From NCBI GenBank assembly GCA_035572035.1, contig DATNBH010000070.1, positions 37,813 through 101,812 on the forward strand: a DNA stretch of 64,000 nucleotides, in the 5' to 3' direction. Below, in pieces: positions 1 through 64,000 of the stretch. Numbering within the stretch: the first letter of the stretch is position 1; every line of letters begins with the position of its first letter. The stretch comes from Pyrinomonadaceae bacterium. GTDB lineage: Bacteria > Acidobacteriota > Blastocatellia > Pyrinomonadales > Pyrinomonadaceae. The notes beneath the pieces were generated by a model. It made no database searches. It was not told the DNA's origin and saw nothing but the letters and a program-made list of their open reading frames with translations. A program made the translations under genes and the position numbers.

Positions 1-532
1 AATTAGTAATGTGAACTTGCCGGCCGGCCAAACCATCACCGGGGCGACGATCACGTTCCACAACATTCGCAACTGGGACTCAAACGCGAACATGTTGTTC
101 GTCCACTTGCTGGACTCAGCACGCGCTGCCTCAGTCGGTTCGTTTGTTGACGCTAGCGGCTCACCGGTACTAGGGGATCAAATTAGGGATAACTTCGCTG
201 GAAGCCTTTATGTCAATAACCCGCTCGTGAATGCCGGCACCGGGAATACGTTTCTGGGTCAACACAGCTTCGGCACCACTGGGAGCGATTGGACCATAAC
301 GTTCAATGCGGCGCAGCTGGCAGCGCTCACCGCGTATCTGCAGAATGGCAACAACGTGGCGTTTGGTTTTGACCCTGACTGCCACTTCTGGAACAACGGC
401 ATCACCTTCAATTTCACGACGCAACCCACGACCGGAGTACCTGAGCCGACTACGATGTTGCTGCTCGGATCCGGAATTGCCGGACTCTATTTGAAACGCC
501 GGCGCAAACAAACCCAACCCAGCGAAAACTAA
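1..532 (+). CDS. PEP-CTERM sorting-domain protein (5' partial; frame open to window start)
   Basis: C-terminus GVPEPTTMLLLGSGIAGLYLKRRRK is a PEP motif + TM helix + basic tail, typical of exosortase substrates. The ORF begins at GTG and upstream codons are open to position 2. Confidence 0.7.
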   Translation, partial: ISNVNLPAGQTITGATITFHNIRNWDSNANMLFVHLLDSARAASVGSFVDASGSPVLGDQIRDNFAGSLYVNNPLVNAGTGNTFLGQHSFGTTGSDWTITFNAAQLAALTAYLQNGNNVAFGFDPDCHFWNNGITFNFTTQPTTGVPEPTTMLLLGSGIAGLYLKRRRKQTQPSEN

Positions 533-554
533 AGTCAGGGTATTCGCACAAAAG

Positions 555-602
555 AATCGGCGCGAGTGGGTTGCTCCACACTCGCGCCGATTTTTCTTTT
601 CT
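555..602 (+). terminator. Rho-independent terminator hairpin
   Basis: GC stem cggcgcgagtg...cactcgcgccg followed by a T-run, directly after the PEP-CTERM stop. Confidence 0.5.
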
Positions 603-613
603 TAGCCGCGGAT

Positions 614-691
614 AACAGGTGCTTAGAGTTCAATCTTTAGATTGCGTGGCGGTGAAACCACAAACTGAAGTTTGAACTCTAAACGCCTGTT
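614..691. repeat. Palindromic REP-like element, family A (TTAGAGTTCAA...TTGAACTCTAA)
   Basis: 78-bp imperfect palindrome. A second near-identical copy lies at 37588-37665. Confidence 0.6.
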
Positions 692-713
692 CATCCGTAG
701 CTCAATCTTCTTC

Positions 714-2126
714 CTACGCTGTGCGATGTTCCAAATTGTAATCGCGCAACCTTCGATACAAAGTCGAAGGTGAAATGCCGAGCAGCTCAGCAGTCTTACC
801 ACGATGCCAGCCAGTCTGCTCCAGTGCCGCGAGAATTTGCTGACGCTCAACTTCACGCAATGACAACGGACCCGTTGCCGCGGCTGCGGTGTTGTCGACA
901 ACCGCCGAGCTCGGCGCAGCCGCGCTTGGTTGCGGTGGCGCCAGAAAAGGCGCACGCACAACTTCCGGCGGCAACTCACTCACGGTAATCATTCCATTGT
1001 TCGCAAGTATGACCGCGCGCTCGAGACAGTTGCGCAGCTGCCGAACATTGCCGGGCCAGTGATACGCGCGCATCGCGGCCAACGCTTCCGGCGCAATCTC
1101 AGGCGGATTGGTTCCACCGACAATCTTGAGAAGATGTCGCGCCAAAGGCTCGACGTCTTCAGAGCGCTCACGCAGCGCCTTCAGATCGATTTGAAATCCA
1201 TTGATTCGATAAAGCAGGTCGGCTCGGAAAGCTCCATCACTCACAACCGTGTCGAGATTTCGATTCGTCGCGGCAATGATGCGCACGTTGACTTCGACTT
1301 TGCGCACGCCACCGACGCGGAAGAAGGTCCGCGTCTCGATCGCTCGCAAGAGCTTTGCCTGTAACTGGGCCGGCAGTTCAGTAACTTCATCCAGAAACAA
1401 CGAGCCGCCATCGGCGAGCTCTACTAAACCTAGCTTGCGTGCCTTCGCGCCTGAAAACGCTCCGGCTTCGTAGCCAAACAATTCTGATTCGAGCAGCGAC
1501 TCCTGAAACGCCGCGCAGTTGAGATCGATAAACGATCCTTGCGCGCGAGACGACAGCCGGTGAATAGCCTGGGCGATCAACTCTTTTCCAGTGCCCGACT
1601 CGCCTGTAATCAGCACCGACGTATCCGAAGGAGCGACGCGCGATACTAATCGCACCGCTTCTTTCATCGCATCGGAAACGGAAACAATTTCCGGCAACGC
1701 CGACTGTCTTGCAAGCTGCTCGCGTAGGCGCTGATTATCAACCCGCAGTTGCCGCTTCTCAGCAGCCTGACGCACGCGCACATCAAGCTCGCCAATGCTG
1801 TACGGCTTGGTGAGATAGTCATAAGCGCCAAGCTTCATCGCTTCGACTGCAGTCTCAACCGTAGCCTGCCCAGTCAGCATAATCACTTCGGGCGGATTCG
1901 GGCGTTCGTGCACGCGACGCAGTAACTCCATTCCGTCCATGCGCGGCATGTTGATGTCGCACAGCAACACATCGACATTCGTCTCTTCGAGCCGGCGCAG
2001 CGCAGCCTCGCCATCGGGCGCGACCTGAACACGATAACCGTGGCGTTCCAACTCCTTCTGCAACACCATGCGCAGGTTGGCTTCGTCTTCGGCTACCAAT
2101 ATTCGTGCTGCTTGTGATTCTGCCAA
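714..2126 (-). CDS. Sigma-54-dependent Fis-family response regulator (NtrC-like)
   Basis: N-terminal REC domain, AAA+ sigma54 activator core (GESGTGKELIAQAIH, GAFSGA), C-terminal Fis HTH. Confidence 0.9.
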   Translation of the reverse strand: MAESQAARILVAEDEANLRMVLQKELERHGYRVQVAPDGEAALRRLEETNVDVLLCDINMPRMDGMELLRRVHERPNPPEVIMLTGQATVETAVEAMKLGAYDYLTKPYSIGELDVRVRQAAEKRQLRVDNQRLREQLARQSALPEIVSVSDAMKEAVRLVSRVAPSDTSVLITGESGTGKELIAQAIHRLSSRAQGSFIDLNCAAFQESLLESELFGYEAGAFSGAKARKLGLVELADGGSLFLDEVTELPAQLQAKLLRAIETRTFFRVGGVRKVEVNVRIIAATNRNLDTVVSDGAFRADLLYRINGFQIDLKALRERSEDVEPLARHLLKIVGGTNPPEIAPEALAAMRAYHWPGNVRQLRNCLERAVILANNGMITVSELPPEVVRAPFLAPPQPSAAAPSSAVVDNTAAAATGPLSLREVERQQILAALEQTGWHRGKTAELLGISPSTLYRRLRDYNLEHRTA

Positions 2127-2128
2127 AA

Positions 2129-4177
2129 CTATCCCTCTGAAGTTGATTGATTGATGGCCGGAAGTGTTATGGTAAACGTCGTGCCCGCACCCACCGTGGA
2201 CTGCACATCAAGTCCACCACCATGCTCAGTTAAGATACCATAACAGACCGCGAGGCCAAGACCCGTTCCGTGCCCAACTTCCTTCGTTGTAAAGAACGGC
2301 TCGAAAATCTTCTGGAGATTCTCCGGAGAAATGCCGACTCCAGTGTCAGTGACTTCGACGAGAACCAGATCGTCTCGATTGCGCGCTGCGATAGTCAGCG
2401 TTCCTCCGTCGGGCATCGCATCGATGGCGTTGGTTGAGAGAGCGATGACTGCTTGCTGCAACTGACCCGCGTCGCCCGAGACTGGCGCCAGCTCGTCCGC
2501 TATTTTCAACTGGATCTCGATTCCCTCGCCTCGTTTTTGATGAGCGACGAGACGCGCTGCTGAAGAGATCACCTCGGAGAGATCGACCGGGCGTCTTCTC
2601 GCTGCGCGTGTGCGGCTGAAGTTGAGCAGACCGGTCGTGATGCTCTTGCAGCGAAAAGCTTCACTGCGAATCAAACCGAGATACTCGCGCAGATCGTCGA
2701 GCGCTTCCGAGCCGGCGAAAGCGCCTTCCTTCACTCGTGATTCCAACGCCTCTGCGCAAGCCGAGATCGTCGCCAGCGGATTATTGATTTCGTGGACCAC
2801 ACCCGACGCTAATCGTCCCACCGCCGCCAGCTTTTCGGCGCGAGCTACGGCGCGATTGGCTTCGACGCGCGCAGTGATATCTTCGCCAACCGCAATCACG
2901 TGCGTGACGTCAGTACCGCCGTCGGCCCACATCGGAATCTTACTGACCAGCCAATGACGAGTCTCGCCTTCAGCAGTCAAGGTCTCCTGCTCGACTCGCT
3001 TGATGCCGCCGGTCTTGAAAACATGCGCGAATTCCTGGTCCAGCATCTCGCGCTTCTGACGCGTCAGTACTTCGTGGACATCTTTGCCCATCACGTCCTC
3101 GCGCGGCATGCCCAACTCGCCCAGTTCGCGATTGCGGTTCCAGGCGGCGATGCGATAGTCGCGATCGATGGCGTAAAGCGAGAGCGGCAAGCTGTCGAGT
3201 ATCGCGTCGGTAAAGCGTCGCTGCGCTTCTGCTTCAGCGGTACGCTGATCGACTTCCTTAGCCAGGCTTTCAGACGCGTTGCGCACTTCGAGATAGAGCG
3301 ACGAGATGTGCGCTGCAAGCGCGGCTTGTTGCACTGCGGCTTCGACAAGGCGGCACTCCGTCTCGCCACAGTCCTCGGCGTTGTCGAAGGCTATGACCAG
3401 GACGCCTTTCGTGCGGCCGCCAAAGCGCAGCGGCGCGGCAAACTCCACCACGTGAGTTTCATCGCGAAGCAGAAAATCTTTGGGGTTGGTCAACAGCACG
3501 GACGTCATGTTGCCCGCGGAGGTTAACCAACGCTGCATGCGATCGAGATGCAGGAGTGATTCGTCTTCCGCGCTGCCTTCGCGGTCGAAGACACAGCCTG
3601 CTTGGGTCTGTTCATTCAAACCGACAAAGGCTGCGCAAAGTGCGGCGCCCGTGCCATCGAAGGTTGCGCCTGCCACTCGCCGCACCAGTTGCTCGGGCTC
3701 GAGCGTACGCAGCAGGCCTCGGCCAAGATCGGCGAGAAAGCGCAGCTCGCGATTGCTGCCGAGCAGCGCCCATTCACGTTGCGCGGCTCGAAGATGCGAG
3801 CTCACGCGCGAAACGAGCTCGCCGGCTGAGGAAGGCTTGGTGATGTAATCATCCGCGCCGGCTGAGAAGGCTTCGACTTTGCGCTTCTCATCGTCACTGG
3901 CGGAAAAAGCGATAATGGGCAGTTTGCTGGTAGCGCTTTGGGCTCGCAGCAGGCGGCACAAAGCAAAGCCATCCACGCCGGGCATCTCGAGATCGAGCAT
4001 GAGGAGGTCGCACTGTTCTCGATGGAGCAGACGCAGTGCTGATGGAGCGTCTTCGGCGGTCAGGGCTCGATAGCCCGCGTCCTCGAAGACACGGCGCAGG
4101 TTCACGCGCACCATCGCGTCGTCATCGACAATCAGGAGCGTTGCGTTGTGGCTGATTTCGGGAGCAGAAGCGGACAT
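2129..4177 (-). CDS. Hybrid sensor histidine kinase (REC-GAF-PAS-HisKA-HATPase)
   Basis: N-terminal receiver (LLIVDDD...[14 protein letters not shown]), H-box [11 protein letters not shown]-terminal ATPase G-boxes. Start chosen at internal ATG (MSASAPEIS); the Arg/Cys-rich N-terminal extension of the ORF is discarded. The stop abuts the NtrC gene. Confidence 0.85.
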
Positions 4178-4820
4178 TAGGTTCCAAGACGAGGAGTGAG
4201 ACCCAAAGGCTCGGCCAGGGGTTGCCGCTGTGCGGGTCAACTGGCTGGTATTGATTGAAAAGCATGCGGCCAGATCTGTCAAGAAGATTGATCTCCGCTT
4301 CGTCTGGCGCAGGTTGAATTCCGATTGCCAAGGTCGATGAGTTCGGAGGGTTCGGCAGTCAGTTAGGTCGTCGCGGAGTAATGCCACCCAAAGCACTTTA
4401 AGGCCGGAAAGGCCCACAAGCTTACACATCACGCTTGGGCTTAAGATTCCAAAACGTTCTGTCGACGGGCCTCAATACAGGCCGCGCCTAAGGCAAAATC
4501 AACGAAACCGAGCTCAGCAACCTAGGAGGGAATACAGACAAATGACCGTAGGTGAGGGCTGTTCTTAACCATTTCTCGTTGGTTTCTGGTAAGGGGGATT
4601 GCATATCCGCGCAACTCCTTTAGATTTGCACTTCGACTTTGAAGAAATATGTTGATTTCCTGTTAACTGCGGGTTTAATCTCACGCCGCTTCGTTATTTC
4701 TTTACTCCGCCAGCACCGCTGGCTTCTCGCGCGCCCGGACAGATCAAGCCTGGGCCGCCGGAAGATCAACCTGCAGCCGGATCGAAGCAACTCAAAAACG
4801 GCAAAACGAATTAGTACTCT

Positions 4821-5036
4821 TTAGAACACTAACAGCAGTTCTTGCAGCAGGTTCAAGGCTGCCTCCGTCACCGCCGCACTGGGCCCTTGGGTGACGCCGG
4901 GAAGCCGAATGTCACCCGGTTCCGTTGCTGCTGGCGGAGGTGGAGGACCCGGAATATGGATTTCACCTGCTACTACCGGAAGAGCCAGGACCGCAAGGAG
5001 CATTAGCGCAGCGGTGAGTTCTTTAAGTTTTTGCAT
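4821..5036 (-). CDS. Small secreted proline-rich protein (71 aa)
   Basis: AGGAGAA RBS 5 nt upstream of ATG; N-terminal signal peptide LMLLAVLALPVVAG; PPPPP stretch. Confidence 0.4.
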   Translation of the reverse strand: MQKLKELTAALMLLAVLALPVVAGEIHIPGPPPPPAATEPGDIRLPGVTQGPSAAVTEAALNLLQELLLVF

Positions 5037-5191
5037 TCGTGTTCTCCTAAATGAGGGAATTAGAAATCCTCGGAAAGGAACCGAACAGATCCCGAGATGA
5101 GGCTATCCTAGCATCCGTTAGTGGCGTCACGAACAAGCTCAAAGCACAGATGCAAATTTTTTTGCAAACGTGCTAGAAAAGGAATACTCAC

Positions 5192-7075
5192 ATGACTTTA
5201 GGGAAGGTCTTAGTTCACCAATTAGAGAACCCAAATCTCTCATTCGACGACCGCGTTGAGTTGCGGTGCAAACTTGCTAGGACCTTGGAGGAGGAGGGTA
5301 AATACGATGCAGCTCGTGAGGCGATGCTAGAGGTCTGGCCTGAATTCGACGAGAGGCCTCAGGTTGAAGGATTGTCTGAACAAAGCAGGGCTGACACCTT
5401 AATACGAGTTGGTGCGCTGACTGGCTGGATTGGCAGTGCTAACCAACTCGATGGTGCCCAAGAAATCGCCAAAGATTTCATAAGTGAAGGAATACGATCA
5501 TTCGAACTGCTGAACGAGCCTATGAAAGTCGCTGAAGCACAAACAGAACTTGCTGTCTGCTATTGGCGCGCAGGAGCCTTTCAGGAAGCTAGAGTGATTT
5601 TGCATCAAGCCTTTGGTGTCCTTAAAGAATCGCACAGTGAGGCGAAACTGGTGACCTTGCTGCGAACGGCAATAAACGAGGAGTCGGCTGGTCGCTATCA
5701 TGATGCCTTGCGAATACAAAAAGAGGCGTCTCTATTATTTGAACAGACTCCGAATTTCACACTTAGAGGCAAATTTCATCACTTATTTGGCTTTATCCTC
5801 CGGAAACTTTCGGAAGTTGAGCTTCGCCGAGATTACATTGACCAAGCTCTGATCGAATACGCGGCTGCAAGTTACTACTTCGAGGAAGCCGGACTCATCC
5901 GTCATCGAGCTTGTGTGGAAAACAATCTCGGGTTTCTATTCGGAACGATCGGAAGGTTTGGCGACGCACATGAACACCTCGACCTCGCCCAAACACTTTT
6001 CACCAGTCTGAAGGACTCGGTGCACCTGGCGCAGGTGGATGAAACTCGGGCGCGAGTGTTGTTGGCGGAAGGGCGATTGGTTGAGGCGGAGAAGACTGTC
6101 AGGGCATCGGTACGCACGCTGGAAAAGGGCGATGAGCAGTCGCTGCTCGCAGAAGCGTTAACGACCCACGGAATCGCACAAGCACGATTGAAGCACCCTG
6201 ACCAGGCAAAGGTTAGTCTGCAACGAGCTCTTGATGTAGCAGAGCGAGCGGGAGATCTCGAAAGCGCCGGCAACGCTGCGCTCGTAATCGTCGAAGAGTT
6301 AATCGACTATGTTCCGAATGATGAACTCAAGCTCACTGTAGATCGAGCCTCTGAACTGCTCGCCAAAACGCAGGACCTGTCAGCGCTGAAACGGCTCGCA
6401 AACTGTTCAAATCGCGTCCTCGCTAAGGTGCATGCCTCACCTCGCTTTCCGGGAAAGGTCGATTGGACCAACTTTTCCTTCAGGGGAACATTACTGGAGT
6501 ACGAAGCTCACCTTATCAATCTTGCGCTTGAAGATGCAGGCGGAGTGGTTAGCAAAGCGGCGCGATTGTTGGGATTCAATCATCATCAGAGTTTGCTTTC
6601 GATGTTGAATGGACGACATGAAGTCCTTCGCCACCGCAGCACGCCAATTCTGCCACGGCGTCGCAGCATCATTCGCAGTGGCGAGAACGGCTCACCGCCT
6701 GGCAAACGCGGCCGCAAACGAACGCTCAGGATACTGCTTATCGAAGACGATGCTTCTGTCTCAAGTCTAATCCAGGAGAACATCGATGGCCTGGGCGCTG
6801 AGGTCGAGGAAATTGCAGATGGCGCGTCCGGGATGGAACTGCTAGCTTCAGGTGTCCATTTCGATCTGCTGGTTCTAAAAAATGAGATTCCCGGCGTGAG
6901 TGGAAAGAATCTTGCACGTCTCGCGCGCAGCTTATCTCAGTATCGAAAGACGCCCATAGTGGTGCTTTCGGCGAACGCTGACGATCAGATTCAATCTAAT
7001 GATTCAAATCTCTTTTGGCTGAGTAGCGAGGAACCTAACCGGATAACGGAGACTATTAACCAGATTTTTCATTGA
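5192..7075 (+). CDS. TPR-like helical repeat protein with Fis-type HTH and C-terminal receiver (REC) domain
   Basis: About 440 aa of alpha-helical TPR-like repeats, then an NtrC-C-terminus-like HTH (LEDAGGVVSKAARLLGFNHHQSLLSMLN), then REC (RILLIEDDASV...FDLLVLKNEIPGVSG...IVVLSANAD). Confidence 0.75.
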   Translation: MTLGKVLVHQLENPNLSFDDRVELRCKLARTLEEEGKYDAAREAMLEVWPEFDERPQVEGLSEQSRADTLIRVGALTGWIGSANQLDGAQEIAKDFISEGIRSFELLNEPMKVAEAQTELAVCYWRAGAFQEARVILHQAFGVLKESHSEAKLVTLLRTAINEESAGRYHDALRIQKEASLLFEQTPNFTLRGKFHHLFGFILRKLSEVELRRDYIDQALIEYAAASYYFEEAGLIRHRACVENNLGFLFGTIGRFGDAHEHLDLAQTLFTSLKDSVHLAQVDETRARVLLAEGRLVEAEKTVRASVRTLEKGDEQSLLAEALTTHGIAQARLKHPDQAKVSLQRALDVAERAGDLESAGNAALVIVEELIDYVPNDELKLTVDRASELLAKTQDLSALKRLANCSNRVLAKVHASPRFPGKVDWTNFSFRGTLLEYEAHLINLALEDAGGVVSKAARLLGFNHHQSLLSMLNGRHEVLRHRSTPILPRRRSIIRSGENGSPPGKRGRKRTLRILLIEDDASVSSLIQENIDGLGAEVEEIADGASGMELLASGVHFDLLVLKNEIPGVSGKNLARLARSLSQYRKTPIVVLSANADDQIQSNDSNLFWLSSEEPNRITETINQIFH

Positions 7076-7460
7076 TCGATAGGTCGTACATACAGTTCGA
7101 CGGCAAGGAAGTCGGTCTTTACCCCTCACACTGTGGTAGCTCACCGGGCGCACTGGCGGCGCCTCAGACACCACGAAACCACCAATAACTTGCGGCCAGC
7201 CGGGGCGAAAGTCTCTTTCGCTTAACGGTATCAGTGTCGGTGAAAGACACGCCGCTTTTGAGTAGTTCGGATGGAGCTCCAACTCGAGATGCACCGATAG
7301 CGAGCCGTGCATCTCTTGCGCTGGCACGTTCGTTTATGGTGGGAACGAATGCGCCGCGAAGCCGCCACGCAACTGAGCATTACGTGGCGCAGGGGACCGG
7401 CACAGGCCTCTCACCCGTGCCGGTCTTCCGAATCAGAATCTGGAAACGATGATTAGTTCT

Positions 7461-7510
7461 GATCTCAGATCTGAGATCTGAGATCGATGATCGATGATCG
7501 ATGATCGATA
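7461..7510. repeat. Tandem heptamer repeats (GATCTGA x3, GATCGAT x4)
   Basis: Seen directly in sequence. Confidence 0.6.
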
Positions 7511-7607
7511 CCTAAGATTTGAGCCACTGAAATTCTGAGCTTCAACAACTTTCTTGCAGTACACATTGAGCTACGAAGGAGGGAAACTCGTAACAAAGTC
7601 AGAATCG

Positions 7608-7730
7608 ATATTCCACTTAGCGTTGGACGCCCAACCCTGAATTGAACGAACACGGATTCCACTTACGTTGACGGCCAACCCTAAGTAACTGCAGCCGGAT
7701 TCCACTTAGCGTGGGATGGTCCACGCACGC
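7608..7730 (+). promoter_or_regulatory. Three direct repeats (ATTCCACTTAGCGTTG-N-CCAACCCT) with about 44-bp phasing upstream of the RHS gene
   Basis: Copies begin near 7610, 7654 and 7697, lying 85-205 bp upstream of the 7814 start. This looks like a transcription-factor binding array. Confidence 0.4.
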
Positions 7731-7813
7731 AATTGCTATTCATAACACTCGTATGACTCTTGCTCGCCCATTGCTGGCTCGCTGTTGGATGAACTTTGAG
7801 AGGAGTCTAACCC

Positions 7814-10800
7814 GTGACCAACAGCACCGCTTCGCTTCGCAAGGCTTTCATTTCGCGCGTTTCCTTTTTCCTGTTTGTTCTTTCAATTCTGAGTCTGACC
7901 GCAAGTACGGCTACGGCTCAGAGAAGCATAACTGACGGATCGACACCGCTGGCGCTGACGCCGGGAGCCCCAGCAGGTTCATACGAATTAAGCAAGCTTG
8001 AATCCATAAATGCTTACAACGGCAGTTTGAACTTTCGCTTGCCCTTGGTCGAAATCGGCGGTCGCGGGAGTGCGGGTTATGTCCTGAGCCTTCCAATTGA
8101 AACGCATTGGCGCACGGTCCATCGGAGTAATGACAATCAAATGATTGAACTACCGTCTTCGAACTCGTGGGCTTTTCACAGACGCGGCTACGGCGCGGGT
8201 CAGTTAGAAGGCCGTCTCGGAACTGATCCGGATCACCCTTGTCCGCCGCTATTTCACAATACCTTGGTCTTGAGTCGTCTCACGTTCACAGCACCTGACG
8301 GCACGGAGTACGAACTACGAGATCAATTAACAGGCGGTCAGCCGCAATCCTACTTCTGCGGTGGCAACGCGTACCCTTCACGTGGGACCGTCTTCGCGAC
8401 GGCGGATGGCACTGCCGCGACCTTCATTTCGGACACGGTTATCCGAGACGACGGCTCGGTCATAAACCCGACCGGTTACCTCTCGCTTCGTGATGGCACC
8501 CGATTCAGAATTGTCAACAGTGACGTGATCTGGATGCGAGATCGAAATGGAAACCAGGTGACCTTCTCCTACGGCGACAAGGAAATGACCGTAACAGACT
8601 CATTAAATCGAAAAGTGAACGTGAAATATGCCGACTTTTCGGTTGGTCGTTTCTACGACGAAATCACTCACAAGGGTTTCGCCGGCGCTCAGCGAACGAT
8701 TCGTGTGAACTATGCACCGCTTCAATCCGCCCTGCGGACCAATCGCCCCGGAGACATAGGTACAATCCAAACATCGGCTGCCCTCTTCCCGCAATTAACA
8801 GGCGCTCCTACGCCCTCGAACCCGAACGTGGTTTCCTCGGTGGTTTTGCCCGATGGCGTGCTCCAGTATCAGTTTCTATATAACGTTTACGGCGAATTAG
8901 CACGCGTATCACTACCGACCGGCGGAGCCTATGAGTATGATTTCGGCACTGGTTCTGCGTACGGTGACGCTACCGGCGTTATTTGGAGTGGAGTGGGATT
9001 GCCTGAAATTTATCGACGCGTGTTGCGGCGCCGTGTGTACATCGATCAGGGTCTCACTCTGGTCGGGTTGTCGACGTACAGTAGGCCTGAAGTGGAGACG
9101 CCCGGCTACGTTGAAATCAACCATCTCAAGGCCGATCAGACAACCATACTCGCACGAGAGCGTCATCACTTTTACGGGATTGCCTCATCGTCATTCGATC
9201 AAAGCTCACTTGACTATTCATCCTGGCGAGACGGCAAGGAATACAAGACGGAATATTTCGGAGCGAATGGTTCTACTCTCCTGAAACGGGTCACGAACAC
9301 GTGGGGACAACGTAGTGTGAGTTGGTGGACTTTCAGTGCCGATGCCGCACCTCCGAACAATCCGTTCGTGACTGAAACCATTACGACCCTCCCCGCTACC
9401 GGACAAGTAACGAAAACATCGCACCTCAACCCGCAAAGCGGTCAGCCGATGATCGATCAGTTCAACAACATCACTGACACCTGGGTCTATGATTACGGGA
9501 AAGAAGCTCCTGGCGATTTGCTCAACCACACTCACATCGACTATTTGACGATTAACAATGGCGTCGATTATTCCAACCGGACCTCTCCTTCGAGTCCCCA
9601 CTTGTTAAGCCTTGTGACTCGGCAATCTGTCTATGACAAACTCGAAATTGAAAAAGCGCGAACAACTTTCGAGTATGACAACTATGCCGTTGACAATTTT
9701 CATGCGGGACTAAAAGACTGGCCGGCGCTAACTGGCGTTCCGATCAGTGGTCTTGATTCTTCGTTTACCGCCTCACAAACTTCTCGAGGAAATGTCACGG
9801 CCACCAACCGGTACTTGTTTGTTAATGGCCAGCCTTCACAACCAATCACTTCCTACATCCAATACGATCTAGCCGGCAACGCGGTCAAAAGCATCGACCC
9901 TCGCAGCACCGCACAGAACATCATCGCAACCACTATCAGCTACGACGATTGTTTCGGCAATCCGGACGCCGAAGCTCGCACAAATAATGTTCCAATCGAG
10001 CTGGCGTCACCCGCGCGGCGCACCTATGCCTTTGCTACCAGCGCTACCAATGCGCTTGGTCACAAAACCTATTCGCAATTCGACTACTTCCTTGGCCGCG
10101 TTGTGAATGTCGAAGATGCCAACGGTACGGTCTTCAGTGCCGGGTATAACGATGCTTTGGATAGACCGAAGCAGGTTACCAAAGCCGTGAATCGCGAGCT
10201 TAAATTCCAGAGCCTGACTACGTTTTCGTACGACGACACTGCTCATACGGTTACTACTGCAGGTGATCTGCGCTCATACGGGGACCAGGCATTAAGTGAC
10301 CAGATTCTTTTTGATGGACTGGGAAGGACTGTTGAGACTCGTAAGTACGAAGGAAACGGTAACTTCATAGCGGAACGTCGAATGTACGATGCCTTGAATC
10401 GAGTCGAGCAGTCTTCGAATCCTTTCCGTCCCTGGAAAAACGAAGGCCCTCTTTGGAATACGACTCAATTTGACGGATTGGGACGAATAGAGTTATCCAG
10501 GACGGCCGACGGCGCTACTTCAAGAATCGAGTACTCCGGCAACGAATTGCTTGCCATCGACCAGGTCGGCCAGAAAAGAAAGACTATTACCGATGCTCTC
10601 GGAAGGATCACAAAAGTCTACGAAGATCCGGATGGAGTCAATTGGCTGACCGAGTACCTTTACGACACTCTTGGGAATCTAACCACTGTCATCCAGGGGA
10701 ACCGGACTCGAACCTTCCAGTACGACGCGCTGTCACGCTTAACCTCATCGACGCAACCAGAAACCGGCACTCGGTCCAACACCTATGACCAGAATGGCAA

Positions 10801-13800
10801 TATCCTTACGAGCGCTGACGCCCGCGGCATAATCACAACTGCCGTTTACGATGCGCTGAATCGGCCCATCTCGAAAACTTATCAAAACGATCTCGCCGCT
10901 ACGCCGCCAGTTAACTTCTTCTATGACGGACAAGCGCTACCTGGCGGAGCGCCTCCGAACTTTTCCAGGGGCGCCTCCGTCGGACATCTGGTCGCTGTGG
11001 TGAACGGCGGCAGTACGAGTGAAGGCGATTATTACGGTTATGACCTGCTGGGCCGTCCGGTTATGAAGGTGCAGCGCACGGGTAACAGCAACTATGAGAT
11101 TAACACCGACTACAACGCCTCAAGCCGCACTATTTCGCTAATGTACCCTTCCGGTCACACTGTCTCGTACAACTACGACTCGGCGGGCCGGCTCGCTGAT
11201 CGAGATGGACAGAACCTGGCGATGGTCGGCAATCTCGGAGACGGTTTAGTACGCACCTACTCGAGCGGCATTACCTACAGTAATCGGAACGGACTGGCTC
11301 AGGAAAAACTCGGCACCGACACTGCGATTTACAACAAGCTCTTCTACAACTCTCGCGGACAGCTAGCCGAAATTCGAGCCGGCACCAGTGGGAACAACAC
11401 CAGTTGGAATCGCGGCGCCATCATTAATCATTTCAGTAACTCCTGCTGGGGTATGTGTGGAGGCGCTAACTCCGCCACTAGCATGACCGACAATAATGGC
11501 AATCTAAAACGGCAAGATGTTTACATTCCACAGAACGAACAGGTTTCGAGTTATACAACTTGGGCGGACGGCTACACTTATGATAATCTCAACCGGCTCA
11601 CACAGGTCCATGAGTACACTGACAATCCCTCGCTTGATTGGCAGCAATCTTTCGTCTACGACCAGTGGAGTAACCGGCGCATCAATCAAGCGCTAACTTA
11701 CGGGCCTTCGATTCCCAAGCCGGACTTCACCGTAGACAGTAACAACAGGCTGGCCGCCCCCGCTGGTTTCAACCTAAGCTATGACCCTTCCGGCAATCTC
11801 ATCTCTGATAACTTCACCGGAGAAGGTCAACGTGTTTATGACGCCGAGAATCGCCTGATCAAAGCCTGGGCCAACGGCCAATGGCAGACCTACACGTACG
11901 ACGCGATGGGTCAACGCACCAAACGCAGCGTGTCGGGAACCGAAACCTGGCAGATCTATGGTTTCTCGGGAGAGCTATTGGCTGAATACGCCGCCAACAG
12001 CGCGCCGACAATGGTCAGGAAAGAGTATGGCTATCGGAATGGGCAGTTGCTTGTGACAGCAGAACCCGCTCAAGCGGCGCGCACTAACTATGCCTTGGCG
12101 AGCAATGGAGCAATCGCGACCGCCTCATCGATTTTGTCAAACGCGTTTCCCGCTAGCGGGATTAACAACGGCGATCGAAAAGGATTGAACTGGGGCAATG
12201 GCGGAGGTTGGCGAGATGCCGAGCCAGGTAACACTTTTCCGGATTGGGTCGAGATAACTTTTCCGAGCGCGAAGACGATTGATGAAGTTGACGTCTTCAC
12301 TGTCCAGGACAACTACGCGAACCCCGCAGAACCGACTGAGGCAATGACCTTCGGCGTTTATGGGCTGACGGGTTACGAGGTGCAGTACTGGAACGGGAGC
12401 AGTTGGGCAACAGTCTCCGGTGGCAGCGTTACCGGTAGCAATAAGATCTGGCGCAAGATCACTTTTACGGCGCTCACTACAGCGAAGGTCAGAGTGCGAA
12501 CGAATGCGTCCATCGATGGCTACAGTCGTTTGGTGGAAGTTGAAGCCTGGGGCACTACGTCTGGAGCAGCACCGCGCACGAATGTAGCGCTCGCCGGTAA
12601 TGGTGGCGTGGCGAGCGCTTCCTCGCAATTGTCTGCATCATTTCCGGCGAGCGGAACGATTAACGGCGATCGGAAAGGGCTGAGCTGGGAAAACGGTGGC
12701 GGCTGGCGTGATGCTGAACCGCGAAACAGTTTTCCGGATTGGCTGCAGGTGGAGTTCAACGGCAGCAAGACCATCGATGAAGTCGATGTATTTACGATTC
12801 AGGACAATTACGCCAACCCGTCGGAACCAACCGAGAACATGACGTTCACTACCTATGGCACCACTGGGTATGAAGTGCAGTACTGGAATGGAAGTTCGTT
12901 CGCGGCAGTGCCGGGGGGCGCAGTCACAGGTAACAACAGAGTCTGGCGCAAGATTACTTTCCCTGCGGTGACAACCACGAAGATTCGAGTGCTAACAAAT
13001 GCAACCGCAGATGGCTATAGCCGGCTGGTTGAAGTGGAAGCGTGGACGGCGAGCTCAAGCTCCAGTGAGGCAAACATAAATTGGTTACTCGCGGACCAAC
13101 TCGGAACGCCACGAATGGTCTTCGATAAGTCGGGAAGTCTTGCATCTGTAAAGCGCCATGACTATCTGCCTTTCGGCGAGGAGATCGGCGCAGGCGTTGG
13201 CATCCGGAGCAATTCGCTTGGATACAGCCTAAGCGACGGCGTCCGCCAAAAGTTCACCTCAAAAGAGCGAGACAGCGAAACGGGTCTCGACTATTTTCTG
13301 GCGCGTTACTATCACAGTTCTCAGGGAAGATTCATAAGTCCCGACCCGCTCCTCGCGAGTGGCCGCCCCGGCAACCCTCAAACCTGGAATCGCTATGCGT
13401 ATGCTTTGAATAATCCGCTGCGGTTCACCGATCCCGACGGTCTGGCTGCTAATGAAAGCACCGGCTTCGTTGATTTTCAACAAGGAAATACCCCACAACA
13501 GCCACTACCGACGCCGCCAACTACCCAGCAAAGCGGGACAGGTGAAAATGGACAGGTGTTCGCACCCAAGATAGACCTGACGACATTTTCCTTCGGAACG
13601 GTGGAAGTTAATGGAGCGTCGCCCATTTTCGCAGGCCCTCCTGTACCCTTGGATAGTCAGCCAAATTTGATAATGAACCAAGGAACGACGGCTATGGCGA
13701 ATAATGATTTGAATGGCATGATCGCCATTACCGAACTGCTATTGCACCCAGGTACAGGCGGCGCGGTATCTCTTTCACTCTCTTTGGGTACGGGTGTCGC

Positions 13801-14107
13801 CCCGAACATCAACTGGACTCTAAACAAGACTTTTTACGTACGCTCGCCGGAGGAGGTGTTGCTCCAAACCGGAATCGCGAACCGCACCATCCAGGGAGGA
13901 GTAGCAGAGAAGTTGTCTAAAACTGAAAGCTTAGTTGCTGCTGGCGGAAACTGCCCCAGGCGACTAGGTGACGTCGCAACCATTGGGGGTGCAAATCTGG
14001 CATCAATCTTTGGCCAACAGGCTCGTGACACTGCCCAGGAGGTCGCGCTAGCCAGGTATCAACAGGACTACAGTGCTAACCCATCCTCGGAGTATGTGCC
14101 GCATTAG
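7814..14107 (+). CDS. RHS/YD-repeat polymorphic toxin protein with two tandem F5/8-type-C (discoidin) domains, RHS core (DPDGL) and variable C-terminal toxin domain
   Basis: Sec signal peptide. About 25 YD repeats ([28 protein letters not shown]...). Two roughly 160-aa discoidin-like domains of about 75% identity at 12085-12555 and 12575-13045. RHS core [17 protein letters not shown]...[11 protein letters not shown] ends near 13446. An unrelated roughly 215-aa C-terminal domain follows. GTG start with AGGAG RBS. Confidence 0.9.
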
Positions 14108-14166
14108 AAAAACGGAAGATCGTAGCGATGTTCACCAAATCTGATTCAGTCCAAGGAAGGAGTGCT

Positions 14167-14832
14167 ATGACCCTACGCAAACCTGTTCTCTTTGCTCTTA
14201 TCTCTTTGAATCTCTGTTTTCAATCGATCGACTTCCGCTGCCTCGCGCAAAACGGAAATATAGTTGTACCTGCGCCGGTATCGATTTATCCGCCAGCGCC
14301 GGCGTTGGAGGCGAAGGCGGTCGGCGATGTGAAGTCGTTTAAGCGAACGCGGTCTGATCTCAAGGCTTCAGTGTTGTCTCACCCGATTCCCGAGGCAACC
14401 CTCGTTTTCGTCTTGCGCGACAAACGGGATGCCAAGGTGATTGTGAAATTGCCAGAAGAAGCAAAGAAGCCACTGACGGAATGCTGGCATGCTGAACTCA
14501 CTTTCTTCTACCTGAGTACGTTCGAAGTTCATGACCTCGAAACCAGAATCAGGGAGCGAGAGACCTTCGGATCCGTGGTGGCAAATGTCCAGGCCAAACT
14601 ACAGAAGTTGACCATAGATACTCCAACCGGCAGGAGAAAGATCTCTCTGAATGAAGCTGTTAGTCTGACGCATCTCCTAAATGAATCGGCTCAATGCGTC
14701 GTTGACGAAGCGAAAGAGAGCCTCAGAGGCAAACCTGTTGCTGGAGTGAAGGGTAGACAGCGATGCCATTTTTTGGCTTCATTCGACGCGATGGACGAAA
14801 CCATGCAGAGTTTGAACCTGACAGGCACATAA
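14167..14832 (+). CDS. Secreted protein immediately downstream of RHS toxin (candidate immunity protein)
   Basis: GGAAGGAG RBS; signal peptide MTLRKPVLFALISLNLCFQS..CLAQ; 60 bp after the RHS stop; no recognisable domain. Confidence 0.45.
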   Translation: MTLRKPVLFALISLNLCFQSIDFRCLAQNGNIVVPAPVSIYPPAPALEAKAVGDVKSFKRTRSDLKASVLSHPIPEATLVFVLRDKRDAKVIVKLPEEAKKPLTECWHAELTFFYLSTFEVHDLETRIRERETFGSVVANVQAKLQKLTIDTPTGRRKISLNEAVSLTHLLNESAQCVVDEAKESLRGKPVAGVKGRQRCHFLASFDAMDETMQSLNLTGT

Positions 14833-14882
14833 AACCCAACGCGGGGTTGCGTGCCTGTTTTCACGCAACCCCGCAAGGGCTC
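14833..14882. terminator. Hairpin between convergent genes (bidirectional terminator candidate)
   Basis: acgcggggttgcgtg...cacgcaaccccgc stem. Confidence 0.4.
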
Positions 14883-14904
14883 CCGGATCGTTAATTCAAG
14901 GAGA

Positions 14905-17061
14905 CTAATTCACTGAGATAGAGGCAAGCTCGTCGTCAGGGTGAGCACTGATTGGGGCAGTGGGAATCGTGTCGTCCATCAGCGAAATGTTCGCAAGATC
15001 TAACTGGTTAGACATAATTGACGGGTTTGACAGAACTGACTGGTTCGAGAGAGCTGTGGGGCTCGAGAGAATTGCGGCGTTCAAAGGCCTCGAGACGTCC
15101 GCAGGAACACGGGAGATTGGGCGAAGCGGTGAGACATTCGCGGCACCATCAACTGCGGCGCGCTTGTGATCGGACTTGACGCGGTACATCGCCTGGTCGG
15201 CGACAATCAACAGCTGATCAAGACTCTCGCCGTCGATATCGAACGTAGCCGTGCCGACGCTGATACCAACGCGCGCATACTTGTCACCGCTCACGCGCAT
15301 CGCAAAATGCGCGATCGCATTCTCGATGCGCGAGCGCAAGTCCTCAACCTGACCGTCTCCGACTTCCTGCACAATCGCTACAAACTCATCGCCGGCGTAG
15401 CGCGCCAGGAAATCGTACTCGCGCAGCTGCTCCTGAATCAGATGCGCCACCTCGCGCAGCATCTTGTCGCCGACCTTGTGACCAAACGTATCGTTCACCG
15501 TCTTGAAGTCATCGAGGTCCAGCATCACCACCTGGAAAGGCCGTCCCGTGCGCCGCGCGCGCGAGACTTCCTGCTCGAACCGCAGCGCCATGTAACGCGG
15601 ATTGGGCAAGCCCGTCAGCGCATCCGTCAGCGCGTGCGATTCAGCCTCAGCGTGATGCATCGCATTCGTGAGCGCATCCGAAGCCAGACGCGTCACCGTC
15701 TCGAGCATGCGCATGTGATCGTCGGTGTACTGCTCCAGCTCGACTGAGTACACCGAAAGCGCGCCAATCAAAACTTCATTCTTGAACAACGGCAGCGACG
15801 CCATCGATCGAAATGTCGAAGCCGGCAAACCAAAGTCAAGAAAGTCGAGATTCGGGTGCAGCTTGTTCACCGGACTGCGGTTCGCAAGCGCGAAGCCCGT
15901 GACGCCTTCGCCCGGCGCTATGCAGCGAGTCTTAATCAAGTCAGCGTATTGGCCGACAACGTGGGCGGCATTCGCGTGACCCTTCAGCTCGTCGTACAGG
16001 TAGACCGCGCACGTATCCCAGGGCACCAGGTGACCGACCTTGTCGACGAGCACCGTCAACGTTTCCTTCAATTCCAGCGATGATCCAAACGTGCGCGCAA
16101 TCTCATAGAGCGCGTAGCCTTCGCGATCGGCGTCTTTGATTTGGTTGTAGGCCTGGTAGCAGCCACGCTCGCGTGTTTGCGCCAGGTCGACGTTCGTCAT
16201 CTTGAGCGGCTCGCGCCAGCTGTGGCCATGGTCCTGCGCCTGCAAATCCTGCGCTGCGATCGCTGCTTCAAAGCGAGGCAGGCTCTCGATGAATGCGTCC
16301 ACCACTCTCGGATCGAAATGATTTCCAGAACCGCGGCGCAACATCGCAATCGCTTCATCACGGGTCATGCTCGGACGGAACGGCCGATCCTCGCGCACTG
16401 AATCAAAGCAGTCGATGACCGAGAAGATGCGCGCGGTCAGCGGAATCTGTTCGCCGGCCAAACCGTCGGGATAGCCCTGGCCATCCCATTGCTCGTGGTG
16501 ATGTCTGACAATGGGAACGACCGGAAACGGAAAATCGACGCGACTCAACATCTGCGCGCCCACGGTCGTGTGAATTTTCATCTTTTCGAATTCAGCCGCG
16601 GTGAGCCTGCCTGGCTTATTCAAAATATGGGCCGGCACTGCCAGCTTCCCGACGTCGTGCAGCAACGCGCCGCTCTTCAACGCGGCAATTTCAGAACTGG
16701 AAAGTCCAAAGGCCTCGCCCATTCCTTCAGCGTAAAGTTGCACGCGGCGAACGTGGCAATGCGTAGTCTGGTCCTTCGCATCGATCGCGGTGGCGAGGGC
16801 TTCGGCAGTAGCCAAATGCAAACGACTCATCGCCTCAGCCTCGTTTGCTTTCGTACTCAGTCGATCGAGAAGCATCTTGCGCATGAAGTAAGAGATGCCC
16901 GCCAAAACTATTACCGGCATCAGCGCGCGCGCGACACGAACGTAGGTAAAGGTTTGTGATTCGTAAGCGATCCACACACCTACAATCGAGACAGAGAAAA
17001 TCAGTACTGCCCAGTAGAGTCTGATGGCTCGGTTGTAACCAGACACATCGGGGGTTTGCAT
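14905..17061 (-). CDS. Membrane-anchored c-di-GMP signalling protein: HD-GYP phosphodiesterase + GAF + GGDEF-type domain (AGDEF variant)
   Basis: N-terminal TM helices; HD...HHEQWDGQGYPDGL; C-terminal diguanylate-cyclase fold with YAGDEF. Confidence 0.85.
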   Translation of the reverse strand: MQTPDVSGYNRAIRLYWAVLIFSVSIVGVWIAYESQTFTYVRVARALMPVIVLAGISYFMRKMLLDRLSTKANEAEAMSRLHLATAEALATAIDAKDQTTHCHVRRVQLYAEGMGEAFGLSSSEIAALKSGALLHDVGKLAVPAHILNKPGRLTAAEFEKMKIHTTVGAQMLSRVDFPFPVVPIVRHHHEQWDGQGYPDGLAGEQIPLTARIFSVIDCFDSVREDRPFRPSMTRDEAIAMLRRGSGNHFDPRVVDAFIESLPRFEAAIAAQDLQAQDHGHSWREPLKMTNVDLAQTRERGCYQAYNQIKDADREGYALYEIARTFGSSLELKETLTVLVDKVGHLVPWDTCAVYLYDELKGHANAAHVVGQYADLIKTRCIAPGEGVTGFALANRSPVNKLHPNLDFLDFGLPASTFRSMASLPLFKNEVLIGALSVYSVELEQYTDDHMRMLETVTRLASDALTNAMHHAEAESHALTDALTGLPNPRYMALRFEQEVSRARRTGRPFQVVMLDLDDFKTVNDTFGHKVGDKMLREVAHLIQEQLREYDFLARYAGDEFVAIVQEVGDGQVEDLRSRIENAIAHFAMRVSGDKYARVGISVGTATFDIDGESLDQLLIVADQAMYRVKSDHKRAAVDGAANVSPLRPISRVPADVSRPLNAAILSSPTALSNQSVLSNPSIMSNQLDLANISLMDDTIPTAPISAHPDDELASISVN

Positions 17062-17518
17062 CCTGCTCCTTTAATGAGCGCTTGACTTCTTATTGCATCC
17101 GTTCAGCAGTCGTGCCGGGCACTTTCGGCAAGATCGCAATTCGTCCCCGCCGAAAGCGAAGGCCGGGGTCAATTCAGCTATCGCTTCCGGCGGGGTACGA
17201 GGCAAGAGCGACCGGTTATGTTCTGTTGGTGGCCCAGCGAGTTCATCCATGCCGGGCGCGTTCACGCATTTCTTCCTTTGGCGATCCATGTTGCGAGTAA
17301 CGCTGAAAAATTGTGCGGCCATCAGGGCTTCGTGCGGATAACCCATTTTGAAGCTATTGCTTCCGGGCCGCGCCATTCCTATTTCAATTGATGTGCCGAA
17401 GACTTTAGGTCGCTGAAAAGCAGGATTTGCTCGCAGTTTGAGTGGTGTGACTGACGTCTGGCGATTCTTTAAGTCAGATTGATAAATCAGATTGAGGGTT
17501 CGGTCAGTTTGGTGAAGG

Positions 17519-17580
17519 TAGTAGGCTGCCAGCCTGCAAAATGGTTTCTCCGCTCGACAGGCTGGCAGCCTGCCGTACAT
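17519..17580. repeat. REP-like palindromes, family B (ACAGGCTGGCAGCCTGT), two copies
   Basis: Other copies at 20462-20488, 39194-39214, 39722-39743 and 62851-62937. Confidence 0.6.
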
Positions 17581-17628
17581 TGTGGCAACCTCTCTTTGAA
17601 AGAACAGCACGCATGACTGGACAAGTCG

Positions 17629-18954
17629 TTGGGGAAATCAATCAAGAATCTTGAGGCGCGAGGTTCGGTCGGTTACATCGAGCTGCTGCGAAGCAACCCT
17701 GCCTTTCGTAATCTCTGGTTGGGCCAGGTCGTCAGTCAGATGGGTGACTGGTTCGACACCATCGCGCTTTACACCATCATTCTGAACCTCACCGGCTCGG
17801 GACGAAACGTCGGCCTTCTCATGGTCGCGCGCTTCGTGCCGAGTTTTGTGTTCGGCCCGGTGTCCGGTGTGATTGCGGACCGTTTCAGTCGCAAAACGAT
17901 CATGATTCTGTCCGATGTGCTGCGCGCTTTCGTCGTGCTTGGCTTTCTTTTTGTGCGCCGCCCGGATCAATTGTGGCTGATTTATGTTCTCACAGTGCTG
18001 CAACTGGTTTTTTCCACCTTCTTCGAGCCGGCCCGCACCGCCGCTGTGCCTTCGATTGTTTCCGAACGAGAATTGTTACCGGCTAACGCCATTTCGTCGG
18101 TTACGTGGTCGGCGATGTTGACGATTGGCGCTGCCATTGGCGGCGTGGTTACAGGTTGGTTCGGAACGAATGCCGCGTTCATTCTTGATTCGTTGTCATA
18201 CGTGTTGTCAGCCGTATTCATTGCGAGTATTCGTTTCCCCAAACGTCCTCCTCGAGTGAAGACAGAATTGACGGTTGGTAAGGTTCTGGGTGTTACCCAA
18301 ACATTGGAAGGCGCGCGTTACGTAAAGAATCGCCGGCGCGTGCTCGCATTTCTACTGGTGAAGCCCGCCTGGGGACTGGGCGGAGGCATCCTTACTCTCC
18401 TCGCAGTGTTTGGCGAAAAGATCTTCCCTGTCGGTCGCAGTACCGCTACCGGCATCGGAGTACTTTTCGCAGCGAGAGGGATTGGGACCGCAGTCGGCCC
18501 CATCGTGGCGCGGCGCATCGCCGGTGAGAGTCGCCAGCGAATGCAGTCAGCAATCGGGATTTCCTTTTTAATTGGAGGCGTGTTCTATATCCTGTTCGGG
18601 ACCAGCTCGAGTTTCCTGTTCGCGCTGCTGGTCCTTGGCGTTGCGCATACGGGCGGTAGTATCCTTTGGGTGTTCTCAACGGTGCTGTTACAGCGTGACG
18701 TGGAGGATGGGTTCCGTGGGCGAGTATTCGCTGCCGAACTGGCGCTGTTGACTTTGACGATGGCTGCTTCGAACTATGTGACTGGCGAGCTGCTTGATCG
18801 CTGGCACTTGTCGCCGAGATGGGTGACAGCCGGCATAGGTATTTTCTTTATCATTCCAGGAATCTTATGGTTCATTACGGAAAGATGGTGGGATAGAGGA
18901 CAAGCCAGTGTTGAGCCGGCAGTGGCGGTCGATCAAAAGCTCGAAACTATTTAG
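17629..18954 (+). CDS. MFS transporter (EntS/enterobactin-exporter-like family)
   Basis: 12 predicted TM segments; MFS motifs; TTG start. Confidence 0.8.
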   Translation: MGKSIKNLEARGSVGYIELLRSNPAFRNLWLGQVVSQMGDWFDTIALYTIILNLTGSGRNVGLLMVARFVPSFVFGPVSGVIADRFSRKTIMILSDVLRAFVVLGFLFVRRPDQLWLIYVLTVLQLVFSTFFEPARTAAVPSIVSERELLPANAISSVTWSAMLTIGAAIGGVVTGWFGTNAAFILDSLSYVLSAVFIASIRFPKRPPRVKTELTVGKVLGVTQTLEGARYVKNRRRVLAFLLVKPAWGLGGGILTLLAVFGEKIFPVGRSTATGIGVLFAARGIGTAVGPIVARRIAGESRQRMQSAIGISFLIGGVFYILFGTSSSFLFALLVLGVAHTGGSILWVFSTVLLQRDVEDGFRGRVFAAELALLTLTMAASNYVTGELLDRWHLSPRWVTAGIGIFFIIPGILWFITERWWDRGQASVEPAVAVDQKLETI

Positions 18955-19050
18955 GTCTTTGGTCTTTGGTAAATACGAAAACCGGTTCAGATTTAGAAAG
19001 TCAACGCTTAGTTACCTCGCTACAAAGACCAAAGGCCCAAGACCAAAACC
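18954..19050. repeat. Palindromic element, family C (TCTTTGGTCTTTGG...CCAAAGGCCCAAGACCAAAA)
   Basis: Inverted CTTTG-rich arms. Related copies at 38443-38542, 39644-39668, 53572-53680, 62152-62250; octamer variant at 19600-19648. Confidence 0.6.
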
Positions 19051-19059
19051 TTTTAAGTC

Positions 19060-19590
19060 ATGAAAATCAAAGTTGGAGTTATGGGCTCGGCTGGTGAAGC
19101 CAGCGACGGTTTGCGAACTAAAGCGGAGTCACTGGCGCGCGCCATCGCGGCGCGTAACGTCATTCTGCTGACCGGGGCGACCACCGGCGTCGTTTATGAG
19201 GTCGGCAAACAAGCACACGATGACGGAGCTTTTCATGTTGGGATTTCTCCCGCAGGCGATCAACTCGAACACATCGAGAGCTACAAACTCCCAATTGATG
19301 CTTGCGATGTGTTGATCTACACGGGCTTTGGCTTGAAAGGGCGCAATGTAGTGCTCGTAAGGTCGTGCGACATCGTGCTCTTCATTGCCGGAGCTATGGG
19401 ATCGTTGAATGAGTTCACGATCGCTCACGACGAAGCCAAAATAATCGGCTGTCTTACCAACACCGGTGGCGTAGCTGATGAAGTCGAATATCTTCTGGAG
19501 AAGTTTTCGAAGCCAACCGGCGCGCAGGTCTTCCTCCATTCCGAGCCGGAGCAACTACTCGCCGCCTGCCTTGACTCCATCAATCTTTAA
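19060..19590 (+). CDS. LOG/TIGR00725-family Rossmann-fold nucleotide-binding protein
   Basis: VGVMGSAGEA and GAMGSLNEF motifs resembling the LOG PGGxGTxxE signature. Confidence 0.65.
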   Translation: MKIKVGVMGSAGEASDGLRTKAESLARAIAARNVILLTGATTGVVYEVGKQAHDDGAFHVGISPAGDQLEHIESYKLPIDACDVLIYTGFGLKGRNVVLVRSCDIVLFIAGAMGSLNEFTIAHDEAKIIGCLTNTGGVADEVEYLLEKFSKPTGAQVFLHSEPEQLLAACLDSINL

Positions 19591-19599
19591 CCACCAATT

Positions 19600-19648
19600 C
19601 TGGTCTTCCTTTGCGTCTTTGCGTCTTTGCGCCTTTGCGTCTTGCGGA
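19600..19648. repeat. Tandem octamer repeat (CTTTGCGT)x4-5
   Basis: Seen directly. Confidence 0.6.
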
Positions 19649-19800
19649 ACCGGTTTATCGATCTAAATCCACAGATCAGTTTCCCGCAATGGCGCAAAGC
19701 TGCAAAGGGATTACGCGATTCTCGTCAGCAGACACACCCTTAACATCTGGTTTGCGTTGCCAAAGAGCGCCAGCTAAACTCGCGGCGCATTAAATCCAAC

Positions 19801-20460
19801 ATGATCGACGACCAAGACAAACCTGTGGAAGCGATGGCTACGGCCACTCACGTCGCGACTGATTTCGCGGTCACAGAACTGGACCATCCTTCCTGGAAAA
19901 AACCACAGCCAATAAAGATCAATCGCTACTGGTCTGGCGTCGAAGCACCGCAAGGACGAACTGCCGAAGCGAAACTTTTATGGTCTGACAAGGCCATTCA
20001 TGTTCGTTATGTTTGCAATCAAACTGAACCGTTAGTTATCAGCGAGAATCCTGTCAGGGACAAAAAGACCAGAGGGTTATGGGATCGAGACGTCTGTGAG
20101 ATTTTTCTTGCCCCTGACCCAAGCGTGCCGGAACGATATTTCGAATTTGAAGCAGCACCCACTGGAGAGTGGATTGACCTGGCGATTCATACGACGCCTG
20201 AGAAGCGCGACACCGACTGGGACTTTCACTCAAGCATGAGCGCGGCAGCTCGCGTAGAAAAAGAACGAGTGATCATCGCCATGAGAATTCCCTGGGATCA
20301 CTGGATTCATAAACCTCAACATGGCGAACGCTGGCGAGTGAATTTATTTCGCTGTGTGGGAAAAGGAGAGACTAGAGGATATTTAGCGTGGCGACCTACG
20401 CTCGCCCCTGAACCTGCCTTCCACGTTCCTTCAGCTTTTGGTTGGCTTCGATTTGCCTAA
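19801..20460 (+). CDS. Hypothetical protein (possible CBM9-like / sugar-binding fold)
   Basis: Weak resemblance only; no signal peptide. Confidence 0.35.
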   Translation: MIDDQDKPVEAMATATHVATDFAVTELDHPSWKKPQPIKINRYWSGVEAPQGRTAEAKLLWSDKAIHVRYVCNQTEPLVISENPVRDKKTRGLWDRDVCEIFLAPDPSVPERYFEFEAAPTGEWIDLAIHTTPEKRDTDWDFHSSMSAAARVEKERVIIAMRIPWDHWIHKPQHGERWRVNLFRCVGKGETRGYLAWRPTLAPEPAFHVPSAFGWLRFA

Positions 20461-20525
20461 GTGCGACAGGCTGCCAGCCTGTCGCAACTCAACTCATGGC
20501 GCGCTGAGCAGACTGACAGCCGGCT

Positions 20526-20951
20526 CTACTTTTGCAAAAGGCCCGTGACAAACTCGTCGTAGCGGCTGCGATCCTTATCGCTCATCGCTGCAATCGAAAC
20601 GCCAATTAGATATCCGTGCTCCGCCCCTTCTTCATCGAGCCGTTCGTAGCGGACTGGAGTCACCTGAACTTCAATCGTTCCGTCAGGCAACTCGACGTCC
20701 AGGATCAACGTGCGATTTTCGCCGGCCAGGTAATGATCGCCGATCCGAATGACGGGGACCACTACAGCAAGCCCGGTTGTACTAATGTCGAGAGTGTGGC
20801 CGCTGGTGGATTGTCCGCGATTTACCGTGTGGCTGTGAGACTCCTCAAGCAACGTAACCACGACCGGCAAATTTGCCTGACAGCGTTCCGCGCGTCTGCG
20901 GTCGCCAATGAAATGGCGAAGTCTTGATGCGATGTTGCGTGCGAGTTCAGA
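20526..20951 (-). CDS. PilZ-domain protein (c-di-GMP receptor)
   Basis: RRRAERCQANLPVVV...GHTLDISTTGLAVVV matches the RxxxR...D/NxSxxG PilZ motifs. Start placed at MSELARN because the longer ORF would run into the MITE-like repeat TIR. Confidence 0.7.
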   Translation of the reverse strand, partial: SELARNIASRLRHFIGDRRRAERCQANLPVVVTLLEESHSHTVNRGQSTSGHTLDISTTGLAVVVPVIRIGDHYLAGENRTLILDVELPDGTIEVQVTPVRYERLDEEGAEHGYLIGVSIAAMSDKDRSRYDEFVTGLLQK

Positions 20952-21080
20952 CATTTGCACCGCGCTGGATCGGGAACCCGGGCTGAACGCTTCGTTATTG
21001 AGGAGGGCAAAGTCGGGGAATGAACTGTCAACCCATTCTAGAGAAGTAATGTCGGACTGCGCAATGATTAAGTTTCGACG

Positions 21081-21390
21081 CAGTGCGCCAAGAAAAGGTA
21101 GGTAAGGCAAAAATGGTGAACTGAAGCCGTAGCCGATACCACAGGCTGGCCCTGTGGTGTTTCATGTTCACCGCTACAAAAACAGGCTGATCCATCGGTT
21201 CGCAAGAGGCTGCGGGCTCGCCCCGTGGTGTTTCACGGTTGCCGCTGCCGCCAACCTGAAGCCTGAACACTCCACGGGACGAGCCCGTGGCATCACCGAA
21301 AATCTCGGCCCGCCTCTGTTAGCGACCAACGTGAGTGACCACGGCGCCAGGCCGTGGCCTCAGTTTTAGCGACTACCTACTTTTTCTTGC
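21081..21390. mobile_element. MITE-like element, family D: 310 bp with terminal inverted repeats CAAGAAAAGGTAGGTAG and internal CCACGG..CCGTGG hairpins
   Basis: Left end GCGCCAAGAAAAGGTAGGTAAGG and right end AGCGACTACCTACTTTTTCTTG are inverted. Partial copies at 39224-39352 (inverted, about 85 bp near-identical) and 48994-49062. Confidence 0.6.
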
Positions 21391-21439
21391 CGTACTGGTT
21401 TCGACGCGTGAGGCGGCACGTGCGTCTCGCGCGTGATAC

Positions 21440-22873
21440 TTACTGCGGCGGGTCGGCTGGAGCAATTACGACGACGACGTTCTGAATGTCTGATTCCTCA
21501 GCTACGGTGAGCTTTTCTTTCATCAGATCGACTCCATTCCACCGGATCGATTTAGCCACGTACGCTTTCAGAGGCGAGGTGCTAACTTGAACCGTAAGCT
21601 CCCCGAGCGGAACGCCCAACATGCTGAAACTCCCATCGTTGTTAACGCGCGCGCCAGCCGGATTCTGACCATCCCTCTTTTGGGTAATTGCGGTGATCAT
21701 AATTGCGTTGGGCTTGTGGACCCCGTCGCCTTCGAGCGTTACCGTTCCCGAAATTCGGCCCCCTCGGGAAAGCTCAACTACCACATCCTTAATGTCAGTT
21801 TCGCCAACCGTCAATTCCTGATATTTATGGATGAACGGTTGTGGCGCCGGCGGAGCATTAGGAGGAAATGAAAATCCGCTAGTTCCAACTTGTAAGGTGT
21901 ATGTCCCGCTGGCGACATGGGAGAAGGACCAATGACCATTATCGTCGGAGCTCATAATATGGTCGTGTCCTGCCCCTCGTAGATTGACCAACACATTCGC
22001 CAGCGGCTTTCCGCTTTCTCGCATTCTTAATTGACCGGAAACTGTCGCCAGCTTGTGCACGTCGAGTGAGATGTTGATCGACGCAGTGTCTTGTCCCTGG
22101 AGCACGCTGACGGGCACAGCATCCTTAACGTCAGTAGCTGATATGTAGAAGACGGCGTTTGGTAGTTCGACCTCGCGAACATCATCCAGTAATTCTTTCT
22201 TGTCCAGGCCAATGGCCCGAACAAAATAATCACCAACGGGCAACGGTCCCACTCGGAATCCGCCATCGGGACCAGTGCGGATGGACTGAACCACGGTAAG
22301 TCCTTTATGCAGATGCCTCAGGATGCTGACAGAAGCATCCGGCACTGGAGTGGAGTTTGGACCAGTGACTTGACCCGAGATCATATTGCCGCGATGACGC
22401 GGGACCCGCACTTCGATTTGAATTGAGTTGTTCCCGTCGATCGTAATCTTAGGAAAGCCACGAGTGAACGCTTCGACGCGGGCAGCATCAAATTCCGCAT
22501 CGCCCATGTGAAACGGATAAGGAAATGACGGATGGCCGGGTGTGAATTCATATACCGGTTGAACTACGACGTAATACTCGCCTGCCGGTATTCCGCCAAA
22601 GCTGAAGCCGCCGCGTTCATTTGTGGTCATAGCGATCTTCGGCCTGACACTATTTGGCTCGAGCAGATGTACCAAAGCGTCAACCGCAGGCAGGCCGGTA
22701 TCTTCGAAAACTGCGCGGCCCCTGACTCTTGATTTACTCTGAACGAAAGGTTCAATAACCCCGCTGCCAGTGGCTGGCTTTGGATTCGGAGTAGTCTGAG
22801 CGTGTGAAGACAGGACCGATGCGGCAACGAATAGCATCGGAAAGGCTAGCTTGGCCAATTGAGAGCAGCACAT
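21440..22873 (-). CDS. Secreted protein with repeated carboxypeptidase-regulatory-like (CarboxypepD_reg) beta-sandwich domains
   Basis: Signal peptide; recurring GxISGxVT / VGDYFVRA beta-sandwich motifs. Confidence 0.65.
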   Translation of the reverse strand: MCCSQLAKLAFPMLFVAASVLSSHAQTTPNPKPATGSGVIEPFVQSKSRVRGRAVFEDTGLPAVDALVHLLEPNSVRPKIAMTTNERGGFSFGGIPAGEYYVVVQPVYEFTPGHPSFPYPFHMGDAEFDAARVEAFTRGFPKITIDGNNSIQIEVRVPRHRGNMISGQVTGPNSTPVPDASVSILRHLHKGLTVVQSIRTGPDGGFRVGPLPVGDYFVRAIGLDKKELLDDVREVELPNAVFYISATDVKDAVPVSVLQGQDTASINISLDVHKLATVSGQLRMRESGKPLANVLVNLRGAGHDHIMSSDDNGHWSFSHVASGTYTLQVGTSGFSFPPNAPPAPQPFIHKYQELTVGETDIKDVVVELSRGGRISGTVTLEGDGVHKPNAIMITAITQKRDGQNPAGARVNNDGSFSMLGVPLGELTVQVSTSPLKAYVAKSIRWNGVDLMKEKLTVAEESDIQNVVVVIAPADPPQ

Positions 22874-22914
22874 AACGAGTGCTCCTAACGAGTGCTCCTA
22901 ACGAGTGTCCTGGC
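22874..22914. repeat. Tandem 13-mer (AACGAGTGCTCCT)x3 in the 5' leader
   Basis: Seen directly. Confidence 0.6.
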
Positions 22915-22940
22915 GGTGCACTCGCGACGATAAGATTTAG

Positions 22941-23780
22941 TTACTGCGACGATTTGACGCTGAGCGGCTTACCTCCGTTGTCGCCGCTGCGAATCCCTGT
23001 CTGATCCATAAAAAAAGACAACGTTCCGGTGCGGCCGTATTGGGCCGGTTCAGCGTTCGCCGTAAACGACTTTGCGTCCTTGCCGAGATTAACGCGAAAG
23101 CGGTAGCCCGTCGACTCGGTTCCTTCAACATCTTTCGGCACTAACCCGGCTCCGGTCAGCGCCGTCAACTCGCCGTAAAGTCCGCTGTGCTGCTGCGCAT
23201 AAATCAATTCCGCAACGCTGATTCGCTGCAGCATCGTGGTCACTTCCTGATGGTGAGTATCGATGCGCGCTTTGAAAAAGAAGTTGTTGCCGCTCTTCTT
23301 TACAGCGTCCTGATTTTCCTTGTCGCCAACGATCCAAACGCCATTGACGCGCAGCAATGGCACGGGTTCGAGCTGCCCTTCGGTGCCATCAGCCCCGGGA
23401 ACTTTGACAAAGACTGAAGCAGTGTCGCCACTAACTTGTTCACCGTTAATCTCAACATTGTCGGGGATGGCCGCAGCCATGTTGTCAAAGTCAGGCCGCA
23501 AGTCTTCGAGTTGCTCGGGCTTCAAGCCGTCGATCGCGGCTTTGTAAATCGAAAGTGCAAAAGCCTCGCGAAATCTCTTATCGCGCATGGCTTTGTAAAA
23601 CTCGCGCACGGTATCTGAAGGCGTGCGAGCGGGGGTTTGTGCAAACGCAATGGCGCCTCCGAAGCTCGCTAAAATCATGATAAGAAGCAAACGCGCAAAT
23701 AACCTTGAACAAACAACCACGGGAAATCCTCCAGTAAAAATGCTGAGGCGCGTCCCAACCTGAGCGGCGCGCCTCATAAT
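22941..23780 (-). CDS. Hypothetical secreted protein
   Basis: Signal peptide LLIMILASFGGAIAFAQ; start moved to MRRAAQ to avoid overlap with the OPT gene. Confidence 0.5.
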   Translation of the reverse strand: MMRRAAQVGTRLSIFTGGFPVVVCSRLFARLLLIMILASFGGAIAFAQTPARTPSDTVREFYKAMRDKRFREAFALSIYKAAIDGLKPEQLEDLRPDFDNMAAAIPDNVEINGEQVSGDTASVFVKVPGADGTEGQLEPVPLLRVNGVWIVGDKENQDAVKKSGNNFFFKARIDTHHQEVTTMLQRISVAELIYAQQHSGLYGELTALTGAGLVPKDVEGTESTGYRFRVNLGKDAKSFTANAEPAQYGRTGTLSFFMDQTGIRSGDNGGKPLSVKSSQ

Positions 23781-23832
23781 CTTACAACCATTAATTACCG
23801 CGTGCGAAGTCGTCTCCGCAGAGATGAAGAGG

Positions 23833-26202
23833 CTATTCCCTCTTTGGTATGTAAGTAGTGGGTTTGAGCAACAGCTCTCTGCCAACCACATACAACAGAA
23901 TAGTAATGAGTATGAATGGAATCAGGCCCAACAAATCAGAATAGGCGCCGTTAAAGAATGGGTTGTGCTCATTAGCCCAGTGTTCCCACCCATTCAATTT
24001 GGCTTTGATCCCCTCTCGCAAATTCAGAAAAGCGTAGACCACGCCGGCCAGCGTGGCTCCGGCAATGTAGCCTGAAGCGAGCAATACACCCGGACTCTTA
24101 TCGCCTTCAGCGGCCAATTTCTCTTCCGTCAGGCCCTGATTCTCAGGCCGGCTCTTCGTGTATTTGTCGATCAGCCAACGTATCATTCCGCCTACGAAGA
24201 TGGGAGCGGAAGTCGAGATCGCCAGATACACTCCGACTGCGAAGGCCAGCGAGGGGATGCCGCTCAACTCCAACACAATAGCGATCATTACACCCAATAA
24301 GACCAGGCCCCAGGGCAACTCGCGACTCAGAATTCCCTTAATGATGTAAGACATCAGGGTGGCTTTAGGAGCGGTAAACTTCGCCACGCTCTGCCCGGTG
24401 TCCGGACGCTTATCGTAGACACCGTTGATGCCGGGATCGGACAGGTAAACAGGAACACCTTGATCATTCACAAGGTATCTGCCCGCCGGTCCGAATTCAG
24501 TCGTCGTCTTGTGCCAAACGAAATACTGGGTCGTGTCCGGAGTACCTAGAGCACTTTCTCGCTTGGGCTGGCTGCCGGATTTTTCATAGTCCAGCGGGTT
24601 AGCCTTGAAGTCTCCAAACTTGAAATCCTTGTTCTGAGCCACGGGCACATAGACAGTCCCTGACTGATTAAGCTGGAGCAGGATTGGTCCAAGTACGAGT
24701 GCCGAAGCGAGGGCGCCGACCAGGATTGCTATCTGTTGATACTTGGGTGTCGAACCTACCAGAAACCCCGTCTTCAGATCCTGTGAAGTGGTGCCACCAT
24801 TCGAAGCGGCGATACAAACGATGCCGCCAATCGAAAGCGCCGTTACAAAATAAGGCGGCGCAGTCCAACCAATCAGAAGAAAAGCCAGGCAGGTAAGCAG
24901 TAATGTAGCGACCGTCATACCCGAAATTGGATTTGACGAAGAACCAACTTCGCCAGTAAGCCGCGATGACACAGTGACGAACAAGAACCCGAACACCACG
25001 ATTAAGAGCGCACCCAAAATGTTGAAGCGAAGATTCAGTTGGGGAGCCATCATGATCGCGATCAGCAAAGCGACGATGCCGCCGATGACCCACTTCATCG
25101 ACAAATCCTGATCTGTACGCGGAGCATTAGCAGCTGCAGCTTTGCTGCCAACCAGATCAGCAAGGCCACCCTTTAACCCGCTCCAAATTACTGGCAGAGA
25201 TCTAAAGAGGCTGATAATGCCACCAGCCGCTACAGCGCCGGCGCCTATGTAAAGGACGTATCCTTTCTGAATCTGTGAGACGGTCATGTCCTTGATCAAA
25301 TGCGTCGTCTCAGGAGCGAGTGGAGTCATCCAGCCGCCACCGAAATATTTGATTGCCGGAATCAGAACCAGGAACGACAACACACCTCCACCGAACATGA
25401 TCCCGGCGATTCGAGGCCCGATGATGTAACCTACTCCGAGCAAGGCCGGATTATTCTCAATTGAGACCGATGCCGCTTCGAAAGGCTTTCCAAATTCCTT
25501 GGTGGGATATTCTTTCCAGGTTTTCCAAACTAGTTCTAAGCCGTAATAAATAAAGCCCAGACCAAATCCGGCAATGATAGTTTTGCCGCCGGTCGTCGCT
25601 TCATCGGATCTGGCCGATTCGTTGCCCAGCCTCGCCGCTGCTCGGGATTCATCAGAAGCTCCGGCTTTCAATACCTCTGCACAGGCTGTTCCCTCGGGGT
25701 ACTTCAAGTATCCATGCTGGGCCACGATCAGAGCGCGGCGCAGCGGAATCATCATCAGAATTCCCAGCAGGCCGCCCAATACAGCCACCAACATGACGCG
25801 GGCGAAATCCAAATCAAAACCAAGGATCATGATCGCGGGCATCGTTACGCCCAGACCGAAGGCAATTGACTCGCCTGCCGAGCCGGCTGTCTGCACGATA
25901 TTGTTCTCGAGGATGGTTGCATCGCGCAGACCAAACTTAGAGAGAACTCGAAAGATGGTGATTGAAATAACCGCAACCGGAATGGAGGCGCTAACAGTTA
26001 GTCCAACTTTGAGAACCAGGTAAAGAGATGAAGCTCCAAAAACTATCCCCAGTAGCGTGCCTACGATCAAAGGCAACACCGTCAACTCCCTCAAATTCGC
26101 TTCCGGCGGAATGTAAGGACGAAAATCCTCCAAATATGGATTGTCAGGTTTGAATCCGACTTTGTCCGGATACTCGACCGCAGGGATGCTTTCAGAAGAC
26201 AT
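23833..26202 (-). CDS. OPT-family oligopeptide transporter
   Basis: Long polytopic membrane protein with OPT family N-terminus (VLPLIVGTLLGIVFGASSLYL...); GGAGG RBS. Confidence 0.85.
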   Translation of the reverse strand: MSSESIPAVEYPDKVGFKPDNPYLEDFRPYIPPEANLRELTVLPLIVGTLLGIVFGASSLYLVLKVGLTVSASIPVAVISITIFRVLSKFGLRDATILENNIVQTAGSAGESIAFGLGVTMPAIMILGFDLDFARVMLVAVLGGLLGILMMIPLRRALIVAQHGYLKYPEGTACAEVLKAGASDESRAAARLGNESARSDEATTGGKTIIAGFGLGFIYYGLELVWKTWKEYPTKEFGKPFEAASVSIENNPALLGVGYIIGPRIAGIMFGGGVLSFLVLIPAIKYFGGGWMTPLAPETTHLIKDMTVSQIQKGYVLYIGAGAVAAGGIISLFRSLPVIWSGLKGGLADLVGSKAAAANAPRTDQDLSMKWVIGGIVALLIAIMMAPQLNLRFNILGALLIVVFGFLFVTVSSRLTGEVGSSSNPISGMTVATLLLTCLAFLLIGWTAPPYFVTALSIGGIVCIAASNGGTTSQDLKTGFLVGSTPKYQQIAILVGALASALVLGPILLQLNQSGTVYVPVAQNKDFKFGDFKANPLDYEKSGSQPKRESALGTPDTTQYFVWHKTTTEFGPAGRYLVNDQGVPVYLSDPGINGVYDKRPDTGQSVAKFTAPKATLMSYIIKGILSRELPWGLVLLGVMIAIVLELSGIPSLAFAVGVYLAISTSAPIFVGGMIRWLIDKYTKSRPENQGLTEEKLAAEGDKSPGVLLASGYIAGATLAGVVYAFLNLREGIKAKLNGWEHWANEHNPFFNGAYSDLLGLIPFILITILLYVVGRELLLKPTTYIPKRE

Positions 26203-26380
26203 CTGGTGACCTCCGACAGAATGTTTTATACAGGGAGAGCGCGGGGTTGCGTAATCGTCGCTTACTTTACACGGGCGAGCCTAAACAGGGCAAGCAATCT
26301 CTCAGGGCTTTCCAGATCACTTTTCTGCGCCTTAAACTAAGCTGCCGTTCCACTTTTTCGTAAATCAATCACTTGGCCCA

Positions 26381-27469
26381 ATGCGTCCGCTGATTACTTC
26401 ACTCGTTTTTTTTGGCTGCCTGGTAGCAGGTCAGCAGAGTCTAACGAAACCGGCGAACATTGCCGTTGCGATACCCGTAGCCTCAGCCACAGAAACAAAC
26501 CAAAGAATCAAAAAAGTACTGATTGCTTCCAACCGTCTTTGGATTCTGTACCTGAACGGAAAGCTTAGCTCGCTCGATTTGAAGGGTGGCGACCCGCAAG
26601 AGGTTGCCCCCGACAAGTTCGTCTTCGATATCTATCGGAGTTTCGCAAACCAACTGTACTGCCTTGGCTCCGTGAGCGAGGCCTCAACTCAATTGAGTGT
26701 TTGGCAAAAAACTGATAACGCCTGGTCTCCGATCGGAAAGATCGAAAGAGGCCGGCAGAACTGGGTTTTGGGCTTAAGAGAATATCGCGACAGCTTGTTG
26801 ATTCTGACTCAGAATAGAATCTACATTCAGAAAGGGCTCGCCGACTGGCGCTCGGTAGCTCTCAAAGGAGAATTGAAGGCTTCATACCAAACTCCCTTTG
26901 CAGTAACCGACACCGGTCTCGTTTATGTTGGAGTCAATCTTGGCGAGTGGGGCGGTGGGCTCTTACAAGCCAGTATCGAGACCGGTCTGGTGACAAAAAT
27001 AGAGCGGCGAGATACACCGAAGTTATGTGACGGACCCTTGAATTCTGATTGCGATCCGGTGACCGGAGTAATTCGAGACCCCGAAAACTCCGCTTGTGTA
27101 TTAGCGAGCATTGGCCTCCGTCATTTTCTTGAAAGGGGCAGGCTTCTTCGCGTCTGTGACAAGACGGTCTCGGTAGTTTTTGAGAAGTCTTACGACGACG
27201 AATCGGTGAACACTAAAAAGGAGGTCATGGGAACTGAGGCCATTTTTGATTTGGTCGCTGGGAGCGAAGATTATTGGGCTGTCACCGGCCGCGGAATCTA
27301 TCATTTTAAGGCTGGCACTGAACCAACCTTTCAAACGGTCCCAGCGTTAGTGAGACGTTCCGGCATAAGTATGAGCGACGCCATTCCTAACATCATCGTT
27401 GTAGCTACCGACATAAACTGGGCTATGTCAGTCAGCGGTTACACACCATTGATAGCAGTGAAGAATTGA
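26381..27469 (+). CDS. Hypothetical secreted protein
   Basis: Signal peptide; no recognisable motifs. Confidence 0.5.
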   Translation: MRPLITSLVFFGCLVAGQQSLTKPANIAVAIPVASATETNQRIKKVLIASNRLWILYLNGKLSSLDLKGGDPQEVAPDKFVFDIYRSFANQLYCLGSVSEASTQLSVWQKTDNAWSPIGKIERGRQNWVLGLREYRDSLLILTQNRIYIQKGLADWRSVALKGELKASYQTPFAVTDTGLVYVGVNLGEWGGGLLQASIETGLVTKIERRDTPKLCDGPLNSDCDPVTGVIRDPENSACVLASIGLRHFLERGRLLRVCDKTVSVVFEKSYDDESVNTKKEVMGTEAIFDLVAGSEDYWAVTGRGIYHFKAGTEPTFQTVPALVRRSGISMSDAIPNIIVVATDINWAMSVSGYTPLIAVKN

Positions 27470-27506
27470 TTGCTACTGCCGGCTCAACTAAGCCAAAGCT
27501 AAATTA

Positions 27507-29948
27507 ATGAGAACATCACGTCTAACCAACTTGCTTATTGTCGTTTTGTTGGCTCAGCTTTGTCAGTCAACTTCACTCGTTAATGCGCGACCAGAAACGG
27601 ACGCTACTCGCGCGCCGATTGTGCAGGCATCGATCCCTGCGCCTGAAGATGTGCTCGGGTTTCGACCAGGCGACGATCGTAAGCTCGCCAGCTGGAGCAG
27701 CATTGTCGACTATTTCAAGAAGCTTGCGTCAGCCAGCGACAGAGTGACTTTTACTGAACTGGGAAAAACCACGATGGGTCGCCCGTTCGTGGCAGCAACG
27801 ATCAGCGCGCCCGAAAATCTGGCTCATCTCGACGAGTATCAACGAATCCAGTCGCAACTAGCCGACCCGAGAAAACTGGCCGGCTACTCTGCGAAGAGAA
27901 TCGCGCAGCTGATCTCGCGAGGTAAGACCGTTGTGCTAATCACCTGCGGCATTCACTCAACCGAAGTCGGCTCGACTCTTTCCAGCACTTTGATCGCGCA
28001 CAGGCTGGCTTCATCAAACGAACCTGAGATTCAGGAGATTCTGCGCCACACCATCATCTTGTTGGTGCCCTCGCTTAATCCCGACGGCGTCGACATCGTT
28101 AAGAACTGGTACGACAAAACCCTGAACACGCCATACGAAGGTACTGATCCACCGGAGCTCTATCACAAATACACGGGTCACGATAACAATCGCGACTGGT
28201 ACGCGTTCTCTCAAGTCGAAACGCGGTTGACGGTCGAGAAGCTTCATAACGCGTGGCATCCACAAATCGTGCACGACATTCATCAGCAAGGCGCGTTCGG
28301 CTCGAGACTGTTTTTGCCGCCTTACATGAAGCCAGTCGAGCCCAACGTCCCAAGACAGATCGTCGAGGGCTACACAGAACTGGGAAACTACATGGCTCGC
28401 GAAATGAGGGCCACAGGATTTCAGGGCATCACCACCGATTCGACTTACGACGCGTGGACACCAGCGCGCGCGTATTCTCACTATCACGGAGGCGTGCGCA
28501 TCCTGTCGGAAACGGCGTCGTGTCGGCTGGCCACGCCAATCAAAATCAAGTTCGACGAATTGACCTCTCGTGAAGGCTATGACCCCAGGAAGGAAACGCC
28601 AAACTTTGGACCCGTTTGGCGAGGTGGAGAATGGCGCTTGCGAGACATTACCAGCAACATGACTACAGCTGCTTTCTTTTTGCTGAAGCACGCAGCTCAG
28701 CATCGTGAAGCCTGGCTGCAACGCTTTTATGCCATCGGGAAAGAAGCTGTGCGACCAAGAAAGCCAGCCGAGTTGAATGCGATCCTGGTGTTACCGTCCG
28801 CTTCTGAGCAAAGATACACAGCTACGCTTGGCTCAAAAGCTTCTGATGAGTTGTTGGGAATACTTGAGATGGCAGATGTTGAAGTCGAACCGGCCCGCCG
28901 TCTGGTAATCAATGGGAAACCATATCCCGAGGGCACGGAAGTGATTCGCATGAATCAACCATATGGAGCTTTCGCCAAAGCCTTGCTCGAAGCGCAGCAT
29001 TATCCAGACCTGAGAGACGCGGCAGGTCATCCGATCGCACCCTACGACGTCACGGCCCATACGCTTTCGTTGCTGATGGGGGTCGAAGTCAAAACACAGT
29101 ACGCGCCGTTTAAGTTCGTGAAGGCACGCCAGGTCACAGGGGGCAAGAATGGCGGCTGCGGCGATGCAGGCACGCCGGTGCGCGCGATTTATCGATCTCA
29201 GGTGCCGGCGATGGATGAAGGCTGGACGAGATCAATTCTCGACAAACAGGGCTGCACTAACTACGCGACGATTGAAGATCGCGAAGTCCGCGCCGGGAAC
29301 CTGCGAGCAAAGTACGAAACGATTCTTATTCCCGATCAGCAAGCTCGCGTTATTCTCAATGGACACCGTTCTGGAGCAATGCCGCCCGAGTATACCGGTG
29401 GACTTGGCGACAAAGGTGTGAAGGCGTTGCGAGAGTTTGTCGAAGCGGGAGGCAGACTTGTTTTACTGAATCGCGCTTCAGACTTCGCCATCGAGCAATT
29501 CAAACTTCCAATTAAGAACGTTACTGCGGGCTTGCCTCGAACGGATTACTATGTGCCTGGGTCGATTTTGCGGATTGAGCTTGATACCAGCAACCCACTT
29601 GCATCGGGAATGCCCAAAGAATCAATTGCCTGGGCTGAAGATTCGCCGGTGTTTGAGGTAACGGGCGGTGGCACGGGCGGTGGCACGGGCGTCCCGCCCG
29701 TGAACAGCCGAGCTAGCCCAAACATCGGCGCGCCGGCGATGCCACAAGTGAGTGTGGTCGCGTGGTATCCGAAAGACAGAGATCCGCTGTTATCTGGTTG
29801 GCTGCTTGGCGGCAACCGGCTAAGAGGAAAAGCAGCCCTGGTGGAAGTCAAGCTCGGTCAAGGAAGAATCATTTTGTTTGGTTTTCGACCGCAGTATCGT
29901 GCTCAATCACTGGCGACCTATCCGTTGTTCTTTAACGCTTTTATCTAA
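27507..29948 (+). CDS. Secreted M14-family zinc carboxypeptidase with C-terminal glutamine-amidotransferase-like (DJ-1/PfpI-like) domain
   Basis: Signal peptide; Zn ligands HSTE and a downstream His; C-terminal class-I GATase-like fold motif. Confidence 0.75.
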   Translation: MRTSRLTNLLIVVLLAQLCQSTSLVNARPETDATRAPIVQASIPAPEDVLGFRPGDDRKLASWSSIVDYFKKLASASDRVTFTELGKTTMGRPFVAATISAPENLAHLDEYQRIQSQLADPRKLAGYSAKRIAQLISRGKTVVLITCGIHSTEVGSTLSSTLIAHRLASSNEPEIQEILRHTIILLVPSLNPDGVDIVKNWYDKTLNTPYEGTDPPELYHKYTGHDNNRDWYAFSQVETRLTVEKLHNAWHPQIVHDIHQQGAFGSRLFLPPYMKPVEPNVPRQIVEGYTELGNYMAREMRATGFQGITTDSTYDAWTPARAYSHYHGGVRILSETASCRLATPIKIKFDELTSREGYDPRKETPNFGPVWRGGEWRLRDITSNMTTAAFFLLKHAAQHREAWLQRFYAIGKEAVRPRKPAELNAILVLPSASEQRYTATLGSKASDELLGILEMADVEVEPARRLVINGKPYPEGTEVIRMNQPYGAFAKALLEAQHYPDLRDAAGHPIAPYDVTAHTLSLLMGVEVKTQYAPFKFVKARQVTGGKNGGCGDAGTPVRAIYRSQVPAMDEGWTRSILDKQGCTNYATIEDREVRAGNLRAKYETILIPDQQARVILNGHRSGAMPPEYTGGLGDKGVKALREFVEAGGRLVLLNRASDFAIEQFKLPIKNVTAGLPRTDYYVPGSILRIELDTSNPLASGMPKESIAWAEDSPVFEVTGGGTGGGTGVPPVNSRASPNIGAPAMPQVSVVAWYPKDRDPLLSGWLLGGNRLRGKAALVEVKLGQGRIILFGFRPQYRAQSLATYPLFFNAFI

Positions 29949-29952
29949 CGAC

Positions 29953-30098
29953 TTTGGAGTGCGCCGACCTGTCGGCGCTTTGTTCCGTGGCGGCTTGACG
30001 CTACCCGGTTCTGTAATGTCGGCCATTTTTCGCAGGATCAGCTGCGACAGGTCGCAGCGGCCAAAGCGACGACAGGTCGTCGCACTCCAAATTAGTGC
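29953..30098. mobile_element. MITE-like element, family G (TIR TTGGAGTGCGCCGACCTGTCG)
   Basis: Inverted ends. A second copy at 51433-51575 shares about 60 bp of near-identity. Confidence 0.55.
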
Positions 30099-30179
30099 AA
30101 CTTGAACCTTCTTCCGAGCCCACGCGTATAATGAAGCGCACGGCGAACGGATGATTCGAATAACCGTCGTCAGGCCTGA

Positions 30180-30869
30180 ATGGTCACCCTTCTCTTTACT
30201 TCATTAATTATCCTGGCTTTCCTGGTTGTCGCAGTTTATTTCTGGCAAAAGCCTGCCAATCAATCAAAACTCGAAGCATTTGATGATTTTGTCCCTCTGC
30301 CGCAAGGCACAGAGCCTGCCAGTCTCTTTGAAGCAAGCGATTCAGACCAGAAACTACTCGCCACGGCGAGCCTCGCTTCCGAACGTGACGCACTCTTAAA
30401 AAGGGCCGCGGCTGGTGATAACACTGCCGTCGATGACGCCAATAAGAACTTTGATCGAAAAGTCTATGATGAGATACTGGCAGAGCTAACGAAATACGCG
30501 GACTCCGACGCCAAGCTTTTAGCCTTATTAACTCATGTGACACGCAATGAATTGCCCGTTAGCTTGCAATTGGCGCAAGCTGCGATTAGATCCTGGGAGA
30601 GCTCACCCGACCGGGGTTCGACGCCTCGGACATTGCACATTACTGCGCTTGCGGATGATGCCAAACTTTATCAAGAGGTCGTCGAATCCGCTTTGAAGTT
30701 TTGGCGAGCAGGGTCGCTGACCGGCGTGTCAGCCATGGAGTTGCGTTCCCTGCTCGATGGCGAGTTCTGGGTGCTTTCCAACAACACAAGAAGTTCTGGA
30801 GCCGGCTTCATTATGAAGCATGCCCTCGCAAAAGCTCGCCGCGAATTAGAAGCCGCGGCGCGCAACTAA
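30180..30869 (+). CDS. N-terminally membrane-anchored hypothetical protein upstream of the flotillin gene
   Basis: One TM helix followed by a soluble helical domain. Confidence 0.5.
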   Translation: MVTLLFTSLIILAFLVVAVYFWQKPANQSKLEAFDDFVPLPQGTEPASLFEASDSDQKLLATASLASERDALLKRAAAGDNTAVDDANKNFDRKVYDEILAELTKYADSDAKLLALLTHVTRNELPVSLQLAQAAIRSWESSPDRGSTPRTLHITALADDAKLYQEVVESALKFWRAGSLTGVSAMELRSLLDGEFWVLSNNTRSSGAGFIMKHALAKARRELEAAARN

Positions 30870-30910
30870 TGACCTGCTTCTCCCGTCCGCTGAAAGGTGA
30901 GGTTTAAATC

Positions 30911-33091
30911 ATGAATTTTGATCCGATCGAATACCTGCCCGCAATTGTGCTGCTCTTTGTTGGGCTAATAGTGCTGCTGATCATTTTGAAAAAAATACTG
31001 GTCAATGTTGGCCCACGCGAAATCGCGATCAAGGAAAGACGTTATCTTGGATCCAAGATGCCCCCCGGCCGCGTCGTTGCGACTGAAGGTGAAGTTGGTA
31101 TTCAGGCTGACGTGCTCAAGCCTGGCTTGCACTTCATCCGCTTCCCATTCGAAAGAGTCGTTCTCAAAAAACCGTTGATCGAGATCGGCGCTGACGAGCT
31201 CGGCATCGTTGAAGCAATTGATGGCGAGCCGATGGCTCCCGGAAGAATCTTCGCTCCCGATCGCGCGCAGAACGCGCACAATAACTTTCAGGATCCAATT
31301 GCGTTCATCAAACAAGGCGGCGTCAAGGGTATTCAATTGCGCACCCTGCCACCGGGACTGTGGCCGATACATCCGTATCTGTTTCGCGTTTCAGTGGGCA
31401 AGACTACGGTGATACCACAGGGGAAAGTTGGCGTTGTGACCGCAGCAGACGGCGCGCCGCTTGATCCCGGTCGCTTGTTGGGCAAGGCGATCCAGGGGCA
31501 CCTTAGTTTCCAGAACTCGGAGCTTTACATCGGATCTGGCGGCCAACGTGGTCCTCAGGTCGACATCCTGACACCGGGAACGTATCGCATCCTGAGCCAA
31601 TCGGTTCCACTTGAAGGCGGCAACGAGGTCAAGCCGGGATTATTTACGGTTAGACTTTTTGACGCCACGGTTATCAACGAGAATCAGATTGGTCTGGTTG
31701 AAGCATTGGATGGTTCACCGTTGAACCCTCGCGACTACGTGGCTGAGTCCGTCGCCGGTCATGACAATTTTCAGGATGGACACGAGTTCATCGACGGCAA
31801 AGGCCAACGCGGACCACAGAAAGACATTCTTTTGCCGGGCACTTATTACATCAACCCGCTGCTCTTCAAGGTGATTCTCGAATCAGCGAAAGAGGTGAAG
31901 CCCGGTGAGGTCGCGGTGATTGTCTCTAACACTGGTAAAGATCCTTCCGATGATATTCGCCGGCAGATGGCTGCGAAGGTTCGCGCCCGCATGGAGCGGG
32001 AAGAAAAAGAGCAGGCTGAACAATCGGCGGCGATCCTCGACAAGATTGACGACGGTCGCACCGCCGCTGAGATTCAGGTCGAATTGATGACGGGAGATCC
32101 GGCTGACCGGCGTCTCGATGAAGGTGCTCATGAGGCTTACGTTGTTCCCGAAGGATACCGAGGCATTCAGGAAACGGTTGTCGGTCCGGGTCGTTACTAC
32201 GTAAACGTGCTGGCGATCAGCCCCATTATTATTCCGACCACCAACCAGACAGTTGAATGGACTTCAGGAGAAGTGGTTAACACTTTCAATCCGTTTGAAG
32301 TGATCTCCAAAGATGGCTTCACCATGCAACTGGAAGTGCGCGTCGTTTTTCGCGTCAAGCCTGAAGACGCGCCCTTCATGGTGGCAAAGATCGGTGGCAT
32401 CGAACGTTTGATCCAAAACGTGATGCATCCACTCATCGACTCCATCTTCCGCAACCAGGCGTCTGAGTCCTCGGCGATGGCGTACCTGCAGAATAGACAC
32501 GAAGAGCAGGAACGCGCTGAAGCTCGCGTGCGCGCGCACCTGTTGAAGTATCACGTCGACGTGGTCAACGTGCTCATCTGCCACATCCACTTACCCGAAG
32601 AGTTGATGAAAACTCAGACGGAAAAAATTCTCGCGGAACAGCGCCAGAGTATGTATAACGCGCAGCGCGAAGCCGAAGAGAAACGTATTCAGCTCGAGCG
32701 GACGAAATCGCAAGCAGACAATCAGAAGGACCTGATGGCCGCCACGGTGGGAGTCGAGATCTCGGGCAAGCGCGCCGAACAGCGCCGGTCAGAGGGCGAA
32801 GGTGAAGCCCACTACATTCTGCAAACTGGAAGGGCCGAGGCTGAGAAGGTTCGCTTGATGGGCGAGGCTCAGGGCGTCGCTTATCACGAGCAGGTCAACG
32901 CGCTCGGTGCTCAGGGCGTTGCCCTTGTAGAAGTGCTGAAGGTGATTGGTGAGAAGGGTGTACGTATCACGCCCGACATCATGGCCTCAGGCGGCGGCAC
33001 CGATGGCGGCGGCGGTATTGGAACGCTGTTGCTCCTGAATCTCTTCCGCAACCAGATGAACCTACCGCCTACGAACGGCGACAAAAATTAG
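30911..33091 (+). CDS. Flotillin-family SPFH/band-7 protein
   Basis: N-terminal TM, SPFH repeats, long EA-rich coiled coil (EQRQSMYNAQREAEEKRIQLE...), Gly-rich tail. Confidence 0.85.
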   Translation: MNFDPIEYLPAIVLLFVGLIVLLIILKKILVNVGPREIAIKERRYLGSKMPPGRVVATEGEVGIQADVLKPGLHFIRFPFERVVLKKPLIEIGADELGIVEAIDGEPMAPGRIFAPDRAQNAHNNFQDPIAFIKQGGVKGIQLRTLPPGLWPIHPYLFRVSVGKTTVIPQGKVGVVTAADGAPLDPGRLLGKAIQGHLSFQNSELYIGSGGQRGPQVDILTPGTYRILSQSVPLEGGNEVKPGLFTVRLFDATVINENQIGLVEALDGSPLNPRDYVAESVAGHDNFQDGHEFIDGKGQRGPQKDILLPGTYYINPLLFKVILESAKEVKPGEVAVIVSNTGKDPSDDIRRQMAAKVRARMEREEKEQAEQSAAILDKIDDGRTAAEIQVELMTGDPADRRLDEGAHEAYVVPEGYRGIQETVVGPGRYYVNVLAISPIIIPTTNQTVEWTSGEVVNTFNPFEVISKDGFTMQLEVRVVFRVKPEDAPFMVAKIGGIERLIQNVMHPLIDSIFRNQASESSAMAYLQNRHEEQERAEARVRAHLLKYHVDVVNVLICHIHLPEELMKTQTEKILAEQRQSMYNAQREAEEKRIQLERTKSQADNQKDLMAATVGVEISGKRAEQRRSEGEGEAHYILQTGRAEAEKVRLMGEAQGVAYHEQVNALGAQGVALVEVLKVIGEKGVRITPDIMASGGGTDGGGGIGTLLLLNLFRNQMNLPPTNGDKN

Positions 33092-33257
33092 CCCGATAGT
33101 ATTAACTGACCGGATGTTTGAGTCGGCGGCCCAGGCCGTCGACTCATCGGTTTGATCCACCCTATGAAGACCGACCATTTATTAAAGACAAGACAACCCG
33201 CCTGTTGAATTACGAACTGGTGAAGCTCAAGAGCTTCTTTAGTGTGAGGTACAGCAT

Positions 33258-33455
33258 TTAGGCAAGCCGGCGGTATAGTTCTTCATTCTTACGCAGTACA
33301 TAATGGGCAGCGCGTTCAAACTTCTCGTCATATCCGACAAGCAAATCCTCGATAGTTGAACGTGCGAGAACTTCGACAGAGGTCCCTAGCCGATCAGCCA
33401 AGCTCTGTAGCTTTGCGAGTTGCTTTGGTTGGAGTTCAATAGTGATGTAGTTCAC
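33258..33455 (-). CDS. Small ribbon-helix-helix-like protein (possible orphan antitoxin)
   Basis: 65 aa with a beta-alpha-alpha pattern; sits in the low-GC islet. Confidence 0.3.
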   Translation of the reverse strand: MNYITIELQPKQLAKLQSLADRLGTSVEVLARSTIEDLLVGYDEKFERAAHYVLRKNEELYRRLA

Positions 33456-33872
33456 GGCATAAGACTGCTGTGGAGCCTTAGCTAACCAGAAAGTAGGAAT
33501 GGAGCCAGCGAAAAGGGGAGCTGTTAAGTCAACTTATGCCGCACTGCGGCTGGGTTTGGCCGAGTATTCTTCTTCGCTCTCTTCATAACTGCGTCTTTCT
33601 TCGGGCGTCACCCTGCGTGCACTAATTATCCTGATTCGTTTCCGTTCCGAGTACGCCCCAGCGAGCAATCGCCCCGCCTCGACTAGCCGATAATAACATA
33701 CCGATCTTCACGGATAGAATGCTCATTGCTGCGATAAATCACGAATAACGGATCCTCAAAAACGGTAAAAGCTTCCGCGAGATCAGATGTTTTCGTCGAT
33801 TCCGGACGGCGTTCTTAGCATCCGACTCAAAATCAGGTAGAGGTCCTAAAACTGTGTTGCTGATATGGCTAG

Positions 33873-34283
33873 TCACTCGTGAGAATATGCGCTGAAATTA
33901 GTGTCTAGCCAGAACGGGTAATAGATATGTCCATCTCTATATCCCAGCATTGGTTTCATTCCGTTATACCGAAATACCATAATTCGCACCTCATCAGTTA
34001 TGTAGGATGGAATGGGTACACTTATTTGGTCTTGGGGTATCCATTCAAACCCCATCTTGTGGTGATCTAGGGATTGAATTTCGTTCCAAGTGATTTGGCT
34101 TAAACGGCAAAGCTTGCTAATAAAGGCCGCTTTTTCTTCTCTATCACAGTTATCGAAGCAACCCATGTTCATATGCTCCAAACCAAACAGGGGACGGCGC
34201 TGCCCGAAAGGCACTTCGGCTACGGGCGGAGCTATCCTTGACCCCTTTTCGAGTCTTTGTCGTTTAAGCTTCTTCGAGACCAA
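33873..34283 (-). CDS. Small unknown protein overlapping the Panacea-domain gene (candidate toxin partner)
   Basis: TTG start overlaps the upstream stop by 20 nt; an alternative ATG at MNMGCFDNC gives about 100 aa; no known domain. Confidence 0.4.
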   Translation of the reverse strand: MVSKKLKRQRLEKGSRIAPPVAEVPFGQRRPLFGLEHMNMGCFDNCDREEKAAFISKLCRLSQITWNEIQSLDHHKMGFEWIPQDQISVPIPSYITDEVRIMVFRYNGMKPMLGYRDGHIYYPFWLDTNFSAYSHE

Positions 34284-34722
34284 CTAATTGAGTAGAGAAG
34301 TAACGGTAGAGAGAATCAAGGGAAATTATACGACCTAAGCTTTTCAAGCCTTCCTGGTAGGGCGGTTCTTCATGTGTTAGGTTGCGCAGTTTCCACGCTG
34401 AAAATTGTCCGTAGACCTTATAAACCTCGTCTAGAAGTTCTCGTTGTTCGGTGCTGAATATCTCAGAATCGAAGTCAACTGGACGCGGAATAGGCCCAGC
34501 CCCAAAAGTCTTAAATTCATGATAAAGGGAATCAACTACAGGCCCATGAGTCCAAGCTTCAATCTGATCTGGGAAAAGCGCGGTTTTCTCAAACATCGCA
34601 ACGTGGAAACCTTGAGCGTAATACACCAGCTTTTGAAGCTTGAGATTTGAAATTAGATCTCCTGCTTCTTCATCCGTCTGAGACAGAAAATAGTTGGCGA
34701 CGTGTAGGGCGGTAACTGACAT
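34264..34722 (-). CDS. Panacea-domain (DUF4065, SocA/PanA-like) putative antitoxin
   Basis: N-terminal MSVTALHVANYFLS...LSNLKLQKLVYYAQGFHVA...W.HGPVV is a good DUF4065 signature. Confidence 0.7.
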   Translation of the reverse strand: MSVTALHVANYFLSQTDEEAGDLISNLKLQKLVYYAQGFHVAMFEKTALFPDQIEAWTHGPVVDSLYHEFKTFGAGPIPRPVDFDSEIFSTEQRELLDEVYKVYGQFSAWKLRNLTHEEPPYQEGLKSLGRIISLDSLYRYFSTQLVGLEEA

Positions 34723-34890
34723 AGCGGATCTTTCGTATCATTCGCGAGATCCTGTGTCAACGTTTAACCGTCAGTTCAACACTGTTGTGATTAATAGGTG
34801 CTTAAGGCGCTGTCAGCGTTGCAGCACTTTCTTTGGGTCTTTACCCGTTTCCGCGACCTCTAGTGGTAGATTTATGAGCAGGCCGAACCT

Positions 34891-36621
34891 TTAACTATCA
34901 AAGTACATCTTGGCGGCCATTTTGGTGAGCTTCCAGACTTTGGACCATTCGATCCGGGTATTGCCGTTCTCTCTGCCCGTCAACTTATTGAGGATCATCT
35001 CGCGGAAGACCTTGCCTTCACGTCGCAGCATGAACTCTTTCGCGAAAGGCTTCGCTGTTTCAAAGAAACTAAAGCCAGGATCCGTAACGATGCCAATGCC
35101 TTCGAGCGTCATCAGCGCGCGCATGACATAAGTGAAGTTGGAAGGCAGCCTGAACGGATACTCATAAACCACCTCAGCCAGGTCATAAGTTAGTTCCTTG
35201 AAGTTCACTTCGCCGAGTTTCAGGTTGATGTAGTGTTGGAACAAACCTTCGACGACCGGCCGCACCATCTCGGGATCCACACCGGGCTTGAGGAAGTTCA
35301 GATTGATGATGTCCTGGCCCAGTCCCTGAACGTCTTTCGCCACCACGTGGAAGAACGCATCGATCATTTGTGACTGCAGCTTGGAAGTAATTCTTCCCAC
35401 CATGCCGAAGTCAAAAAAGGCGAGATGCCCCGAGTCCATCACCAGCAAATTACCCGGATGAGGATCAGCGTGAAAGAACCCGTCTTCGAGTAATTGCTTG
35501 AGATACGTCTTGACGAGCAGACGATTGACCTTCACCGCCGAGATACGCCGCGCCCGCAACCCCTCGAGATCGACGACCTTTGTCCCGCGAATAAATTCCA
35601 AAGTCAGCACGCGCTGCGAAGTATGACTCCAGTAAATCAAGGGGACGCGAATGACTCGCCAGGTGCGAAAGTTATGTCTAAAGCGATCCGCGTTGCGACC
35701 CTCTTTGACGTAATCGATCTCTTCAAAGACCGTCGCATAAAACTCTCGCAGCATTCCCTCCCAATCAGCATTTTCATTCAGCTTGGGAAAGAATCGATTC
35801 ATCAACTGAACCAGCCGGTAAAGAACAGCGATATCAAAACTCAGAATCTCCGGCAGATTAGGACGCTGCACTTTCACTGCGACTTCTTTGCCCGAGTGCA
35901 ATCGCGCGCGATAGACCTGGCCCAGCGAGGCCGCAGCAATCGGCTCAGCATCGATCTCGGCGAATGCTTGTTGCAGGCTCATGCCCAGCTCAGTCTGAAT
36001 GCGAGCATATGCTTCGGTGGTCGGAAACTCCGGAACTTGATCCTGAAGGCTAGCCAGTTCTTTGACATAGGCGATCGGCAGCAGGTCCGCGCGAGTCCCA
36101 AGGGCCTGGCCAATTTTGATGAACGTTGGGCCGAGCTCGATGAGGCTCTCGCGCAACCACGCAGCTTGTTTGGCCAGGCGTTCGTCCTTGCGCACTGAAC
36201 CGTCGGCGCCGCGAAATACAAAATATCTAAGCGCGCGAATTACTTTGTCGATTGCCCGCGAATCCAGCCTACGACTCCACTCTTGAAACTGGGCTCTTCG
36301 TCCTCGCGACGACGCCTCTTTACGCAGTCGTTCTTCGGTCCGAATATTGAAACTGGCACGGACGTCATACGTGTCGAGAAAGAGATAGAGCGAAAGCGAA
36401 CCGAGCACTCGACCAATGTTCGCCGCTCGCAGCCAGCCGCGCAGTCCTCGACCCTTCAGAGTTGCATCGACCAGTTCTTCGGTTAGCGGAGGGACTGGCT
36501 CTGTCTTAGGAATGTGATGTTCAGGCTTGAAGTGAGTCGATGGATCAGACCTCGTCAGGCGGCCGTTTCCAGAACCGGCGCCGGCTTTCGTGGGGACCAA
36601 TGCTTGCTCGGTCTTAATCAT
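34891..36621 (-). CDS. ABC1/UbiB-family atypical kinase
   Basis: [12 protein letters not shown] and the catalytic-loop region. Confidence 0.85.
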
Positions 36622-36624
36622 GTA

Positions 36625-37578
36625 TTAGCTCATCGAAAGCGAGTTTCTAACTCCGCTTCGTTCGAAATAACCCTGCGCGCGCTTTACGTCTCTTTCAATT
36701 TGCGCCTTCAATTCATCGACTGAGCGGAACTTCATCTCGTTTCTCAATCTGTGCAGGAATCTCACCCGAACTACGTCTCCGTATAAATCGCCCGCCCAAT
36801 TCATTACGTACGTCTCAACTGAAGGTTCCACGTCGTTCGTAAACGTTGGCCGCACGCCGACATTCGTTACACTTCGTCGCCATTGTCCTTCAATTAGCGT
36901 TCCCGTTACGTAAACGCCGTTCCGTGGTATGACGCGGTTGTGCGGACGCAAATTCGCTGTAGGGAAACCGAGCGTGTGTCCTCGTTCATCACCACGAAGA
37001 ACGAGACCTTCTACTCCATAAGGACGGCCCAACATGCGGCGAGCGAGGTTTACTTTCCCGTCCAGCAGAAACTGACGAATCCGGCTCGAGCTAACCCGTT
37101 GATTTCTTAGACGAACCTCAGGAACTTCGTCAGCAAAGAAGCCGAGTTCCTGACTCACTCGCCGCAGCAAGTCGATATGGCCCTCGCGATCGTGTCCGAA
37201 AGCAAAGCCGCGTCCCAGGTAAACTTCCTTTGCATGCAGCCGCTCTTTCACAATGTCTCGTAAAAAGCTCTCGGCGCGAATCATTGAAAACTCTTTCGTG
37301 AAGTTGATGACTATGGTCTGTTCGATGCCGAGCACTCCGAAGCCTTCGACTTTCTGATCCAGAGTTTGCAGCAGCGGCGGCGCGGATTGAGGATGCAGGA
37401 CTGCGCGTGGATGAGGATCGAACGTGATCACGGTTGGGATTGCGCCAACAGCCCGCGCTCGTTCACTGACCGTGCGCATTACTAATTGATGGCCGAGATG
37501 CAGTCCGTCGAAGACGCCCAACGTCAAGACTGTCGGGCGTTGAATCTCCGCATTGTCGGTCCCGTGAAATAGTCGCAT
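36625..37578 (-). CDS. ribF: Bifunctional riboflavin kinase / FAD synthetase
   Basis: GVFDGLHLGHQ nucleotidyltransferase motif plus C-terminal riboflavin kinase. Confidence 0.9.
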   Translation of the reverse strand: MRLFHGTDNAEIQRPTVLTLGVFDGLHLGHQLVMRTVSERARAVGAIPTVITFDPHPRAVLHPQSAPPLLQTLDQKVEGFGVLGIEQTIVINFTKEFSMIRAESFLRDIVKERLHAKEVYLGRGFAFGHDREGHIDLLRRVSQELGFFADEVPEVRLRNQRVSSSRIRQFLLDGKVNLARRMLGRPYGVEGLVLRGDERGHTLGFPTANLRPHNRVIPRNGVYVTGTLIEGQWRRSVTNVGVRPTFTNDVEPSVETYVMNWAGDLYGDVVRVRFLHRLRNEMKFRSVDELKAQIERDVKRAQGYFERSGVRNSLSMS

Positions 37579-37587
37579 AGCCTTCTA

Positions 37588-37665
37588 AACAGGCGTTTAG
37601 AGTTCGAGCTTCAGGTTGTGGCTGCTACGACACACAAGCTGAAGCTTGAACTCTAAACTCCTGTT
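37588..37665. repeat. REP-like palindrome, family A (second copy)
   Basis: Matches 614-691. Confidence 0.6.
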
Positions 37666-37667
37666 CT

Positions 37668-38435
37668 TCAACTTTCCTCAAGCACCAGGCCGTCGTACGC
37701 CCACTCGACACCCGCAGGTAATTTAGCGGAGTCTCGCTCGTGCTTCACATCATGAGCAATGTGAGTGAGGTATGCTCGCCGTGGCTTTAGTTCATCGATG
37801 TACTCCAAAGCTTTATCCAGCCAAAGATGCGTCGGATGCTCTTTGAAACGCAGGCAGTCGAGCACAAAAACGTCGAGACCACGCAGCGCGTCCATGGTCG
37901 CAGGCGGAATCTCACTCAAGTCGGTCGCGTAAGCAAAATCATTGAAGCGATAAGCCATCACCGGCAGACGGCCGTGAATTACTTCGAGGGGTGTGACTAG
38001 CAAATCCCTTCCCACACAAAACGGCGCGTAAGGGAAAACGGTGTGCGCGACAACCTGGGGCAAGCCTCCGCCAAAATAAGTCGGCTCAAAAATGTATTTG
38101 AAGATCCGCCGGATGTCGGGCCAGGCTCGCTCATTGGCGAAGACACCGAGCGCGCCGAATCGAAAATTCAAAGGACGGATGTCGTCGAGCCCGAAGATGT
38201 GATCGGCATGGCAATGCGTAATCAGCACTGCATCGAGCCGCTTCAACCCGAAACGCAACGCCTGCTGACGAAAATCTGAGGAAGTATCTACAAGAATTGT
38301 TTGGCCGTCGTGTTCAATGACGATTGAAACGCGCAGTCGCTTGTCGCGAGGGTCATCTGAGACGCAGGTCTCGCACTGGCAGGCGATGGATGGAACGCCG
38401 GTGGATGTCCCCGTGCCGAGGAAGGTTAGCTTCAT
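37668..38435 (-). CDS. MBL-fold metallo-hydrolase
   Basis: HCHADH motif; MKLTFLGTGTSTGVP N-terminus. Confidence 0.8.
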   Translation of the reverse strand: MKLTFLGTGTSTGVPSIACQCETCVSDDPRDKRLRVSIVIEHDGQTILVDTSSDFRQQALRFGLKRLDAVLITHCHADHIFGLDDIRPLNFRFGALGVFANERAWPDIRRIFKYIFEPTYFGGGLPQVVAHTVFPYAPFCVGRDLLVTPLEVIHGRLPVMAYRFNDFAYATDLSEIPPATMDALRGLDVFVLDCLRFKEHPTHLWLDKALEYIDELKPRRAYLTHIAHDVKHERDSAKLPAGVEWAYDGLVLEES

Positions 38436-38442
38436 ACGAAAA

Positions 38443-38542
38443 ACGTTCTTGGTTCTTTGTACTTTGTTTGTCTCGGGACAGCTGATTTTGCACTCAAGTT
38501 TCCGAAGAAGAACAAAGAACTAAGTACAAAGAACCAAGAACA
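38443..38542. repeat. Palindromic element, family C
   Basis: GGTTCTTTGTACTTTG ... CAAAGAACTAAGTACAAAGAACC. Confidence 0.6.
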
Positions 38543-38549
38543 ACTAGAT

Positions 38550-39107
38550 CTATTTTCCGCCGATAATGTCTTTGCCGGTGTAGGGCTGGGGGCCTTTGGC
38601 GGCAGCGGAGCTGCTGAGCGAAACGAACTGCATGCGCAAATCGGCAAGCCATCCTTCCAGTATCTTTGTTTCTCCGGTCGATAAGTTACCGGCAGTTTTC
38701 TGCTGCAGCATGCCGAGCACATCGATCCAGTGCTTCCCTAGTTCAAGATCCACTTCTCGTTTGTGCGTGACGGGATGCTCCATCATTCCGAGTGCTGACG
38801 CCGCATTCGAAGCTATCGACATCGCGAAATTCACAAAGCTCGATGGGTCGTGAGCGCCAGGAATGTCTGACTCGTCAAATTCTTCCTGGTCCTCTTCCGT
38901 AGCGAGCTCATCGGGCGCAGGTTCGCTTTCAGCTGTTGCGGTTTCGGTTGTGTCAACAACTTGCTCCGGAGCAGCCGCTTCCGTTGGGCTCACCTCGGGC
39001 TGAGCCTCCGCCTCGGTTTTCTCTTCGGGTGTAAGCTCACGGGGCGAGCCGTCGGCGTTAAATAGTCTGCGGTCGGTTACCTTAAAAGTTCCTTGCTGTT
39101 CGTCCAT
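38550..39107 (-). CDS. Hypothetical acidic protein
   Basis: E/T/A-rich, probably disordered N-terminus; no motifs. Confidence 0.45.
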   Translation of the reverse strand: MDEQQGTFKVTDRRLFNADGSPRELTPEEKTEAEAQPEVSPTEAAAPEQVVDTTETATAESEPAPDELATEEDQEEFDESDIPGAHDPSSFVNFAMSIASNAASALGMMEHPVTHKREVDLELGKHWIDVLGMLQQKTAGNLSTGETKILEGWLADLRMQFVSLSSSAAAKGPQPYTGKDIIGGK

Positions 39108-39193
39108 GCTCTTTACTCGGCTGGAAAAAATCCCAGCTCAAACCATCCTTCTTGAGGTAATTGAGATTAAGACAAATCCTAACATCCCTGTAC

Positions 39194-39700
39194 TGCAAGC
39201 TGCTAGCCTGCAGTTTGTCCCCCAGTGCGCCAAGAAAAAGTAGGTAGTCGCTAAAACTGCCAAAACTGAGGCCACGGCCTGGCGCCGTGGTCACTCACGT
39301 TGGTCGCTAACAGAGGCGGGCCGAGCTTTTTGGTGATGCCACGGGCTCGTCCAGCTTTGCCCGAAAAGTCTTAAATCCCACCTGCGGCAGCTGGTGGTTA
39401 CTTCAGGTCCAGCCTACCAACCTTTTATGTCGTTGTTATTCAATCCCACCTGCGGCAGCAGGTGGATGGTTCAAGTCCTGCCTATTTCCGTTGAAAACTT
39501 GCAAGCGAGGCTGCACTTGAAACATCCCTCAGCTGCCGCTGAGGGGATTCAAAGGACCAATCCCAACCTCTCTTGGTAGGTCGAAATTGAACTATCCACC
39601 AGCTGCCGCAGGTGGGATTTAAGACTTTTCGGGCAAAGCTGCTCTAAGACCAAAGTCCAAAGACCACTTCTTACATCGGTGGAATCTGCGTAATCGCCGG
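39194..39700. repeat. Composite repeat hotspot: families B, D (partial MITE), E (palindromic CCCACCTGCGGCAGCTGGTGGG units x4 in both orientations), C and F
   Basis: Seen directly; 500 bp intergenic with no ORF. Confidence 0.6.
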
Positions 39701-39763
39701 ATAACGTTCGTTCTCCGCGCGTGACAGCTACAGGCTGGCAGCCTGTTGTACACTGGCTGCTCT

Positions 39764-40582
39764 ATGTCAAAAACATTTGCTGATCTGGTCGAGTTAATGA
39801 ATCGGTTGCGATCGCCGGACGGTTGTCCGTGGGATCGTGAGCAGACTTACTCCACACTGGCGCCCATGCTTTTGGAAGAAGCATACGAAGCCTTTGAAGC
39901 GGTCGAAGCGGCTAATGAAGGAAGAGCCCATGAGCTGCGTAATGAACTCGGAGACTTGTTGTTCCAGGTAGTTTTCTACGCCCAAGTCGCAAAAGAGCGC
40001 GGCGAGTTTTCAGTCGACGACGTCACGAATGCAGTCCACGAAAAAATGGTGCGCCGCCATCCGCATGTATTTGCGGACGCCAAGGCCGACAGCACTTCTG
40101 AAGTTTTGCGTAGTTGGGAGGCTATCAAAGCTGAAGAGAAGCGCGCTGCCGGTGACAGTGGCGAGAAGGACACATCAATTCTCGATGGCGTATCGAGCAA
40201 AGCACCGGCCTTGATGGAAGCACACCAGCTCTCGACGAAAGCTGCTCGCGTGGGATTTGACTGGCAAAAGATCGAAGATATCTTCACCAAGATCGAGGAA
40301 GAGCTCGATGAGCTACGCGCAGCCATCGCAGCCCATGCTGACTCAAAAGCCGAAGCTGACCACACGCGCGTGCGAGAGGAAGTTGGCGACTTGATATTTG
40401 CTGTAACGAATGTCGCTCGTCATCTACACGTCGAGCCGGAAGCTGCCCTGAAGCTCACTAACCGCAAATTCCGAAAACGCTTTGGCCACATCGAATCGAG
40501 ATTGCGCGAACAGAGTAAGGACTTTGCCGCGACGACGCTCGATGAAATGGAATCACTCTGGCAGGAAGCAAAAACTTTGTAA
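39764..40582 (+). CDS. mazG: Nucleoside triphosphate pyrophosphohydrolase MazG
   Basis: Tandem MazG domains (LVELMNRLRSPDGCPWD...EEAYE). Confidence 0.9.
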   Translation: MSKTFADLVELMNRLRSPDGCPWDREQTYSTLAPMLLEEAYEAFEAVEAANEGRAHELRNELGDLLFQVVFYAQVAKERGEFSVDDVTNAVHEKMVRRHPHVFADAKADSTSEVLRSWEAIKAEEKRAAGDSGEKDTSILDGVSSKAPALMEAHQLSTKAARVGFDWQKIEDIFTKIEEELDELRAAIAAHADSKAEADHTRVREEVGDLIFAVTNVARHLHVEPEAALKLTNRKFRKRFGHIESRLREQSKDFAATTLDEMESLWQEAKTL

Positions 40583-40596
40583 GACTGTAAAGATCA

Positions 40597-40796
40597 TCCG
40601 CAGATTACGCAGATTTCACAGATGTTTTGTTGAGTGACAATTCACGCTGACGAGGAATTGTCTCGCCCATCTTTGGAATCTGCGGTGTACCGAGATGCTT
40701 GCCAAGCCGGTAACTCGAACTACACAGATCGGTAATTCATGAGTCAACCGACCCGTGACTCAACAAAACATCTGTGGAATCTGCGTAATCTGCGGA
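40597..40796. mobile_element. MITE-like element, family F with about 40-bp TIRs (CCGCAGATTACGCAGATTTCACAGATGTTTTGTTGAGTGAC)
   Basis: Perfectly inverted ends. Related copies at 46010-46143 and 39676-39699. Confidence 0.6.
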
Positions 40797-40804
40797 TAAG
40801 TTTT

Positions 40805-42244
40805 TCAATCGCTAATCTGAAGAGAATTCATGATGCGGTTAATCGCTTCCTGAAATTCAGCAGATTCATTCTGCGGCACAACTGTCGAGATAAAGAGCAC
40901 GTTGCCGTTACTCAGTTGCGTGGCAAAAAGCGCGATGTCCTCCTGCACATTTGTTGCTTCGTTTCTGTTTCTGAAGCGAGTAGACAACCAGTAACGTCGA
41001 CCGGTATTACTGCCCACCACGCGACCAATTTGGCGCATGTTACGATTGCCTTGCAGCCAGTTGTTGACCATCTCATTCATCGTCTGCTGCAGGTTGCGAT
41101 CCTGTGGCCCAATCGCGAAGTTAATGCCGTGCGTGAAAACGGCTTGACCTTGAACACTGCCGTAGCCGCCTTCCGGAACAAACCACACGGAATTGCCATC
41201 CTTTAATTCAGCCCAGTTATCCGGCGCACTCATTCGCAAGACTCCCAACTCAGTGAAGTTGCGGTAGCGCGTTGACGGCCGGGAAACGGTTCCGGTCGGA
41301 GCGTTGTTTGGGTAGCTAGTGCGGCCCGTTTCGGGATTACGAGTATCGCCTTCGACAGGATAGCGTTGGCCGTTACGAGCGATCTCGGAAGTCGACTGAG
41401 CGCGCGGCGAGCCTCGAAGACGCGACTGGACTCTTTCAAACTCGCGCGTGCTCTTGATGGGATTGCTGACGCGCAGGTACTGGGCTTCCTGGTTAATGCG
41501 CGCGTAGCGATCTTTTGGACTCGGGTGATCGCTGAAGAAGCCGCCACCGCCGCCGCCACTCACGCGTTCAATTGTGCGAAACATATTCGCCAGGTCCTGT
41601 GGGTCATAATTAGCGCGCGCCATGATCTGGGCCCCGAGGATGTCCGCTTCTGTCTCGTACTCGCGACTAAATTTTAGAAAATACACACCAACGCTCTGTG
41701 CGCCAATCTGTGCGGCTGTCCCAATCGGACCGCCGAGAACCGCGCCGCCAATACCAAGAATGTTGGCGAACAATCCATATTTTTGTGCTTTGGTAGCCTG
41801 CGCCGTTCCATGTCGAAGAGCGACATGGCTCAACTCGTGGGCCATCACGCCTGCCATCTCGCCCTCGTTACGCGCCGCTTCAATCATGCCGCGATTGAGG
41901 TACATCGGCCCTCCGGGTAAGGCAAACGCGTTGATGTCGCTGGCGTTGACGATCTTGAAGTAGTAGCTGAATTCGGGATGTTGAAATTCCGCGGGGATTG
42001 CAGCAACCAAGCGACGACCAACGTCGCCCACATAATCGGTTGCTTCCCGATCGCGCAAGATGGGCATCTGCCTCTCAGCCTCCTGGGCAGCCTGACGGCC
42101 CAGTTTGACGTCGTCCTCGAGCTTAAACTTATTACTGTGATAAGTAATCTTTGTTTGTGAAAATGCGGACAGCGGCACCAGGACAATCGACGCAAGTGCC
42201 AGCCAGGCGATCACTGCTCGCCTTCGGTAGGAATTCTTATCCAT
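40805..42244 (-). CDS. Secreted M48-family zinc metalloprotease
   Basis: HELSHVALRH HExxH motif; signal peptide; GGAGG RBS at the shortened start. Confidence 0.8.
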   Translation of the reverse strand: MDKNSYRRRAVIAWLALASIVLVPLSAFSQTKITYHSNKFKLEDDVKLGRQAAQEAERQMPILRDREATDYVGDVGRRLVAAIPAEFQHPEFSYYFKIVNASDINAFALPGGPMYLNRGMIEAARNEGEMAGVMAHELSHVALRHGTAQATKAQKYGLFANILGIGGAVLGGPIGTAAQIGAQSVGVYFLKFSREYETEADILGAQIMARANYDPQDLANMFRTIERVSGGGGGGFFSDHPSPKDRYARINQEAQYLRVSNPIKSTREFERVQSRLRGSPRAQSTSEIARNGQRYPVEGDTRNPETGRTSYPNNAPTGTVSRPSTRYRNFTELGVLRMSAPDNWAELKDGNSVWFVPEGGYGSVQGQAVFTHGINFAIGPQDRNLQQTMNEMVNNWLQGNRNMRQIGRVVGSNTGRRYWLSTRFRNRNEATNVQEDIALFATQLSNGNVLFISTVVPQNESAEFQEAINRIMNSLQISD

Positions 42245-42399
42245 CAAAACCTCCGTCGCAGCCATAGCTGCACCAAATCGCAACATCGATGCACGTTAAG
42301 AGCACTACTTCTAGGCCAGTCCCTGCAACTTTGCAGGCCTTGCCTTCCAGTGTGGGCGAGATAGCAATGAGGGTGCCAGAGCGCAGGCAGAGGCGTCAA

Positions 42400-43092
42400 C
42401 TATTTGCGAGGGTCGATATGCTTGTTCAGCCATTCGGCCGGATCCTTGAGAGGGGCGATACGGTGAGTTGCCCCCTGGCCGACCCGAATCATGGAGATAA
42501 TAAGGAATATGAACGCGGCAAATCTGAAGATAGAGCCGCCGGCCGAACTTCCTGTAATCGCCCCGATGCCCCCAAACAAAAGGCCTATCGCCACGAATGC
42601 AAGTTGCAAGGCCAGGCCCTGGGCTGCGTGAGCCCGGACCCGAACTTCTGTGCGAGGCACCAGGATCAGCTCAAGGATCGAAGCTACGACGCCGATGTAC
42701 AACGGCGCGTATGGCAAAACCGTCGCCCACTTTTCGGGTAAGCCTAAGCCCTCAACGTTTCGGGAGCTTGTTTTCTGAGCTGCGGGTTGTTGGTAAAGGC
42801 CCTGCGGCGGTTTGTAGACTTCTGCCGGCGGCGCATAAGTAGGAGGCACAAACACCGATGGGTATGACGAATCCCCCGAAGGCGGCGAAGCAAATGTGCG
42901 AGTTGGCGCTTCTGAGTAAACGTTCTGACGAGGATCGTCTTCCGGCGCCGGACCAACTCGAGAGGTGACGCCCCTTACATCTCCGGTCTCGTCACCCTGT
43001 CCCCAAACCTCTTCGGTCTTGCGAGCCACGTCCGGGTCCAACGGATTCGTGTCGTATTTGGTTCGCTTCGGTTCCATCAATAAGGCGTCCAA
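42400..43092 (-). CDS. Hypothetical membrane protein (Pro/Tyr-rich N-terminus, C-terminal TM helices)
   Basis: Hydropathy only. Confidence 0.45.
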   Translation of the reverse strand: MDALLMEPKRTKYDTNPLDPDVARKTEEVWGQGDETGDVRGVTSRVGPAPEDDPRQNVYSEAPTRTFASPPSGDSSYPSVFVPPTYAPPAEVYKPPQGLYQQPAAQKTSSRNVEGLGLPEKWATVLPYAPLYIGVVASILELILVPRTEVRVRAHAAQGLALQLAFVAIGLLFGGIGAITGSSAGGSIFRFAAFIFLIISMIRVGQGATHRIAPLKDPAEWLNKHIDPRK

Positions 43093-43130
43093 AGGGGTTT
43101 ACGCTTGCTGAGGGCTTCCAGTTTCACATC

Positions 43131-43547
43131 TTACTCATCTCCTATCTCATACTCAACCGGCTCCCACGTTTGAGCTTTCTCTGAAATGTGAAACGCCCGC
43201 ACTGTGGGCTCGGCTCCGGCTAAGCCGACGATGAGATAGACCACCGACGGATAATAAGCGAGACGAACGTCAGTATCGGACGGGGTTGGCTCAACGGATC
43301 GTGGGTGAGAATGATAAATAGCCACAAGTTGTTCTCCTCGCTCACGCATTAATCGCTGTGCCCAGAACAAGTCTTCTGGCGAAGTCTCATAATTAACGCG
43401 AGGATTGGGCGCGACATTTTTCAAGCTATAAACGGACAACACTTTCCCGTCAGCATTACCACCCGCTAAGCCACAGCATTCGTTCGGCGCATTCTGACGT
43501 GCTGCTGCGACGACCATGTCGAAGTGTTCGCGAGAAAACGAAATCAT
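43131..43547 (-). CDS. Mov34/MPN/JAMM-family metalloprotease
   Basis: E..HSHPRSVEPTPSDTD is the JAMM motif Ex(n)HxHx(7)Sx(2)D. Confidence 0.8.
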   Translation of the reverse strand: MISFSREHFDMVVAAARQNAPNECCGLAGGNADGKVLSVYSLKNVAPNPRVNYETSPEDLFWAQRLMRERGEQLVAIYHSHPRSVEPTPSDTDVRLAYYPSVVYLIVGLAGAEPTVRAFHISEKAQTWEPVEYEIGDE

Positions 43548-43564
43548 TACACCCTTAACATTAA

Positions 43565-45922
43565 TTATGTCGTTAATGTTTTAGCAAAATCTTGAAGCCT
43601 CGTTCTGGCACCTTCGTTGATGTGAGGATGGTCGGTTGAAGGTAGTAACACTTCATCATTAAGTGTCTGGAAGTCAATACCAATCCAAGGTGCCACAGGA
43701 CCGTTTGTTGAGAGCCACTGAAGGTATTCCAGTCTTTCTAGCCGATGGATGAGAATTGGTAGGGACTCAATGTCCTGCCCTCGTAATGTACAAGTGGTTT
43801 GAAACTTCATGAAGAAGTTCGCAAAATCGCCACGGGTGAGTTTCTTCTGCTCTTTGACTTCAATAATTAGCAGCGCCGGTTTCCCGGTTTCCATCTCAAG
43901 GCCTTCAATAATAATGTCTGGGGTCTTATCTGACTTTACTGCTGCTTGGCTGAAACCCGTGATCTTGTGTTGCCAGTCAATTTGATATTCCGAATTTGAA
44001 GGGATGACCTTGGGGCTATCCATAAGCGCGATCAGTCTCTTTATAGGGAATGTGCCAAGGCCGTGAGTCTCATACGGATTGAGTAACCATAACAAGAGCA
44101 ATTCGAGATCTCTTCCTCGAATTACTCGAATACTTAGCTCCTGCAGCTGCTTTGCATCGACTTCGCCGGGTGCATCGATCATCAAATCGGCTGCCGAAGC
44201 AGTCTTGGGAAATGCAATTACGTCTCGCATGTTATCGGTTCCGGCCAAAACCATCATAAGCCGATCGATGCCCGGGGCGATGCCGCCATGCGGCGGAGTT
44301 CCAAACGCCAAAGCGTCCATGAAAAACCCAAACCTTTGACGCGCTTCTTCGAGCGTCATTCCCAACGCTTTGAAAACCAAACGCTGGACGTCCTGCCGGT
44401 GAATTCGGATGGAACCACTCGCCATTTCGACACCATTGATCACCGGGTCATAGGCTTTCGTTCGAATCGTTCCGAGTAGATTCGTTTCGCCGCCATCAAC
44501 GGCGCGCGAAAGCAGCTCGACGTCTTCATCCACCGGTGAGGTGAAGGGATGATGCATTGAATAGAACCGCCCGTCCTCCTCGTGATATTCAAACATCGGG
44601 AAATCCGTCACCCAGAGTGGGGCGTATAAGTTTTCCTTAATAAGTTTTTCGCGCTTCGCTATTTCGTTCCGTAACGCACCAAGACTGGCCGTAACGACCT
44701 TTGCTTTTCCCGCTACGATCAAAACAGCGTCGCCGTTCTGAGCGCCGGCGGTCGCAGCCATCTGAGCAACAACGTCGGCGCCAAGCGCTTTTAGCAAAGA
44801 TGAAGTCACCTCATCTCCTAGTTTGATCCAGGCAAGCGCACCGGCGCCGTAACGTTTCGCGAACTCCTGAAGATCATCGAGCACCTTTCGCGACATTCCC
44901 GCTCCGTTGCGTACCACCAGCGCCTTAATACTGCCTTTGCCTTCGAGCACGGCTGCGTAAGGCGCAAAGGTTGTTTGCGCAACCGGACCGGAAACATCCT
45001 TGAGCTCCATGCCCTCGATGCGTAAGTCGGGCTTGTCTGATCCAAAACGGTCCATCACTTCAGCGAAGCTAAATCTTGGAAACGGCACGGGCAGGTTGAC
45101 ATCGATCAAACGAAAGACACGAGCGAACAATCCTTCGATCAGCGAGTAGATTTGCTCGAGAGTGGCGAAACTCATCTCTACGTCGAGTTGAGTGAATTCC
45201 GGTTGCCGGTCGGCTCGCAAATCTTCATCTCGAAAGCAGCGCGCGATCTGAAAGTATTTGTCCAGACCGGCGATCATGCACAGCTGTTTGAAAAGCTGCG
45301 GAGACTGGGGCAAGGCAAAAAACTTTCCGGGTTGAACTCGTGCCGGAACGATATAGTCTCGGGCGCCTTCCGGCGTTGACTTAATCAACACCGGCGTTTC
45401 GATCTCAGTAAAGCCGCGCTCGGTCATGTAACTGCGAATCTCGGTGAGCACGCGATGACGCAAACGCAGATTTGCTTGGAGCTGTGGCCGCCGCAAGTCA
45501 AGATAACGATATTTCAGCCGCAGATCCTCGCTTGCCAGTCCTTCCGAACCTGCAGTTTCGAGCTGAAATGGAAGTGTGCGAGCATCGTTCAAAATCAGCA
45601 GCTCACTTGCGCGCACTTCGACATCACCAGTCTGTAGTTTCGGATTGCGTGAACTCTCGTCCCGCAAAACCACGCTGCCGGTCACCGCAATAACGTATTC
45701 GCCTCTAACATCTTTTGCTTTTCCGTGCGCATCACCGGTTTCTTCTGCGTTGAAGACAACTTGAGTGATGCCGTCGCGGTCTCGCAAATCAAAAAACGTG
45801 AGCACGCCAAAGTCTCGACGGCGAGCCACCCAGCCCATCAGCGTCACGGTCTCGCCAACATTTTCTTTCCGCAGAGCGCCACAAGAATGCGTGCGCTCCA
45901 AATTTCCAAGGTTATCCAACAT
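43565..45922 (-). CDS. aspS: Aspartyl-tRNA synthetase with in-frame roughly 184-aa low-GC C-terminal extension
   Basis: Class II aaRS body including motif 3 GGIAPGIDRLMMVLAG...AFPKT. Instead of terminating after ELSIRVI, the frame continues through 43565-44116. The extension carries PD...EVK and is about 43% GC. Confidence 0.8.
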   Translation of the reverse strand: MLDNLGNLERTHSCGALRKENVGETVTLMGWVARRRDFGVLTFFDLRDRDGITQVVFNAEETGDAHGKAKDVRGEYVIAVTGSVVLRDESSRNPKLQTGDVEVRASELLILNDARTLPFQLETAGSEGLASEDLRLKYRYLDLRRPQLQANLRLRHRVLTEIRSYMTERGFTEIETPVLIKSTPEGARDYIVPARVQPGKFFALPQSPQLFKQLCMIAGLDKYFQIARCFRDEDLRADRQPEFTQLDVEMSFATLEQIYSLIEGLFARVFRLIDVNLPVPFPRFSFAEVMDRFGSDKPDLRIEGMELKDVSGPVAQTTFAPYAAVLEGKGSIKALVVRNGAGMSRKVLDDLQEFAKRYGAGALAWIKLGDEVTSSLLKALGADVVAQMAATAGAQNGDAVLIVAGKAKVVTASLGALRNEIAKREKLIKENLYAPLWVTDFPMFEYHEEDGRFYSMHHPFTSPVDEDVELLSRAVDGGETNLLGTIRTKAYDPVINGVEMASGSIRIHRQDVQRLVFKALGMTLEEARQRFGFFMDALAFGTPPHGGIAPGIDRLMMVLAGTDNMRDVIAFPKTASAADLMIDAPGEVDAKQLQELSIRVIRGRDLELLLLWLLNPYETHGLGTFPIKRLIALMDSPKVIPSNSEYQIDWQHKITGFSQAAVKSDKTPDIIIEGLEMETGKPALLIIEVKEQKKLTRGDFANFFMKFQTTCTLRGQDIESLPILIHRLERLEYLQWLSTNGPVAPWIGIDFQTLNDEVLLPSTDHPHINEGARTRLQDFAKTLTT

Positions 45923-46009
45923 AGATTTGATTCTACCCAAACAGTCTGAAAAAGGTCTAAGACGATAAGCTATTAACTCGGTCGTGGCAATTGAGGCCGG
46001 TCGGAACCA

Positions 46010-46143
46010 TCCGCAGATTTCGCAGATTACACCGATGGTGTTGTAGACTCGCTGGTCGACTTGAATGCTCAAACTGAAGCCCCGTCGATCAGGCATGACA
46101 TCATCGATTACCCAATGTAATCGGTGGAATCTGCGTAATCTGG
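46010..46143. mobile_element. MITE-like element, family F copy
   Basis: CCGCAGATTTCGCAGATTAC ... GGTGGAATCTGCGTAATCTGG inverted ends. Confidence 0.5.
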
Positions 46144-46153
46144 GGGTAGGATT

Positions 46154-46534
46154 TTAGGCGGCTTCTTGAGCTATTTCGAGGAGGTTGCCGGCGGGATCGC
46201 GAACGTAGAATCGGGGCGAGCCCGGGATAGGTAGACTGTCCGGAATAATCTCAATGCCTGCAGCGCGAAAATTCTGTTCAGCTTCGTTAAGGCTCCGGAC
46301 TGAGTAACAAACATGTCGTTTGGATCCAGTGTTGTCAGGAGCAGGGTTTTCACGCGAAAGATGCAGCTGAACAGCGCCGAGTTGATACCAGGCGCCGCCA
46401 CGACCCTTCGACTCCGGAGGCTTCGGCACTTCTATTAGTCCCATCACTACACCATAGAAGTGCTTAGTATCCTCTTCCAACTCCGTCGCGCAGGTGACGT
46501 TTACGTGCGCAAGTTTTACGACACTTACAGTCAT
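46154..46534 (-). CDS. VOC/glyoxalase-family protein
   Basis: Beta-alpha-beta-beta-beta module; HVxV....E pattern. Confidence 0.7.
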   Translation of the reverse strand: MTVSVVKLAHVNVTCATELEEDTKHFYGVVMGLIEVPKPPESKGRGGAWYQLGAVQLHLSRENPAPDNTGSKRHVCYSVRSLNEAEQNFRAAGIEIIPDSLPIPGSPRFYVRDPAGNLLEIAQEAA

Positions 46535-46536
46535 GG

Positions 46537-46595
46537 TTCAGCAATCAGCAATCAGCAATCAGTAATCAGTAATCAGTAATCAGTAATCAGTAATC
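46537..46595. repeat. Tandem heptamer repeat (AATCAGC x3 / AATCAGT x5) filling the whole intergenic space
   Basis: Lies immediately 5' of the VOC gene ATG. The same heptamer recurs at 53745-53780. Confidence 0.7.
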
Positions 46596-48589
46596 TAACG
46601 CAGGATCATTAACGCTTGTTCTGCGGTTGCGCCTTGGGGGTCTTCCTTCTTCATTTGCAGATAAAGATCTCGCAAAGCCAATCGAGCCCCAGTGCGTGAT
46701 AGTTGATCGAGGCTGCTGAGGTCGCGACGATCAATATTAACTTTCATGCGCCACAAACGGATAGCATCAGCTGTAGCGCCATTCTGGGCTGCGCTGGTTG
46801 CGACTCTCCCTAAATCGTACGACAAGCGCGTCCAGGACAAGTCCCGGTTGTTGAGTAACAACTGTTCCGCCTCTCGCCATCTACCTTTCGCACAGTATGC
46901 CTCACTCAAATTTCGCAGAACTCCCGCGCGATCGACGTAATCGTGATTAGCTCCGCTCTTGAGGTACGCCAGCAGTAACGGCGTTGCTCTTTCTAAAGCA
47001 CCTCGAAAGACCATTGCTTCCGACAGGCGATACGCTCGCAACGATCCGGGATTATTGACTAGTTTCTCGAGCGCACTCCAGACCGAATCTTTTTCAGTAT
47101 CGGTTATCTCGTCGCCTCTGACGATGTCTTCGATCAAAGCTTCTTCTTCGTTGCCCCACTCTGACCGGCCGGCAAGCACTCGCGCAGTAATGGTCGGTTG
47201 TGAAACGAACAAGGTTCGGCGAAGTTCATCAAGCTCAAACTCGTCGTCAGCAATCAGTCGCGCAACCGCAAACGCATAAGTTGATTCTGGTTCCACTCGC
47301 TTGAACTCATTTCGCAGCATCGTTTCGAGGTCGCCTCGCGATTCGTGCCTGTCCGAGTTCTCCTTCAGGAAAAAGGCGAACGATCTCACTATTTCTACTC
47401 GCCCGGAATAAGCACCGTCATTAGTGTTGATTGGCGCCGCCGCAAGGGCTTTAAGGTATGTGTCCTTTTCGAGATCGGAGTCTTTTCGACCTCGATAATA
47501 AGCAGCCCGCTCAAGCCAATATTGTGCTGTTTGATGTTTCGTAGCCTCGTTAACAAGGATGTTTCTTTCCACAACTCGCTGCCCTGACTGCAGCTGCACG
47601 TTTCCTGCCAGCTGATGCACATCTTGAGAAAGAATGTGCGGGTCGACTTTCAGCGCCACTAACTCTTCGATCAATGGTTGTGCGTCGCGCGGACGTTTCA
47701 GCTTTTGATAGGCCTCCGCTAAAAGTTGCCTGGTCCAAAAGCGCAGTTGCTTTTCTGAATCGAGCTTCGCGAGCGCGATTGCGACTCGTAGACTCTCATG
47801 CACCAACGCATCGTCTCTTTCCGTAAACGGAATTGATAATGATTTCTCGAGAAATTTTGCGGCGGCGCCAGGTGACGCCTGGCCAAGCACATGGCCAAGC
47901 TCATAGTTCTCAAAAGCTCCTGAAGGTTTGGCGACATCTGCGAGCCAGGAAACGTCTTCAAGGTTCCGGGCTGCGTTATTAGCTCGCAGGTATCGTCTAA
48001 TGAAATCGCGGTCCTGGGGATTGGTTCGTATCGCAGTCTTTATTGGTTCAAGCAGTTCCCCCGCCGTTCCTAAACCCGCGCGTCGATACAATCGCTGCCA
48101 GAACCACTCATCATCCCCGTTCGAATGCTTCGCGAGCCAGGAATCGAGTTCTTTCTTGTCGCCGTCTTGATCCCACAAACGAATAAAGCTCTCAGCACCG
48201 TCAGTGTCTTGTGGGCATAATTCTTCGTAGTAGTAACGGCGGGCTGCGAGGTCGTTCGCGATTGATAATCTGATTTTTGAAAGAACGTCATAAGATTGAC
48301 TGGCTGACGGCCAGTCGGAAGCGTGCTTAAGTTGCTCCAGGGTTTTGAGTACGCCATCCCGACGGTCGGCTCGCGTATAGAGAATCAGTCGGCGTAGTAA
48401 AGGCACAACAGTCGCCGGACTATCATCCTCGAGTTGATTGACAATCTTACCGAGATCTTCTTTGAGGAGGAGCGTGACGACGTCACGTTCAATCGCTTGG
48501 ATCGCAGTGGAATCGATGCGCTGCTGGGATCGGCTCGAAACCGAAAACGGGAGGCAAAGCAGAATCGAAGCGATAAGGAACTTTCCCAT
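46595..48589 (-). CDS. Hypothetical secreted all-helical (TPR-like) protein
   Basis: Start placed at MGKFLIASILLCLPFSVS (signal peptide); the Arg/Cys-rich upstream extension is discarded. Confidence 0.55.
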   Translation of the reverse strand: MGKFLIASILLCLPFSVSSRSQQRIDSTAIQAIERDVVTLLLKEDLGKIVNQLEDDSPATVVPLLRRLILYTRADRRDGVLKTLEQLKHASDWPSASQSYDVLSKIRLSIANDLAARRYYYEELCPQDTDGAESFIRLWDQDGDKKELDSWLAKHSNGDDEWFWQRLYRRAGLGTAGELLEPIKTAIRTNPQDRDFIRRYLRANNAARNLEDVSWLADVAKPSGAFENYELGHVLGQASPGAAAKFLEKSLSIPFTERDDALVHESLRVAIALAKLDSEKQLRFWTRQLLAEAYQKLKRPRDAQPLIEELVALKVDPHILSQDVHQLAGNVQLQSGQRVVERNILVNEATKHQTAQYWLERAAYYRGRKDSDLEKDTYLKALAAAPINTNDGAYSGRVEIVRSFAFFLKENSDRHESRGDLETMLRNEFKRVEPESTYAFAVARLIADDEFELDELRRTLFVSQPTITARVLAGRSEWGNEEEALIEDIVRGDEITDTEKDSVWSALEKLVNNPGSLRAYRLSEAMVFRGALERATPLLLAYLKSGANHDYVDRAGVLRNLSEAYCAKGRWREAEQLLLNNRDLSWTRLSYDLGRVATSAAQNGATADAIRLWRMKVNIDRRDLSSLDQLSRTGARLALRDLYLQMKKEDPQGATAEQALMILR

Positions 48590-48612
48590 ATGAGCCGGTT
48601 TTCTTAAAAACG

Positions 48613-48975
48613 CTACAACTTGAAATGGGGATTTTCGATGATGCCGAATGTGTTGCCGAAGGGATCTTTGACAGTTGCGACTTTGATTCCGCCGCCCACA
48701 TCCTGAACATCTTCGTGCTTTGTTGCGCCGAGTTCGAGAAGGCGTTGCCAGGCAGCTTCGGCATTTTCCACGCCCCAATATGCGGCGGCGCTGTCTGACT
48801 TGTCTGGTGATCGGCCCTCCATTGGATGAAGGCCCAACTCATAACCGCCAACGTTGAAGCCCACGTAAAAAGGCTCGTCGAAGTAAGGTCCGAAACCAAG
48901 CATCGTGGTGTACCAGTCCCTGGCTTTGGCTACATCGTCAACGTAATAAATGGCGGTCCGCAAACCTAACAGCAT
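48613..48975 (-). CDS. VOC/glyoxalase-family protein
   Basis: Internal start MLLGLRTAIYYVDDV; glyoxalase fold pattern. Confidence 0.65.
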   Translation of the reverse strand: MLLGLRTAIYYVDDVAKARDWYTTMLGFGPYFDEPFYVGFNVGGYELGLHPMEGRSPDKSDSAAAYWGVENAEAAWQRLLELGATKHEDVQDVGGGIKVATVKDPFGNTFGIIENPHFKL

Positions 48976-48993
48976 GATTAACCTCCGTGTAAT

Positions 48994-49062
48994 GGTGGCA
49001 CGGCCATCTTGGCCGTGAACGTGAGTGCCGCTCAACGCACACGGGCGGGACGCCCGTGCCAC
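48994..49062. repeat. Partial family D element (GGCACGGCC..GGCCGTG, AACGTGAGTG)
   Basis: Shares motifs with 21081-21390. Confidence 0.45.
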
Positions 49063-49066
49063 TTTC

Positions 49067-49681
49067 TTATTGCCCTTGCCTTTCCGACCGGGCAAACTCT
49101 GCGACCTCATCGAGCTGCTGTTCAATAGTCATTTCGTGACCAGGCCTCGTGACCAGATATGCATTGAATTCTGCGGACCGATTACGCGGCACGCTAATGG
49201 TTTGCCATTGGGCTGATCGAAAGTGCTTCGCCAGAAAAACTATTTGTCCGACGTGGTAAGCGTAATGAGTCAGCTGACGATTTATGGCCGCGATGATCGA
49301 GTGTTCCTGTCCGCGAATGCGAATCTTCTTTTCAAAGTCCGACGGTTGCAGTGGCTCCAGCGCACTGAACACGCAGGCCCAGCCCCGCTCCCAATACTCG
49401 TGCAAATTCTCTTTCGTCGTTCCGACGTCAATCACAAACTCGGAATCTCGGTTGCGGTCAGGTTTTTCGCCATCGCTGGTGAGAAAATCAGTCCACCGCG
49501 AAATCGAGTTGCCCGAGATGTGCTTCATGATTACTGCAACGCTGTTCGATTCTTCGTCCAGGGTCAGAAAGTATTCCCCTGCGTCCAGCTGCGCGAGCGC
49601 CTTCTCGGCCATCTTCTTATAAGCCCGAAAAGTCGAAATCGCGTTCGCCAGGTACTCAGTTGCAAATGAGTCGCTCATTGA
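49067..49681 (-). CDS. DinB/YfiT-like (DUF1572-type) four-helix-bundle protein
   Basis: H..H..H metal-ligand pattern (HEYW..., HYAYHVGQ); start at MSDSFATEY. Confidence 0.55.
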   Translation of the reverse strand, partial: SMSDSFATEYLANAISTFRAYKKMAEKALAQLDAGEYFLTLDEESNSVAVIMKHISGNSISRWTDFLTSDGEKPDRNRDSEFVIDVGTTKENLHEYWERGWACVFSALEPLQPSDFEKKIRIRGQEHSIIAAINRQLTHYAYHVGQIVFLAKHFRSAQWQTISVPRNRSAEFNAYLVTRPGHEMTIEQQLDEVAEFARSERQGQ

Positions 49682-49930
49682 CTTTATCAGCCTGCGAAGC
49701 GGGACTTTATCAGCCTGCGAAGCGGGCGGCAGCATAAAGCCTGGGGCGTGAGCCCCAGGGACCTAACGAGATTGATAAGCGAGCCCGTGAAACGGGCGGC
49801 AGCCGTCTCATCGAGGAGGTTGCGGCAATGCACTTCGTGAACTGTCGCCCGCTCCGCGGGTTAGGGCCTTGATTTGTTGTGCTCCCTGGGGCTCACGCCC
49901 CAGTCTTTATGCTGCCGCCTGCTCCGCAGG
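49678..49930. mobile_element. MITE-like element, family H (about 35-bp TIR GGCAGCATAAAGCCTGGGGCGTGAGCCCCAGGGA; internal direct repeat GACTTTATCAGCCTGCGAAGCGGG x2)
   Basis: Seen directly; fills the hisS 3' intergenic. Confidence 0.55.
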
Positions 49931-49933
49931 CTT

Positions 49934-51331
49934 TTAGTCAGTTCGTGAATTTCGAATTACTGACGCCACTTCATCACGCTGAACGCGTCGCTGCTCACCG
50001 GAACGCATGTCTTTGACTGCAACTTCGTTTTGAGCTCGCTCGTCGTCACCGAGGATCGTCACGAAAGGAATTCCTCTTGAGGCAGCATGCTTAAATTGTT
50101 TTCCCATCTTGTCCGGTTCCGGATAAAGATCTACTCGCAATCCATGTGAGCGTAGTTCGGTAGCAAGCGCTATCGAATCCGACAACGTTTGTTCATTCCA
50201 CACCGTCACCATGACGTCAGCAGGTGCGCCTATCGACGCCTCTGGAAACATCTCACGTTCGTTCATCACGACGATGATGCGTTCCAGGCCCAGTGAAAAC
50301 CCACAGGCGGGAACGTCCTGGCCCAAAAACATTCCCACCAAATTGTCATATCGGCCGCCGCCACCAAGACTGCCCGCAAGATCAGGCACTGCAATTTCCA
50401 GGATTGCACCTGTGTAGTACGAGAGGCCTCGTGCCAAGCTCGGTTCTAACCGAATCCGCTGTGAAATGCCGTTTGCGGTTGCGTGTTGGAGGATCAATCG
50501 CAAATCATCAATTCCGCGAGCTCCAGTTTCATTCGCGCCGACAAACTCAACCAGTCGTCCTAAAGTCGCAGCGTTCATCGCCGCGTTCTGCTCGTGCGGC
50601 TCGCCTCCCGAAACGGTCTCCGCGGCTTGTTCCAGAGAATTCAATTCGCTGAAGAAAGACAGAAGGCGTTCTCCTGACTCAGAAGAAATCCCGCGGGCTT
50701 GTAACTCTTTCGCCACGCCGTCTCTCCCGATCTTATCGAGCTTATCGAGCGCTATGAGTGCTGCATCGTGTTTGTCAGGAGCAACGCCAGCGGCCTGTAA
50801 CACACCGCTCAGCACTTGCCTGTGATTAAGTTTGATAGTGAAGTCTTTGAAGCCAAGTTGAGTTAAGGCTTCACCGGCCGCGGCACAAATCTCCGCCTCG
50901 ACTACCATCGAACGCGAGCCGAGCACATCCACGTCGCATTGATGGAACTCGCGAAAGCGTCCCTTCGCGGGACGGTCGGCGCGCCAGACAGGCTGGATTT
51001 GATAGCGCTTGAAAAACTTCGGTAGCTTGTCGCGATACTCTGCCACGACACGCGCGAGCGGCACCGTAAGGTCGTAACGTAAAGCGAGATCGGCTTCACC
51101 GGTGCTTTCATGCACGCCTCGCTTGAGGATTTTGAAGATGAGCTGGTTGCCTTCTTCGCCGTACTTACCCATCAACGTTTCGATGTTTTCGGCAGCAGGA
51201 GTTTCGAGCGGCTCGAATCCATATCGCTCGTAGACTTCTTTGATTACGCCGATCACGTACTCGCGTTTGCGCACGTCGGCTGGAAGGAAATCGCGCATCC
51301 CGCGTGGCGGTAGGGTCTTTGCTGAAGGCAT
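49934..51331 (-). CDS. hisS: Histidyl-tRNA synthetase
   Basis: MPSAKTLPPRGMRDFLP N-terminus; GGGGRYDNLV motif 3. Confidence 0.9.
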   Translation of the reverse strand: MPSAKTLPPRGMRDFLPADVRKREYVIGVIKEVYERYGFEPLETPAAENIETLMGKYGEEGNQLIFKILKRGVHESTGEADLALRYDLTVPLARVVAEYRDKLPKFFKRYQIQPVWRADRPAKGRFREFHQCDVDVLGSRSMVVEAEICAAAGEALTQLGFKDFTIKLNHRQVLSGVLQAAGVAPDKHDAALIALDKLDKIGRDGVAKELQARGISSESGERLLSFFSELNSLEQAAETVSGGEPHEQNAAMNAATLGRLVEFVGANETGARGIDDLRLILQHATANGISQRIRLEPSLARGLSYYTGAILEIAVPDLAGSLGGGGRYDNLVGMFLGQDVPACGFSLGLERIIVVMNEREMFPEASIGAPADVMVTVWNEQTLSDSIALATELRSHGLRVDLYPEPDKMGKQFKHAASRGIPFVTILGDDERAQNEVAVKDMRSGEQRRVQRDEVASVIRNSRTD

Positions 51332-51432
51332 TTGGAGTTTTGTTAGACGACGTAGTTTGACTTTGAATACGTCATCATAACCTGATCACTAATTTGAGCA
51401 GAAACGCATTGAACGGCTGGTAGTGTCCTATT

Positions 51433-51575
51433 TTGGAGTGCGATGACCTGTCATCGCTTTCGCCCGCGGCGGCTCGACGCTGCGGGCTTTGATAATAGGC
51501 TGTTTTCGACAACTTGCTGCGACAGGTCACAGCGACCAAAGCGCCGACAGGTCGGCGCACTCCAAATTAGGGCAC
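51433..51575. mobile_element. MITE-like element, family G copy
   Basis: TTGGAGTGCGATGACCTGTCATCGC ... GCGCCGACAGGTCGGCGCACTCCAA. Confidence 0.55.
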
Positions 51576-51609
51576 TACCGAACTGCTCAGTTGCAACTCA
51601 AGCCGAATA

Positions 51610-52122
51610 TTACGTTGTCTTCAAATAAACCTTCGACAGCTCGACGTAGTTCTTCCAGAAGACGTCGAGTCCCACAACTTCTTCATCAGAGAGCGCGCGC
51701 TTGATTCGCGCGGGCATGCCCATCACCAGTGACCGAGGCGGGATGATCGTTCCCGGACTCAACAAAGCTCCAGCAGCGACAATCGAGTGATCGCCGACGC
51801 GAACGTCATCGAGAAGAATTGATCCAATTCCAATCAACGAGCCGCGCTCAACGTAGCAGCCATGTAGCGTCACGCTGTGGCCCACCGTTACTTCGTCCTC
51901 GAGAATTGTCGGGCAGGCGCCGTTCCGCACGTGCAGCACGCAATTATCCTGGACGTTCGTTCGGTTTCCGATGCGAATGAAATGCACGTCGCCACGCACT
52001 ACTGTGTTGAACCAAACCGAAGACTCTTCGCCAATATGCACATCGCCAATGACGTGGGCGCTGTTTTCAATGAAGGCGGTTGGGTGGATCCGAGGCTCGA
52101 TGTCCTTAAATGAGCGAATCAT
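51610..52122 (-). CDS. Gamma-carbonic-anhydrase-like hexapeptide-repeat protein
   Basis: Left-handed beta-helix hexapeptides; His ligands (VIGDVHIG...NCVLH). Confidence 0.8.
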   Translation of the reverse strand: MIRSFKDIEPRIHPTAFIENSAHVIGDVHIGEESSVWFNTVVRGDVHFIRIGNRTNVQDNCVLHVRNGACPTILEDEVTVGHSVTLHGCYVERGSLIGIGSILLDDVRVGDHSIVAAGALLSPGTIIPPRSLVMGMPARIKRALSDEEVVGLDVFWKNYVELSKVYLKTT

Positions 52123-52145
52123 AGTGTTGGGGTTGGATGGTTGCT

Positions 52146-53456
52146 TTACACGGCGCCGAACATCCGCAAGCGAAACTCGTCATTGAAAGCCACGATTTCA
52201 ACGCGACGGTTCGAAAACTGCCGAGCCTCTCGCTGCAGCGCCGGTAAACCGCCTGGGAATAGTTTCAGACCATAAGCTGGATTATTGAAGATCGAATGTA
52301 CCTGCGGATTGAGTCGTTGCGAAATGCCATAGCGAATCGCTTTTTGAGCTACTGGAGAAAACCCGGTCGATCGCCTTGGGTTAACAAATTCCAGACTGCG
52401 ATCCAGGATTTGTAGTCTCGTTGTCTGGTCCCGCAATGCCAGGTCACGATGGACCAGCATGTTTGCCACAGCCTCACTCAACGCGCCGCGATGATAATTT
52501 GCTCGAGCAGCTACGGGACTATCGATGGCATCGACACTGGACCATGTCCGAGGTTTCGAGTCCCACAAGTCACAGTAGCGAGAAACGAATCGCAGGCAGC
52601 TCTCGAAAACCGTAAAAAGATTTCCACTTAACTGTATGCGCTCGATGACCGGAGCTTGAATTGAATCACCTGCATATCTGGTCGCTACGATTGTCGAGCG
52701 AGGAAGCAATTCAGCTACTCGAGCGTCGCGGCCGAACAGTAGTACGCCGGCGACACTCGGGACAGGTTCCGCAGCCTCGGTCGCCGTCAACAACAGATCT
52801 TTTTCGAAGACAGATTTGGTGGGATAACCGTTAGGGCTCGTTTCATCAAAGGCATCGCCGTCAAACTCGCGGACGAAACTCCAAAGCAAGCCTTCATCGA
52901 TGTCTGCCATCGTGGCTCCAAGCGCGGCCACGTTCTCGAAGCGGGCCGGACGGGCTTCATCGAGCAATGCCGACAGCTCTTCTCGGGTAGCTTCGCGTTT
53001 CTCGGATCCGATTCGGACATAAAATCGTCCCTCGCGGGTACGATATGGGCGACGCCGGCCTTCGATGTCGAGTGCAACCACTCTCCTGCCGCTATCAAAT
53101 GCAATGCGATCAATGAACGGAATTATCGAAGGCGTAACTTCGTCACGGCATATCCGAACTAACTCGTCCTGTACACTTTCAGGATCTTCGACTCCCTCGA
53201 GGCGCAGTTGATCGTTCACGCCAAACACGATCACGCCGCCACCCGTGTTTGCGAGGGCCACAATTTCCTGCGCAATTTTCTCGGAGTTTGATAGCTTTAC
53301 TTTTAGCTCAAGAAACGTGTCTTCGCCGCCACGAACGAGGCGTAATAGTTCGGTTCGCGAAGTCTGAGGAGCAGGAGTGGAAAGGACGTATTCCTGGAAG
53401 GACCGCTCGGTTTTGGGTTCGTGTCGCTGATTGCTGCGAAATCGTCTGCGAGCCAT
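52146..53456 (-). CDS. AlbA_2 (Schlafen-like divergent AAA) + HATPase_c_4 putative DNA-binding regulator
   Basis: N-terminal EDTFLELKV...ALANTGGGVIVFGV; C-terminal ANMLVHRDL....I.IL.DRSLEFVNPR. Confidence 0.7.
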   Translation of the reverse strand: MARRRFRSNQRHEPKTERSFQEYVLSTPAPQTSRTELLRLVRGGEDTFLELKVKLSNSEKIAQEIVALANTGGGVIVFGVNDQLRLEGVEDPESVQDELVRICRDEVTPSIIPFIDRIAFDSGRRVVALDIEGRRRPYRTREGRFYVRIGSEKREATREELSALLDEARPARFENVAALGATMADIDEGLLWSFVREFDGDAFDETSPNGYPTKSVFEKDLLLTATEAAEPVPSVAGVLLFGRDARVAELLPRSTIVATRYAGDSIQAPVIERIQLSGNLFTVFESCLRFVSRYCDLWDSKPRTWSSVDAIDSPVAARANYHRGALSEAVANMLVHRDLALRDQTTRLQILDRSLEFVNPRRSTGFSPVAQKAIRYGISQRLNPQVHSIFNNPAYGLKLFPGGLPALQREARQFSNRRVEIVAFNDEFRLRMFGAV

Positions 53457-53571
53457 TTTGTGTTGACGGGGCTCTGTGGTGCCCGCCCGGACGCTACGCA
53501 ATCAGAACGCCAGCGTCACTGGAATCGATCAAATTAGAACAAAGTGAGTGTAACACAGCTCGATCGTCGGA

Positions 53572-53680
53572 AGGTCTTTGGTCTTGGGTTTTTGGTCTTT
53601 GGTTTTGTTCTTTGTGTTTGGTGCCTGGTTCTTTGCGCTTGGTGCTTGGTTCTTTGTGCTTGGTGCTTGGTGAGTGGCTG
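53572..53680. repeat. Family C CTTTG-rich tandem/palindromic repeat
   Basis: GGTCTTTGGTCTTGG...GGTGCTTGGTTCTTTG x3. Confidence 0.6.
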
Positions 53681-53744
53681 GTCAGAGTGTGGTCACGATG
53701 AAGTCTTTTGTATGAAAGCGTCTGGACATTTTTCGAGTAAGATG

Positions 53745-53780
53745 CGCAATCAGCAATCAGCAATCAGCAATCAGCAATCA
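53745..53780. repeat. Tandem heptamer (AATCAGC)x5 abutting the folK start codon
   Basis: Ends 1 nt before the ATG at 53782. Confidence 0.7.
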
Positions 53781-53781
53781 C

Positions 53782-54300
53782 ATGGTGCCTACAAGCGAGA
53801 ATGCTTTTGTGAGTTTGGGATCGAATCTCGGCGACCGCGCGGGAAACTTGATTCTTGCTGTTAGAGGAATAATGGACAGTGGTATGCACGTCGCGCGTTT
53901 GTCTTCTATTTATGAAACCGAGCCGGTCGAGACTTTTCCGCAACCTAACTTTTTGAATATGGTGGCTGAATTAACGGCGGACGGATTGCCCGAACCAGAG
54001 CAGCTTTTGGCCCGACTCCTTCGCGTTGAATACAGCTTAGGACGAACTCGTGAGGCGCCTAATGGTCCGCGAACTATCGATCTTGACCTGTTGTTTTACG
54101 GTGACAAGGTGCGAACGACCGAATTTCTCACGCTACCTCATCCTCGACTAGCTCGACGTCGCTTCGTACTCGAGCCGATGTCCGAGCTCGCACCGAAGCT
54201 GGTTCATCCTACGCTGCAGAAGACGATCGAAGAGTTGTTATCGGAGATCGGAGATGATTCGCAAGTTCGATTATGGAAACCCGCTACGAATCTGGCGTAG
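53782..54300 (+). CDS. folK: 2-amino-4-hydroxy-6-hydroxymethyldihydropteridine diphosphokinase
   Basis: AFVSLGSNLGD...YETEPV...RTIDLDLLFYGD. Confidence 0.85.
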   Translation: MVPTSENAFVSLGSNLGDRAGNLILAVRGIMDSGMHVARLSSIYETEPVETFPQPNFLNMVAELTADGLPEPEQLLARLLRVEYSLGRTREAPNGPRTIDLDLLFYGDKVRTTEFLTLPHPRLARRRFVLEPMSELAPKLVHPTLQKTIEELLSEIGDDSQVRLWKPATNLA

Positions 54301-54447
54301 ATTCATTCGTCCTAACGGCGTCAGTTCTTTTCCGTTTTTTGGCTTTATCGTTATAATGGCCGCCACTTGTTAGCACGCCTTGCACATCACCATTCGTTCC
54401 ATTTCGGCGGCAATTCCGCCCAAGCCCTACGACCAGGGAGATAAGCC

Positions 54448-55341
54448 ATGCCATATCTGAAGCCAGAACGGCCGGAAAAAGTCAGTGCGCCATCTTTGCG
54501 CGCCAGTAAAGAACGTGGCGAGCGGCTCGTCTGTTTGACTGCTTATGACTACCCGACCGCGCGTCTCGTGGACGAGGCAGGCATTGACGTCATTCTTGTC
54601 GGCGATAGTTTGGGAAATGTTGTGCTTGGCTATGGCAACACCGTGCCTGTCACGCTCGATGAAATGCTTACGCACGTCAAAGCCGTACGTCGCGCGGTGC
54701 AACGAGCCCTGTTGGTCGCCGACATGCCTTACGGATCATTTCACACCGGCGCCGACGAGGCTGTTAAGAACGCCTTGCGTCTGGTGAAGGAGGGTGGGGC
54801 TGAAGCTATCAAACTCGAAGGCGGTCACAAACGTGTACATTTGGTGAAGAGACTGGTCGATGAAGAAATAGCAGTGATGGGGCACATTGGCTTGACGCCA
54901 CAATCAATCAACAAGCTTGGCGCGTATCGCGTGCAAGGTAAGACCGCGGGAGCCGCGCGCCAATTGCTCGATGATGCGAAGGCGATGGAAGATGCTGGCG
55001 CATTTGCGCTCGTGCTCGAGGTTGTTCCGCGCGAGATTGCCAAGCTGATCACAGAAAGTATCAGCATCCCCACCATCGGTATCGGAGCCGGCGTGCACTG
55101 CGACATTCAGGTTCTTGTCTTACACGATATGCTCGGTCTCTCGTTTGGCAAGCAGGCTCGCTTCGTTCGGCCGTATGCAAACCTGCACGACACGATCACC
55201 GACGCCGTCAGTCGTTTTGCTGAAGACGTTCGCAATGGATCCTATCCTTCCGAGCAGGAATCATACGGACTACCGGCGGAAGCAGCTGAAGAACTTCACA
55301 TTTCTATCTCAGAGAATTCCAGGAAACCTGCAAAGCCCTGA
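54448..55341 (+). CDS. panB: 3-methyl-2-oxobutanoate hydroxymethyltransferase
   Basis: LTAYDYPTARLVDEAGIDVILVGDSLGNVVLGY. Confidence 0.9.
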   Translation: MPYLKPERPEKVSAPSLRASKERGERLVCLTAYDYPTARLVDEAGIDVILVGDSLGNVVLGYGNTVPVTLDEMLTHVKAVRRAVQRALLVADMPYGSFHTGADEAVKNALRLVKEGGAEAIKLEGGHKRVHLVKRLVDEEIAVMGHIGLTPQSINKLGAYRVQGKTAGAARQLLDDAKAMEDAGAFALVLEVVPREIAKLITESISIPTIGIGAGVHCDIQVLVLHDMLGLSFGKQARFVRPYANLHDTITDAVSRFAEDVRNGSYPSEQESYGLPAEAAEELHISISENSRKPAKP

Positions 55342-55360
55342 CTCTTTCCCGCGAAATCAT

Positions 55361-56245
55361 ATGGAGATCATTAATCGTCGTCAGCGCATGAGTTCGGTTG
55401 CGCGCAAGATACGCCGCGAGCAGGACAAGAGCGTCGGTTTGGTGCCGACGATGGGTGCGCTTCACGAAGGTCATTTGAGTCTCGTGAAAGAGGCTCGGCA
55501 AATGTGCGACATTGTCGTGGTTTCCGTGTTTGTCAATCCGACGCAGTTTGCTCCTAATGAAGACTTCGCGCATTACCCGCGTGATTTGACGAAAGACACG
55601 GCGCTCTTAACCGACTACAACGTGGATTACATATTCGCTCCGACCGCGGAAGAGATGTACCCGAAGGGGTATTCAACGTATGTGACCGTCGAAGGCTTAT
55701 CTGATCAGCTTGAGGGCGTATCGCGCCCCGGACACTTTCGTGGAGTGGCTACAATCGTAACTATTCTTCTCAACACAATCCGTCCTGACTTTGCTTTCTT
55801 CGGACAAAAGGATGCGCAACAGGCTTTGATTATTAAGCGATTAGTGCGCGACCTTGCCTTAGATGCCGAAATCGTAGTTTTGCCGACCGTGCGCGAGGAT
55901 TCAGGGCTGGCGATGTCGTCGCGGAATGCTTACCTGAGCAGCGAGGAACGCGAATCCGCCAAGGTGATTCACCGTTCCCTTATCAAAGCGAAAGAGGCTT
56001 ATAAGACAGGCGAGCGGAATGCTTCCAAGCTCACAGAAATTGTGCGTAAGACGATTGAGACTGAGCCACGCGCGCGACTCGAGTATGTAAATATCGCCAA
56101 CGCGGAAACTCTCGAGCGACTAGAGAAGCTTGAAGATCACCCGGTTCTGATATCAATGGCTGTCTTCGTTGGAAAGACCAGATTGATCGACAATATTCAG
56201 ATGAATGTGGGCGCCAAAAAGAAGGACGCCCTCGTGAAGGGCTGA
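55361..56245 (+). CDS. panC: Pantoate--beta-alanine ligase
   Basis: VPTMGALHEGHLSLV HIGH-type motif; start at MEIINRRQ rather than the long overlapping ORF. Confidence 0.9.
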   Translation: MEIINRRQRMSSVARKIRREQDKSVGLVPTMGALHEGHLSLVKEARQMCDIVVVSVFVNPTQFAPNEDFAHYPRDLTKDTALLTDYNVDYIFAPTAEEMYPKGYSTYVTVEGLSDQLEGVSRPGHFRGVATIVTILLNTIRPDFAFFGQKDAQQALIIKRLVRDLALDAEIVVLPTVREDSGLAMSSRNAYLSSEERESAKVIHRSLIKAKEAYKTGERNASKLTEIVRKTIETEPRARLEYVNIANAETLERLEKLEDHPVLISMAVFVGKTRLIDNIQMNVGAKKKDALVKG

Positions 56246-56284
56246 CAGTCAGATTTGTGATATTCTCCGACTAAGAAACTAGCT

Positions 56285-56464
56285 ATGAGCACTACGAAAG
56301 AAGAGGCGATGCAGTTAATTTCCCGTTTGCCAGAAGAGGTGACGTGGGAAGACATAATGTACCGACTCTATGTAAAGCGAAAGATTGAAGAGGGGCTAAA
56401 GGCAGAGAAAGAGGGTCGGACAGTCACACATGATCAGGTCAAAGAACTGTTTGCACGCGAATGA
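56285..56464 (+). CDS. Small antitoxin-like protein (59 aa) overlapping the ParE/RelE toxin start (ATGA)
   Basis: Not in the ORF track (under 60 aa); 4-nt overlap with the downstream toxin gene. Confidence 0.55.
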   Translation: MSTTKEEAMQLISRLPEEVTWEDIMYRLYVKRKIEEGLKAEKEGRTVTHDQVKELFARE

Positions 56465-56769
56465 AGATTTTCTGGACTGAGCCCGCCGTTGAAGACCTCC
56501 GCGAACTACACGATTATATAGCGAGAGATTCTCAAGCTTACGCCAGTCGATTCGTGGAGCGCCTCTTTTCGGCTGTAGAGAGGCTCTCGGATCATCCCAA
56601 GCTTGGGCGATTGGTTCCCGAAGCAAATGACGATGACATTAGGGAATTACTCTATAGGAGTTACCGTATCATCTATCGAGTCACGTCTCGCCGCGTTGCT
56701 GTGCTCGCAGTCATTCATGGAGCCCGGGATCTCGGCAGTCGTGACCCGGCGCCCTGGGATGTTGAGTAA
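56461..56769 (+). CDS. Type II toxin, RelE/ParE family
   Basis: YRIIYRV...VLAVIHGARD. Confidence 0.8.
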   Translation: MKIFWTEPAVEDLRELHDYIARDSQAYASRFVERLFSAVERLSDHPKLGRLVPEANDDDIRELLYRSYRIIYRVTSRRVAVLAVIHGARDLGSRDPAPWDVE

Positions 56770-57284
56770 TGAATAAAGCTCACATCAGATTTCTATTGAA
56801 CGGCGAGGAGACCGAGGTGGCCTTCGCGCCGCACAAAACACTGCTCGAAGCCCTGCGCGAAGATCTAAACCTAACTGGAACCAAGCACGGTTGTGAGCTG
56901 GGGGAATGCGGGACATGCACGGTGTTGGTCGACGGCCGCTCGATACTTTCTTGTCTGATGCTCGGTCTGGATGCTGAAGACCGGCAAGTTACTACGATTG
57001 AAGGCATGGCTGATGGAGCCGTTTTGCATCCGCTTCAGGATACGTTTGCCGATCTCGGCGCAGCCCAATGTGGATATTGCTCGCCGGGATTTTTATTGGC
57101 CGCGAAAGAGCTCCTCGAGAAAAAGCCAAAGCCTTCAAGGGACGAGATCAAGGAAGCACTTTCAGGCAATCTTTGTCGATGTACGGGATACATTAAGATT
57201 TACGAGGCAGTCGAGCTGGCCGCAGCCCGAATGCGGGGCGAGCCCATGGAGCTTCCTCGCGAGAGCCTTTACGGGCTGGAATAG
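56769..57284 (+). CDS. (2Fe-2S)-binding small subunit of an aerobic CODH/xanthine-dehydrogenase-family molybdoenzyme (CoxS-like)
   Basis: CELGECGTCTV and CGYCSPG...NLCRCTGY cysteine clusters. Confidence 0.85.
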   Translation: MNKAHIRFLLNGEETEVAFAPHKTLLEALREDLNLTGTKHGCELGECGTCTVLVDGRSILSCLMLGLDAEDRQVTTIEGMADGAVLHPLQDTFADLGAAQCGYCSPGFLLAAKELLEKKPKPSRDEIKEALSGNLCRCTGYIKIYEAVELAAARMRGEPMELPRESLYGLE

Positions 57285-57381
57285 CGTTGCTTAGCGAATG
57301 CGCTAAGCGAGAACTTGCGCAATACTTTGCCATCGTGCTAAGTTACGGCTCCGATATCAATCTTAATTTGGAGGCCCTAAC

Positions 57382-57708
57382 ATGTCAGATTCAGGTACGC
57401 CGGTTTTGACGCACGTCACTTATCGGCCCAAAAAAGGCAAAGAAGAAGAGCTTTTCACGCTGGTAAAGAAACATTGGCCGATGCTCAAAGGGATCGGTTT
57501 GGTTACCAACGACCCAGCCAAAGTTTACCGAGCCACCGACAAACGTTCCGGTGCGGTCTATTTCATAGAGATTTTTTCCTGGCGAGATGAAAAGGCGCCC
57601 GATATTGCCCATCAAACCCCCGAAGTAATGTCGGTTTGGGAGACAATGGGCCCGGTCTTGGAAGGGTTGGAGCTCGCCGCGCTCGAACCGTTTAGTGCCG
57701 AAGCTTAG
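57382..57708 (+). CDS. Small hypothetical protein (possible ABM/Dabb-like alpha+beta barrel)
   Basis: Weak; 108 aa. Confidence 0.35.
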   Translation: MSDSGTPVLTHVTYRPKKGKEEELFTLVKKHWPMLKGIGLVTNDPAKVYRATDKRSGAVYFIEIFSWRDEKAPDIAHQTPEVMSVWETMGPVLEGLELAALEPFSAEA

Positions 57709-58003
57709 TGCAGAAGAACGACTCGCCGCTCTGGACGCGGTCTGTAGCGCGCTGGCCCATCCGGCGCGCCGCCAGATTCTGTTGACGATGAAGTTTCGCG
57801 GCGGCAGCATGACAGCAGGCGAGATTACTGGTCGATTCGGTCATGCGTGGCCCACTACGACCAGGCATCTGCGCGTTCTGGAAGCGGCGGGTCTGGTTTC
57901 GTTTCAAAAGCGCGGGCGCAAACGAGTCTATCGCCTCGAGCGAAAGCGTTTGGCGATTATGAATGAGTGGCTGCGGTGGTTCGAAGATGAAGTTCCGGAG
58001 TAA
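57695..58003 (+). CDS. ArsR/SmtB-family transcriptional regulator
   Basis: LAHPARRQILL...GEI.......TTTRHLRVLEAAGLV. Confidence 0.8.
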   Translation: MPKLSAEERLAALDAVCSALAHPARRQILLTMKFRGGSMTAGEITGRFGHAWPTTTRHLRVLEAAGLVSFQKRGRKRVYRLERKRLAIMNEWLRWFEDEVPE

Positions 58004-58016
58004 GGATAGTCAATAG

Positions 58017-60467
58017 GTGAGTAGCGAACAGAATTCGAAACCTCTGAATGTCGTCGGCAAGCCTTTTCGCAAAGTCGATGCGCGCGCGAAATGCACCGGC
58101 CAAACAAAGTTTGCCGATGACATCGTCTTGCCACGCATGCTTGCGTGCAAATTGCTGCGCAGCCATGTACCGCACGCGCTGATCAAGAACATCGACACTT
58201 CAAAGGCGGAAGCGTTGCCCGGCGTCTTCGCTATCATCACCGGCAAAGACCTGCCCATCAGCTACGGAATTCTGCCGGTCAGCCAGGACGAACACGCGCT
58301 CTGCGTCAACAAAGTGCGTTTCATCGGCGATCCGGTGGCAGCTGTTGCTGCAATCGACGAGGACGTTGCTTTCGATGCAATGAACTTGATTGAAGTCGAG
58401 TACGAGCTCCTGCCGACCATCGCCTCGATTGATGAAGCAATTCTGATCGACGAGCCTCGTATTCATGAGTACGGCGACGGCGGCAACATACACAAACGCG
58501 TGTCTCTACAGTTTGGCGAAGTCGAAGAAGGCTTCGCCGAAGCTGATCTGATTCGTGAAGACACTTTCTTCTACGAAGGCAACACTCACTTGCCGATGGA
58601 GCAGCACGCAGCGCTTGCTCACTTTGATTCAGATCAGAAGCTCACCCTCTGGAGCTCGACTCAGACGCCGCATTATGTGCACCGCGCGCTGACGAAAGTC
58701 CTGGGAATTCCCGCGAGCCACATCCGTGTGATTGCCACTCCCAACGGCGGCGGCTTTGGCGGCAAGAGCGATCCTTTCAACCACGAAGTCGTGGTGTGCA
58801 AGCTGGCCATGATTACGGGTCGCCCGGTGAAGAACACGCTTACGCGCGAAGAAGTTTTTTACTGCCATCGCGGCCGCCATCCCGTGCTGATGCACGTCAA
58901 GACGGGTGTGAAGAAAGACGGCGCGATTACTGCGATGCACTTTCAGTCGCTGCTCGATGGCGGCGCGTACGGAAGCTACGGCGTAGCCAGCACGTTCTAC
59001 ACGGGAGCTCTGCAAACAGTCACCTATGAAGTGCCTCGCTACAAATTCGACGGGCTGCGCGCCTTCACGAACAAACCGCCGTGCGGACCCAAGCGAGGAC
59101 ACGGCACACCCCAGCCACGCTATGCACTCGAAGTTCAGCTCGACAAGATCGCCGAACAACTGAAGCTCGATCCCGCCGATATTCGCCGGAATCATTTGGT
59201 CAAGCCTTACTCAGTAACAGCGAACTATCTGCGCATCGGCAGCATGGGCCTGGGCAAGTGTATCGACAAAGTCGTGGAAGGCTCGGACTGGAAGAACAGG
59301 TTCTCCGGTTGGAACCAAAACAATCGCAAGCTTCCGTTTGGCAAAGGAATCGGTATCGCTTGCAGCTCGTATATCTGCGGCGCGGGATTGCCGATCTACT
59401 GGAACAACATGCCGCAGTCGGGAGTGCAACTGCGACTCGATCGGCAGGGCGGCGTTTGCGTGATGTGTGGCTCCACCGACATCGGCCAGGGATCTGACTC
59501 GATTCTTGCTTACATCGTGGCTGAAGTACTTGGAATCGATCCTTTTGATATTCGAGTTGTTACTGCTGATACGGATCTGACGCCGGTCGATCTGGGGAGC
59601 TATTCCAGTCGCGTGACGTTGATGACAGGCAATGCTGCGGTGCAAGCTGCTGAGCGCGCGCGCGAGCTTCTGGTGATAGCTGTTGCGGAGAAACTCGGCG
59701 TGCCTATTGAAAATATTTCGTTGGCTGAGCGGCGCGTCTTTGATGTCGAGAATCCTGAGGTCGGCGTGTCGTTCGCTGAGGCGGTGGTACTGGCAGAATC
59801 AAAGTTCGGCACTATCGGAACGGTTGGCTCGTACTCGCCACCAGCCTCGCCGGGTAAATTCAAAGGTGCGGGGGTGGGACCTTCGCCGGCTTACAGTTAT
59901 TCCGCGGCAGTTGCTGAAGTCGATGTCGATCCTTCGACCGGCATCGTGACAGTCGAGCGTGTTTGGATCGCACACGACATTGGCAAGTCGATTAATCCCG
60001 TGCTCGTGATGGGCCAGGTCGAAGGCAGTGTCTACATGGGATTAGGCGAGATTCTCATGGAAGAGATGTCTTATCGTGAGAATCGAAATATCGTGCACAA
60101 GATTCCATCGATGCTCGAGTACAAGAGTCCGACGACGATGGAAATGTGCGATGTCAAGACTTACCTGATTGAAGATCCGGATCCAAACGGACCTTTCGGC
60201 GCTAAGGAAGTTGGGCAAGGACCGCTGTTACCGGTGCCGCCTGCGGTTGCCAACGCTGTCTACGATGCGGTCGGCGTTCGCGTTGACGAAGTGCCCATCA
60301 CCCCGGAAAAAGTTATGAAAGCGTTGAAAGAAAAGAACGCCGGCCGCGAAGCTCGCTTCGGACCAACGTCTATTCCGAAAGTTGACTGGCCCGAGCCACA
60401 GCGTATCTTGACGCCCGCCGAAGGCGGCGACGGTCGCGAAATGCCTCGCGTAGCCGTGCACTCGTAA
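58017..60467 (+). CDS. Molybdopterin-binding large subunit of xanthine-dehydrogenase/CODH-family enzyme (CoxL-like)
   Basis: About 800 aa with the aldehyde oxidase/xanthine dehydrogenase a/b hammerhead and MoCo-binding regions. Confidence 0.85.
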   Translation: MSSEQNSKPLNVVGKPFRKVDARAKCTGQTKFADDIVLPRMLACKLLRSHVPHALIKNIDTSKAEALPGVFAIITGKDLPISYGILPVSQDEHALCVNKVRFIGDPVAAVAAIDEDVAFDAMNLIEVEYELLPTIASIDEAILIDEPRIHEYGDGGNIHKRVSLQFGEVEEGFAEADLIREDTFFYEGNTHLPMEQHAALAHFDSDQKLTLWSSTQTPHYVHRALTKVLGIPASHIRVIATPNGGGFGGKSDPFNHEVVVCKLAMITGRPVKNTLTREEVFYCHRGRHPVLMHVKTGVKKDGAITAMHFQSLLDGGAYGSYGVASTFYTGALQTVTYEVPRYKFDGLRAFTNKPPCGPKRGHGTPQPRYALEVQLDKIAEQLKLDPADIRRNHLVKPYSVTANYLRIGSMGLGKCIDKVVEGSDWKNRFSGWNQNNRKLPFGKGIGIACSSYICGAGLPIYWNNMPQSGVQLRLDRQGGVCVMCGSTDIGQGSDSILAYIVAEVLGIDPFDIRVVTADTDLTPVDLGSYSSRVTLMTGNAAVQAAERARELLVIAVAEKLGVPIENISLAERRVFDVENPEVGVSFAEAVVLAESKFGTIGTVGSYSPPASPGKFKGAGVGPSPAYSYSAAVAEVDVDPSTGIVTVERVWIAHDIGKSINPVLVMGQVEGSVYMGLGEILMEEMSYRENRNIVHKIPSMLEYKSPTTMEMCDVKTYLIEDPDPNGPFGAKEVGQGPLLPVPPAVANAVYDAVGVRVDEVPITPEKVMKALKEKNAGREARFGPTSIPKVDWPEPQRILTPAEGGDGREMPRVAVHS

Positions 60468-60482
60468 AGTCGTGGTCAAGCA

Positions 60483-60758
60483 ATGAGATATTCCTGGGAT
60501 GAAACTAAACAGAGAAAGAACGTTAAGAAGCACAAAATTGCGTTTGCTGAGGCGGCGACAGTCTTTGACGACCCGCTGTTCGTTATGGTGGCGGATGACG
60601 ATCACTCGTTTAGTGAAAAAAGATTTATTATTCTCGGAAAGTCAGATCGTGGCAGATTGCTGGTTGTTGGATGTGCAGATAAAGGTACAGAGACAAGAAT
60701 AATTAGTGCGCGAAAGGCTACGTCGAAGGAACGTAAGAACTATGAGGAAGAAATCTAA
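60483..60758 (+). CDS. brnT: BrnT-family (DUF497) type II toxin
   Basis: Y.WDE.K...KH...F.EA..VF.DP......D..HS..E.R....G.....LLVV........IRIISARKAT..ER..Y. Confidence 0.85.
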   Translation: MRYSWDETKQRKNVKKHKIAFAEAATVFDDPLFVMVADDDHSFSEKRFIILGKSDRGRLLVVGCADKGTETRIISARKATSKERKNYEEEI

Positions 60759-60981
60759 AGAACCAGACGACGATCTTCGTCCAGAATATGACTTCAGCAA
60801 AATGCGGGTGCTGGCGCGAGGACCAAAGCGCAAGGCGCCACCAGTCAAGGTAATCCATCTTGAGCCCGATGTAGCGAAGGCGTTCCCTGACGACGAATCG
60901 GTCAATGAAACACTTCGGCTGTTGATGCGGGTGGCGAGAAACCAAAACAGTCACAGCCAATCCAAGCGGCGCGCTGGTTAA
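60742..60981 (+). CDS. brnA: BrnA-family antitoxin
   Basis: Overlaps the brnT 3' end; EYDFSKMRVLARG; internal start MRKKSKEP. Confidence 0.65.
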   Translation: MRKKSKEPDDDLRPEYDFSKMRVLARGPKRKAPPVKVIHLEPDVAKAFPDDESVNETLRLLMRVARNQNSHSQSKRRAG

Positions 60982-61147
60982 ACTTCGGCATGAAGAAGAA
61001 TAGAGATGAGAGATCCGATGAAGCCACCATGAAGCCTGGCCGATACAAATCTAAACGAGGCGGTTTTCTCACTTGGAATCCTGAGATGAAGCTCCCGGAA
61101 AAGAAGAGTGCTTGACCAGAGATTCAAACGTCGGGGCCTACTAACCT

Positions 61148-62125
61148 ATGATGCGATTGCCCAAATTTGAGTACCGCGTGCCGCGAACTATCGCGGAGGC
61201 GGTGAAGATTATCGGAGATGTTGGGCCGGAGGCTCAGTTTGTCGCGGGAGGAACCGATCTCTATCCGAACATGAAGCGTCGTCAACAGACGCCGCGCACA
61301 GTTATCTCGGTGATGCGGCTTCAAGAGCTAAATCAAATCACGGGTGATGGCCCATCGGGAGTCCGCATTGGTGCGTCGATGACGCTTACTGATGTGCTAG
61401 AGAATCAGATCATCAAACGTGACTATCCGGTTATCGCGAGCGCGGCCCGAACAATTTCAACTCCAATACTTCGAAACATGGGAACGATCGGCGGCAATCT
61501 TCTTCTCGACACAAGGTGCAACTATTACGACCAGAACTACGAATGGCGCAAAGGCATCAACTTCTGTTTGAAGAAAGACGGCGATGTCTGTTGGGTAGCT
61601 CCGGGAAGCTCGAAGTGCTGGGCTGTACAATCGTCGGACCTGGTTCCGGTGATGGTGGCCATCGGCGCTAAGCTTCGATTTGCTTCCACACTCGGCGAGC
61701 GAGTCGTAGACGCAGCTGGGTTGTATAACGATGACGGCATCGATTATTTGAAAAAGCGACCGGATGAACTCCTGGTCGACATTCAATTGCCACCCACCAA
61801 TGGTTGGCGAGCCTCCTATCAAAAATTGCGCCGTCGAGGCGCGTTCGATTTTCCAGTGCTTGGAGTCGCTGCCTGTGTGCACTTCAAGAGTGACACGATA
61901 GCAAGCGCCAGGATCGTGCTGGGAGGAATCGCGCCTTCCCCAATTGAGATTACCGAAGCCGAACAGTCACTAATTGGAAAACCTTTGGGCGACGATCAAA
62001 TTCAAGCCGCCGCTGAAGCCGCCTACATCAAGGCTCGCCCGCTCGACAACACCGACTTCGTCATGAATTGGCGCAAGCAGATGGCGAGGCAGTACACAAT
62101 CAAGGCTCTGCGAGAGTTAATCTAG
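61148..62125 (+). CDS. FAD-binding medium subunit of molybdoenzyme (CoxM-like)
   Basis: FVAGGTDLYPNMK FAD-binding motif. Confidence 0.85.
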   Translation: MMRLPKFEYRVPRTIAEAVKIIGDVGPEAQFVAGGTDLYPNMKRRQQTPRTVISVMRLQELNQITGDGPSGVRIGASMTLTDVLENQIIKRDYPVIASAARTISTPILRNMGTIGGNLLLDTRCNYYDQNYEWRKGINFCLKKDGDVCWVAPGSSKCWAVQSSDLVPVMVAIGAKLRFASTLGERVVDAAGLYNDDGIDYLKKRPDELLVDIQLPPTNGWRASYQKLRRRGAFDFPVLGVAACVHFKSDTIASARIVLGGIAPSPIEITEAEQSLIGKPLGDDQIQAAAEAAYIKARPLDNTDFVMNWRKQMARQYTIKALRELI

Positions 62126-62151
62126 CCGTAACTTGACGCTTCTGAGTTCTT

Positions 62152-62250
62152 TGTTCTTGGTTCTTTGTTCTTTGATTCCTTATCCTCATTGAACCTCGTT
62201 CGTTTGACATGACTCAAAACAAAGAACAAAGCACAAAGAACCAGGAACAT
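62152..62250. repeat. Family C palindrome overlapping the 5' end of the next gene
   Basis: GTTCTTTGTTCTTGGTTCTTTG ... CAAAGAACAAAGCACAAAGAACC. Confidence 0.6.
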
Positions 62251-62844
62251 ATTTCCGGCATCATCCTCGCTGCTGGTCAATCAAAACGCATGGGCGCCTT
62301 CAAGCCGCTACTTCCTTTCGGATCAAAAACAGTCATTGAAAGCTGTGTCAATTACCTGGCCGATGGAGGAGTGGAAACGATTGTCGTAGTCATCGGCCAA
62401 AACGGCGAATCCATCAAGCAGAAACTTCAAGGGACGGCGGTTCATTTTGCGCTTAACCCAGATCCTGAAAGCGCGATGAGCAACTCCATCAAGTACGGCG
62501 TTAGTGAACTGCCCTCCGAGGCGCAGGCTACTTTCATAACGCCCGCGGATCATCCCGCAGTGCCGGCAGCAGTCGTCGCAGAGCTCGCCAAAGAATGGCG
62601 GAAAGGCGGAAAAATCTTAGTGCCTGAATTTCATGGTCGCGGCGGTCACCCCGTGCTGATCGACTTATGTTTGCGTAACGAACTCGTCAATCTCGACGCG
62701 GCACGAGGCCTTCGAGCGCTTTTCGAGACCTACAGTCAGGAAGTCAGGCGCATTCCGGTTGGCTGTCCATTTGTTGCGCGCGACATGGACACGTGGGATG
62801 ATTACCGCCTACTGCATGAGGACGTTTTTGGAGTGGCGCCATGA
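62209..62844 (+). CDS. MobA/MocA-like molybdenum-cofactor nucleotidyltransferase
   Basis: GIILAAGQSKRMG...KPLL NTP-transferase motif. The first 14 codons (MTQNKEQSTKNQEH) are encoded by the family C repeat. Confidence 0.7.
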   Translation: MTQNKEQSTKNQEHISGIILAAGQSKRMGAFKPLLPFGSKTVIESCVNYLADGGVETIVVVIGQNGESIKQKLQGTAVHFALNPDPESAMSNSIKYGVSELPSEAQATFITPADHPAVPAAVVAELAKEWRKGGKILVPEFHGRGGHPVLIDLCLRNELVNLDAARGLRALFETYSQEVRRIPVGCPFVARDMDTWDDYRLLHEDVFGVAP

Positions 62845-62850
62845 TTTGGG

Positions 62851-62937
62851 TACTGCAGGCTGCTAGCCTGCAGTTACGAGCTGAAAACCCAACTGTCGCT
62901 GTCGTAACTCAACAACAGGCCGGCAGCCTGTTGTACA
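62851..62937. repeat. Family B REP-like palindromes (CTGCAGGCTGCTAGCCTGCAG and ACAGGCCGGCAGCCTGT)
   Basis: Same pairing as at 39194/39722. Confidence 0.6.
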
Positions 62938-63078
62938 GCCAACGGCGTGAGTATGGGCCATAAAAAATTCTCAACGCCTGGACCAAAACCGTCATCTAAG
63001 CTAGCGTCTGTCGTCGTTTGCCGACTCTCGAATAACCTGGCAACCTTCGGAAGCGGTCGGAAACGACAAAGGAGCACG

Positions 63079-63615
63079 ATGTTAAGACTAAATCAGAGAT
63101 TAATGGCGGTTGTTGTGCTAACTGTGCTGCTCAGCCTGTCGTCAATCGGATTTGGACAAAAGGGTGTTTCGGGACCCGCAGAGTTTTCGCTGCGATCGAT
63201 TGACGGTCAAACAATCACGTCTACCAGCTTAAAAGGCGAAGTGGTAGTGATGGCCTTCGGCGCGTCCTGGCTGCCGCTTTCTCGCGCTCAGCTACAGGGC
63301 GTGCGCAAACTCGCTGACGAGTACGCCAACCGCGGCGTGGTCGTTTATTGGGTGAGCACTGAATCAGAGAATCCGAAGTCGAAGAACTACGCTTCGGACG
63401 AGCAGCTCAAAAACTTTGCGAGCAAGTACGGCTTGAAAGTGACGGTTCTACGCGACCCGGATGGTGCGGTTTCGAAGAAACTCGGCGCTGACGAATTGCC
63501 CTCGGTCTTGATTCTCGACAAGGAAGGGATACCTGTCGGTGAAGTAATCAAGGGTCTCGATCCCGAAGGCAATCTAGCCGGTCAGCTTGCAAAACAGCTG
63601 GACAAGATTCTTTAA
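63079..63615 (+). CDS. Secreted TlpA/redoxin-like thioredoxin-fold protein lacking the CxxC cysteines
   Basis: Signal peptide; AFGASWLPLSRAQ in place of WCxPC. Confidence 0.65.
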   Translation: MLRLNQRLMAVVVLTVLLSLSSIGFGQKGVSGPAEFSLRSIDGQTITSTSLKGEVVVMAFGASWLPLSRAQLQGVRKLADEYANRGVVVYWVSTESENPKSKNYASDEQLKNFASKYGLKVTVLRDPDGAVSKKLGADELPSVLILDKEGIPVGEVIKGLDPEGNLAGQLAKQLDKIL

Positions 63616-63640
63616 GTCAGTTACTCGAGAGTAGAAAAAG

Positions 63641-63675
63641 AAGGGCCGCCGGTTTGGCGGCCCTCTGTCTTGTTA
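63641..63675 (+). terminator. Rho-independent terminator
   Basis: aagggccgcc-ggtt-tggcggccct stem followed by a T-rich tract. Confidence 0.6.
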
Positions 63676-63711
63676 GCACCACCTGCAATAGCGAGCAACG
63701 CTCAAAAATAA

Positions 63712-63791
63712 CTAGCCACAGACGAACCCGGATGACACGGATCTAAAAGCTAATCGTCTCAGATCCGTGTCATCCGAGTTGATCTGTGGCT
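63712..63791. repeat. 80-bp palindromic element, family I
   Basis: TAGCCACAGACGAACCCGGATGACACGGATCT ... AGATCCGTGTCATCCGAGTTGATCTGTGGCTA. Confidence 0.6.
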
Positions 63792-63849
63792 AATTCTGTA
63801 CTCAGCTAAGCGCCGCTTCCATTTTCTCCGAACGGTCGAAGATTGCGTT

Positions 63850-64000
63850 TCACATTCGCTTTGAGAGGTTATAGACGAGCCTCAAAGGCAGGCCCACGAT
63901 GTTCAAATAATCACCCGCAATCTCCTCGATGAATAGTGCCGCCGCACCTTGAATTCCATAAGCACCGGCTTTGCCTTTCGTCTCACCAGTCGCGACGTAC
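63850..64000 (-). CDS. Maf-like nucleotide pyrophosphatase (3' partial; runs out of window)
   Basis: C-terminus ...[27 protein letters not shown]. Confidence 0.55.

What the first reader, a model, noticed from the sequence alone, without database searches (positions are those of the whole stretch)
5192..7075. Unusual regulator architecture: TPR-like array, then Fis-type HTH, then C-terminal receiver domain
The Fis-type HTH normally terminates NtrC-family proteins. Here it follows a roughly 440-aa TPR-like repeat region and is itself followed by a REC domain with the expected acidic pocket (LLIEDD) and phosphoacceptor position (FDLLVL). A C-terminal REC after the DNA-binding domain is atypical. 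The gene lies between a two-component system and the RHS toxin locus.
Basis: partly seen in the sequence, partly recalled or inferred. Interest (0 to 1): 0.55.

Follow-up and report, generated by a model that had tools for sequence, protein, structure and literature searches.

The report
TPR regulator with dead receiver domain
This gene encodes a real TPR–DNA-binding–receiver regulator from a large uncharacterised soil Acidobacteria family, but its receiver has lost the phosphorylation site, and the family is almost always paired with a gene for a small secreted repeat peptide, which hints at peptide signalling.

Summary
The ORF 5192-7075 is intact (627 aa). HMMs and a confident structure model confirm the order TPR superhelix (aa 1-414), Fis/NtrC-type HTH (425-492) and C-terminal receiver (511-627).

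The claimed phosphoacceptor is wrong. The acceptor position aligns to Lys563, not to the Asp of "FDLLVL", and the beta5 Lys is Ser611. This copy and its nearest subclade therefore carry a pseudo-receiver.

The architecture is not rare. At least 568 loci occur in Pyrinomonadaceae/Blastocatellia genomes, and 70 of 83 have a canonical receiver.

The domain order has an evolutionary explanation. The HTH is homologous to that of sister TPR-AAA+-HTH_8 sigma54 activators. One of these has a stand-alone receiver gene immediately downstream that matches the fused receiver (E~1e-32).

The unexpected result is a partner gene. About 80 of 87 loci have a divergent gene for a ~80-aa secreted peptide (window 4821-5036, minus strand) with paralogue-specific internal repeats. 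A paralogue-specific palindromic operator lies between the two genes.

The peptide gene also accompanies TPR-GGDEF-EAL relatives, which lack a DNA-binding domain (2 of 2). That suggests a receptor-ligand pair analogous to RRNPP systems. This is inferred, not shown.

The parts
5192..7075 (+). Regulator gene, 627 aa plus stop: TPR sensor, Fis-type HTH and pseudo-receiver
   Evidence: There were 4276 homologues with E<=1e-3, and the best 120 are full-length at 49-71% identity.
5192..6433 (+). TPR-like superhelical sensor module (aa 1-414, 20 helices)
   Evidence: TPR_12 scores 51.8 bits and pLDDT is mostly above 90. Foldseek's best matches are peptide-groove TPRs: LGN/Pins (E 7e-8), APPBP2 and Rap (E~5e-5). 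The same module is fused in relatives to AAA+-HTH_8, GGDEF-EAL, HisKA-HATPase-REC, TIR and HTH_8+GNAT.
6464..6667 (+). Fis/NtrC-type HTH DNA-binding domain plus conserved basic tail (aa 425-492); the most conserved segment of the family
   Evidence: HTH_8 scores 23.9 bits against a cut-off of 22. Invariant residues are W425, F428, E438, A445, L446, A456, L460, H465, L468 and L479. It is 43% identical over 60 aa to the C-terminal HTH of the TPR-AAA+-HTH_8 protein P0160. The recognition-helix class co-varies with the upstream palindrome class.
6668..6721 (+). Disordered Arg/Lys-rich linker (aa 493-510); likely the former junction between the regulator gene and the REC gene
   Evidence: pLDDT is below 50 at aa 492-508 and the columns are variable and gappy. 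A separate REC gene lies downstream in L093.
6722..7072 (+). C-terminal pseudo-receiver domain (aa 511-627): E518, D519, D520 and S593 are kept; the acceptor Asp is replaced by K563 (6878-6880, AAA) and the beta5 Lys-Pro by S611-S612 (7022-7027); alpha4 is almost absent
4821..5036 (-). Divergent partner gene for a 71-aa secreted peptide precursor: signal peptide ...VVA|GEIHIPG, a Pro run, a second GDIRLPG motif, and the conserved C-terminal tail EAALNLLQELLLVF
   Evidence: Homologous ORFs sit in the same position in about 80 of 87 family loci. No Pfam or NCBIfam match was found. The family has 680 database members, all annotated 'hypothetical'.
5151..5166 (.). Perfect palindrome TGCAAA-N4-TTTGCA, 26-41 nt upstream of the regulator ATG; candidate operator of the regulator
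   Evidence: A palindrome occurs at the same position in related loci: score >=6 in 21 of 42 loci, against 4 of 42 in a coding control and 0 of 42 in shuffles. The half-site class tracks the recognition-helix class.
5104..5114 (.). Conserved box TATCCTAGCAT (family consensus CATCTTA[A/G]CAC), 45-47 nt from the palindrome. On the minus strand it reads as an extended -10-like TGnTA.GAT for the peptide gene (inferred).
   Evidence: conserved across most of the 42 anchored upstream regions.
5176..5191 (+). Conserved leader and ribosome-binding site GAAAAGG-N6-CTCAC immediately before the ATG
   Evidence: nearly invariant in 42 loci.
2129..4432 (-). Neighbouring REC-GAF-PAS-HisKA-HATPase histidine kinase (context; syntenic only in the query's subclade)
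   Evidence: synteny in L001-L004, L007 and L008.
714..2126 (-). Neighbouring NtrC-type sigma54 enhancer-binding response regulator, the likely true partner of the kinase (context)
7814..14107 (+). Downstream 2097-aa secreted RHS/YD-repeat protein with a variable C-terminus (context; linked only in the query's subclade and a few others)

Best explanation
The gene encodes a cytoplasmic transcription regulator of a large, uncharacterised family found in Blastocatellia/Pyrinomonadaceae (Acidobacteriota).

Anatomy (shown):
- An N-terminal ~410-aa TPR superhelix is a portable input module. In relatives it is also fused to sigma54-AAA+-HTH_8, GGDEF-EAL, a histidine kinase, TIR and GNAT outputs.
- A Fis/NtrC-type HTH follows. 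It is homologous to the DNA-binding domain of the TPR-AAA+-HTH_8 enhancer-binding proteins, so this protein looks like an AAA+-less relative of those activators.
- A C-terminal receiver is orthologous to a single-domain receiver gene that lies just downstream of one such activator. This explains the odd position of the REC as a gene fusion.
- In this protein and its nearest subclade the receiver has lost the phosphoacceptor Asp (K563) and the beta5 Lys (S611). It is a pseudo-receiver and cannot take phosphate from the neighbouring kinase.

Mechanism (inferred):
- A dimer binds the paralogue-specific palindrome TGCAAA-N4-TTTGCA in the 155-bp divergent intergenic region.
- From there it controls both its own gene and the divergently transcribed gene for a small secreted repeat peptide.
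- The TPR groove senses a peptide or protein ligand, most plausibly derived from that partner peptide.
- In canonical family members, phosphorylation of the REC adds a second input. Here the REC is retained only as a structural, dimerisation or docking module.
For: Domain anatomy:
- Domains.
- K563 at the acceptor position: (alignments to 5t3y, 28tm and CheY). The family consensus is E-D-[N/D]...D563 (96 of ~115)...S593...K611-P612.
- Pseudo-receiver subclade: the query plus P0002-P0006 and P0010 all lack the Asp and the Lys-Pro.
- Census of 83 regulators: 70 canonical, and K occurs only in this window.

Modular TPR input:
- 443 clusters at 50% identity with E<1e-30, with lengths of ~500, ~630 and 750-900 aa.
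- Alternative outputs identified.

Origin of the HTH and the REC:
- HTH homology to an enhancer-binding protein's HTH.
- Stand-alone REC downstream of the TPR-AAA+-HTH_8 gene in L093.
- That REC matches the fused RECs at 42-49% identity (E 1e-31 to 1e-33). Against the window's own kinase and activator RECs it reaches only 28-31% (E 1e-8 to 1e-9).

Partner peptide gene:
- Present in about 80 of 87 loci, down to 42% regulator identity.
- Two further pairs found, including one at 30% identity.
- Present next to 2 of 2 TPR-GGDEF-EAL proteins that have no DNA-binding domain and next to 1 of 2 TPR-AAA+ proteins.
- Exact internal repeats of >=5 aa occur in 21 of 74 precursors, against 0.28 expected, with 25 different motifs.

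Operator:
- A palindrome at a fixed position is enriched: 21 of 42 loci, against 4 of 42 and 0 of 42 in controls.
- The half-site class co-varies with the recognition helix.

Fold:
- The TPR fold resembles peptide-binding superhelices including Rap.
Against: - No direct evidence shows that the protein binds the palindrome or any peptide.
- The co-variation between operator and recognition helix is confounded by shared ancestry of neighbouring sequences.
- The peptide is predicted to be exported while the receptor is cytoplasmic, so a re-import or retention step has to be assumed.
- The association with non-HTH variants rests on only 3 loci. TPR-TIR (L089), TPR-kinase (L091) and one TPR-AAA+ gene (L064) have no peptide gene of their own.
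- HTH_8 support in this individual sequence is marginal (23.9 bits against a cut-off of 22). A PDB sequence search of the HTH was not significant.
- Foldseek similarity to Rap is generic TPR similarity and ranks behind the eukaryotic LGN protein.
- No recognisable sigma70 or sigma54 consensus promoter was found, so the promoter assignments are guesses.
Confidence: 0.6

Rival explanations
1. One reading: an atypical but functional response regulator whose C-terminal REC is phosphorylated, for example by the adjacent kinase, to control DNA binding.
For: The REC HMM scores above the cut-off and the acidic pocket E518-D519-D520 is present. A kinase gene lies adjacent and is syntenic in the subclade. 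Most family members (70 of 83) have a fully canonical receiver, so this reading is probably right for them.
Against: In this protein the acceptor position is Lys563 and the beta5 Lys is Ser611, and alpha4 is nearly absent. All 7 members of the subclade lack the Asp. The kinase already has a cognate NtrC-type partner encoded next to it. Most family loci have no adjacent kinase.
Confidence: 0.05
2. Regulator and target only: the small secreted protein is simply the gene the regulator controls, for example a surface or matrix peptide. The TPR module senses something unrelated, such as a protein partner or a metabolite.
For: The divergent arrangement with a shared intergenic operator is the classic regulator-target layout. 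There is no evidence for peptide re-import. The strongly conserved C-terminal tail would give no paralogue specificity.
Against: The peptide gene also sits next to 2 of 2 TPR-GGDEF-EAL proteins, which cannot regulate transcription directly. Repeats that are identical within one precursor but differ between paralogues are typical of signal precursors rather than structural proteins.
Confidence: 0.25
3. Secretion-feedback sensor: the TPR module binds the not-yet-exported precursor in the cytoplasm, through its hydrophobic tail or signal peptide, and releases the regulator once export proceeds. This would resemble the TPR chaperone and activator pairs of type III secretion (SicA-InvF, IpgC-MxiE; recalled from my own knowledge, not tested here).
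For: Both partners would meet in the cytoplasm without any importer. The conserved C-terminal tail would match a conserved TPR groove. The pairing with non-HTH outputs is equally well explained.
Against: It does not explain the paralogue-specific tandem repeats. No dedicated secretion system is linked to the module. There is no precedent for this with Sec substrates.
Confidence: 0.12
4. The C-terminal REC of this copy is only a decaying remnant with no function, on its way to being lost as in the ~500-aa family members.
For: The REC is the fastest-evolving part: 59% identity to P0002, against 71% for the TPR and 91% for the HTH. Catalytic residues and alpha4 are lost. REC-less members exist.
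Against: The reading frame, the fold (pLDDT ~78-88) and surface motifs such as ARLARSL..TPI[IV]VL and T.TINQLF[HQ] are kept across a subclade that has diverged to 49-59% identity. That argues for purifying selection.
Confidence: 0.15
5. Assembly or annotation artefact: two ORFs (a TPR-HTH gene and a REC gene) joined by a frameshift or a misassembly.
For: A two-gene version does exist in a related architecture (L093).
Against: More than 100 independent homologues from different samples and genomes carry the same continuous ~630-aa ORF. P0001 is 100% identical over its 596 aa (its cluster holds 3 member sequences on one contig).
Confidence: 0.01

Closest known systems
NtrC-family bacterial enhancer-binding proteins with a non-REC N-terminal sensor (here the sister TPR-AAA+-HTH_8 proteins P0145, P0150 and P0160)
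   Same: The same ~410-aa TPR input module (40-53% identity). The C-terminal Fis-type HTH is homologous (43% identity), including the 'HQxL' recognition-helix motif and the basic tail. One of them (P0145, L093) has the divergent peptide gene and a cognate REC encoded next door.
   Different: There is no sigma54-interaction AAA+ domain, so it cannot be a sigma54 activator. The REC is fused at the C-terminus rather than encoded separately.
RRNPP(A) peptide quorum-sensing pairs of Firmicutes and their phages (Rap/NprR/PlcR/PrgX/AimR plus propeptide; PMC10075063, PMC9765709, PMC11343458)
   Same: A cytoplasmic TPR receptor encoded next to a small gene for a signal-peptide-bearing propeptide. The DNA-binding output often autoregulates the pair. 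Some RRNPPA propeptides carry tandemly duplicated pheromone units (PMC11343458). The Rap-Spo0F-Phr trio also combines a TPR protein, a receiver domain and a peptide (from my own knowledge).
   Different: No detectable sequence homology, only generic TPR fold similarity. The HTH is Fis-type and lies C-terminal to the TPR rather than being an N-terminal XRE-type HTH. The host is a Gram-negative phylum. The precursors are longer (~80 aa) and have a conserved hydrophobic C-terminal tail. Peptide binding and import are unproven.
Pseudo-receiver domains (for example ShkA Rec1, PMC7010744; FrzS, PMC9811614; plant pseudo-response regulators)
   Same: The (beta-alpha)5 receiver fold is retained, the phosphoacceptor Asp is replaced, and the domain is kept under apparent constraint for a role other than phosphotransfer.
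   Different: Here the degeneration is recent and clade-specific inside a family whose other members are canonical. The domain sits C-terminal to a DNA-binding domain.
TPR-containing transcription regulators such as MalT, AfsR and NsdA
   Same: A TPR superhelix acts as the regulatory or sensor part of a transcription factor. Weak profile matches were seen to the TPR_MalT, AfsR and NsdA TPR regions.
   Different: All those scores are far below the family cut-offs. The DNA-binding domains differ (LuxR or SARP type against Fis type). There is no STAND ATPase and the domain order is different.

Membership tests
Phospho-accepting response regulator (receiver domain, PF00072) | (beta-alpha)5 receiver fold with an HMM score above the gathering threshold | tested here: met
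   Response_reg scores 36.6 bits against a cut-off of 30.2, but only profile positions 1-83 of 111 match. The model shows b1-a1-b2-a2-b3-a3-b4-(a4 vestigial)-b5-a5.
Phospho-accepting response regulator (receiver domain, PF00072) | Acidic Mg2+-binding pair at the end of beta1 | tested here: met
   E518-D519-D520.
Phospho-accepting response regulator (receiver domain, PF00072) | Phosphoacceptor Asp at the C-terminal end of beta3 | tested here: not met
   K563 (codon AAA, 6878-6880) aligns with the acceptor Asp of 5t3y, 28tm and CheY and with D in 96 of ~115 family members. D558 of 'FDLLVL' lies at the other end of the strand.
Phospho-accepting response regulator (receiver domain, PF00072) | Conserved Thr/Ser at the end of beta4 and Lys at the end of beta5 | tested here: not met
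   S593 is present, but the family's K611-P612 is S611-S612 here.
Phospho-accepting response regulator (receiver domain, PF00072) | Phosphotransfer from a cognate histidine kinase | not testable with these tools
   A kinase gene is adjacent, but it is paired with its own NtrC-type regulator. A biochemical assay is needed.
NtrC-family sigma54 enhancer-binding protein | Central sigma54-interaction AAA+ domain (PF00158, GAFTGA loop) | tested here: not met
   There is no Sigma54_activat or AAA hit in the 627-aa protein at E<=1, whereas the neighbouring gene scores 224 bits.
NtrC-family sigma54 enhancer-binding protein | C-terminal Fis-type HTH (PF02954) | tested here: met
   HTH_8 scores 23.9 bits against a cut-off of 22. 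PF02954 is also precomputed on many homologues. The segment is 43% identical to the HTH of the TPR-AAA+-HTH_8 protein P0160. It is followed by a REC and so is not terminal.
RRNPP(A) peptide receptor-propeptide systems | Cytoplasmic receptor with a TPR peptide-binding domain | tested here: met
   TPR HMMs match. The model is a helical superhelix with no signal peptide or transmembrane segment. The fold resembles peptide-groove TPRs.
RRNPP(A) peptide receptor-propeptide systems | Adjacent small ORF encoding a secreted propeptide | tested here: met
   4821-5036 (-), 71 aa, with a signal-peptide-like N-terminus. It is conserved in about 80 of 87 loci.
RRNPP(A) peptide receptor-propeptide systems | Homology to the Rap/NprR/PlcR/PrgX/AimR receptors, with an N-terminal HTH where one is present | tested here: not met
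   Only generic TPR similarity was found: Rap at E~5e-5 and 10-12% identity, ranked 36th or lower behind LGN. The HTH is Fis-type and C-terminal to the TPR.
RRNPP(A) peptide receptor-propeptide systems | The mature peptide is re-imported and binds the TPR groove to switch the output | not testable with these tools
   An OPT transporter gene lies at 23833-26202, but it is not specifically linked to the module. Binding and import need experiments.
Pseudo-receiver domain proteins | Receiver fold retained while the phosphoacceptor Asp is missing, consistently across a clade | tested here: met
   The fold is retained. The acceptor is K, R, G or N in all 7 members of the subclade, which has diverged to 49-59% identity in the REC.
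Blastocatellia TPR-HTH_8-REC regulator family (uncharacterised, delineated here) | Full-length homology across the TPR, HTH and REC, plus the divergent peptide gene and the upstream palindrome | tested here: met

The most novel reading that the evidence does not exclude
The regulator and its divergent gene form one unit of a previously undescribed, highly paralogous peptide-signalling system in Gram-negative soil Acidobacteria (Blastocatellia). A secreted precursor carries several copies of a paralogue-specific short motif. It is processed, and the product is sensed by the cognate cytoplasmic TPR module. That module is wired to interchangeable outputs: Fis-type HTH with or without a receiver, a sigma54 activator, or c-di-GMP turnover. 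This would be a functional analogue of the RRNPP quorum-sensing systems of Firmicutes that arose independently.
Probability: 0.3. Interest if true: 0.85.

Novelty: new variant of a known kind. Interest (0 to 1): 0.62.

Why it matters
For the finding as posed:
- The 'odd' architecture has a concrete explanation. It is an AAA+-less relative of TPR-type enhancer-binding proteins, fused to its neighbouring single-domain receiver.
- The proposed phosphotransfer experiment would be expected to fail, because this copy's receiver lacks the acceptor residue.

More broadly:
- The family and its partner peptides are abundant in a poorly understood but globally important soil phylum: hundreds of species and 680 peptide clusters, all annotated 'hypothetical'.
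- Each genome carries several regulator-peptide pairs, each with its own operator half-site and its own peptide repeat motif. That looks like a set of insulated signalling channels.
- If the peptides are the ligands, this would extend cytoplasmic-receptor peptide communication beyond Firmicutes. It would also give a direct handle on cell-cell signalling in Acidobacteria through synthetic peptides and reporter fusions.
- The canonical and pseudo-receiver sister clades offer a natural experiment on how a two-component input is added to a one-component regulator and then lost.

Tried and rejected
- **Sigma54 promoter search.** TGGCAC-N5-TTGCW with up to 2 mismatches gave 20 matches against 33.7 expected. 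The local hit at 7322 lacks the -12 GC. I found no evidence that the neighbouring activator drives the peptide, regulator or RHS genes.
- **Sigma70 consensus scan of 4400-7900.** 0 sites against 2.4 expected. The promoter assignments therefore remain guesses.
- **Three direct repeats GGATTCCACTTAGCGT upstream of the RHS gene**. These are not found in L001-L006, so they are not a conserved feature of the module.
- **PDB sequence search with the HTH segment alone.** Not significant. The top FGFR hits are spurious and the FleQ HTH scored only E~0.4.
- **NCBIfam and Pfam scans of the small peptides.** No family matched.
- **Look-up of the exact protein P0001.** Not on record.
- **Metagenome scan seeded with the TPR module of the GGDEF-EAL variants,** intended to raise the number of loci. 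It only re-found the same gene.
- **Literature searches** on RRNPP plus Acidobacteria, TPR plus enhancer-binding protein plus Acidobacteria, and pseudo-receiver plus TPR plus C-terminal receiver. No description of this family turned up.
- **PEP-CTERM PrsK/PrsR/PrsT regulatory system.** Considered and rejected. The neighbouring activator scores 355 bits against the 502.6 cut-off of TIGR02915, and the TPR regulator does not match PrsT.
- **MalT, AfsR or NsdA membership.** Considered and rejected, because all scores are far below the cut-offs.
Full report
**1. Checking the observation**

The ORF at 5192-7075 (+) is intact: 627 codons, ATG start, TGA stop.
- TPR_12 scores 51.8 bits (cut-off 30.1).
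- Response_reg scores 36.6 bits (cut-off 30.2). It covers aa 514-599 but only profile positions 1-83 of 111.
- HTH_8 scores 23.9 bits (cut-off 22) over aa 436-461.

An AlphaFold2 model built on 112 homologues is confident (pLDDT 87, pTM 0.67). It shows:
- 20 helices at aa 3-414;
- a four-helix HTH bundle at 430-481;
- a disordered Arg/Lys-rich linker at 492-508;
- a (beta-alpha)5 receiver at 513-626 in which helix alpha4 is almost missing.

The neighbours are as described. Upstream on the minus strand lie a REC-GAF-PAS-HisKA-HATPase kinase and an NtrC-type sigma54 activator. Downstream lies a 2097-aa RHS-repeat protein.

**2. The phosphoacceptor assignment is wrong**

In residue-level alignments to solved receivers (5t3y, 28tm, CheY 4hnr), the acceptor Asp (...LTD...VTD...ISD) aligns with Lys563 of 'LLVLKNEIPG'. 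The Asp in 'FDLLVL' (D558) is at the opposite end of strand beta3.

In 120 close homologues the consensus active site is canonical: E518, D519, N/D520, D563 (96 of ~115), S593 and K611-P612. The window protein has K563 and S611-S612. The K563 codon is AAA, two changes away from GAY.

The query and its nearest relatives (P0002-P0006, P0010) all lack the acceptor, carrying K, R, G or N instead, and all lack the Lys-Pro. The hydrophobic core and several surface motifs are nevertheless conserved at 49-59% identity.

Among 83 distinct regulators taken from genomes:
- 70 are fully canonical;
- 5 keep the Asp but change another site;
- 5 have a non-Asp acceptor (N three times, E once, and K only in this window);
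- 3 have no REC.

This copy therefore carries a pseudo-receiver, and phosphotransfer from the adjacent kinase is not expected.

**3. How unusual is the architecture?**

It is unusual relative to textbook regulators but not rare. The protein search gave 4276 hits. The best 120 are all ~630 aa at 49-71% identity, annotated at most as 'response regulator' or 'CheY-like/TPR'.

A scan of one genome per species found at least 568 loci. All of the best 80 come from Pyrinomonadaceae, Pyrinomonadales, Blastocatellia or Acidobacteriota MAGs, often with several paralogues per genome.

Searching with only the TPR+HTH part against 1.84 billion cluster representatives gave 443 clusters at E<1e-30 in several length classes. 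Pfam scans of representatives show that the ~410-aa TPR module is a portable N-terminal input domain. It is fused to:
- Sigma54_activat + AAA_lid + HTH_8;
- GGDEF + EAL;
- HisKA + HATPase + REC;
- TIR;
- HTH_8 + GNAT;
- HTH_8 alone.

**4. Why a Fis-type HTH, and why a C-terminal REC?**

The query's HTH and basic tail (aa 436-493) are 43% identical to the C-terminal DNA-binding domain of the TPR-AAA+-HTH_8 protein P0160. The match includes the unusual 'HQxL' motif. The family therefore looks like an AAA+-less relative of TPR-type enhancer-binding proteins.

In the locus of another such activator (P0145, L093), a stand-alone 166-aa receiver gene lies immediately downstream. That receiver matches the fused receivers of the TPR-HTH-REC family at 42-49% identity (E 1e-31 to 1e-33). 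Against the window's own kinase and activator receivers it reaches only 28-31% (E ~1e-8 to 1e-9).

The simplest reading is a gene fusion of the regulator with its downstream single-domain receiver. The disordered linker would mark the old junction. REC-less ~500-aa members have no REC remnant downstream.

**5. The conserved partner gene**

In every context first examined, a 65-80-aa ORF lies divergently ~90-220 bp upstream of the regulator. In the window it is 4821-5036 (-):

MQKLKELTAALMLLAVLALPVVAGEIHIPGPPPPPAATEPGDIRLPGVTQGPSAAVTEAALNLLQELLLVF

Across 87 loci, about 80 have it, down to 42% regulator identity. In contrast, the kinase, the activator and the RHS gene are linked only in the query's subclade, with the RHS gene also present in a few other loci.

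The peptide family has these features (76 distinct sequences, median 80 aa):
- a signal peptide ending ...AFA|G;
- a motif such as GEI.T[GP];
- a Pro run;
- a second copy of the motif;
- a conserved tail, DSVTEIALNLLQSVLSLF.

Exact internal repeats of >=5 aa occur in 21 of 74 precursors (0.28 expected from shuffles). Repeats of >=6 aa occur in 14 (0.02 expected). There are 25 different motifs, for example GIMHTG x3, GIIHTEK x2 and GEMLTPPC x2.

A profile search found 680 members. All are annotated 'hypothetical' and none has a Pfam domain. NCBIfam also has nothing.

**6. The peptide gene follows the sensor, not the HTH**

- Both TPR-GGDEF-EAL relatives I could inspect lack any DNA-binding domain, yet both have a divergent peptide gene of the same type. 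One carries five tandem GDLGTD units and the other five GDIGGGK units.
- One of two TPR-AAA+ genes has it as well.
- The TPR-TIR and TPR-kinase examples do not.
- Two extra pairs turned up inside the held loci, one at only 30% regulator identity.

The number of non-HTH loci is small. An attempt to enlarge it failed.

**7. A paralogue-specific operator**

I anchored 42 upstream regions on the true start codon. They show three features:
- a nearly invariant leader, GAAAGG-N6-CTCAC-ATG;
- an invariant box, CATCTTA[A/G]CAC (window 5104-5114);
- a palindrome 45-47 nt from the box in the window and L010, the two loci where the spacing was counted (window 5151-5166, TGCAAA-N4-TTTGCA).

Palindromes of score >=6 occur in 21 of 42 loci, against 4 of 42 in a coding control and 0 of 42 in shuffles. 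The half-site class tracks the class of the HTH recognition helix:
- TTGCAA-type sites go with 'NHHQSLL';
- GCCGA[CT]-N7-9-ATCGGC sites go with 'TRQSLDSMLH';
- TGTCA-type sites go with 'HH.TL[VI]NKLN'.

This is the pattern expected for cognate operator-regulator pairs, although shared ancestry contributes to it. No consensus sigma70 or sigma54 promoter was found.

**8. Most likely mechanism**

Shown:
- the domain anatomy;
- the loss of the phosphoacceptor;
- homology of the HTH to that of the enhancer-binding proteins;
- orthology of the fused REC and the stand-alone REC;
- the near-universal pairing with the peptide gene;
- the palindrome at a fixed position.

Inferred:
- A dimer binds the palindrome and controls both the peptide gene and its own gene.
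- The TPR groove binds a peptide or protein ligand, most plausibly derived from the partner precursor. The fold is closest to peptide-groove TPRs such as LGN, APPBP2 and Rap.
- In canonical members, REC phosphorylation adds a second input. In this copy the REC is retained for a role that does not involve phosphorylation.

They are weighed in the rival section of the report.

**9. Comparison with known systems**

- It is not an NtrC-family activator, because it has no AAA+ domain.
- It is not a competent response regulator, because it has no acceptor Asp.
- It works most like a one-component TPR-sensor regulator.
- With its propeptide neighbour it resembles the RRNPP(A) systems of Firmicutes, defined as adjacent propeptide and cytoplasmic receptor genes (PMC10075063). 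Some of those carry tandemly duplicated pheromone units (PMC11343458).
- It is not a member of that family. There is no homology beyond the generic TPR fold, the HTH is of a different type and position, and the phylum is different.
- The pseudo-receiver has precedents such as ShkA (PMC7010744) and FrzS (PMC9811614).
- Literature searches found no description of this family.

**10. Verdict**

Taken alone, the architecture is a moderately interesting variant with a clear evolutionary explanation. The conserved pairing with multi-copy secreted-peptide precursors and paralogue-specific operators is the more valuable lead, but its mechanism is inferred rather than shown.

Noticed in passing
window 7608-7623, 7654-7669, 7697-7712: Three direct copies of GGATTCCACTTAGCGT (0-3 mismatches; 0.54 expected) lie 100-200 bp upstream of the RHS gene start. 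They may be a regulator binding array. They are not conserved in L001-L006.
   Followed up: partly
window ~7460-7510: A short tandem-repeat tract (gatctga gatctga gatcgat gatcgat gatcgat...) lies in the intergenic region between the regulator and the RHS gene.
   Followed up: no
window 7814-14107 (+): The 2097-aa RHS/YD-repeat protein has an N-terminal signal peptide and an internal NedA-like galactose-binding domain. Identity to its orthologues drops from ~60% to 15-30% in the last ~250 aa, which is typical of polymorphic-toxin C-termini. The next ORF (14128-14832, 234 aa) has no Pfam match and could be an immunity protein.
   Followed up: partly
window 23833-26202 (-): An OPT-family oligopeptide transporter (323 bits) lies ~17 kb from the regulator and is also syntenic in L006. 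It is a candidate peptide importer, but it is not specifically linked to the module.
   Followed up: no
window 14905-17061 (-), 20526-21110 (-): c-di-GMP genes lie downstream of the RHS gene: an HD-GYP + GAF + GGDEF protein and a PilZ protein. Also present are an MFS transporter, a SLOG/LDcluster4 protein and a CBM9 protein. The same block follows a second, REC-less TPR-HTH paralogue in L006.
   Followed up: partly
window 11-532 (+); L002 2833-3528; L003 1-646: A PEP-CTERM-motif protein lies beside the sigma54 activator in the window. A PEP-CTERM/exosortase-domain protein gene also lies a few genes away from the activator in L002 and L003. The kinase-activator pair may belong to an exosortase-type regulon rather than to the TPR regulator.
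   Followed up: no
L006 1-9494; L024 10001-13927: Regulator-peptide modules can be duplicated in tandem. L006 has a second, REC-less TPR-HTH with its own peptide after the RHS gene. L024 has a 503-aa TPR-HTH with its own peptide (GEVPTSGV.SPQPG x2) directly after a 646-aa TPR-HTH-REC.
   Followed up: partly
L056, L037, L038 and L075 upstream regions (~50-90 nt before the regulator ATG): In several paralogues the conserved CATCTTAACAC box forms the left arm of a long hairpin or palindrome (for example GGCGCATCTTAAC-N10-GTTAAGATGCGCC in L056). This is not evident in the window, and its function is unknown.
   Followed up: no
window 2129-4432 (-): The neighbouring kinase has its receiver at the N-terminus (REC-GAF-PAS-HisKA-HATPase), not at the C-terminus as in classical hybrid kinases.
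   Followed up: no
family alignment column 563 (P0026, P0029, P0034, P0072, P0073, P0088, P0108; L034): Several otherwise canonical family members have Glu instead of Asp at the acceptor position. This might be a phosphomimetic-like, constitutively 'on' state.
   Followed up: no

Follow-up and report, generated by a model that had tools for sequence, protein, structure and literature searches.

Organization of the locus

The window, i.e., the whole analysed stretch of 64,000 nucleotides, holds a complete Rhs gene that is followed by a candidate immunity gene (Table 1). The Rhs protein starts with a Sec-type signal peptide, which leads into an Rhs/YD cocoon, two discoidins, an Rhs core (DPDGL) and a tail of 220 aa. 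Its closest relative (P0001) is 74% identical, and both proteins begin with V-T-N-S-T. An earlier note on this DNA had let the gene end at 13446. The Rhs core (DPDGL, aa 1873-1877) ends there, but the reading frame continues for about 220 aa to 14107. The host of the gene is a soil acidobacterium.

Table 1. Features of the Rhs locus, in window coordinates
Feature	Position	Strand	Residues and details	Basis
Shine-Dalgarno-like GAGAGGAG	7798..7805	+	8 nt 5' of the GTG start	direct sequence reading
Rhs gene	7814..14107	+	2097 aa + stop codon, complete, single ORF; start GTG 7814, stop 14105-14107	ORF list and translation
Signal peptide, Sec-type (SPase I), predicted	7814..7918	+	aa 1-35; cleavage between ATA and QR	sequence features
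Rhs/YD beta-cocoon wall	7919..12073	+	aa 36-1420; last YD hairpin at its end	RHS_repeat, model, Foldseek
Discoidin (F5/8 type C) domain 1	12086..12556	+	aa 1425-1581; first slot module	Pfam, above gathering score
Discoidin (F5/8 type C) domain 2	12575..13045	+	aa 1588-1744; second slot module	Pfam
Rhs-associated core (C-terminal seal + aspartyl autoprotease, predicted)	13055..13444	+	aa 1748-1877; SPDPLL...TDPDGL end	TIGR03696
C-terminal tail, putative toxin	13445..14104	+	aa 1878-2097; ~40-aa P/Q-rich linker + ~150-aa domain of unnamed family	
Candidate immunity gene	14128..14832	+	234 aa as called; likely start M14 at 14167; own signal peptide	

Cocoon wall and core

Multiple RHS/YD repeats are found in the wall: RHS_repeat (PF05593, Pfam) matches four stretches with E 3e-23, and YD_repeat_2x (TIGR01643, NCBIfam) is detected with E 1e-9. 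The structure model of aa 1-1200 (pLDDT 85, pTM 0.81) is all-beta from aa 63 and shows the beta-cocoon fold for this modelled part. Its top Foldseek match is RhsA (7q97; E 4e-29), accompanied by Tse5, the S. bongori Rhs and TcdB2-TccC3. Teneurins are listed below these top matches and SGS1 further down. A Foldseek probability of 1.00 is reported for 7q97, 8cp6, 8qjb-d, 4o9x and the teneurins. The precomputed label 'TEN_YD-shell' reflects the shell only.

Rhs_assc_core (TIGR03696, NCBIfam) covers aa 1808-1877 with E 1e-18 (67.5 bits vs. a cut-off of 32.5). Here, the motifs of a predicted aspartyl autoprotease (SPDPLL...DPDGL) are located at aa ~1840-1877. PDB sequence matches of the core are the cores of RhsP (8h8a/8h8b) and Tse5 (8cp6), and the core contains columns that are invariant across 56 homologs. 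The profile scan thus supports both the RHS shell with YD repeats and the RHS core that the earlier note had read from the letters.

N-terminus and genomic neighbourhood

At the N-terminus, a basic n-region precedes a hydrophobic core, and an A-x-A site is followed by QR. By a simple heuristic, 106/121 family members are signal-peptide-like, and the failures are mostly truncated gene calls. The model shows aa 8-32 as a helix of low confidence, beta strands begin directly after the signal peptide, and the mature N-terminus that follows is kept in more than 100 relatives. These observations agree with the Sec signal peptide proposed before.

It had also been claimed that a PAAR- or VgrG-type N-terminus is lacking and that the protein is likely no T6SS cargo. 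The Pfam/NCBIfam scan of aa 1-500 is indeed empty even at E 0.1, i.e., it returns no PAAR, prePAAR, VgrG-binding, clade or other domain. A further scan covered 33 ORFs in the 64-kb window, among them each of the 11 ORFs of at least 150 aa within ~12 kb of the gene, and found no T6SS, T2SS or TcA genes. Respective searches for vgrG, an Eag chaperone and T6SS core genes were negative in the window as well as at the loci of two relatives. That is, the protein shows neither the N-terminal delivery domain nor, within the window, the gene linkage of T6SS Rhs effectors, and it is probably no T6SS cargo. In a diderm cell, a Sec signal delivers a protein no further than the periplasm. The 64-kb window yielded no component for outer-membrane export or surface anchoring, and the Rhs protein shows no lipobox, PEP-CTERM or S-layer domain that could serve as an anchor.

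The slot between wall and core

Two discoidin domains between YD shell and core had been proposed at 12085-12555 and 12575-13045, which is within one base of the borders in Table 1. Pfam finds both above cut-off, each time in two stretches, with F5_F8_type_C_2 (PF22633; 54 bits vs. 27.8) and F5_F8_type_C (PF00754; 51 bits vs. 28.2). Judged by these profiles, the insert consists of two discoidin/CBM32-type beta-sandwich modules; no PDB relative of them was found by sequence. The domains share 72-73% protein identity (114/157 residues) and ~66% DNA identity, vs. the 'about 75%' given previously.

The insertion point is the junction of the last YD hairpin and the core (WLVTDQLGTPR), which is variable between proteins and is called the slot in the following. 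The gap from hairpin to core measures 343 residues here vs. 10-11 in insert-free homologs and ranges from 10 to 1140 aa across homologs. We studied its content within a family of at least 340 loci, nearly all of them from Acidobacteriota class Blastocatellia. Among 58 species-representative genes, the slot is empty in 25, holds one or two discoidins in 13 and other modules in 20. Discoidins occupy it in 76 of the 120 closest database relatives, and every discoidin domain of these 120 homologs lies inside the slot. Other contents are Laminin_G_3, DUF2341, a DUF4082-like module and an FN3-like plus helical-repeat module with DUF4214. The largest type, with up to 1124 aa, is a PD40 propeller with Ig-like arrays (eight Big_7 and four Y_Y_Y stretches). 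The slot thus accepts unrelated folds of 105 to 1124 aa, and its content varies even between close relatives of 60-66% shell identity. With 25/58 genes lacking an insert, the shell needs none to close. A cocoon that must also house the toxin is unlikely to have room for modules as large as 1124 aa.

The layout is therefore real but already common in the Blastocatellia Rhs family, where some members are even named 'discoidin domain-containing protein' at NCBI. Given how frequent this domain order is among annotated Rhs relatives, the earlier view of an unusual arrangement cannot be kept. It is also preceded by the lectin-type domains embedded in RHS toxins that Zhang, Aravind et al. (2012, PMC3482391) record, and by the inserts of mosquito SGS1 (PMC9935623).

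All slot contents found are binding-type folds. Because every slot module of the relatives is such an extracellular fold, binding or targeting appears the most reasonable function of the discoidin pair, which sustains the suggestion of receptor or glycan targeting. The mean identity of discoidin copies is 0.75 within one protein (up to 0.96) vs. 0.53-0.54 between proteins. This would fit a common specificity of the two copies that varies from protein to protein; with no selection involved, gene conversion or a duplication of recent date could make the copies alike as well.

Tail, downstream gene and proposed cassette exchange

The tail has no Pfam match, and its relatives number only 6 among 1.84 billion representatives. 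Rhs core or repeat sequence precedes the tail in 4/6, and 2/6 are short tail-only products. The tail model (pLDDT 72) consists of three long helices and a hairpin, without a PDB fold match, and the tail holds no invariant His, Asp, Glu or Cys. Its toxicity is assumed from context. Tails elsewhere in the family include DNase_NucA_NucB, HNH, colicin-E3 'Cytotoxic', Colicin_D, Gln_amidase, YkuD and Ntox21, i.e., by their profiles they belong to the classic antibacterial toxins.

Three loci show that the sequence after DPxGL is variable. The Rhs protein of P0005 has a tail of the same type (54% identity) and a homologous downstream gene, but no discoidin insert. The syntenic ortholog P0004 carries two discoidins, but another tail and another downstream gene. 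That is, slot and tail assort independently. The MAG locus L004 contains an array of 3' fragments, i.e., orphan cassettes: two of them span discoidin, core and toxin tail, with small signal-peptide genes downstream, while the third is a truncated remnant.

The product of the gene downstream of our Rhs gene shares 60% identity with its P0005 counterpart and has no Pfam match. Based on this one co-varying pair, we consider it a candidate immunity gene. Since the candidate immunity protein is exported according to its predicted signal peptide, the periplasm or envelope is the most likely site of toxin action.

Proposed working and alternatives

On balance, we favour a reading of the Rhs protein as a T6SS-independent polymorphic toxin, from a family typical of Blastocatellia and with a slot that displays a swappable binding module. 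By analogy with solved structures of Rhs, Tc and SGS1 proteins, the core would close the C-terminal mouth of the cocoon and cut the tail free, which would remain inside, while the slot modules would loop out at the rim and sit outside the shell. There, these modules may bind bivalently to a surface glycan, or to a receptor of another kind, on the target cell, much as CdiA or colicins use their receptor-binding domains. The slot module and the toxin-immunity cassette would be swapped independently, presumably by recombination at conserved flanks. It is conceivable, yet clearly more speculative, that the Blastocatellia Sec-type Rhs form a fourth architectural class of YD cocoons, with two separately exchangeable cassettes (slot, toxin plus immunity) and receptor-mediated, T6SS-independent delivery in diderms. 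In that case, a swap of the slot module would reprogram the target range, as in CdiA or colicins.

The discoidin pair could instead anchor the toxin on its producer, i.e., on exopolysaccharide, capsule or outer-membrane glycan, for contact-dependent display without target choice. Such self-anchoring was proposed for lectin-type domains of signal-peptide toxins by Zhang et al. (2012, PMC3482391), who assign anchoring chiefly to N-terminal domains, however. Surface-anchoring and adhesion domains also occur in bacterial teneurin-like YD proteins (PMC13018210), and no lipobox, PEP-CTERM or S-layer domain is visible in the protein. A general need for anchoring would nevertheless go unserved in the 25/58 members with an empty slot, and the shift of slot content at 60-66% shell identity fits diversifying target recognition better, such that we regard self-anchoring as rather unlikely. 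Still less probable is a trigger or gate that couples ligand binding to cocoon opening and release of the cleaved tail. The insertion point lies exactly where the wall hands over to the seal, the core of RhsA is known to seal the cocoon (PMC8765631), and toxin exit from Sec-type YD shells has been posed as an open question (PMC13018210). The coupling itself is pure deduction, however, and a specific mechanical link is disfavoured by a slot that is shared by unrelated folds of 105 to 1124 aa and is empty in many members.

The target might also be eukaryotic, with a toxin of Tc/SGS1 type directed against protists, fungi or nematodes. The fold matches include TcdB2-TccC3 and SGS1, and galactose-type glycans and phospholipids of eukaryotes are classic ligands of discoidin (F5/8 C) domains. 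Tails of the colicin D, colicin E3, HNH and Ntox21 types next to small genes are, in contrast, a signature of inter-bacterial polymorphic toxins; an exported downstream protein co-varies with the tail here, and neither a TcB beta-propeller in the protein nor a TcA-like partner in the 64-kb window was detected. We therefore deem a eukaryotic target very improbable. We give hardly any credence to a T6SS cargo loaded via an adaptor encoded elsewhere, whose hydrophobic stretch would then span the membrane or form a prePAAR-like helix. It is true that T6SS Rhs effectors give the best fold matches and that the genome inspection covered 64 kb. The stretch is followed by an A-x-A site and Q, though, the mature N-terminus is conserved in more than 100 relatives, and PAAR, prePAAR, VgrG-binding and clade domains are as absent from the protein as T6SS genes are from the window and the neighbourhoods of two relatives.

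Comparison with known systems

The closest structural counterparts of the favoured T6SS-independent toxin are T6SS Rhs effectors (RhsA of P. protegens 7Q97, Tse5, RhsP, S. bongori Rhs). Shared are the YD cocoon (Foldseek E 4e-29, TM 0.48-0.54), the predicted DPxGL aspartyl-autoprotease core, the variable C-terminal toxin with a downstream immunity-type gene and, in relatives, orphan 3' cassettes. In contrast to them, a Sec signal peptide replaces the PAAR/prePAAR/VgrG-binding N-terminus, and T6SS genes are missing nearby. The wall comprises ~1385 aa before the slot, whereas the Foldseek-matched solved chains have ~1020-1085 residues in total. The module slot between wall and core also appears to set the protein apart; solved T6SS Rhs proteins are not known to have an insert at this place. 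With the Tc toxin BC subunits (TcdB2-TccC3, YenBC), it has the cocoon fold, the core autoprotease and, by analogy, an encapsulated variable tail in common. Unlike these, it consists of one chain that carries a signal peptide; no TcB beta-propeller gate or SpvB was detected in the protein, and no TcA-like gene in the window (33 ORFs).

The NHL propeller is part of the teneurin fold. Bacterial teneurin-like proteins (TLP; PDB 9IFO) carry a Sec signal, enclose a polymorphic toxin in a YD shell and come with variable adhesion domains and associated immunity genes, while their delivery machinery is not known (PMC13018210). They show the teneurin superfold with TTR, FN-plug and TIP domain and are mostly lipoproteins (SPII) in Gram-negatives; one of their C-terminal domains is toxic only when directed to the periplasm (PMC13018210). 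Our protein has no FN-plug, NHL or TIP Pfam domains but an Rhs core with DPxGL, and teneurin/TLP structures match its shell only (TM ~0.2), i.e., less well than T6SS Rhs and TcBC. In mosquito SGS1 (PDB 8FJP, solved 2023), CBM and lectin-CRD beta-sandwiches are inserted in the YD-repeat region and lie side by side on the outer surface of the shell, for which cooperative glycan binding was suggested (PMC9935623). SGS1 thus resembles the Rhs protein as a YD shell with binding-module inserts and a retained aspartyl-protease site. It differs in being eukaryotic, in its 3364 aa with two beta-propellers and mid-shell inserts, and in a helix payload instead of a polymorphic toxin.

In CdiA, the delivery scaffold is conserved, whereas the internal receptor-binding region can be exchanged and, independently of it, so can the C-terminal toxin with its immunity gene. 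The outline of scaffold, swappable binding region and separately swappable toxin is similar here, whereas CdiA has filamentous haemagglutinin repeats, two-partner secretion (CdiB), no cocoon and no homology to the Rhs protein. Modular receptor-binding domains of these contact-dependent inhibition effectors are described in PMC5371414.

The general class is that of the 'T2SS' RHS toxins with signal peptide, RHS repeats and C-terminal toxin, which are a standard class in the part of Zhang et al. (PMC3482391) that we draw on. The subset with adhesion domains is listed there for firmicutes, actinobacteria, proteobacteria and bacteroidetes, not for acidobacteria. Measured against this part of the source, the lectin-in-RHS architecture was known before; what is added is the slot concept with its defined insertion point, the survey of an acidobacterial family and thereby a defined variable slot at the wall/core junction of Blastocatellia Rhs proteins.

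Gene, domains and scaffold

The Rhs gene is a single ORF with a GTG start, and GAGAGGAG lies 8 nt upstream of the start codon. Position 13446, which the earlier note gave as the gene end, marks the end of the Rhs core only, and the ORF runs about 220 residues further. The N-terminus shows the n-, h- and c-regions of an SPase-I signal peptide (predicted cleavage before QR), while a Pfam scan of aa 1-500 detected neither PAAR nor VgrG-related nor any other domain. Based on a simple hydrophobicity and charge heuristic, 106/121 family members have a signal-peptide-like start as well; the remaining 15 are mostly truncated gene calls. Across the family, a conserved mature N-terminus follows the signal peptide. 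That is, the proposed signal peptide without a PAAR/VgrG-type N-terminus is borne out.

Further along the protein, Pfam identifies an RHS_repeat match (E 3e-23) plus two F5/8-type-C stretches, and NCBIfam matches YD_repeat_2x and Rhs_assc_core (E 1e-18). When aa 1410-1762 were scanned alone, F5_F8_type_C_2 reached 54 bits and F5_F8_type_C 51 bits, i.e., both are well over the curated cut-offs, which confirms the claim of two tandem discoidin domains ahead of the core. The two copies share 72-73% of their protein and about 66% of their DNA sequence. The core carries conserved motifs ending in TDPDGL; in solved Rhs proteins, the same motifs belong to the aspartyl autoprotease domain that seals one end of the cocoon (PMC8765631).

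To the PDB, sequence matches cover only the core and a few repeats (RhsP, S. bongori Rhs, Tse5), and neither the discoidin pair nor the first 800 aa gave a useful match in PDB searches. A structure model of the shell covers aa 1-1200, was built on 56 homologs (pLDDT 85, pTM 0.81) and consists of a signal-peptide helix followed by beta strands throughout. Foldseek aligned this model with T6SS RhsA (7q97; E 4e-29, TM 0.48/0.54) at probability 1.00, a value also observed for Tse5, S. bongori Rhs, TcdB2-TccC3, teneurins, the bacterial teneurin-like protein 9ifo and mosquito SGS1. By this model, the scaffold is a true Rhs cocoon. TcB/TcC-like, teneurin-like and T6SS readings of the protein were set aside on feature-by-feature membership tests.

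Coordinates of the Rhs gene, its protein features and neighbouring elements (nt, window positions; aa, residues of the Rhs protein)
Feature	Coordinates	Strand	Description
Rhs ORF	7814-14107 nt	+	2097 aa
Discoidin domain 1	aa 1425-1581		Pfam F5/8-type-C
Discoidin domain 2	aa 1588-1744		Pfam F5/8-type-C
Rhs core match	aa 1808-1877		Rhs_assc_core
Toxin tail	aa 1878-2097		no Pfam family
Candidate immunity gene	14128-14832 nt	+	directly downstream of Rhs
Conserved element	7282-7434 nt	+	about 150 nt, non-coding
Palindromic and tandem repeats	7458-7512 nt		TCTGATCTCAGATCTGAGATCTGAGATC, then GATGATC several times
Palindrome pair	7461-7485 nt		perfect, 12 nt
Tandem copies	7610-7741 nt		three copies, about 44 nt apart
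AlbA_2 ORF	52146-53501 nt	-	Schlafen AlbA_2 domain, E 6e-22

A variable slot between wall and core

With the full-length protein as query, we found 948 relatives (E below 1e-10), whose source labels, where named, are Acidobacteria or Pyrinomonadaceae. In the best 120 of them, we located the final 121 wall residues and the 130-residue core. Both segments abut in 9/120 relatives, while 105 to 1124 residues intervene in the others. The flanks of this slot are nearly invariant, i.e., a hairpin ending in (V/I)TA, a gap of 10-1140 aa and then the conserved start of the core. All discoidin domains of the 120 relatives are within the slot. The inserts without discoidin include Laminin_G_3 (ConA-like; alone or with DUF2341), an FN3-like module combined with a helical-repeat module of about 100 aa (with or without DUF4214), a DUF4082-like module and several beta-rich modules that have no family assignment. 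Giant inserts exist as well, one of which contains five PD40 propeller stretches, eight Big_7 and four Y_Y_Y domains.

Since the query itself contained discoidins, this tally is skewed towards them. For a less biased survey, we therefore searched GTDB species-representative genomes with the N-terminal 1200 residues only. At least 340 loci encode relatives of the protein, and several genomes have two or more Rhs copies. The best 80 loci are almost all from Blastocatellia (Pyrinomonadaceae, Chloracidobacterium, Blastocatellales), with a few from Terriglobia or Bryobacteraceae. Three of them (L040, L059, L071) are from MAGs labelled Anaerolineae, Heliomicrobium and Oligoflexales; these reflect horizontal transfer from Acidobacteriota to other lineages or else misbinned contigs.

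Slot content in the best 120 relatives (discoidin-containing query) and in 58 scorable GTDB representative genes (N-terminal query)
Slot content	Best 120 relatives	GTDB representatives
No insert	9	25
One discoidin	47	6
Two discoidins	26	7
Discoidin + another module	3	
Other modules	32	20
Undetermined	3	

With regard to the expectation that the shell normally runs directly into the core, the second survey finds this layout in fewer than half of the family (25/58). The two-discoidin order, considered a rarity beforehand, is a common variant in this family. Most matches to discoidin domain 2 in a separate search were short gene fragments. We rejected their interpretation as stand-alone lectins (orphan slot cassettes), because the matches are mid-domain fragments or remnants of Rhs 3' ends.

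Assortment of slot and tail

Two relatives show how slot and tail combine. The shell of P0005 is 66% identical to that of the studied protein and has no insert, and its toxin tail is the same (54% identity, 166 bits); the gene downstream of P0005 is 60% identical to the one downstream of the studied gene. P0004, the syntenic ortholog from an Acidobacteria MAG (locus L002), has two discoidins like the studied protein but differs from it in the tail, and the gene downstream of P0004 is unrelated. Judged from these sequences, slot and toxin tail appear to assort independently. Within the syntenic block (714-7075 vs. L002:554-6853), identities are uneven: 92.5% for the sigma-54 activator, 82% for the hybrid histidine kinase and 60% for both the TPR-HTH-receiver protein and Rhs. 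That is, the TPR-receiver regulator beside the Rhs gene diverges as fast as the toxin gene.

Breakpoints can be seen in a Pyrinomonadaceae MAG (contig k141_983100, locus L004), where orphan Rhs 3' fragments form an array at positions 2116-7315. In two cases, the fragment starts within a discoidin or close to its end and extends through the core to a toxin tail, with a small signal-peptide gene after it. A third starts at the start of a discoidin and is truncated just past the core start. A short shell remnant lies between the fragments, and the 13.9-kb contig has no full-length Rhs gene. The array shows the displacement pattern that is classical for Rhs, and its breakpoints extend into the slot. 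The insert of another relative, P0110 (aa 1507-1843), consists of two copies of a beta-rich module of about 150 aa that has no family assignment, with the junction hairpin repeated between them, which looks like a recombination scar at the slot.

Discoidin pairs within one protein are on average 0.75 identical (range 0.50-0.96). Between proteins, first copies compared with each other give 0.54, second copies likewise 0.54, and first copies against second copies 0.53. An ancient fixed pair is rejected on these grounds, since copies within a protein are far more alike than positional counterparts between proteins. The pattern instead suggests that the pairs were duplicated repeatedly, or that conversion or selection has held the copies alike.

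Toxin tail and candidate immunity gene

Among relatives, the tails comprise DNase_NucA_NucB, HNH, colicin-E3 'Cytotoxic', Colicin_D, Gln_amidase, YkuD and DUF922, and a relative with an Ntox21 tail has a downstream DUF3885 gene. These tail families are well-known antibacterial toxin domains. The tail of the studied protein is an orphan without a Pfam family. A word-indexed protein search with it found nothing, though P0005 clearly has the same tail, and an exhaustive HMMER profile search of 1.84 billion representatives yielded only six relatives, none of them annotated. Rhs core or repeat sequence precedes the tail in 4/6, while the other two are short tail-only products. Across the seven aligned tails, no His, Asp, Glu or Cys is invariant. 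The tail model (pLDDT 72) shows a disordered P/Q-rich linker followed by three long helices and a hairpin.

The candidate immunity protein carries a signal peptide of its own both at the studied locus and downstream of P0005. Such export would suggest that the toxin acts in the periplasm or envelope, or that protection is needed in that compartment while the toxin is exported.

Upstream region

A gap of 738 bp separates the TPR-receiver gene from the Rhs gene. It contains the conserved element, which is 89.6% identical to the same position of L002, whereas the TPR-receiver and Rhs proteins on either side reach only 60%. The element folds into four hairpins (-70.3 kcal/mol, z -3.46), includes a TGGCAC motif and has no match in Rfam. 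Candidate roles are those of a small RNA, a leader or a sigma-54-type control region, the neighbourhood having a conserved sigma-54 activator gene. The palindromic and tandem repeats follow, with the palindrome pair among them. The tandem copies of ATTCCACTTAGCGT...GACGnCCAACCCT, 70-200 nt upstream of the Rhs start codon, were not found upstream of the syntenic ortholog in L002 and may be regulator binding sites.

Secretion route and neighbourhood

We scanned 33 ORFs of the window, i.e., all 11 of at least 150 aa within about 12 kb of the Rhs gene plus 22 others. They encode regulators, transporters, peptidases and housekeeping enzymes, and none is a T6SS, T2SS or TcA component. Such genes are also absent from two relatives' loci. 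Given the signal peptide across the family, the lack of a PAAR/VgrG N-terminus and the lack of T6SS genes among the scanned ORFs and at both loci, the view that the protein is not a T6SS cargo is well supported. The label Sec-secreted accounts for the crossing of the inner membrane via the signal peptide but does not cover the outer-membrane step. The AlbA_2 ORF, located among housekeeping genes (HisRS, AspRS, pantoate ligase), is unrelated to Rhs.

Comparison with known systems

Signal-peptide RHS toxins are already catalogued as a class by Zhang et al. 2012 (PMC3482391), who also report discoidin, RicinB and bulb-lectin domains among RHS repeats or near the toxin module, possibly enhancing target contact. 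In the cryo-EM structure of mosquito SGS1, a CBM and a lectin-CRD are inserted in the YD region and sit side by side outside the shell (PMC9935623). In bacterial teneurin-like proteins, Sec-signal YD shells are combined with toxins and adhesion domains, with no known delivery route; the respective 2026 paper treats it as an open question how signal-peptide YD shells reach and enter their targets (PMC13018210). In the available text of these three accounts, a defined slot between wall and seal, its module range, its independence of the toxin cassette and the acidobacterial family are absent, and literature searches of open-access papers for such a slot found nothing.

The studied gene is a typical member of a large, so far uncharacterised family of T6SS-independent Rhs toxins, and it is typical of the most common slot type. 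The value of this single gene is modest. More generally, the swappable display slot beside the seal is of moderate interest and experimentally testable. As the best available reading, we infer that the slot module is a binding module used in targeting. Otherwise similar cocoons differ here mainly in the slot, which is empty or contains one or two lectin modules, ConA-like modules or propeller-plus-Ig arrays. This large natural series is a ready-made experiment on whether the modules set target specificity, and the slot is a position at which a toxin container might be fitted with foreign binding domains.

Follow-up and report, generated by a model that had tools for sequence, protein, structure and literature searches.

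The RHS gene and its downstream neighbor

The window studied here, a 64,000-nucleotide stretch of a Pyrinomonadaceae contig, carries a long RHS/YD-repeat gene followed on the same strand by a short gene for a putative exported protein (Table 1). The RHS product exactly matches one entry of the protein collection, HXD33880.1, from a Pyrinomonadaceae MAG. Its YD/RHS-repeat shell is recognized in five stretches by PF05593 (Pfam search, E 3e-23) and by TIGR01643 (NCBIfam search, E 1e-9). The leader was called by rule, from its hydrophobic core and cleavage-site layout rather than by SignalP, and its (V/M)(T/S)NST start and its cleavage site between A and QRS are common to the window and the loci L001 and L005. 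The F5/8-type-C domains form an insert in the shell directly N-terminal of the C-terminal core, as judged from the repeat boundaries; L001 has LamG/pentaxin-type domains instead, L005 has none, and L012 has DUF4214. The core match ends exactly at DPDGL (nt 13430-13444), the canonical ending that the first-pass annotation of this DNA had noted. The complete motif PxxxxDPxGL, located by regular expression at aa 1868-1877, is the presumed autoproteolysis site and corresponds to the one described for RHS proteins (bioRxiv 10.1101/2024.02.26.582050). On the chromosome the locus occupies a stable position with conserved synteny, flanked by c-di-GMP and two-component signaling genes.

Table 1. Features of the RHS locus in window coordinates.
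Feature	Position	Strand	Details
RHS/YD-repeat protein gene	7814..14107	+	2097-aa ORF
Predicted Sec signal peptide of RHS protein	7814..7918	+	aa 1-35, ...ATA/QRS; KD19 1.96
Two tandem F5/8-type-C (discoidin/NedA-like) domains	12080..13048	+	PF22633, E 4e-12, 2 stretches
Rhs-associated core domain	13235..13444	+	TIGR03696, E 1e-18; aa 1808-1877, profile 13-76 of 76
Pro/Gln-rich linker of tail	13445..13549	+	From sequence; partly conserved in homologues
C-terminal domain, 185 aa, new family, candidate toxin	13550..14104	+	Homologues after DPxG[LM]
Shine-Dalgarno-like AAGGAAGGAG	14153..14162	+	4 nt before ATG 14167
Downstream gene, candidate periplasmic immunity protein	14167..14832	+	221 aa
Predicted signal peptide of downstream protein	14167..14247	+	aa 1-27, CLA/Q; rule-based
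Window-specific C-terminal extension of downstream protein	14743..14829	+	aa 193-221; alignment A2
Hairpin, 14-bp stem	14840..14875	.	Between convergent downstream gene and HD-GYP/GGDEF gene

The ATG at 14167 that starts the downstream gene lies 59 nt past the TAG stop of the RHS gene. The first-pass annotation had described a strong ribosome-binding site and a distance of 60 bp; the former is borne out by the RBS-like AAGGAAGGAG on the plus strand, and the latter is corrected to 59 nt. An alternative in-frame start, ATG 14128, was rejected, as homologues begin at the equivalent of 14167. The Sec signal peptide claimed for this protein is also recovered by our rule-based call (SignalP was not used), with the n-region MTLRK, a hydrophobic core of KD11 2.43 and small residues at -3 and -1. 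Its layout is identical in all readable homologues of this partner protein; the A/Q site (CLA/Q after residue 27) is conserved, and A27 is invariant in alignment A5.

A word-index search retrieved nine homologues of the downstream protein, to which those at L011, L012, L014 and L015 are added. The sole locus returned by a genome-representative scan with the partner alignment was L013, whose pair is that of L012. The gene is real, since its homologues are 28 to 80% identical with dN/dS of 0.08 to 0.14. The product has no match in Pfam, NCBIfam, PADLOC or PDB sequences, nor among PDB folds when searched with its AF2 model. The core of that model has a pLDDT of about 85, and residues 189-221, a segment that includes the last conserved residues GKPVA, fall below 50. 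The extension at aa 193-221 is specific to the window protein and shows no conservation among the homologues. The hairpin that follows likely marks where the two-gene RHS operon ends.

A rare C-terminal domain of a new family

The tail released by cleavage after DPDGL would comprise 220 aa (13445-14104), not about 215 as first estimated. The Pro/Gln-rich linker followed by a Gly/Ala/Asn-rich domain is as described earlier, with 10.8% G, 10.8% A, 8.1% T and 7.0% N in the 185-aa domain. Homologues of the domain are located after DPxG[LM] in eight other loci or proteins. The lack of a nuclease, deaminase, ADP-ribosyltransferase or peptidase signature, noted by eye in the first pass, extends to searches of Pfam, NCBIfam, PADLOC and PDB sequences, all without a match. 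The AF2 model of the domain, with three long helices and a beta-hairpin (pLDDT 68, pTM 0.71), has no specific PDB fold match, and no known non-toxic fold was matched by family or fold search. The models of tail and partner are of moderate confidence (pLDDT 67-68, from shallow alignments) and matched nothing specific, which leaves the mechanism unconstrained.

The family alignment holds no invariant Asp, Glu, His, Cys or Lys. The sole conservatively acidic position is E101 of the domain (E2013 of the RHS protein), which sits beside the invariant or near-invariant N39, N43, N52, N111, Q115, S127, R159 and Y170 (domain numbering). Because of this one conserved acidic position we considered a lysozyme/lytic-transglycosylase-like single-Glu mechanism, which found no motif or fold support. 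The tail likewise has no profile match, catalytic motif or fold of the known envelope-acting families (Tae/Tge/Tle, colicin M and lysozyme/SLT). It contains no transmembrane-grade hydrophobic segment (maximum KD19 1.17) and has neither the hydrophobic helical hairpin nor the glycine zipper of colicin-type or Tse5-type pore formers. The tail is acidic and the mature partner basic, with complementary pI values of 4.7 and 8.8.

Tail and partner form a very rare, unnamed cassette. An exhaustive phmmer scan of 1.84 billion representative proteins yielded five matches, of which just four are genuine relatives; the fifth, P0012, is a repeat-domain protein aligned over four short stretches and was set aside as a false positive. 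A word-index search with the tail found no relatives, because the 90% cluster representative of the window RHS protein is a 558-aa fragment. The same search with a 10-sequence tail alignment found only P0013, and a genome-representative scan with the tail alignment found nothing.

Linkage and replacement of the tail and its partner

A partner homologue directly follows the tail in all nine loci with readable downstream DNA (the window, L005, L006, L007, L008, L011, L012/L013, L014 and L015), among them an array of orphan RHS tips and a pair with no more than ~30 to 39% identity. The pairing proposed in the first pass, which hinged on the downstream gene being present and linked in relatives, is thus seen in distant pairs and other contexts. 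Tail and partner also show the covariation across RHS loci that had been proposed as a check. They diverge in step (Pearson r = 0.87, Spearman 0.89 over 28 pairs), a correlation of which part may be shared phylogeny, since conservation of the partner is close to that of the RHS core and exceeds that of the tail (70 to 80% for the partner in close loci, versus 44 to 72% for the tail). The comparison of L005 with L008 is sharper. Nucleotide identity is 93.9% at the core end, 56.8% in the tail domain, 70.4% in the partner and 95.8% in the following gene, so that the island of difference is exactly tail plus partner, between flanks of 94 to 96% identity. The dS values follow the same boundaries, with 0.23 at the core end versus 2.75 and 1.84 in the cassette, which is about 10-fold higher.

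At the syntenic locus L001 the tail has been replaced. DNA homology to the window breaks off at 13395 and picks up again at 14154, and between these breakpoints lie an unrelated tail and a new 185-aa signal-peptide gene. The old partner is retained at 76% identity under purifying selection (dN/dS 0.14). The L001 tail was rejected as a distant family member (BLASTP E 0.17 over 12 aa, hhalign probability 2%), as was the extra gene as a partner paralogue (hhalign probability 0.1%). The tail is therefore not conserved across all RHS orthologues, as it would have to be to speak against a polymorphic tip: it is unrelated in L001 and forms a divergence island between L005 and L008.

The persistence of the partner at L001 despite loss of its cognate tail, together with its evolution at about the pace of the RHS core, could suggest that it is an accessory factor (a periplasmic chaperone, activator, co-toxin or release/secretion partner) and not an immunity protein. 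Immunity-like partners that activate effectors have precedent (bioRxiv 10.1101/2023.03.28.534661). However, a partner kept when its tail has been displaced is what is classically seen for orphan immunity genes, and the new tail of L001 has its own signal-peptide gene at the immunity position. The partner also tracks the tail rather than the shell, co-varying with it within the near-identical flanks of L005 and L008, and it occurs beside orphan tips that have no shell in L012. We consider an accessory role quite improbable.

L012 holds an array of orphan RHS-tip modules, at least five in number, which have a core-end tract in common and include the tail/partner pair. P0013 begins within the end of the core, and the partner comes next; the tract ...GTPRMIAERTG...NNPLNLTDPTG recurs in at least four other modules. 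Within the 64-kb window we found no paralogues or orphan copies of the cassette, and its GC content (0.53 and 0.51, versus 0.53 for the window) shows no anomaly of recent transfer. The cassette, tail plus immunity gene, is probably swapped among RHS genes through recombination where the conserved core ends. Replaced tails, arrays of orphan modules and recombination islands typify conflict systems and not housekeeping domains, and the tail follows the autoproteolysis motif, the usual position of toxins in RHS proteins. These observations weigh against the idea of a harmless tail that serves as cargo or as a functional domain in an RHS protein of the surface or periplasm (for adhesion, signaling or matrix), with the neighbor as its periplasmic ligand. 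That idea would fit the lack of a recognizable catalytic center, the carbohydrate-binding inserts within the shell and the stable syntenic site amid signaling genes; we regard it as highly improbable.

A putative envelope-acting pair and its relation to known systems

The locus combines the repeats, core motif, variable tail, linked partner and orphan modules (in L012) of RHS polymorphic toxins, and its novelty is that of a new family inside this well-known kind, not of a new kind of system. No PAAR, VgrG or prePAAR was found in the RHS protein by Pfam and NCBIfam searches, the N-terminal PVxxxxGE is absent by regular expression, and a scan of 24 larger ORFs from the whole window revealed no T6SS component. 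Pfam likewise matched none of the Tc-toxin TcB/TcC traits (SpvB/TcdB-type N-terminus, beta-propeller, TcA partner) in the RHS protein or its neighbors. What the protein does have is a signal peptide, called by rule, with RHS repeats and no other trafficking domain, which places it in the recognized Sec/T2SS class of RHS toxins (Zhang et al. 2012, PMC3482391 Table 1).

We conclude, with a probability of about 70%, that this is a Sec-dependent, T6SS-independent RHS locus in which the tail, aa 1878-2097, belongs to an unnamed toxin family and the adjacent protein is its cognate periplasmic immunity protein. The pairing of toxin and immunity is supported by the sequence comparisons; the toxicity of the tail and its periplasmic site of action are inferred. 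The RHS protein would be exported by its own Sec leader, and the YD-repeat shell would enclose the tail, which is probably cut after L1877 at PxxxxDPxGL, as the RHS/Tc literature suggests. The acidic 185-aa domain would then act outside the cytoplasmic membrane, in the periplasm, on peptidoglycan or at the membrane surface, and the basic mature immunity protein may neutralize it by 1:1 binding in the periplasm. An extracytoplasmic target is proposed because the export signal on the immunity protein is conserved; where immunity depends on a signal peptide, the toxin is implied to act outside the cytoplasm (PMC6899460).

The tail could alternatively have a cytoplasmic target, with the periplasmic partner guarding the producer during RHS transit or residence, or intercepting incoming toxin. 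The Sec leader does take the RHS protein through the producer's own periplasm, and T6SS-linked Rhs effectors reportedly act almost exclusively intracellularly (bioRxiv 10.1101/2024.02.26.582050), which makes a periplasm-acting RHS tail the less common case. However, searches with the tail revealed neither the signature nor the fold of a nuclease, deaminase, ART or NADase, and the shell should enclose the tail during transit. Moreover, Sec-dependent toxins with cytoplasmic targets, such as WapA/WapI and CdiA-CT/CdiI, have cytoplasmic immunity proteins. A cytoplasmic target thus seems unlikely to us.

For the favored envelope-acting toxin, a classical hydrolase is disfavored because the family has no invariant acid, His, Cys or Lys, one acidic position and no transmembrane-grade segment. 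With low confidence we prefer a tail that binds or perturbs some component of the envelope, or else an unusual enzyme with a single acidic residue; killing without catalysis might, for example, proceed by binding of the tail to a periplasmic or peptidoglycan-precursor target. More speculative still is that Acidobacteriota deliver envelope-acting cargo in RHS containers that are Sec-exported and independent of a T6SS, and that this tail is a toxin of new fold without a conventional catalytic center, countered by soluble periplasmic immunity proteins that form a new family of their own. If so, it would offer a new toxic mechanism and a new RHS delivery route across two outer membranes.

New toxic activities and enzyme tools have already come from RHS tips. 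The predicted export of the partner points towards the cell envelope, where Rhs effectors are seldom placed, and to our knowledge essentially no interbacterial weapons of soil Acidobacteriota (Pyrinomonadaceae) have been studied experimentally. A Sec-led RHS protein in a diderm also raises the question of how the container exits and reaches its target. If the tail proves toxic, the pair would reveal a new target or mechanism in the envelope and provide a way to study how RHS proteins are delivered without a T6SS; if not, it is one more uncharacterized RHS cassette.

With T6SS-associated Rhs effectors (such as RhsA, RhsP and Tse5/RhsP1 with Tsi5) the locus shares the YD-repeat shell, a core that closes with PxxxxDPxGL and is followed by a variable tail, an immunity gene immediately after the RHS gene, and the occurrence of orphan tip/immunity modules. 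It differs in its Sec leader, in the absence of the T6SS-linked domains, PVxxxxGE and T6SS genes from the 64 kb, and in a candidate immunity protein predicted to be soluble and exported. The tail matches no described Rhs toxin domain and has no Tse5-like hydrophobic or glycine-zipper segment. The periplasm-acting T6SS effectors Tse1/Tsi1, Tse3/Tsi3 and VgrG2b-Cter/PA0261 have toxins that are recognizable amidases, muramidases or metallopeptidases (PMC6899460), whereas the tail has no such enzyme signature and is borne by an RHS shell. Like W-TIP, Ntox38 and the C-terminal OmpA-like domain, it occupies the toxin position without a conserved catalytic set, a pattern that suggests binding or membrane perturbation (PMC3482391 section 36); it has no sequence relation to these and is larger (185 aa), soluble-looking and alpha/beta. 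WapA/WapI of Bacillus subtilis, in the Sec/T2SS class, has in common with our locus a signal-peptide-led YD/RHS protein, a polymorphic toxin end, an adjacent immunity gene and independence from a T6SS. WapA tips are tRNases whose cytoplasmic immunity proteins protect a monoderm, whereas the host here is a diderm acidobacterium and the candidate immunity protein is predicted to be exported.

The RHS protein and its tail

At NCBI the window's RHS protein is entry HXD33880.1 ("RHS repeat-associated core domain-containing protein"), an exact match that comes from the metagenome-assembled genome of a Pyrinomonadaceae member (Acidobacteriota). Its architecture is that of an RHS shell closed by a core-end motif, and TIGR03696 ends exactly at the DPDGL that the first-pass annotation had taken for the core end. 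The layout proposed there for the C-terminal region (a Pro/Gln-rich linker, then a Gly/Ala/Asn-rich domain) also holds, with a corrected length of 220 aa in place of about 215 aa. Signal peptides of the RHS protein and the downstream partner were called by rule (n/h/c layout, small -3/-1 residues, and an A|Q site). The RHS leader (...ATA|QRS) is comparable to the partner's and is kept in RHS orthologues; the shell would be exported via Sec, and autoproteolysis would occur after L1877.

Features of the RHS locus (window coordinates, except where residues are given)
Feature	Position	Strand	Remarks
RHS ORF, 2097 aa	7814-14107	+	PF05593, E 3e-23; TIGR01643
Two tandem F5/8-type-C domains	12080-13048	+	Within RHS ORF
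Rhs-associated core	aa 1808-1877	+	TIGR03696, E 1e-18; final residues are the core-end motif
DPDGL of core-end motif	13430-13444	+	Exact end of TIGR03696 alignment
Tail, 220 aa (Pro/Gln-rich linker and 185-aa domain)	13445-14104	+	After core-end motif
AAGGAAGGAG, ribosome-binding site of partner gene	14153-14162	+	Ahead of partner ATG
Partner gene, 221 aa	14167-14832	+	Starts 59 nt past RHS stop codon
Hairpin, 14-bp stem	14840-14875		Between partner and convergent HD-GYP/GAF/GGDEF gene

A second polymorphic site lies in the shell directly before the C-terminal core, in RHS orthologues that are otherwise 67 to 70% identical. The insert consists of two F5/8-type-C (discoidin-like) domains in the window, apparently also in the L007 fragment, of two LamG/pentaxin-type domains in L001 (RHS 2681-9358), and of two DUF4214 domains in L012 (2021-4642), and it is missing from L005 (RHS 777-6188). 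It is possibly a receptor- or carbohydrate-binding module. In L014 (1666-8541), the RHS is seemingly divided among ORFs for a 388-aa protein with two F5/8-type-C domains and proteins of 146 aa, 818 aa, and 846 aa (P0014), for which frameshifts, errors of assembly, or a true split RHS could account.

As the first-pass annotation claimed, the tail has no recognisable signature, with no match in Pfam, NCBIfam, or PADLOC. The partner's sole match in these collections was weak and sub-threshold (PADLOC PDC-M27C; E 0.0078, 12.6 bits). Profiles of both proteins found nothing under E 0.2 among all PDB chain sequences, and scanning 10 tail-family and 9 partner-family members one by one (E <= 5) revealed no family common to even two members of either set. 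By these searches, neither protein falls in a described family.

An exhaustive phmmer search of 1.84 billion representative proteins gave five matches at E <= 1e-3, four of them true relatives: P0010 (RHS fragment; 47% identity), P0011 (fragment; 33%), P0013 (which begins within an RHS core end, with the family domain following DPTGM), and P0014 (RHS fragment with DPNGL and then the domain; 25 to 33%). The fifth, P0012, was judged spurious. Further members occur on contigs that encode partner homologues, namely L005 to L008 (52 to 62% identity over the full tail) and L011 (about 48%). We conclude from these comparisons that the tail represents a real, very rare family, always located at the RHS tip. 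On L015, the contig of P0010, the RHS tip fragment (1571-2309) starts at an internal Met, with an HTH gene and part of a DDE transposase as neighbours, and so may be an orphan or a disrupted copy.

The 185-aa domain is rich in Gly, Ala, Thr, Ser, and Asn. Across the wider family F15, N39, M49, N52, V97, N111, Q115, L122, S127, A151, R159, and A162 are invariant, and N43, Y170, and Q171 are nearly so. Asp, Glu, His, Cys, and Lys have no invariant position among the ten sequences compared; the sole conservatively acidic position is E101 (E or D in 10/10). The best 19-residue hydrophobicity window scores 1.17, under the transmembrane range, and the AF2 model (pLDDT 68, pTM 0.71) has helices at 36-65, 100-123, and 150-175 and a beta-hairpin at 73-78/92-97. 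Classical hydrolases and helical pore formers are both disfavoured, given that the conserved polar residues are Asn, Gln, Ser, Arg, Tyr, and a single acidic one and that hydrophobic segments are lacking. That the tail binds or perturbs an envelope component, or is an atypical single-acid enzyme, is a tentative idea to which we give rather less than even odds.

The partner and its linkage to the tail

The downstream gene does have the ribosome-binding site and leader first ascribed to it, the latter by rule, at a gap of 59 nt and not 60 bp. An in-frame ATG at 14128, 13 codons upstream of the start preceded by the ribosome-binding site, was used in the mechanical ORF list; homologues and the ribosome-binding site support 14167 as the true start. 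The partner starts with MTLRK, then has a hydrophobic core and CLA|Q, and the n/h/c layout, small -3/-1 residues, and conserved A|Q recur in every readable homologue, though leader sequences differ. Its AF2 model has an overall pLDDT of 67, and about 80 to 90 in the core (residues 45-188). A 29-residue C-terminal extension (14743-14829), within the low-pLDDT segment 189-221, is missing in most homologues, which end at ...KP(V/I)A; P0009 carries a different extension. The window extension probably arose by stop-codon loss.

The co-variation of tail and downstream gene that the pairing predicts was found. A partner homologue lies directly 3' of the tail-family member in 9/9 loci with readable DNA there (the window, L005, L006, L007, L008, L011, L012/L013 counted as one pair, L014, and L015). 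These include a leader-bearing partner in L005 (true start ATG 6234), a 32% identical one in L012/L013 (hhalign probability 99.5%), a 204-aa homologue after P0014 in L014, and the leader of one at the contig end in L015. Pairwise identities of tail and partner are correlated across 8 loci (Pearson 0.87, Spearman 0.89).

Exchange of tail and partner as a cassette

Shared ancestry adds to this correlation, so L005 and L008, with their near-identical flanks, provide a sharper test. Their nucleotide identity is 93.9% at the RHS core end, 74.8% in the linker, 56.8% in the tail domain, about 53% in the intergenic region and leader, 70.4% in the mature partner, and 95.8% in the following MacB-like gene. 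Because synonymous divergence is high in tail (2.75) and partner (1.84) compared with the core end (0.23), while dN/dS stays at 0.08 to 0.20, these alignments indicate that tail and partner were exchanged jointly by recombination, and did not merely evolve faster in place. Both genes are under purifying selection.

The tail is polymorphic across RHS orthologues, being divergent between L005 and L008 and unrelated in L001, a syntenic Pyrinomonadaceae genome that shares TPR/response-regulator neighbours upstream and HD-GYP/GGDEF, MFS, LDcluster4, and CBM9 neighbours downstream. DNA homology of the window with L001 ends at 13395 and restarts at 14154, in the partner's ribosome-binding site. The intervening L001 segment (8692-9965) encodes a 219-aa tail rich in Ala, Gly, Ser, Thr, and Asn, for which kinship with the window tail was ruled out (BLASTP E 0.17; hhalign probability 2%), and a new leader-bearing protein of 185 aa; Pfam gave no significant match for either (only a weak DUF4829, E 0.009). 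The old partner is retained after the new gene (76% identity, dN/dS 0.14). As read from these alignments, L001 presents the classic picture in which an incoming tip/immunity cassette ousts the old tip and the old immunity gene persists as a still-useful orphan. This cassette behaviour speaks against three other explanations, all of which we disfavour: that the tail has a cytoplasmic target and the partner protects during transit, that the partner is an accessory factor and not an immunity protein, and that the tail is non-toxic cargo.

In L012 (1-11374; ENA ERZ28573525 scaffold_4208), from an Acidobacteriota MAG, a window-type pair is one module among five or more RHS tips arrayed without a shell; the same pair occurs in L013 (Acidobacteriota MAG GL53_Down_metabat_36). 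The modules share a near-identical core-end tract (...GTPRMIAERTG...NNPLNLTDPTG...) and have differing tails, each followed by a small gene. None of the five tails has a Pfam toxin domain. Three small genes have leaders, and one encodes DUF6980 without a leader. In the tail at 5490-6539, a hydrophobic stretch of some 70 residues, rich in Gly, Ala, Val, and Ile, looks like a pore former.

Delivery and relation to known systems

PAAR, VgrG, and prePAAR domains are missing from the RHS protein, as is the N-terminal cleavage motif PVxxxxGE. No T6SS component turned up in a scan of 24 larger ORFs across the 64-kb window; their products are signalling proteins, transporters, peptidases, tRNA synthetases, and subunits of dehydrogenases. 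A Schlafen/AlbA_2-domain protein (52146-53501; PF04326, E 6e-22) amid housekeeping genes is unrelated to the RHS pair. The setting of the RHS locus is syntenic in Pyrinomonadaceae relatives: a TPR/receiver/HTH_8 regulator lies on one side and an HD-GYP-GAF-GGDEF protein on the other, with a PilZ protein nearby in the window and L001 and an intervening MacB/FtsX-type gene in L005 and L008. The genes concerned are at 5192-7075, 14905-17061, and 20526-21110 in the window, and the arrangement was also seen in L001, L005, and L006. This neighbourhood gives a hint that the RHS operon may be under c-di-GMP-linked control.

Among polymorphic toxins, RHS toxins with a signal peptide form a recognised Sec/T2SS class (PMC3482391 Table 1), and an immunity protein that requires a signal peptide is standard evidence of toxin action outside the cytoplasm (PMC6899460). 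The tail would be toxic in the periplasm or at the envelope, and the partner would neutralise it by direct binding, with which the complementary pI values (4.7 for the tail, 8.8 for the partner) weakly agree. A survey of T6SS effectors placed Rhs-linked toxins almost entirely inside the cell (bioRxiv 10.1101/2024.02.26.582050), which makes an RHS tip that acts on the envelope the less common case. The proposal of a novel toxin/immunity pair is supported by linkage, co-divergence, cassette exchange, and orphan retention, with toxicity and periplasmic site as its predicted elements. The family, so far found in Acidobacteriota or unassigned soil/environmental contigs, is a good target for experiments and not a conceptual surprise: it appears to be a new, very rare toxin/immunity family inside the well-known RHS polymorphic-toxin kind.

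Follow-up and report, generated by a model that had tools for sequence, protein, structure and literature searches.

Why should two unrelated genes of an acidobacterium carry the same short tandem repeat against their start codons, and what, if anything, does the repeat do there? The question arises from a 64,000-nt stretch of DNA, called the window below, whose own coordinates are used throughout. An earlier note had seen AATCAGC-type heptamers abutting two starts in this window and had read them as a substrate for slipped-strand phase variation of translation initiation. The window is part of the 129-kb Pyrinomonadaceae (Acidobacteriota) metagenome contig ENA ERZ27256652 k141_3802178, and both contigs were assembled with k=141, longer than either array, so that the copy number seen in the assembly reflects the dominant haplotype. 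Two Logan contigs from SRR6185312 (L002 and L210) are 100% identical to the window. The break of L002 inside the array was considered as a sign of heterogeneity and rejected: a 35-nt perfect repeat exceeds the k of 31, so the break is expected of any repeat above the assembler's k. The HisRS of the window reaches at most 73-77% identity to Pyrinomonadaceae/Acidobacteriota reference MAGs, and among the genome and metagenome loci compared, folK and the VOC gene stand in synteny around HisRS in three metagenome loci only (L084, L085 and L100).

The first array separates two co-directional genes of the minus strand. A TPR gene of 664 aa (46595-48589) ends in a TAG stop codon at 46595-46597; at the adjoining base begin eight heptamers (46539-46594), which read (ATTACTG)5(ATTGCTG)3 in the sense of the downstream mRNA and (CAGCAAT)3(CAGTAAT)5 on the plus strand. 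The downstream gene, of the VOC/glyoxalase fold (126 aa, 46154-46534; its homolog P0001 is a 99% match), has its ATG at 46532-46534, and the whole coding strand of the junction reads TAG (ATTACTG)5 (ATTGCTG)3 AACC ATG. Repeat accounts for 56 of the 60 nt that separate the TPR stop from the VOC ATG, and the eight units described in this gap were confirmed. The distance to the ATG, previously given as 2 nt, depends on the register chosen: it is 4 nt (AACC) in the register used here and 3 nt by TRF, which places the array at 46538-46595 with period 7, 8.3 copies, 98% matches and a score of 95. In VOC mRNA sense the eight units contain TGA in all three frames.

The second array lies on the plus strand, where five perfect units, (GCAATCA)5 or equivalently (AATCAGC)4.7, occupy 53746-53780 (TRF 5.0 copies, 100% matches). 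A single C separates them from the ATG at 53782 of folK (HPPK, PF01288; 172 aa, 53782-54300), in agreement with the five units said to end 1 nt before this start. An ortholog alignment backs the start (MVPTSENAF in the window, MPSNENAF in L085), and an NCBI entry whose name assigns it to a Pyrinomonadaceae MAG matches the window FolK at 100% identity. The array is open in all three frames in folK sense. A potential uORF of 40 codons (MRNQQSAISNQQSH...; 53742-53864, plus strand) could open with an ATG 4 nt before the array, run through it and overlap the folK start out of frame; its use is hypothetical. The divergent intergenic region that holds the folK array also holds about 100 nt of G/T-rich heptamer arrays built of GGTCTTT, CTTGGTG and GTTCTTT units (53573-53672, plus strand), which show no complementarity to the AATCAGC array.

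Neither array can be put down to chance. A two-unit pattern gives 15 matches in place of 1.4 expected, and none of 100 shuffles reached 15 or more. Both arrays also have the properties that define long heptanucleotide simple sequence repeats (SSRs), with head-to-tail copies beyond chance, an over-represented unit length of 7 and a location outside coding sequence. The claim that one heptamer abuts two start codons therefore stands as far as the arrays themselves are concerned, with a correction that had been stated only by half: relative to their downstream genes, the two arrays have opposite orientations. The folK mRNA would read AAUCAGC and the VOC mRNA AUUACUG/AUUGCUG. Since the two genes receive different RNA sequences, the suggestion that the repeat itself may be the leader is excluded in the sense of one shared RNA element.

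The absence of an SD-like motif from both starts, part of the original argument, was confirmed. Such motifs (GGAG, GAGG or AGGA) precede about 17% of the gene starts in the window against 13% in the background, start codons being approximate, and SD-less starts are for that reason unremarkable here. A search around the folK array found no sigma-70-like promoter, with the proviso that acidobacterial promoters may differ from the consensus used, and a sigma-70 promoter with array-altered spacing was rejected on that ground. No Rfam match was found at either array site, and upstream of folK none appeared even at E<=1; a known RNA such as a riboswitch was rejected for that region as well. The two window leaders fold no better than shuffled sequences (z +0.76 and -0.72), and the 252-nt region upstream of folK folds worse than its shuffles (z +2.0). 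Within the window, neither array has a complementary (inverted) partner, and no gene with a cold-shock domain was found.

Unstructured, SD-less leaders recall a model proposed for another heptamer. Direct repeats of TAACTGA occur in marine Beggiatoaceae, cyanobacteria and Bacteroidetes (MacGregor 2015, PMC4679880), in 2 to tens of copies, almost wholly intergenic and accompanied by other heptamers; in the largest class the repeat stops 1 nt short of a start codon without a ribosome-binding site (PMC4679880). In forward orientation these repeats carry stops in all frames, their reverse is translatable, and 7-nt indels distinguish Cyanothece strains (PMC4679880). In the BOGUAY genome, forward TAACTGA repeats mostly end within a few nt of starts without a ribosome-binding site, and there is one indirect repeat (PMC4679880). 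Transferred to the window, the model would have the arrays take the place of the SD sequence: the ribosome would be recruited either by the array alone or by way of an RNA-binding protein of the OB-fold type, such as S1 or a protein with cold-shock domains, that sets one domain on every 7 nt or so, with slippage tuning the number of sites. We hold this to be unlikely, and rank it first among the rivals of the reading preferred below.

Several likenesses speak for such a leader. In VOC sense the array can be written (TTACTGA)5(TTGCTGA)3, with units that differ from TAACTGA at one or two positions, and its orientation is the forward one of the start-adjacent repeats of BOGUAY. This array has TGA in all frames, stands 4 nt from an ATG and lacks an SD motif. 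Both leaders are predicted to be unstructured, and arrays are retained at the same two gene starts across genera. Bacillus subtilis CspB, moreover, binds heptamers with one protein per unit and an optimum of GTCTTTG/T (PMC1904285), a sequence embedded in the GGTCTTT arrays that neighbour the folK repeat. Against the model, the two genes obtain complementary and not identical RNA, the folK array being reverse (AATCAGC in folK sense) and open; a candidate binding protein was not found. Nor is the unit TAACTGA. The host here is an acidobacterium, and inverted pairs of arrays, nearly absent in BOGUAY, are common in it. The two arrays belong to the general class of heptanucleotide SSRs and not to the TAACTGA family.

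The proposal of slipped-strand phase variation has two parts, and comparison of relatives at the TPR/VOC junction bears on both. In L084 the junction reads TAA CCAATC ATG, a 6-nt gap with 0 units. L085 has two units, TAG ATTGCTG ATTGCTT ATTGGACCAGACT ATG; L207 has about three of a one-base variant, TAG A CTGATAG CTGATAG CTGAATT ATG; L206 and L208 have six each, as (ATTGCTG)4(ATTGCTT)2 and (ATTGCTG)6. Including the window, the series is thus 0, 2, about 3, 6, 6 and 8 units. The junction of TPR stop and array is conserved in L085, L206, L207 and L208, and the array stands alone in each of the five VOC orthologs that carry one. L085 and L206, which carry 2 and 6 units, are 99.4% identical over 375 nt of coding sequence in VOC and 630 nt in TPR; L208 is 97.6% identical to both in the flanking CDS. 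These three strains of a sister species, with 2, 6 and 6 units of differing internal composition, display copy-number polymorphism at strain level in 7-nt steps. The arrays do behave as if prone to slippage, as had been supposed, and the objection that unit number might prove invariant across strains falls. Identity of the window lineage to the sister species is only about 75% for VOC and about 67% for TPR coding sequence, yet nearly the same unit occupies the same junction.

The second part, a switch, fares differently. A contingency locus would use gain and loss of units to toggle VOC or folK, through the frame of the ATG at 53742 or through promoter spacing. The variation in unit number among the sister-species strains agrees with this, and the uORF opened by that ATG would come into frame with folK after the loss of one unit or the gain of two. 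A precedent exists in Haemophilus influenzae, where slippage in an ATCTTTC SSR in the 5' UTR of hmw1A and hmw2A changes copy number and modulates expression (PMC12721329, PMC8262952), giving phase-variable expression of hmw1A (PMC12721329). However, both window arrays lie wholly outside annotated ORFs, so that unit changes can shift neither frame, the ATG at 53742 is absent from the folK orthologs examined, and the search around the folK array gave no flanking promoter hexamers. The hmw system encodes an adhesin of a host-adapted pathogen and involves at least 11 units and a long hairpin with a G-rich arm that is cleaved by RNase III (PMC12721329, PMC8262952). Its repeat is a heptamer SSR lying between promoter and start; here there are 5-8 units and no hairpin (z values as above), and hence no G-rich arm of the kind on which the hmw mechanism depends. 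The genes concerned are also of another sort, folK and the VOC enzyme gene being housekeeping genes and not surface or restriction-modification genes. An ON/OFF switch is very improbable, and the least likely of the readings considered, given arrays that lie outside ORFs, genes with housekeeping roles and a host that lives free in soil. A phase-variable start-codon device governing two such genes would be unusual if true; the evidence does not support it.

Among the tandem repeats of the window, period 7 in fact predominates. A strict detector found seven such arrays, against 0-1 for each of periods 5, 6 and 8-12, and TRF about 13; every one that reaches three copies is intergenic. Adjacent arrays (GATCTGA)3 and (GATCGAT)4 occupy 7458-7509 (plus strand) in a long intergenic region. 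A large GKTCTTK family is present as well, usually found as inverted pairs that cover entire intergenic gaps. One pair, (GGTCTTT)n ... (AAAGACC)n at 18951-19047 (plus strand; arms at 18951 and 19023), takes up the whole gap between two co-directional genes. A second, (GTTCTTK)n ... (MAAGAAC)n at 38445-38541 (minus strand; arms at 38445 and 38518), likewise takes up a whole gap of 114 nt between co-directional genes, and its arms match even in their variant units, being 96% complementary over 24 nt. In a third, (GTTCTTT)n ... (CAAAGAA)n at 62146-62248 (plus strand; arms at 62146 and 62217), the second arm overlaps the called start of ORF 62209. Two further inverted pairs follow in the next 10 kb of the contig beyond the window. 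Such arrays are patchy among relatives: they are present in L004, L013, L016, L017, L020, L084, L085, L100, L206-L208, L211 and L212, and absent from most other Pyrinomonadaceae loci examined. The earlier note had itself allowed that the motif might be a common intergenic filler unrelated to gene starts, and this is largely what was found, period-7 arrays filling many gaps in the genome.

The region upstream of folK follows the same architecture in relatives. In L085 an inverted pair, (GTGCTTG GTTCTTG ...)/(CAAGAAC ...), stops 13 nt short of the ATG. The L211 region combines some 12 ACTTTGT/GCTTTGT units with some 12 CAAAGCA units, and the CAAAGCA array stops 14 nt short of the ATG; L212 has GTCTTTG and CAAAGAC arms. 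In L100, (AATCAGC)4 ... (ATTGCTG)2 AATACTG ... ATTACTG ends 15 nt before the ATG, so that its folK-proximal arm is in the orientation opposite to that of the window's array; this AATCAGC...ATTGCTG pair folds far better than its shuffles (z -3.8). L084 has no arrays upstream of folK. A two-armed pair is thus common to L085, L211, L212 and L100, and every array-bearing relative examined has a heptamer array beside the folK ATG, with neither unit nor orientation conserved. The G/T-rich arrays at 53573-53672 of the window are the counterpart of the distal arm of these pairs. The window region upstream of folK is therefore chimeric, with a distal arm of the GKTCTTK family and a proximal arm of AATCAGC that are mutually non-complementary. 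In the pairs of the window, of the next 10 kb and of the relatives' folK regions alike, the GTTCTTK arm always stands 5' of the CAAAGAM arm.

These pairs suggest another function, in which the inverted arms would form a long RNA hairpin or DNA cruciform serving as mRNA stabiliser, processing site, terminator or attenuator, in the manner of REP/BIME elements or of the hmw 5'-UTR hairpin; the two window arrays would in that case be arms that have decayed or lost their partner. REP elements are scattered copies of one conserved palindrome and are not built of tandem heptamers. The clade's paired arrays resemble REP/BIME elements as abundant, hairpin-forming intercistronic fillers, whereas the two AATCAGC arrays are solo and unstructured. 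Inverted pairs being a common architecture of the clade, the match of arms down to variant units, the strong folding of the L100 pair and the conservation of a pair upstream of folK in four relatives all speak for this reading. Yet neither window array has a partner, the folK upstream region folds poorly, and the VOC array is alone in its gap, as it is in all of its orthologs that have one. We rank the hairpin next after the leader and consider it unlikely. If the hairpins are functional, these arrays become non-functional remnants, and the hairpin reading merges with the preferred one.

Whether AATCAGY arrays seek out start codons was addressed by a scan of public metagenomes with the pattern (AATCAGY)3AATCAG, that is, about four or more units, which returned at least 120 loci on contigs of 38-66% GC. 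Contexts were taken from mechanical ORF calls with the array masked, on mixed metagenome contigs. Among the 120 matches listed, 23 arrays lie between a stop and a START in gene sense and 25 in antisense, 16 lie between two stops, 10 between two STARTs and 9 inside long ORFs, and 37 have one flank only. In the 48 co-directional gaps among these matches, the arrays split evenly, 24 lying nearer the START and 24 nearer the stop. The idea that the arrays are tied to start codons finds no support in orientation, in stop-stop gaps or in proximity: among these matches the AATCAGY family is orientation-neutral and not start-codon specific. For these matches, drawn from mixed contigs, a preference for start-proximal or forward-oriented positions of the TAACTGA kind is not seen. 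The same contigs, among the matches listed, hold 246 period-7 arrays against 13-22 for each of periods 5, 6 and 8.

An orientation-dependent positional bias did appear at first sight: read as AATCAGY, the arrays among the matches listed lay closer to the gene at their 5' side in 45-49 cases against 18-24 (p 0.0002-0.006). It was rejected because inverted partners account for the signal: solo AATCAGY arrays among these matches have no positional bias (22 vs 16, p 0.42). An inverted partner within 400 nt accompanies 30 of the 69 AATCAGY gap arrays among the matches listed, on the 3' side in 22 and on the 5' side in 8, a polarity that lends the hairpin further support. Start-proximal arrays of other units are mostly A+C-rich in mRNA sense (6/6 and 22/30), which could be taken in favour of a leader; this composition bias was set aside as support, being weak in other units and absent for the AATCAGY family. 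Against the leader also stands the neutrality of AATCAGY in orientation and position among the 120 matches listed, with arrays common in convergent gaps that have no leader, together with the inversion of the folK-proximal arm between the window and L100 and a folK-adjacent unit that differs completely between relatives. The 16 stop-stop gaps among the matches listed also count against phase variation.

Taken with the turnover at the TPR/VOC junction, these observations lead us to see the two arrays as probably unexceptional representatives of a population of hypermutable heptanucleotide repeats found between genes across the lineage, with an effect on expression that is at most quantitative. 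Length change, intergenic location and lack of start specificity are direct observations. Slippage as the mechanism, and the absence of a dedicated function, are what we infer from them. Two-copy seeds may expand by slippage, the seed being represented by L085 and expanded arrays by L206, L208 and the window; the 7-nt steps of length change are consistent with slipped-strand mispairing. The arrays would be tolerated only between ORFs, where a length change that is not a multiple of three does no harm. They come to lie flush with start and stop codons because, in short spacers, an array makes up most or all of the spacer. The same unit presumably recurs at the two sites since AATCAGY/RCTGATT is one of the few unit families that have been amplified, and its amplification would be a tendency of this lineage and of many environmental bacteria, with no shared start-codon function. 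The folK array would hold the start-proximal place in the two-armed heptamer architecture, in the window as a solo arm without partner. Any effect on expression would depend on how long the unstructured SD-less leader or intercistronic spacer is, and on its base composition, and would be quantitative, not ON/OFF.

Pure neutrality does not explain everything. It leaves aside the persistence of the TPR/VOC array at about 75% VOC and 67% TPR identity, the presence of an array beside folK in all array-bearing relatives examined, and the fixed polarity of paired arrays (3' partner 22, 5' partner 8 among the matches listed). Either some selection or a strong self-perpetuation by slippage is needed, because unconstrained spacers are expected to randomise at such divergence. 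Since the conserved junction, the folK-adjacent arrays and the pair polarity exceed what pure neutrality would give, the functional rivals stay alive. A wider version would unite the solo arrays and fixed-polarity pairs of this Pyrinomonadaceae sub-lineage in one selected, position-conserved intergenic system. The arrays would be ladders of binding sites for OB-fold proteins (of cold-shock-domain or S1 type, one domain to each 7 nt) that stand in for SD-guided initiation or govern intercistronic hairpins, and 7-nt slippage would tune their strength as a genome-wide "heptad rheostat"; to this we give little credence. Pair polarity and the match of GTCTTTG to the optimal CspB heptamer nevertheless make up a concrete functional lead.

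Membership in the heptanucleotide SSR class places the arrays in wide company. Heptanucleotides are the most abundant class of long SSR in bacteria, according to the accounts of Mrazek 2007 given in PMC4679880 and PMC4692102. GGGAATC heptamers of Xanthomonas and GGGGAYT heptamers of Nostoc (Rehm et al. 2015, PMC4692102) are intergenic and phylogenetically sporadic, and polymerase slippage has been proposed as their cause (PMC4692102). In two species of Xanthomonas, GGGAATC repeats sit in corresponding gene gaps but vary extensively in length and sequence, and some of them form inverted pairs (PMC4692102). Those units are G-rich and capable of forming G-quadruplexes, whereas AATCAGC is not and is predicted to be unstructured. 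Heptanucleotides of Calothrix PCC7601 are among the cases cited in PMC4692102.

In the arrays described here, as in the cyanobacterial STRR (short tandemly repeated repetitive) heptamers, several heptamer families share a genome, are non-coding and vary in copy number, while phylum and units differ. Mazel and co-workers reportedly described STRR heptamers from Calothrix, Nostoc and Anabaena in 1990. A full-text literature search turned up no paper in which Acidobacteria, heptamer, intergenic and repeats occur together, and the present arrays extend heptanucleotide intergenic repeats to the Acidobacteriota. The series of 0, 2, about 3, 6, 6 and 8 units at one junction might be used as a marker and as a test case for why a unit length of 7 is favoured.

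The arrays have also left a trace in protein databases. At least eight database homologs of FolK carry N-terminal extensions, for example STKHKAQSTKLKAQ or KDQRPETKDQ, which are translated CAAAGAM arrays. They amount to an annotation artefact, in which arrays open in all frames are rendered as false FolK N-termini in public databases.

Inverted pairs of GKTCTTK and MAAGAMC heptamer arrays fill whole intergenic gaps at window positions 18951-19047, 38445-38541 and 62146-62248, as well as at positions 17303-17415 and 18723-18861 of the locus L209. In all the pairs seen (three in the window and two in L209), the mRNA-sense unit is CAAAGAM in the arm beside the downstream start codon and GTTCTTK in the arm nearer the stop. 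The agreement between the arms can extend to variant units (96% over 24 nt).

At 62209-62250 on the forward strand of the window, the called start of an ORF falls within a heptamer arm, so that its N-terminus reads MTQNKEQSTKNQEH; the explanation is either translation of the array or a miscall of the true start. In the public entries of the FolK homologs P0126, P0135, P0137, P0172, P0188, P0195, P0198 and P0225, the N-terminus is falsely extended by a stretch rich in K, Q, T and S, where heptamer arrays open in all frames have been translated. This is a systematic annotation artefact of start codons in this family.

Period-7 repeats are also frequent in the outgroups. Across 868 kb of Flavobacterium and other Bacteroidota loci (L033-L083), period 7 is the commonest class of non-tetramer tandem repeats, with 35 arrays against 5-15 for each of the periods 5, 6 and 8. 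This excess is consistent with the general excess of heptamer simple sequence repeats already published.

The unit GGTCTTT, found at window positions 53573-53622 and 18954-18970 and at 100-130 of the related locus L212, contains GTCTTTG, published as the optimal heptamer for binding of the Bacillus subtilis protein CspB (PMC1904285). This match may be a coincidence or may point to a binding protein. Within the window there is no cold-shock-domain gene.

The aspartyl-tRNA synthetase ORF (window 43565-45922, reverse strand) encodes 785 aa, against 603 aa in the orthologs of the related loci L084 and L085. Its C-terminal extension of about 180 aa has no Pfam match and may derive from an ORF that was fused or inserted. 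The sole Rfam match of the window, located between the DinB-family gene and hisS, is an Acido-Lenti-1 sRNA (49712-49759, reverse strand; 37.8 bits for a gathering score of 37). It overlaps a tandem duplication of 23 bp whose copies are identical (49680-49725), and also one arm of an inverted repeat of 91 nt (49712-49802 and 49842-49932). In L085, a Y1-transposase gene (PF01797, IS200/RAYT-like) is located between hisS and the DinB-family gene (6256-6702); none is present at the corresponding position of the window.

Other repeats are scattered over the window. The motif GGTGGAATCTGCGTAATC is common to sites at 39675, 40770 and 46120, with inverted copies at 40595 and 46008; the VOC gene (46154-46534, reverse strand) thus has a repeat on its 3' side too. 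Two MITE-like elements have long terminal inverted repeats, of 69 nt at 90% (39352-39641) and of 56 nt at 88% (40583-40810). A repeat of about 130 nt occupies two distant sites in inverted orientation (21277-21398 and 39222-39352), its copies being similar over 94 nt at 97% and 38 nt at 95%. The REP-like palindrome ACAGGCTGGCAGCCTGT is found in four copies at gene ends (17552, 20461, 39725 and 62910), and a REP-like double-palindrome unit of 59 nt has direct copies at 30041 and 51516 and inverted copies at 29953 and 51428.
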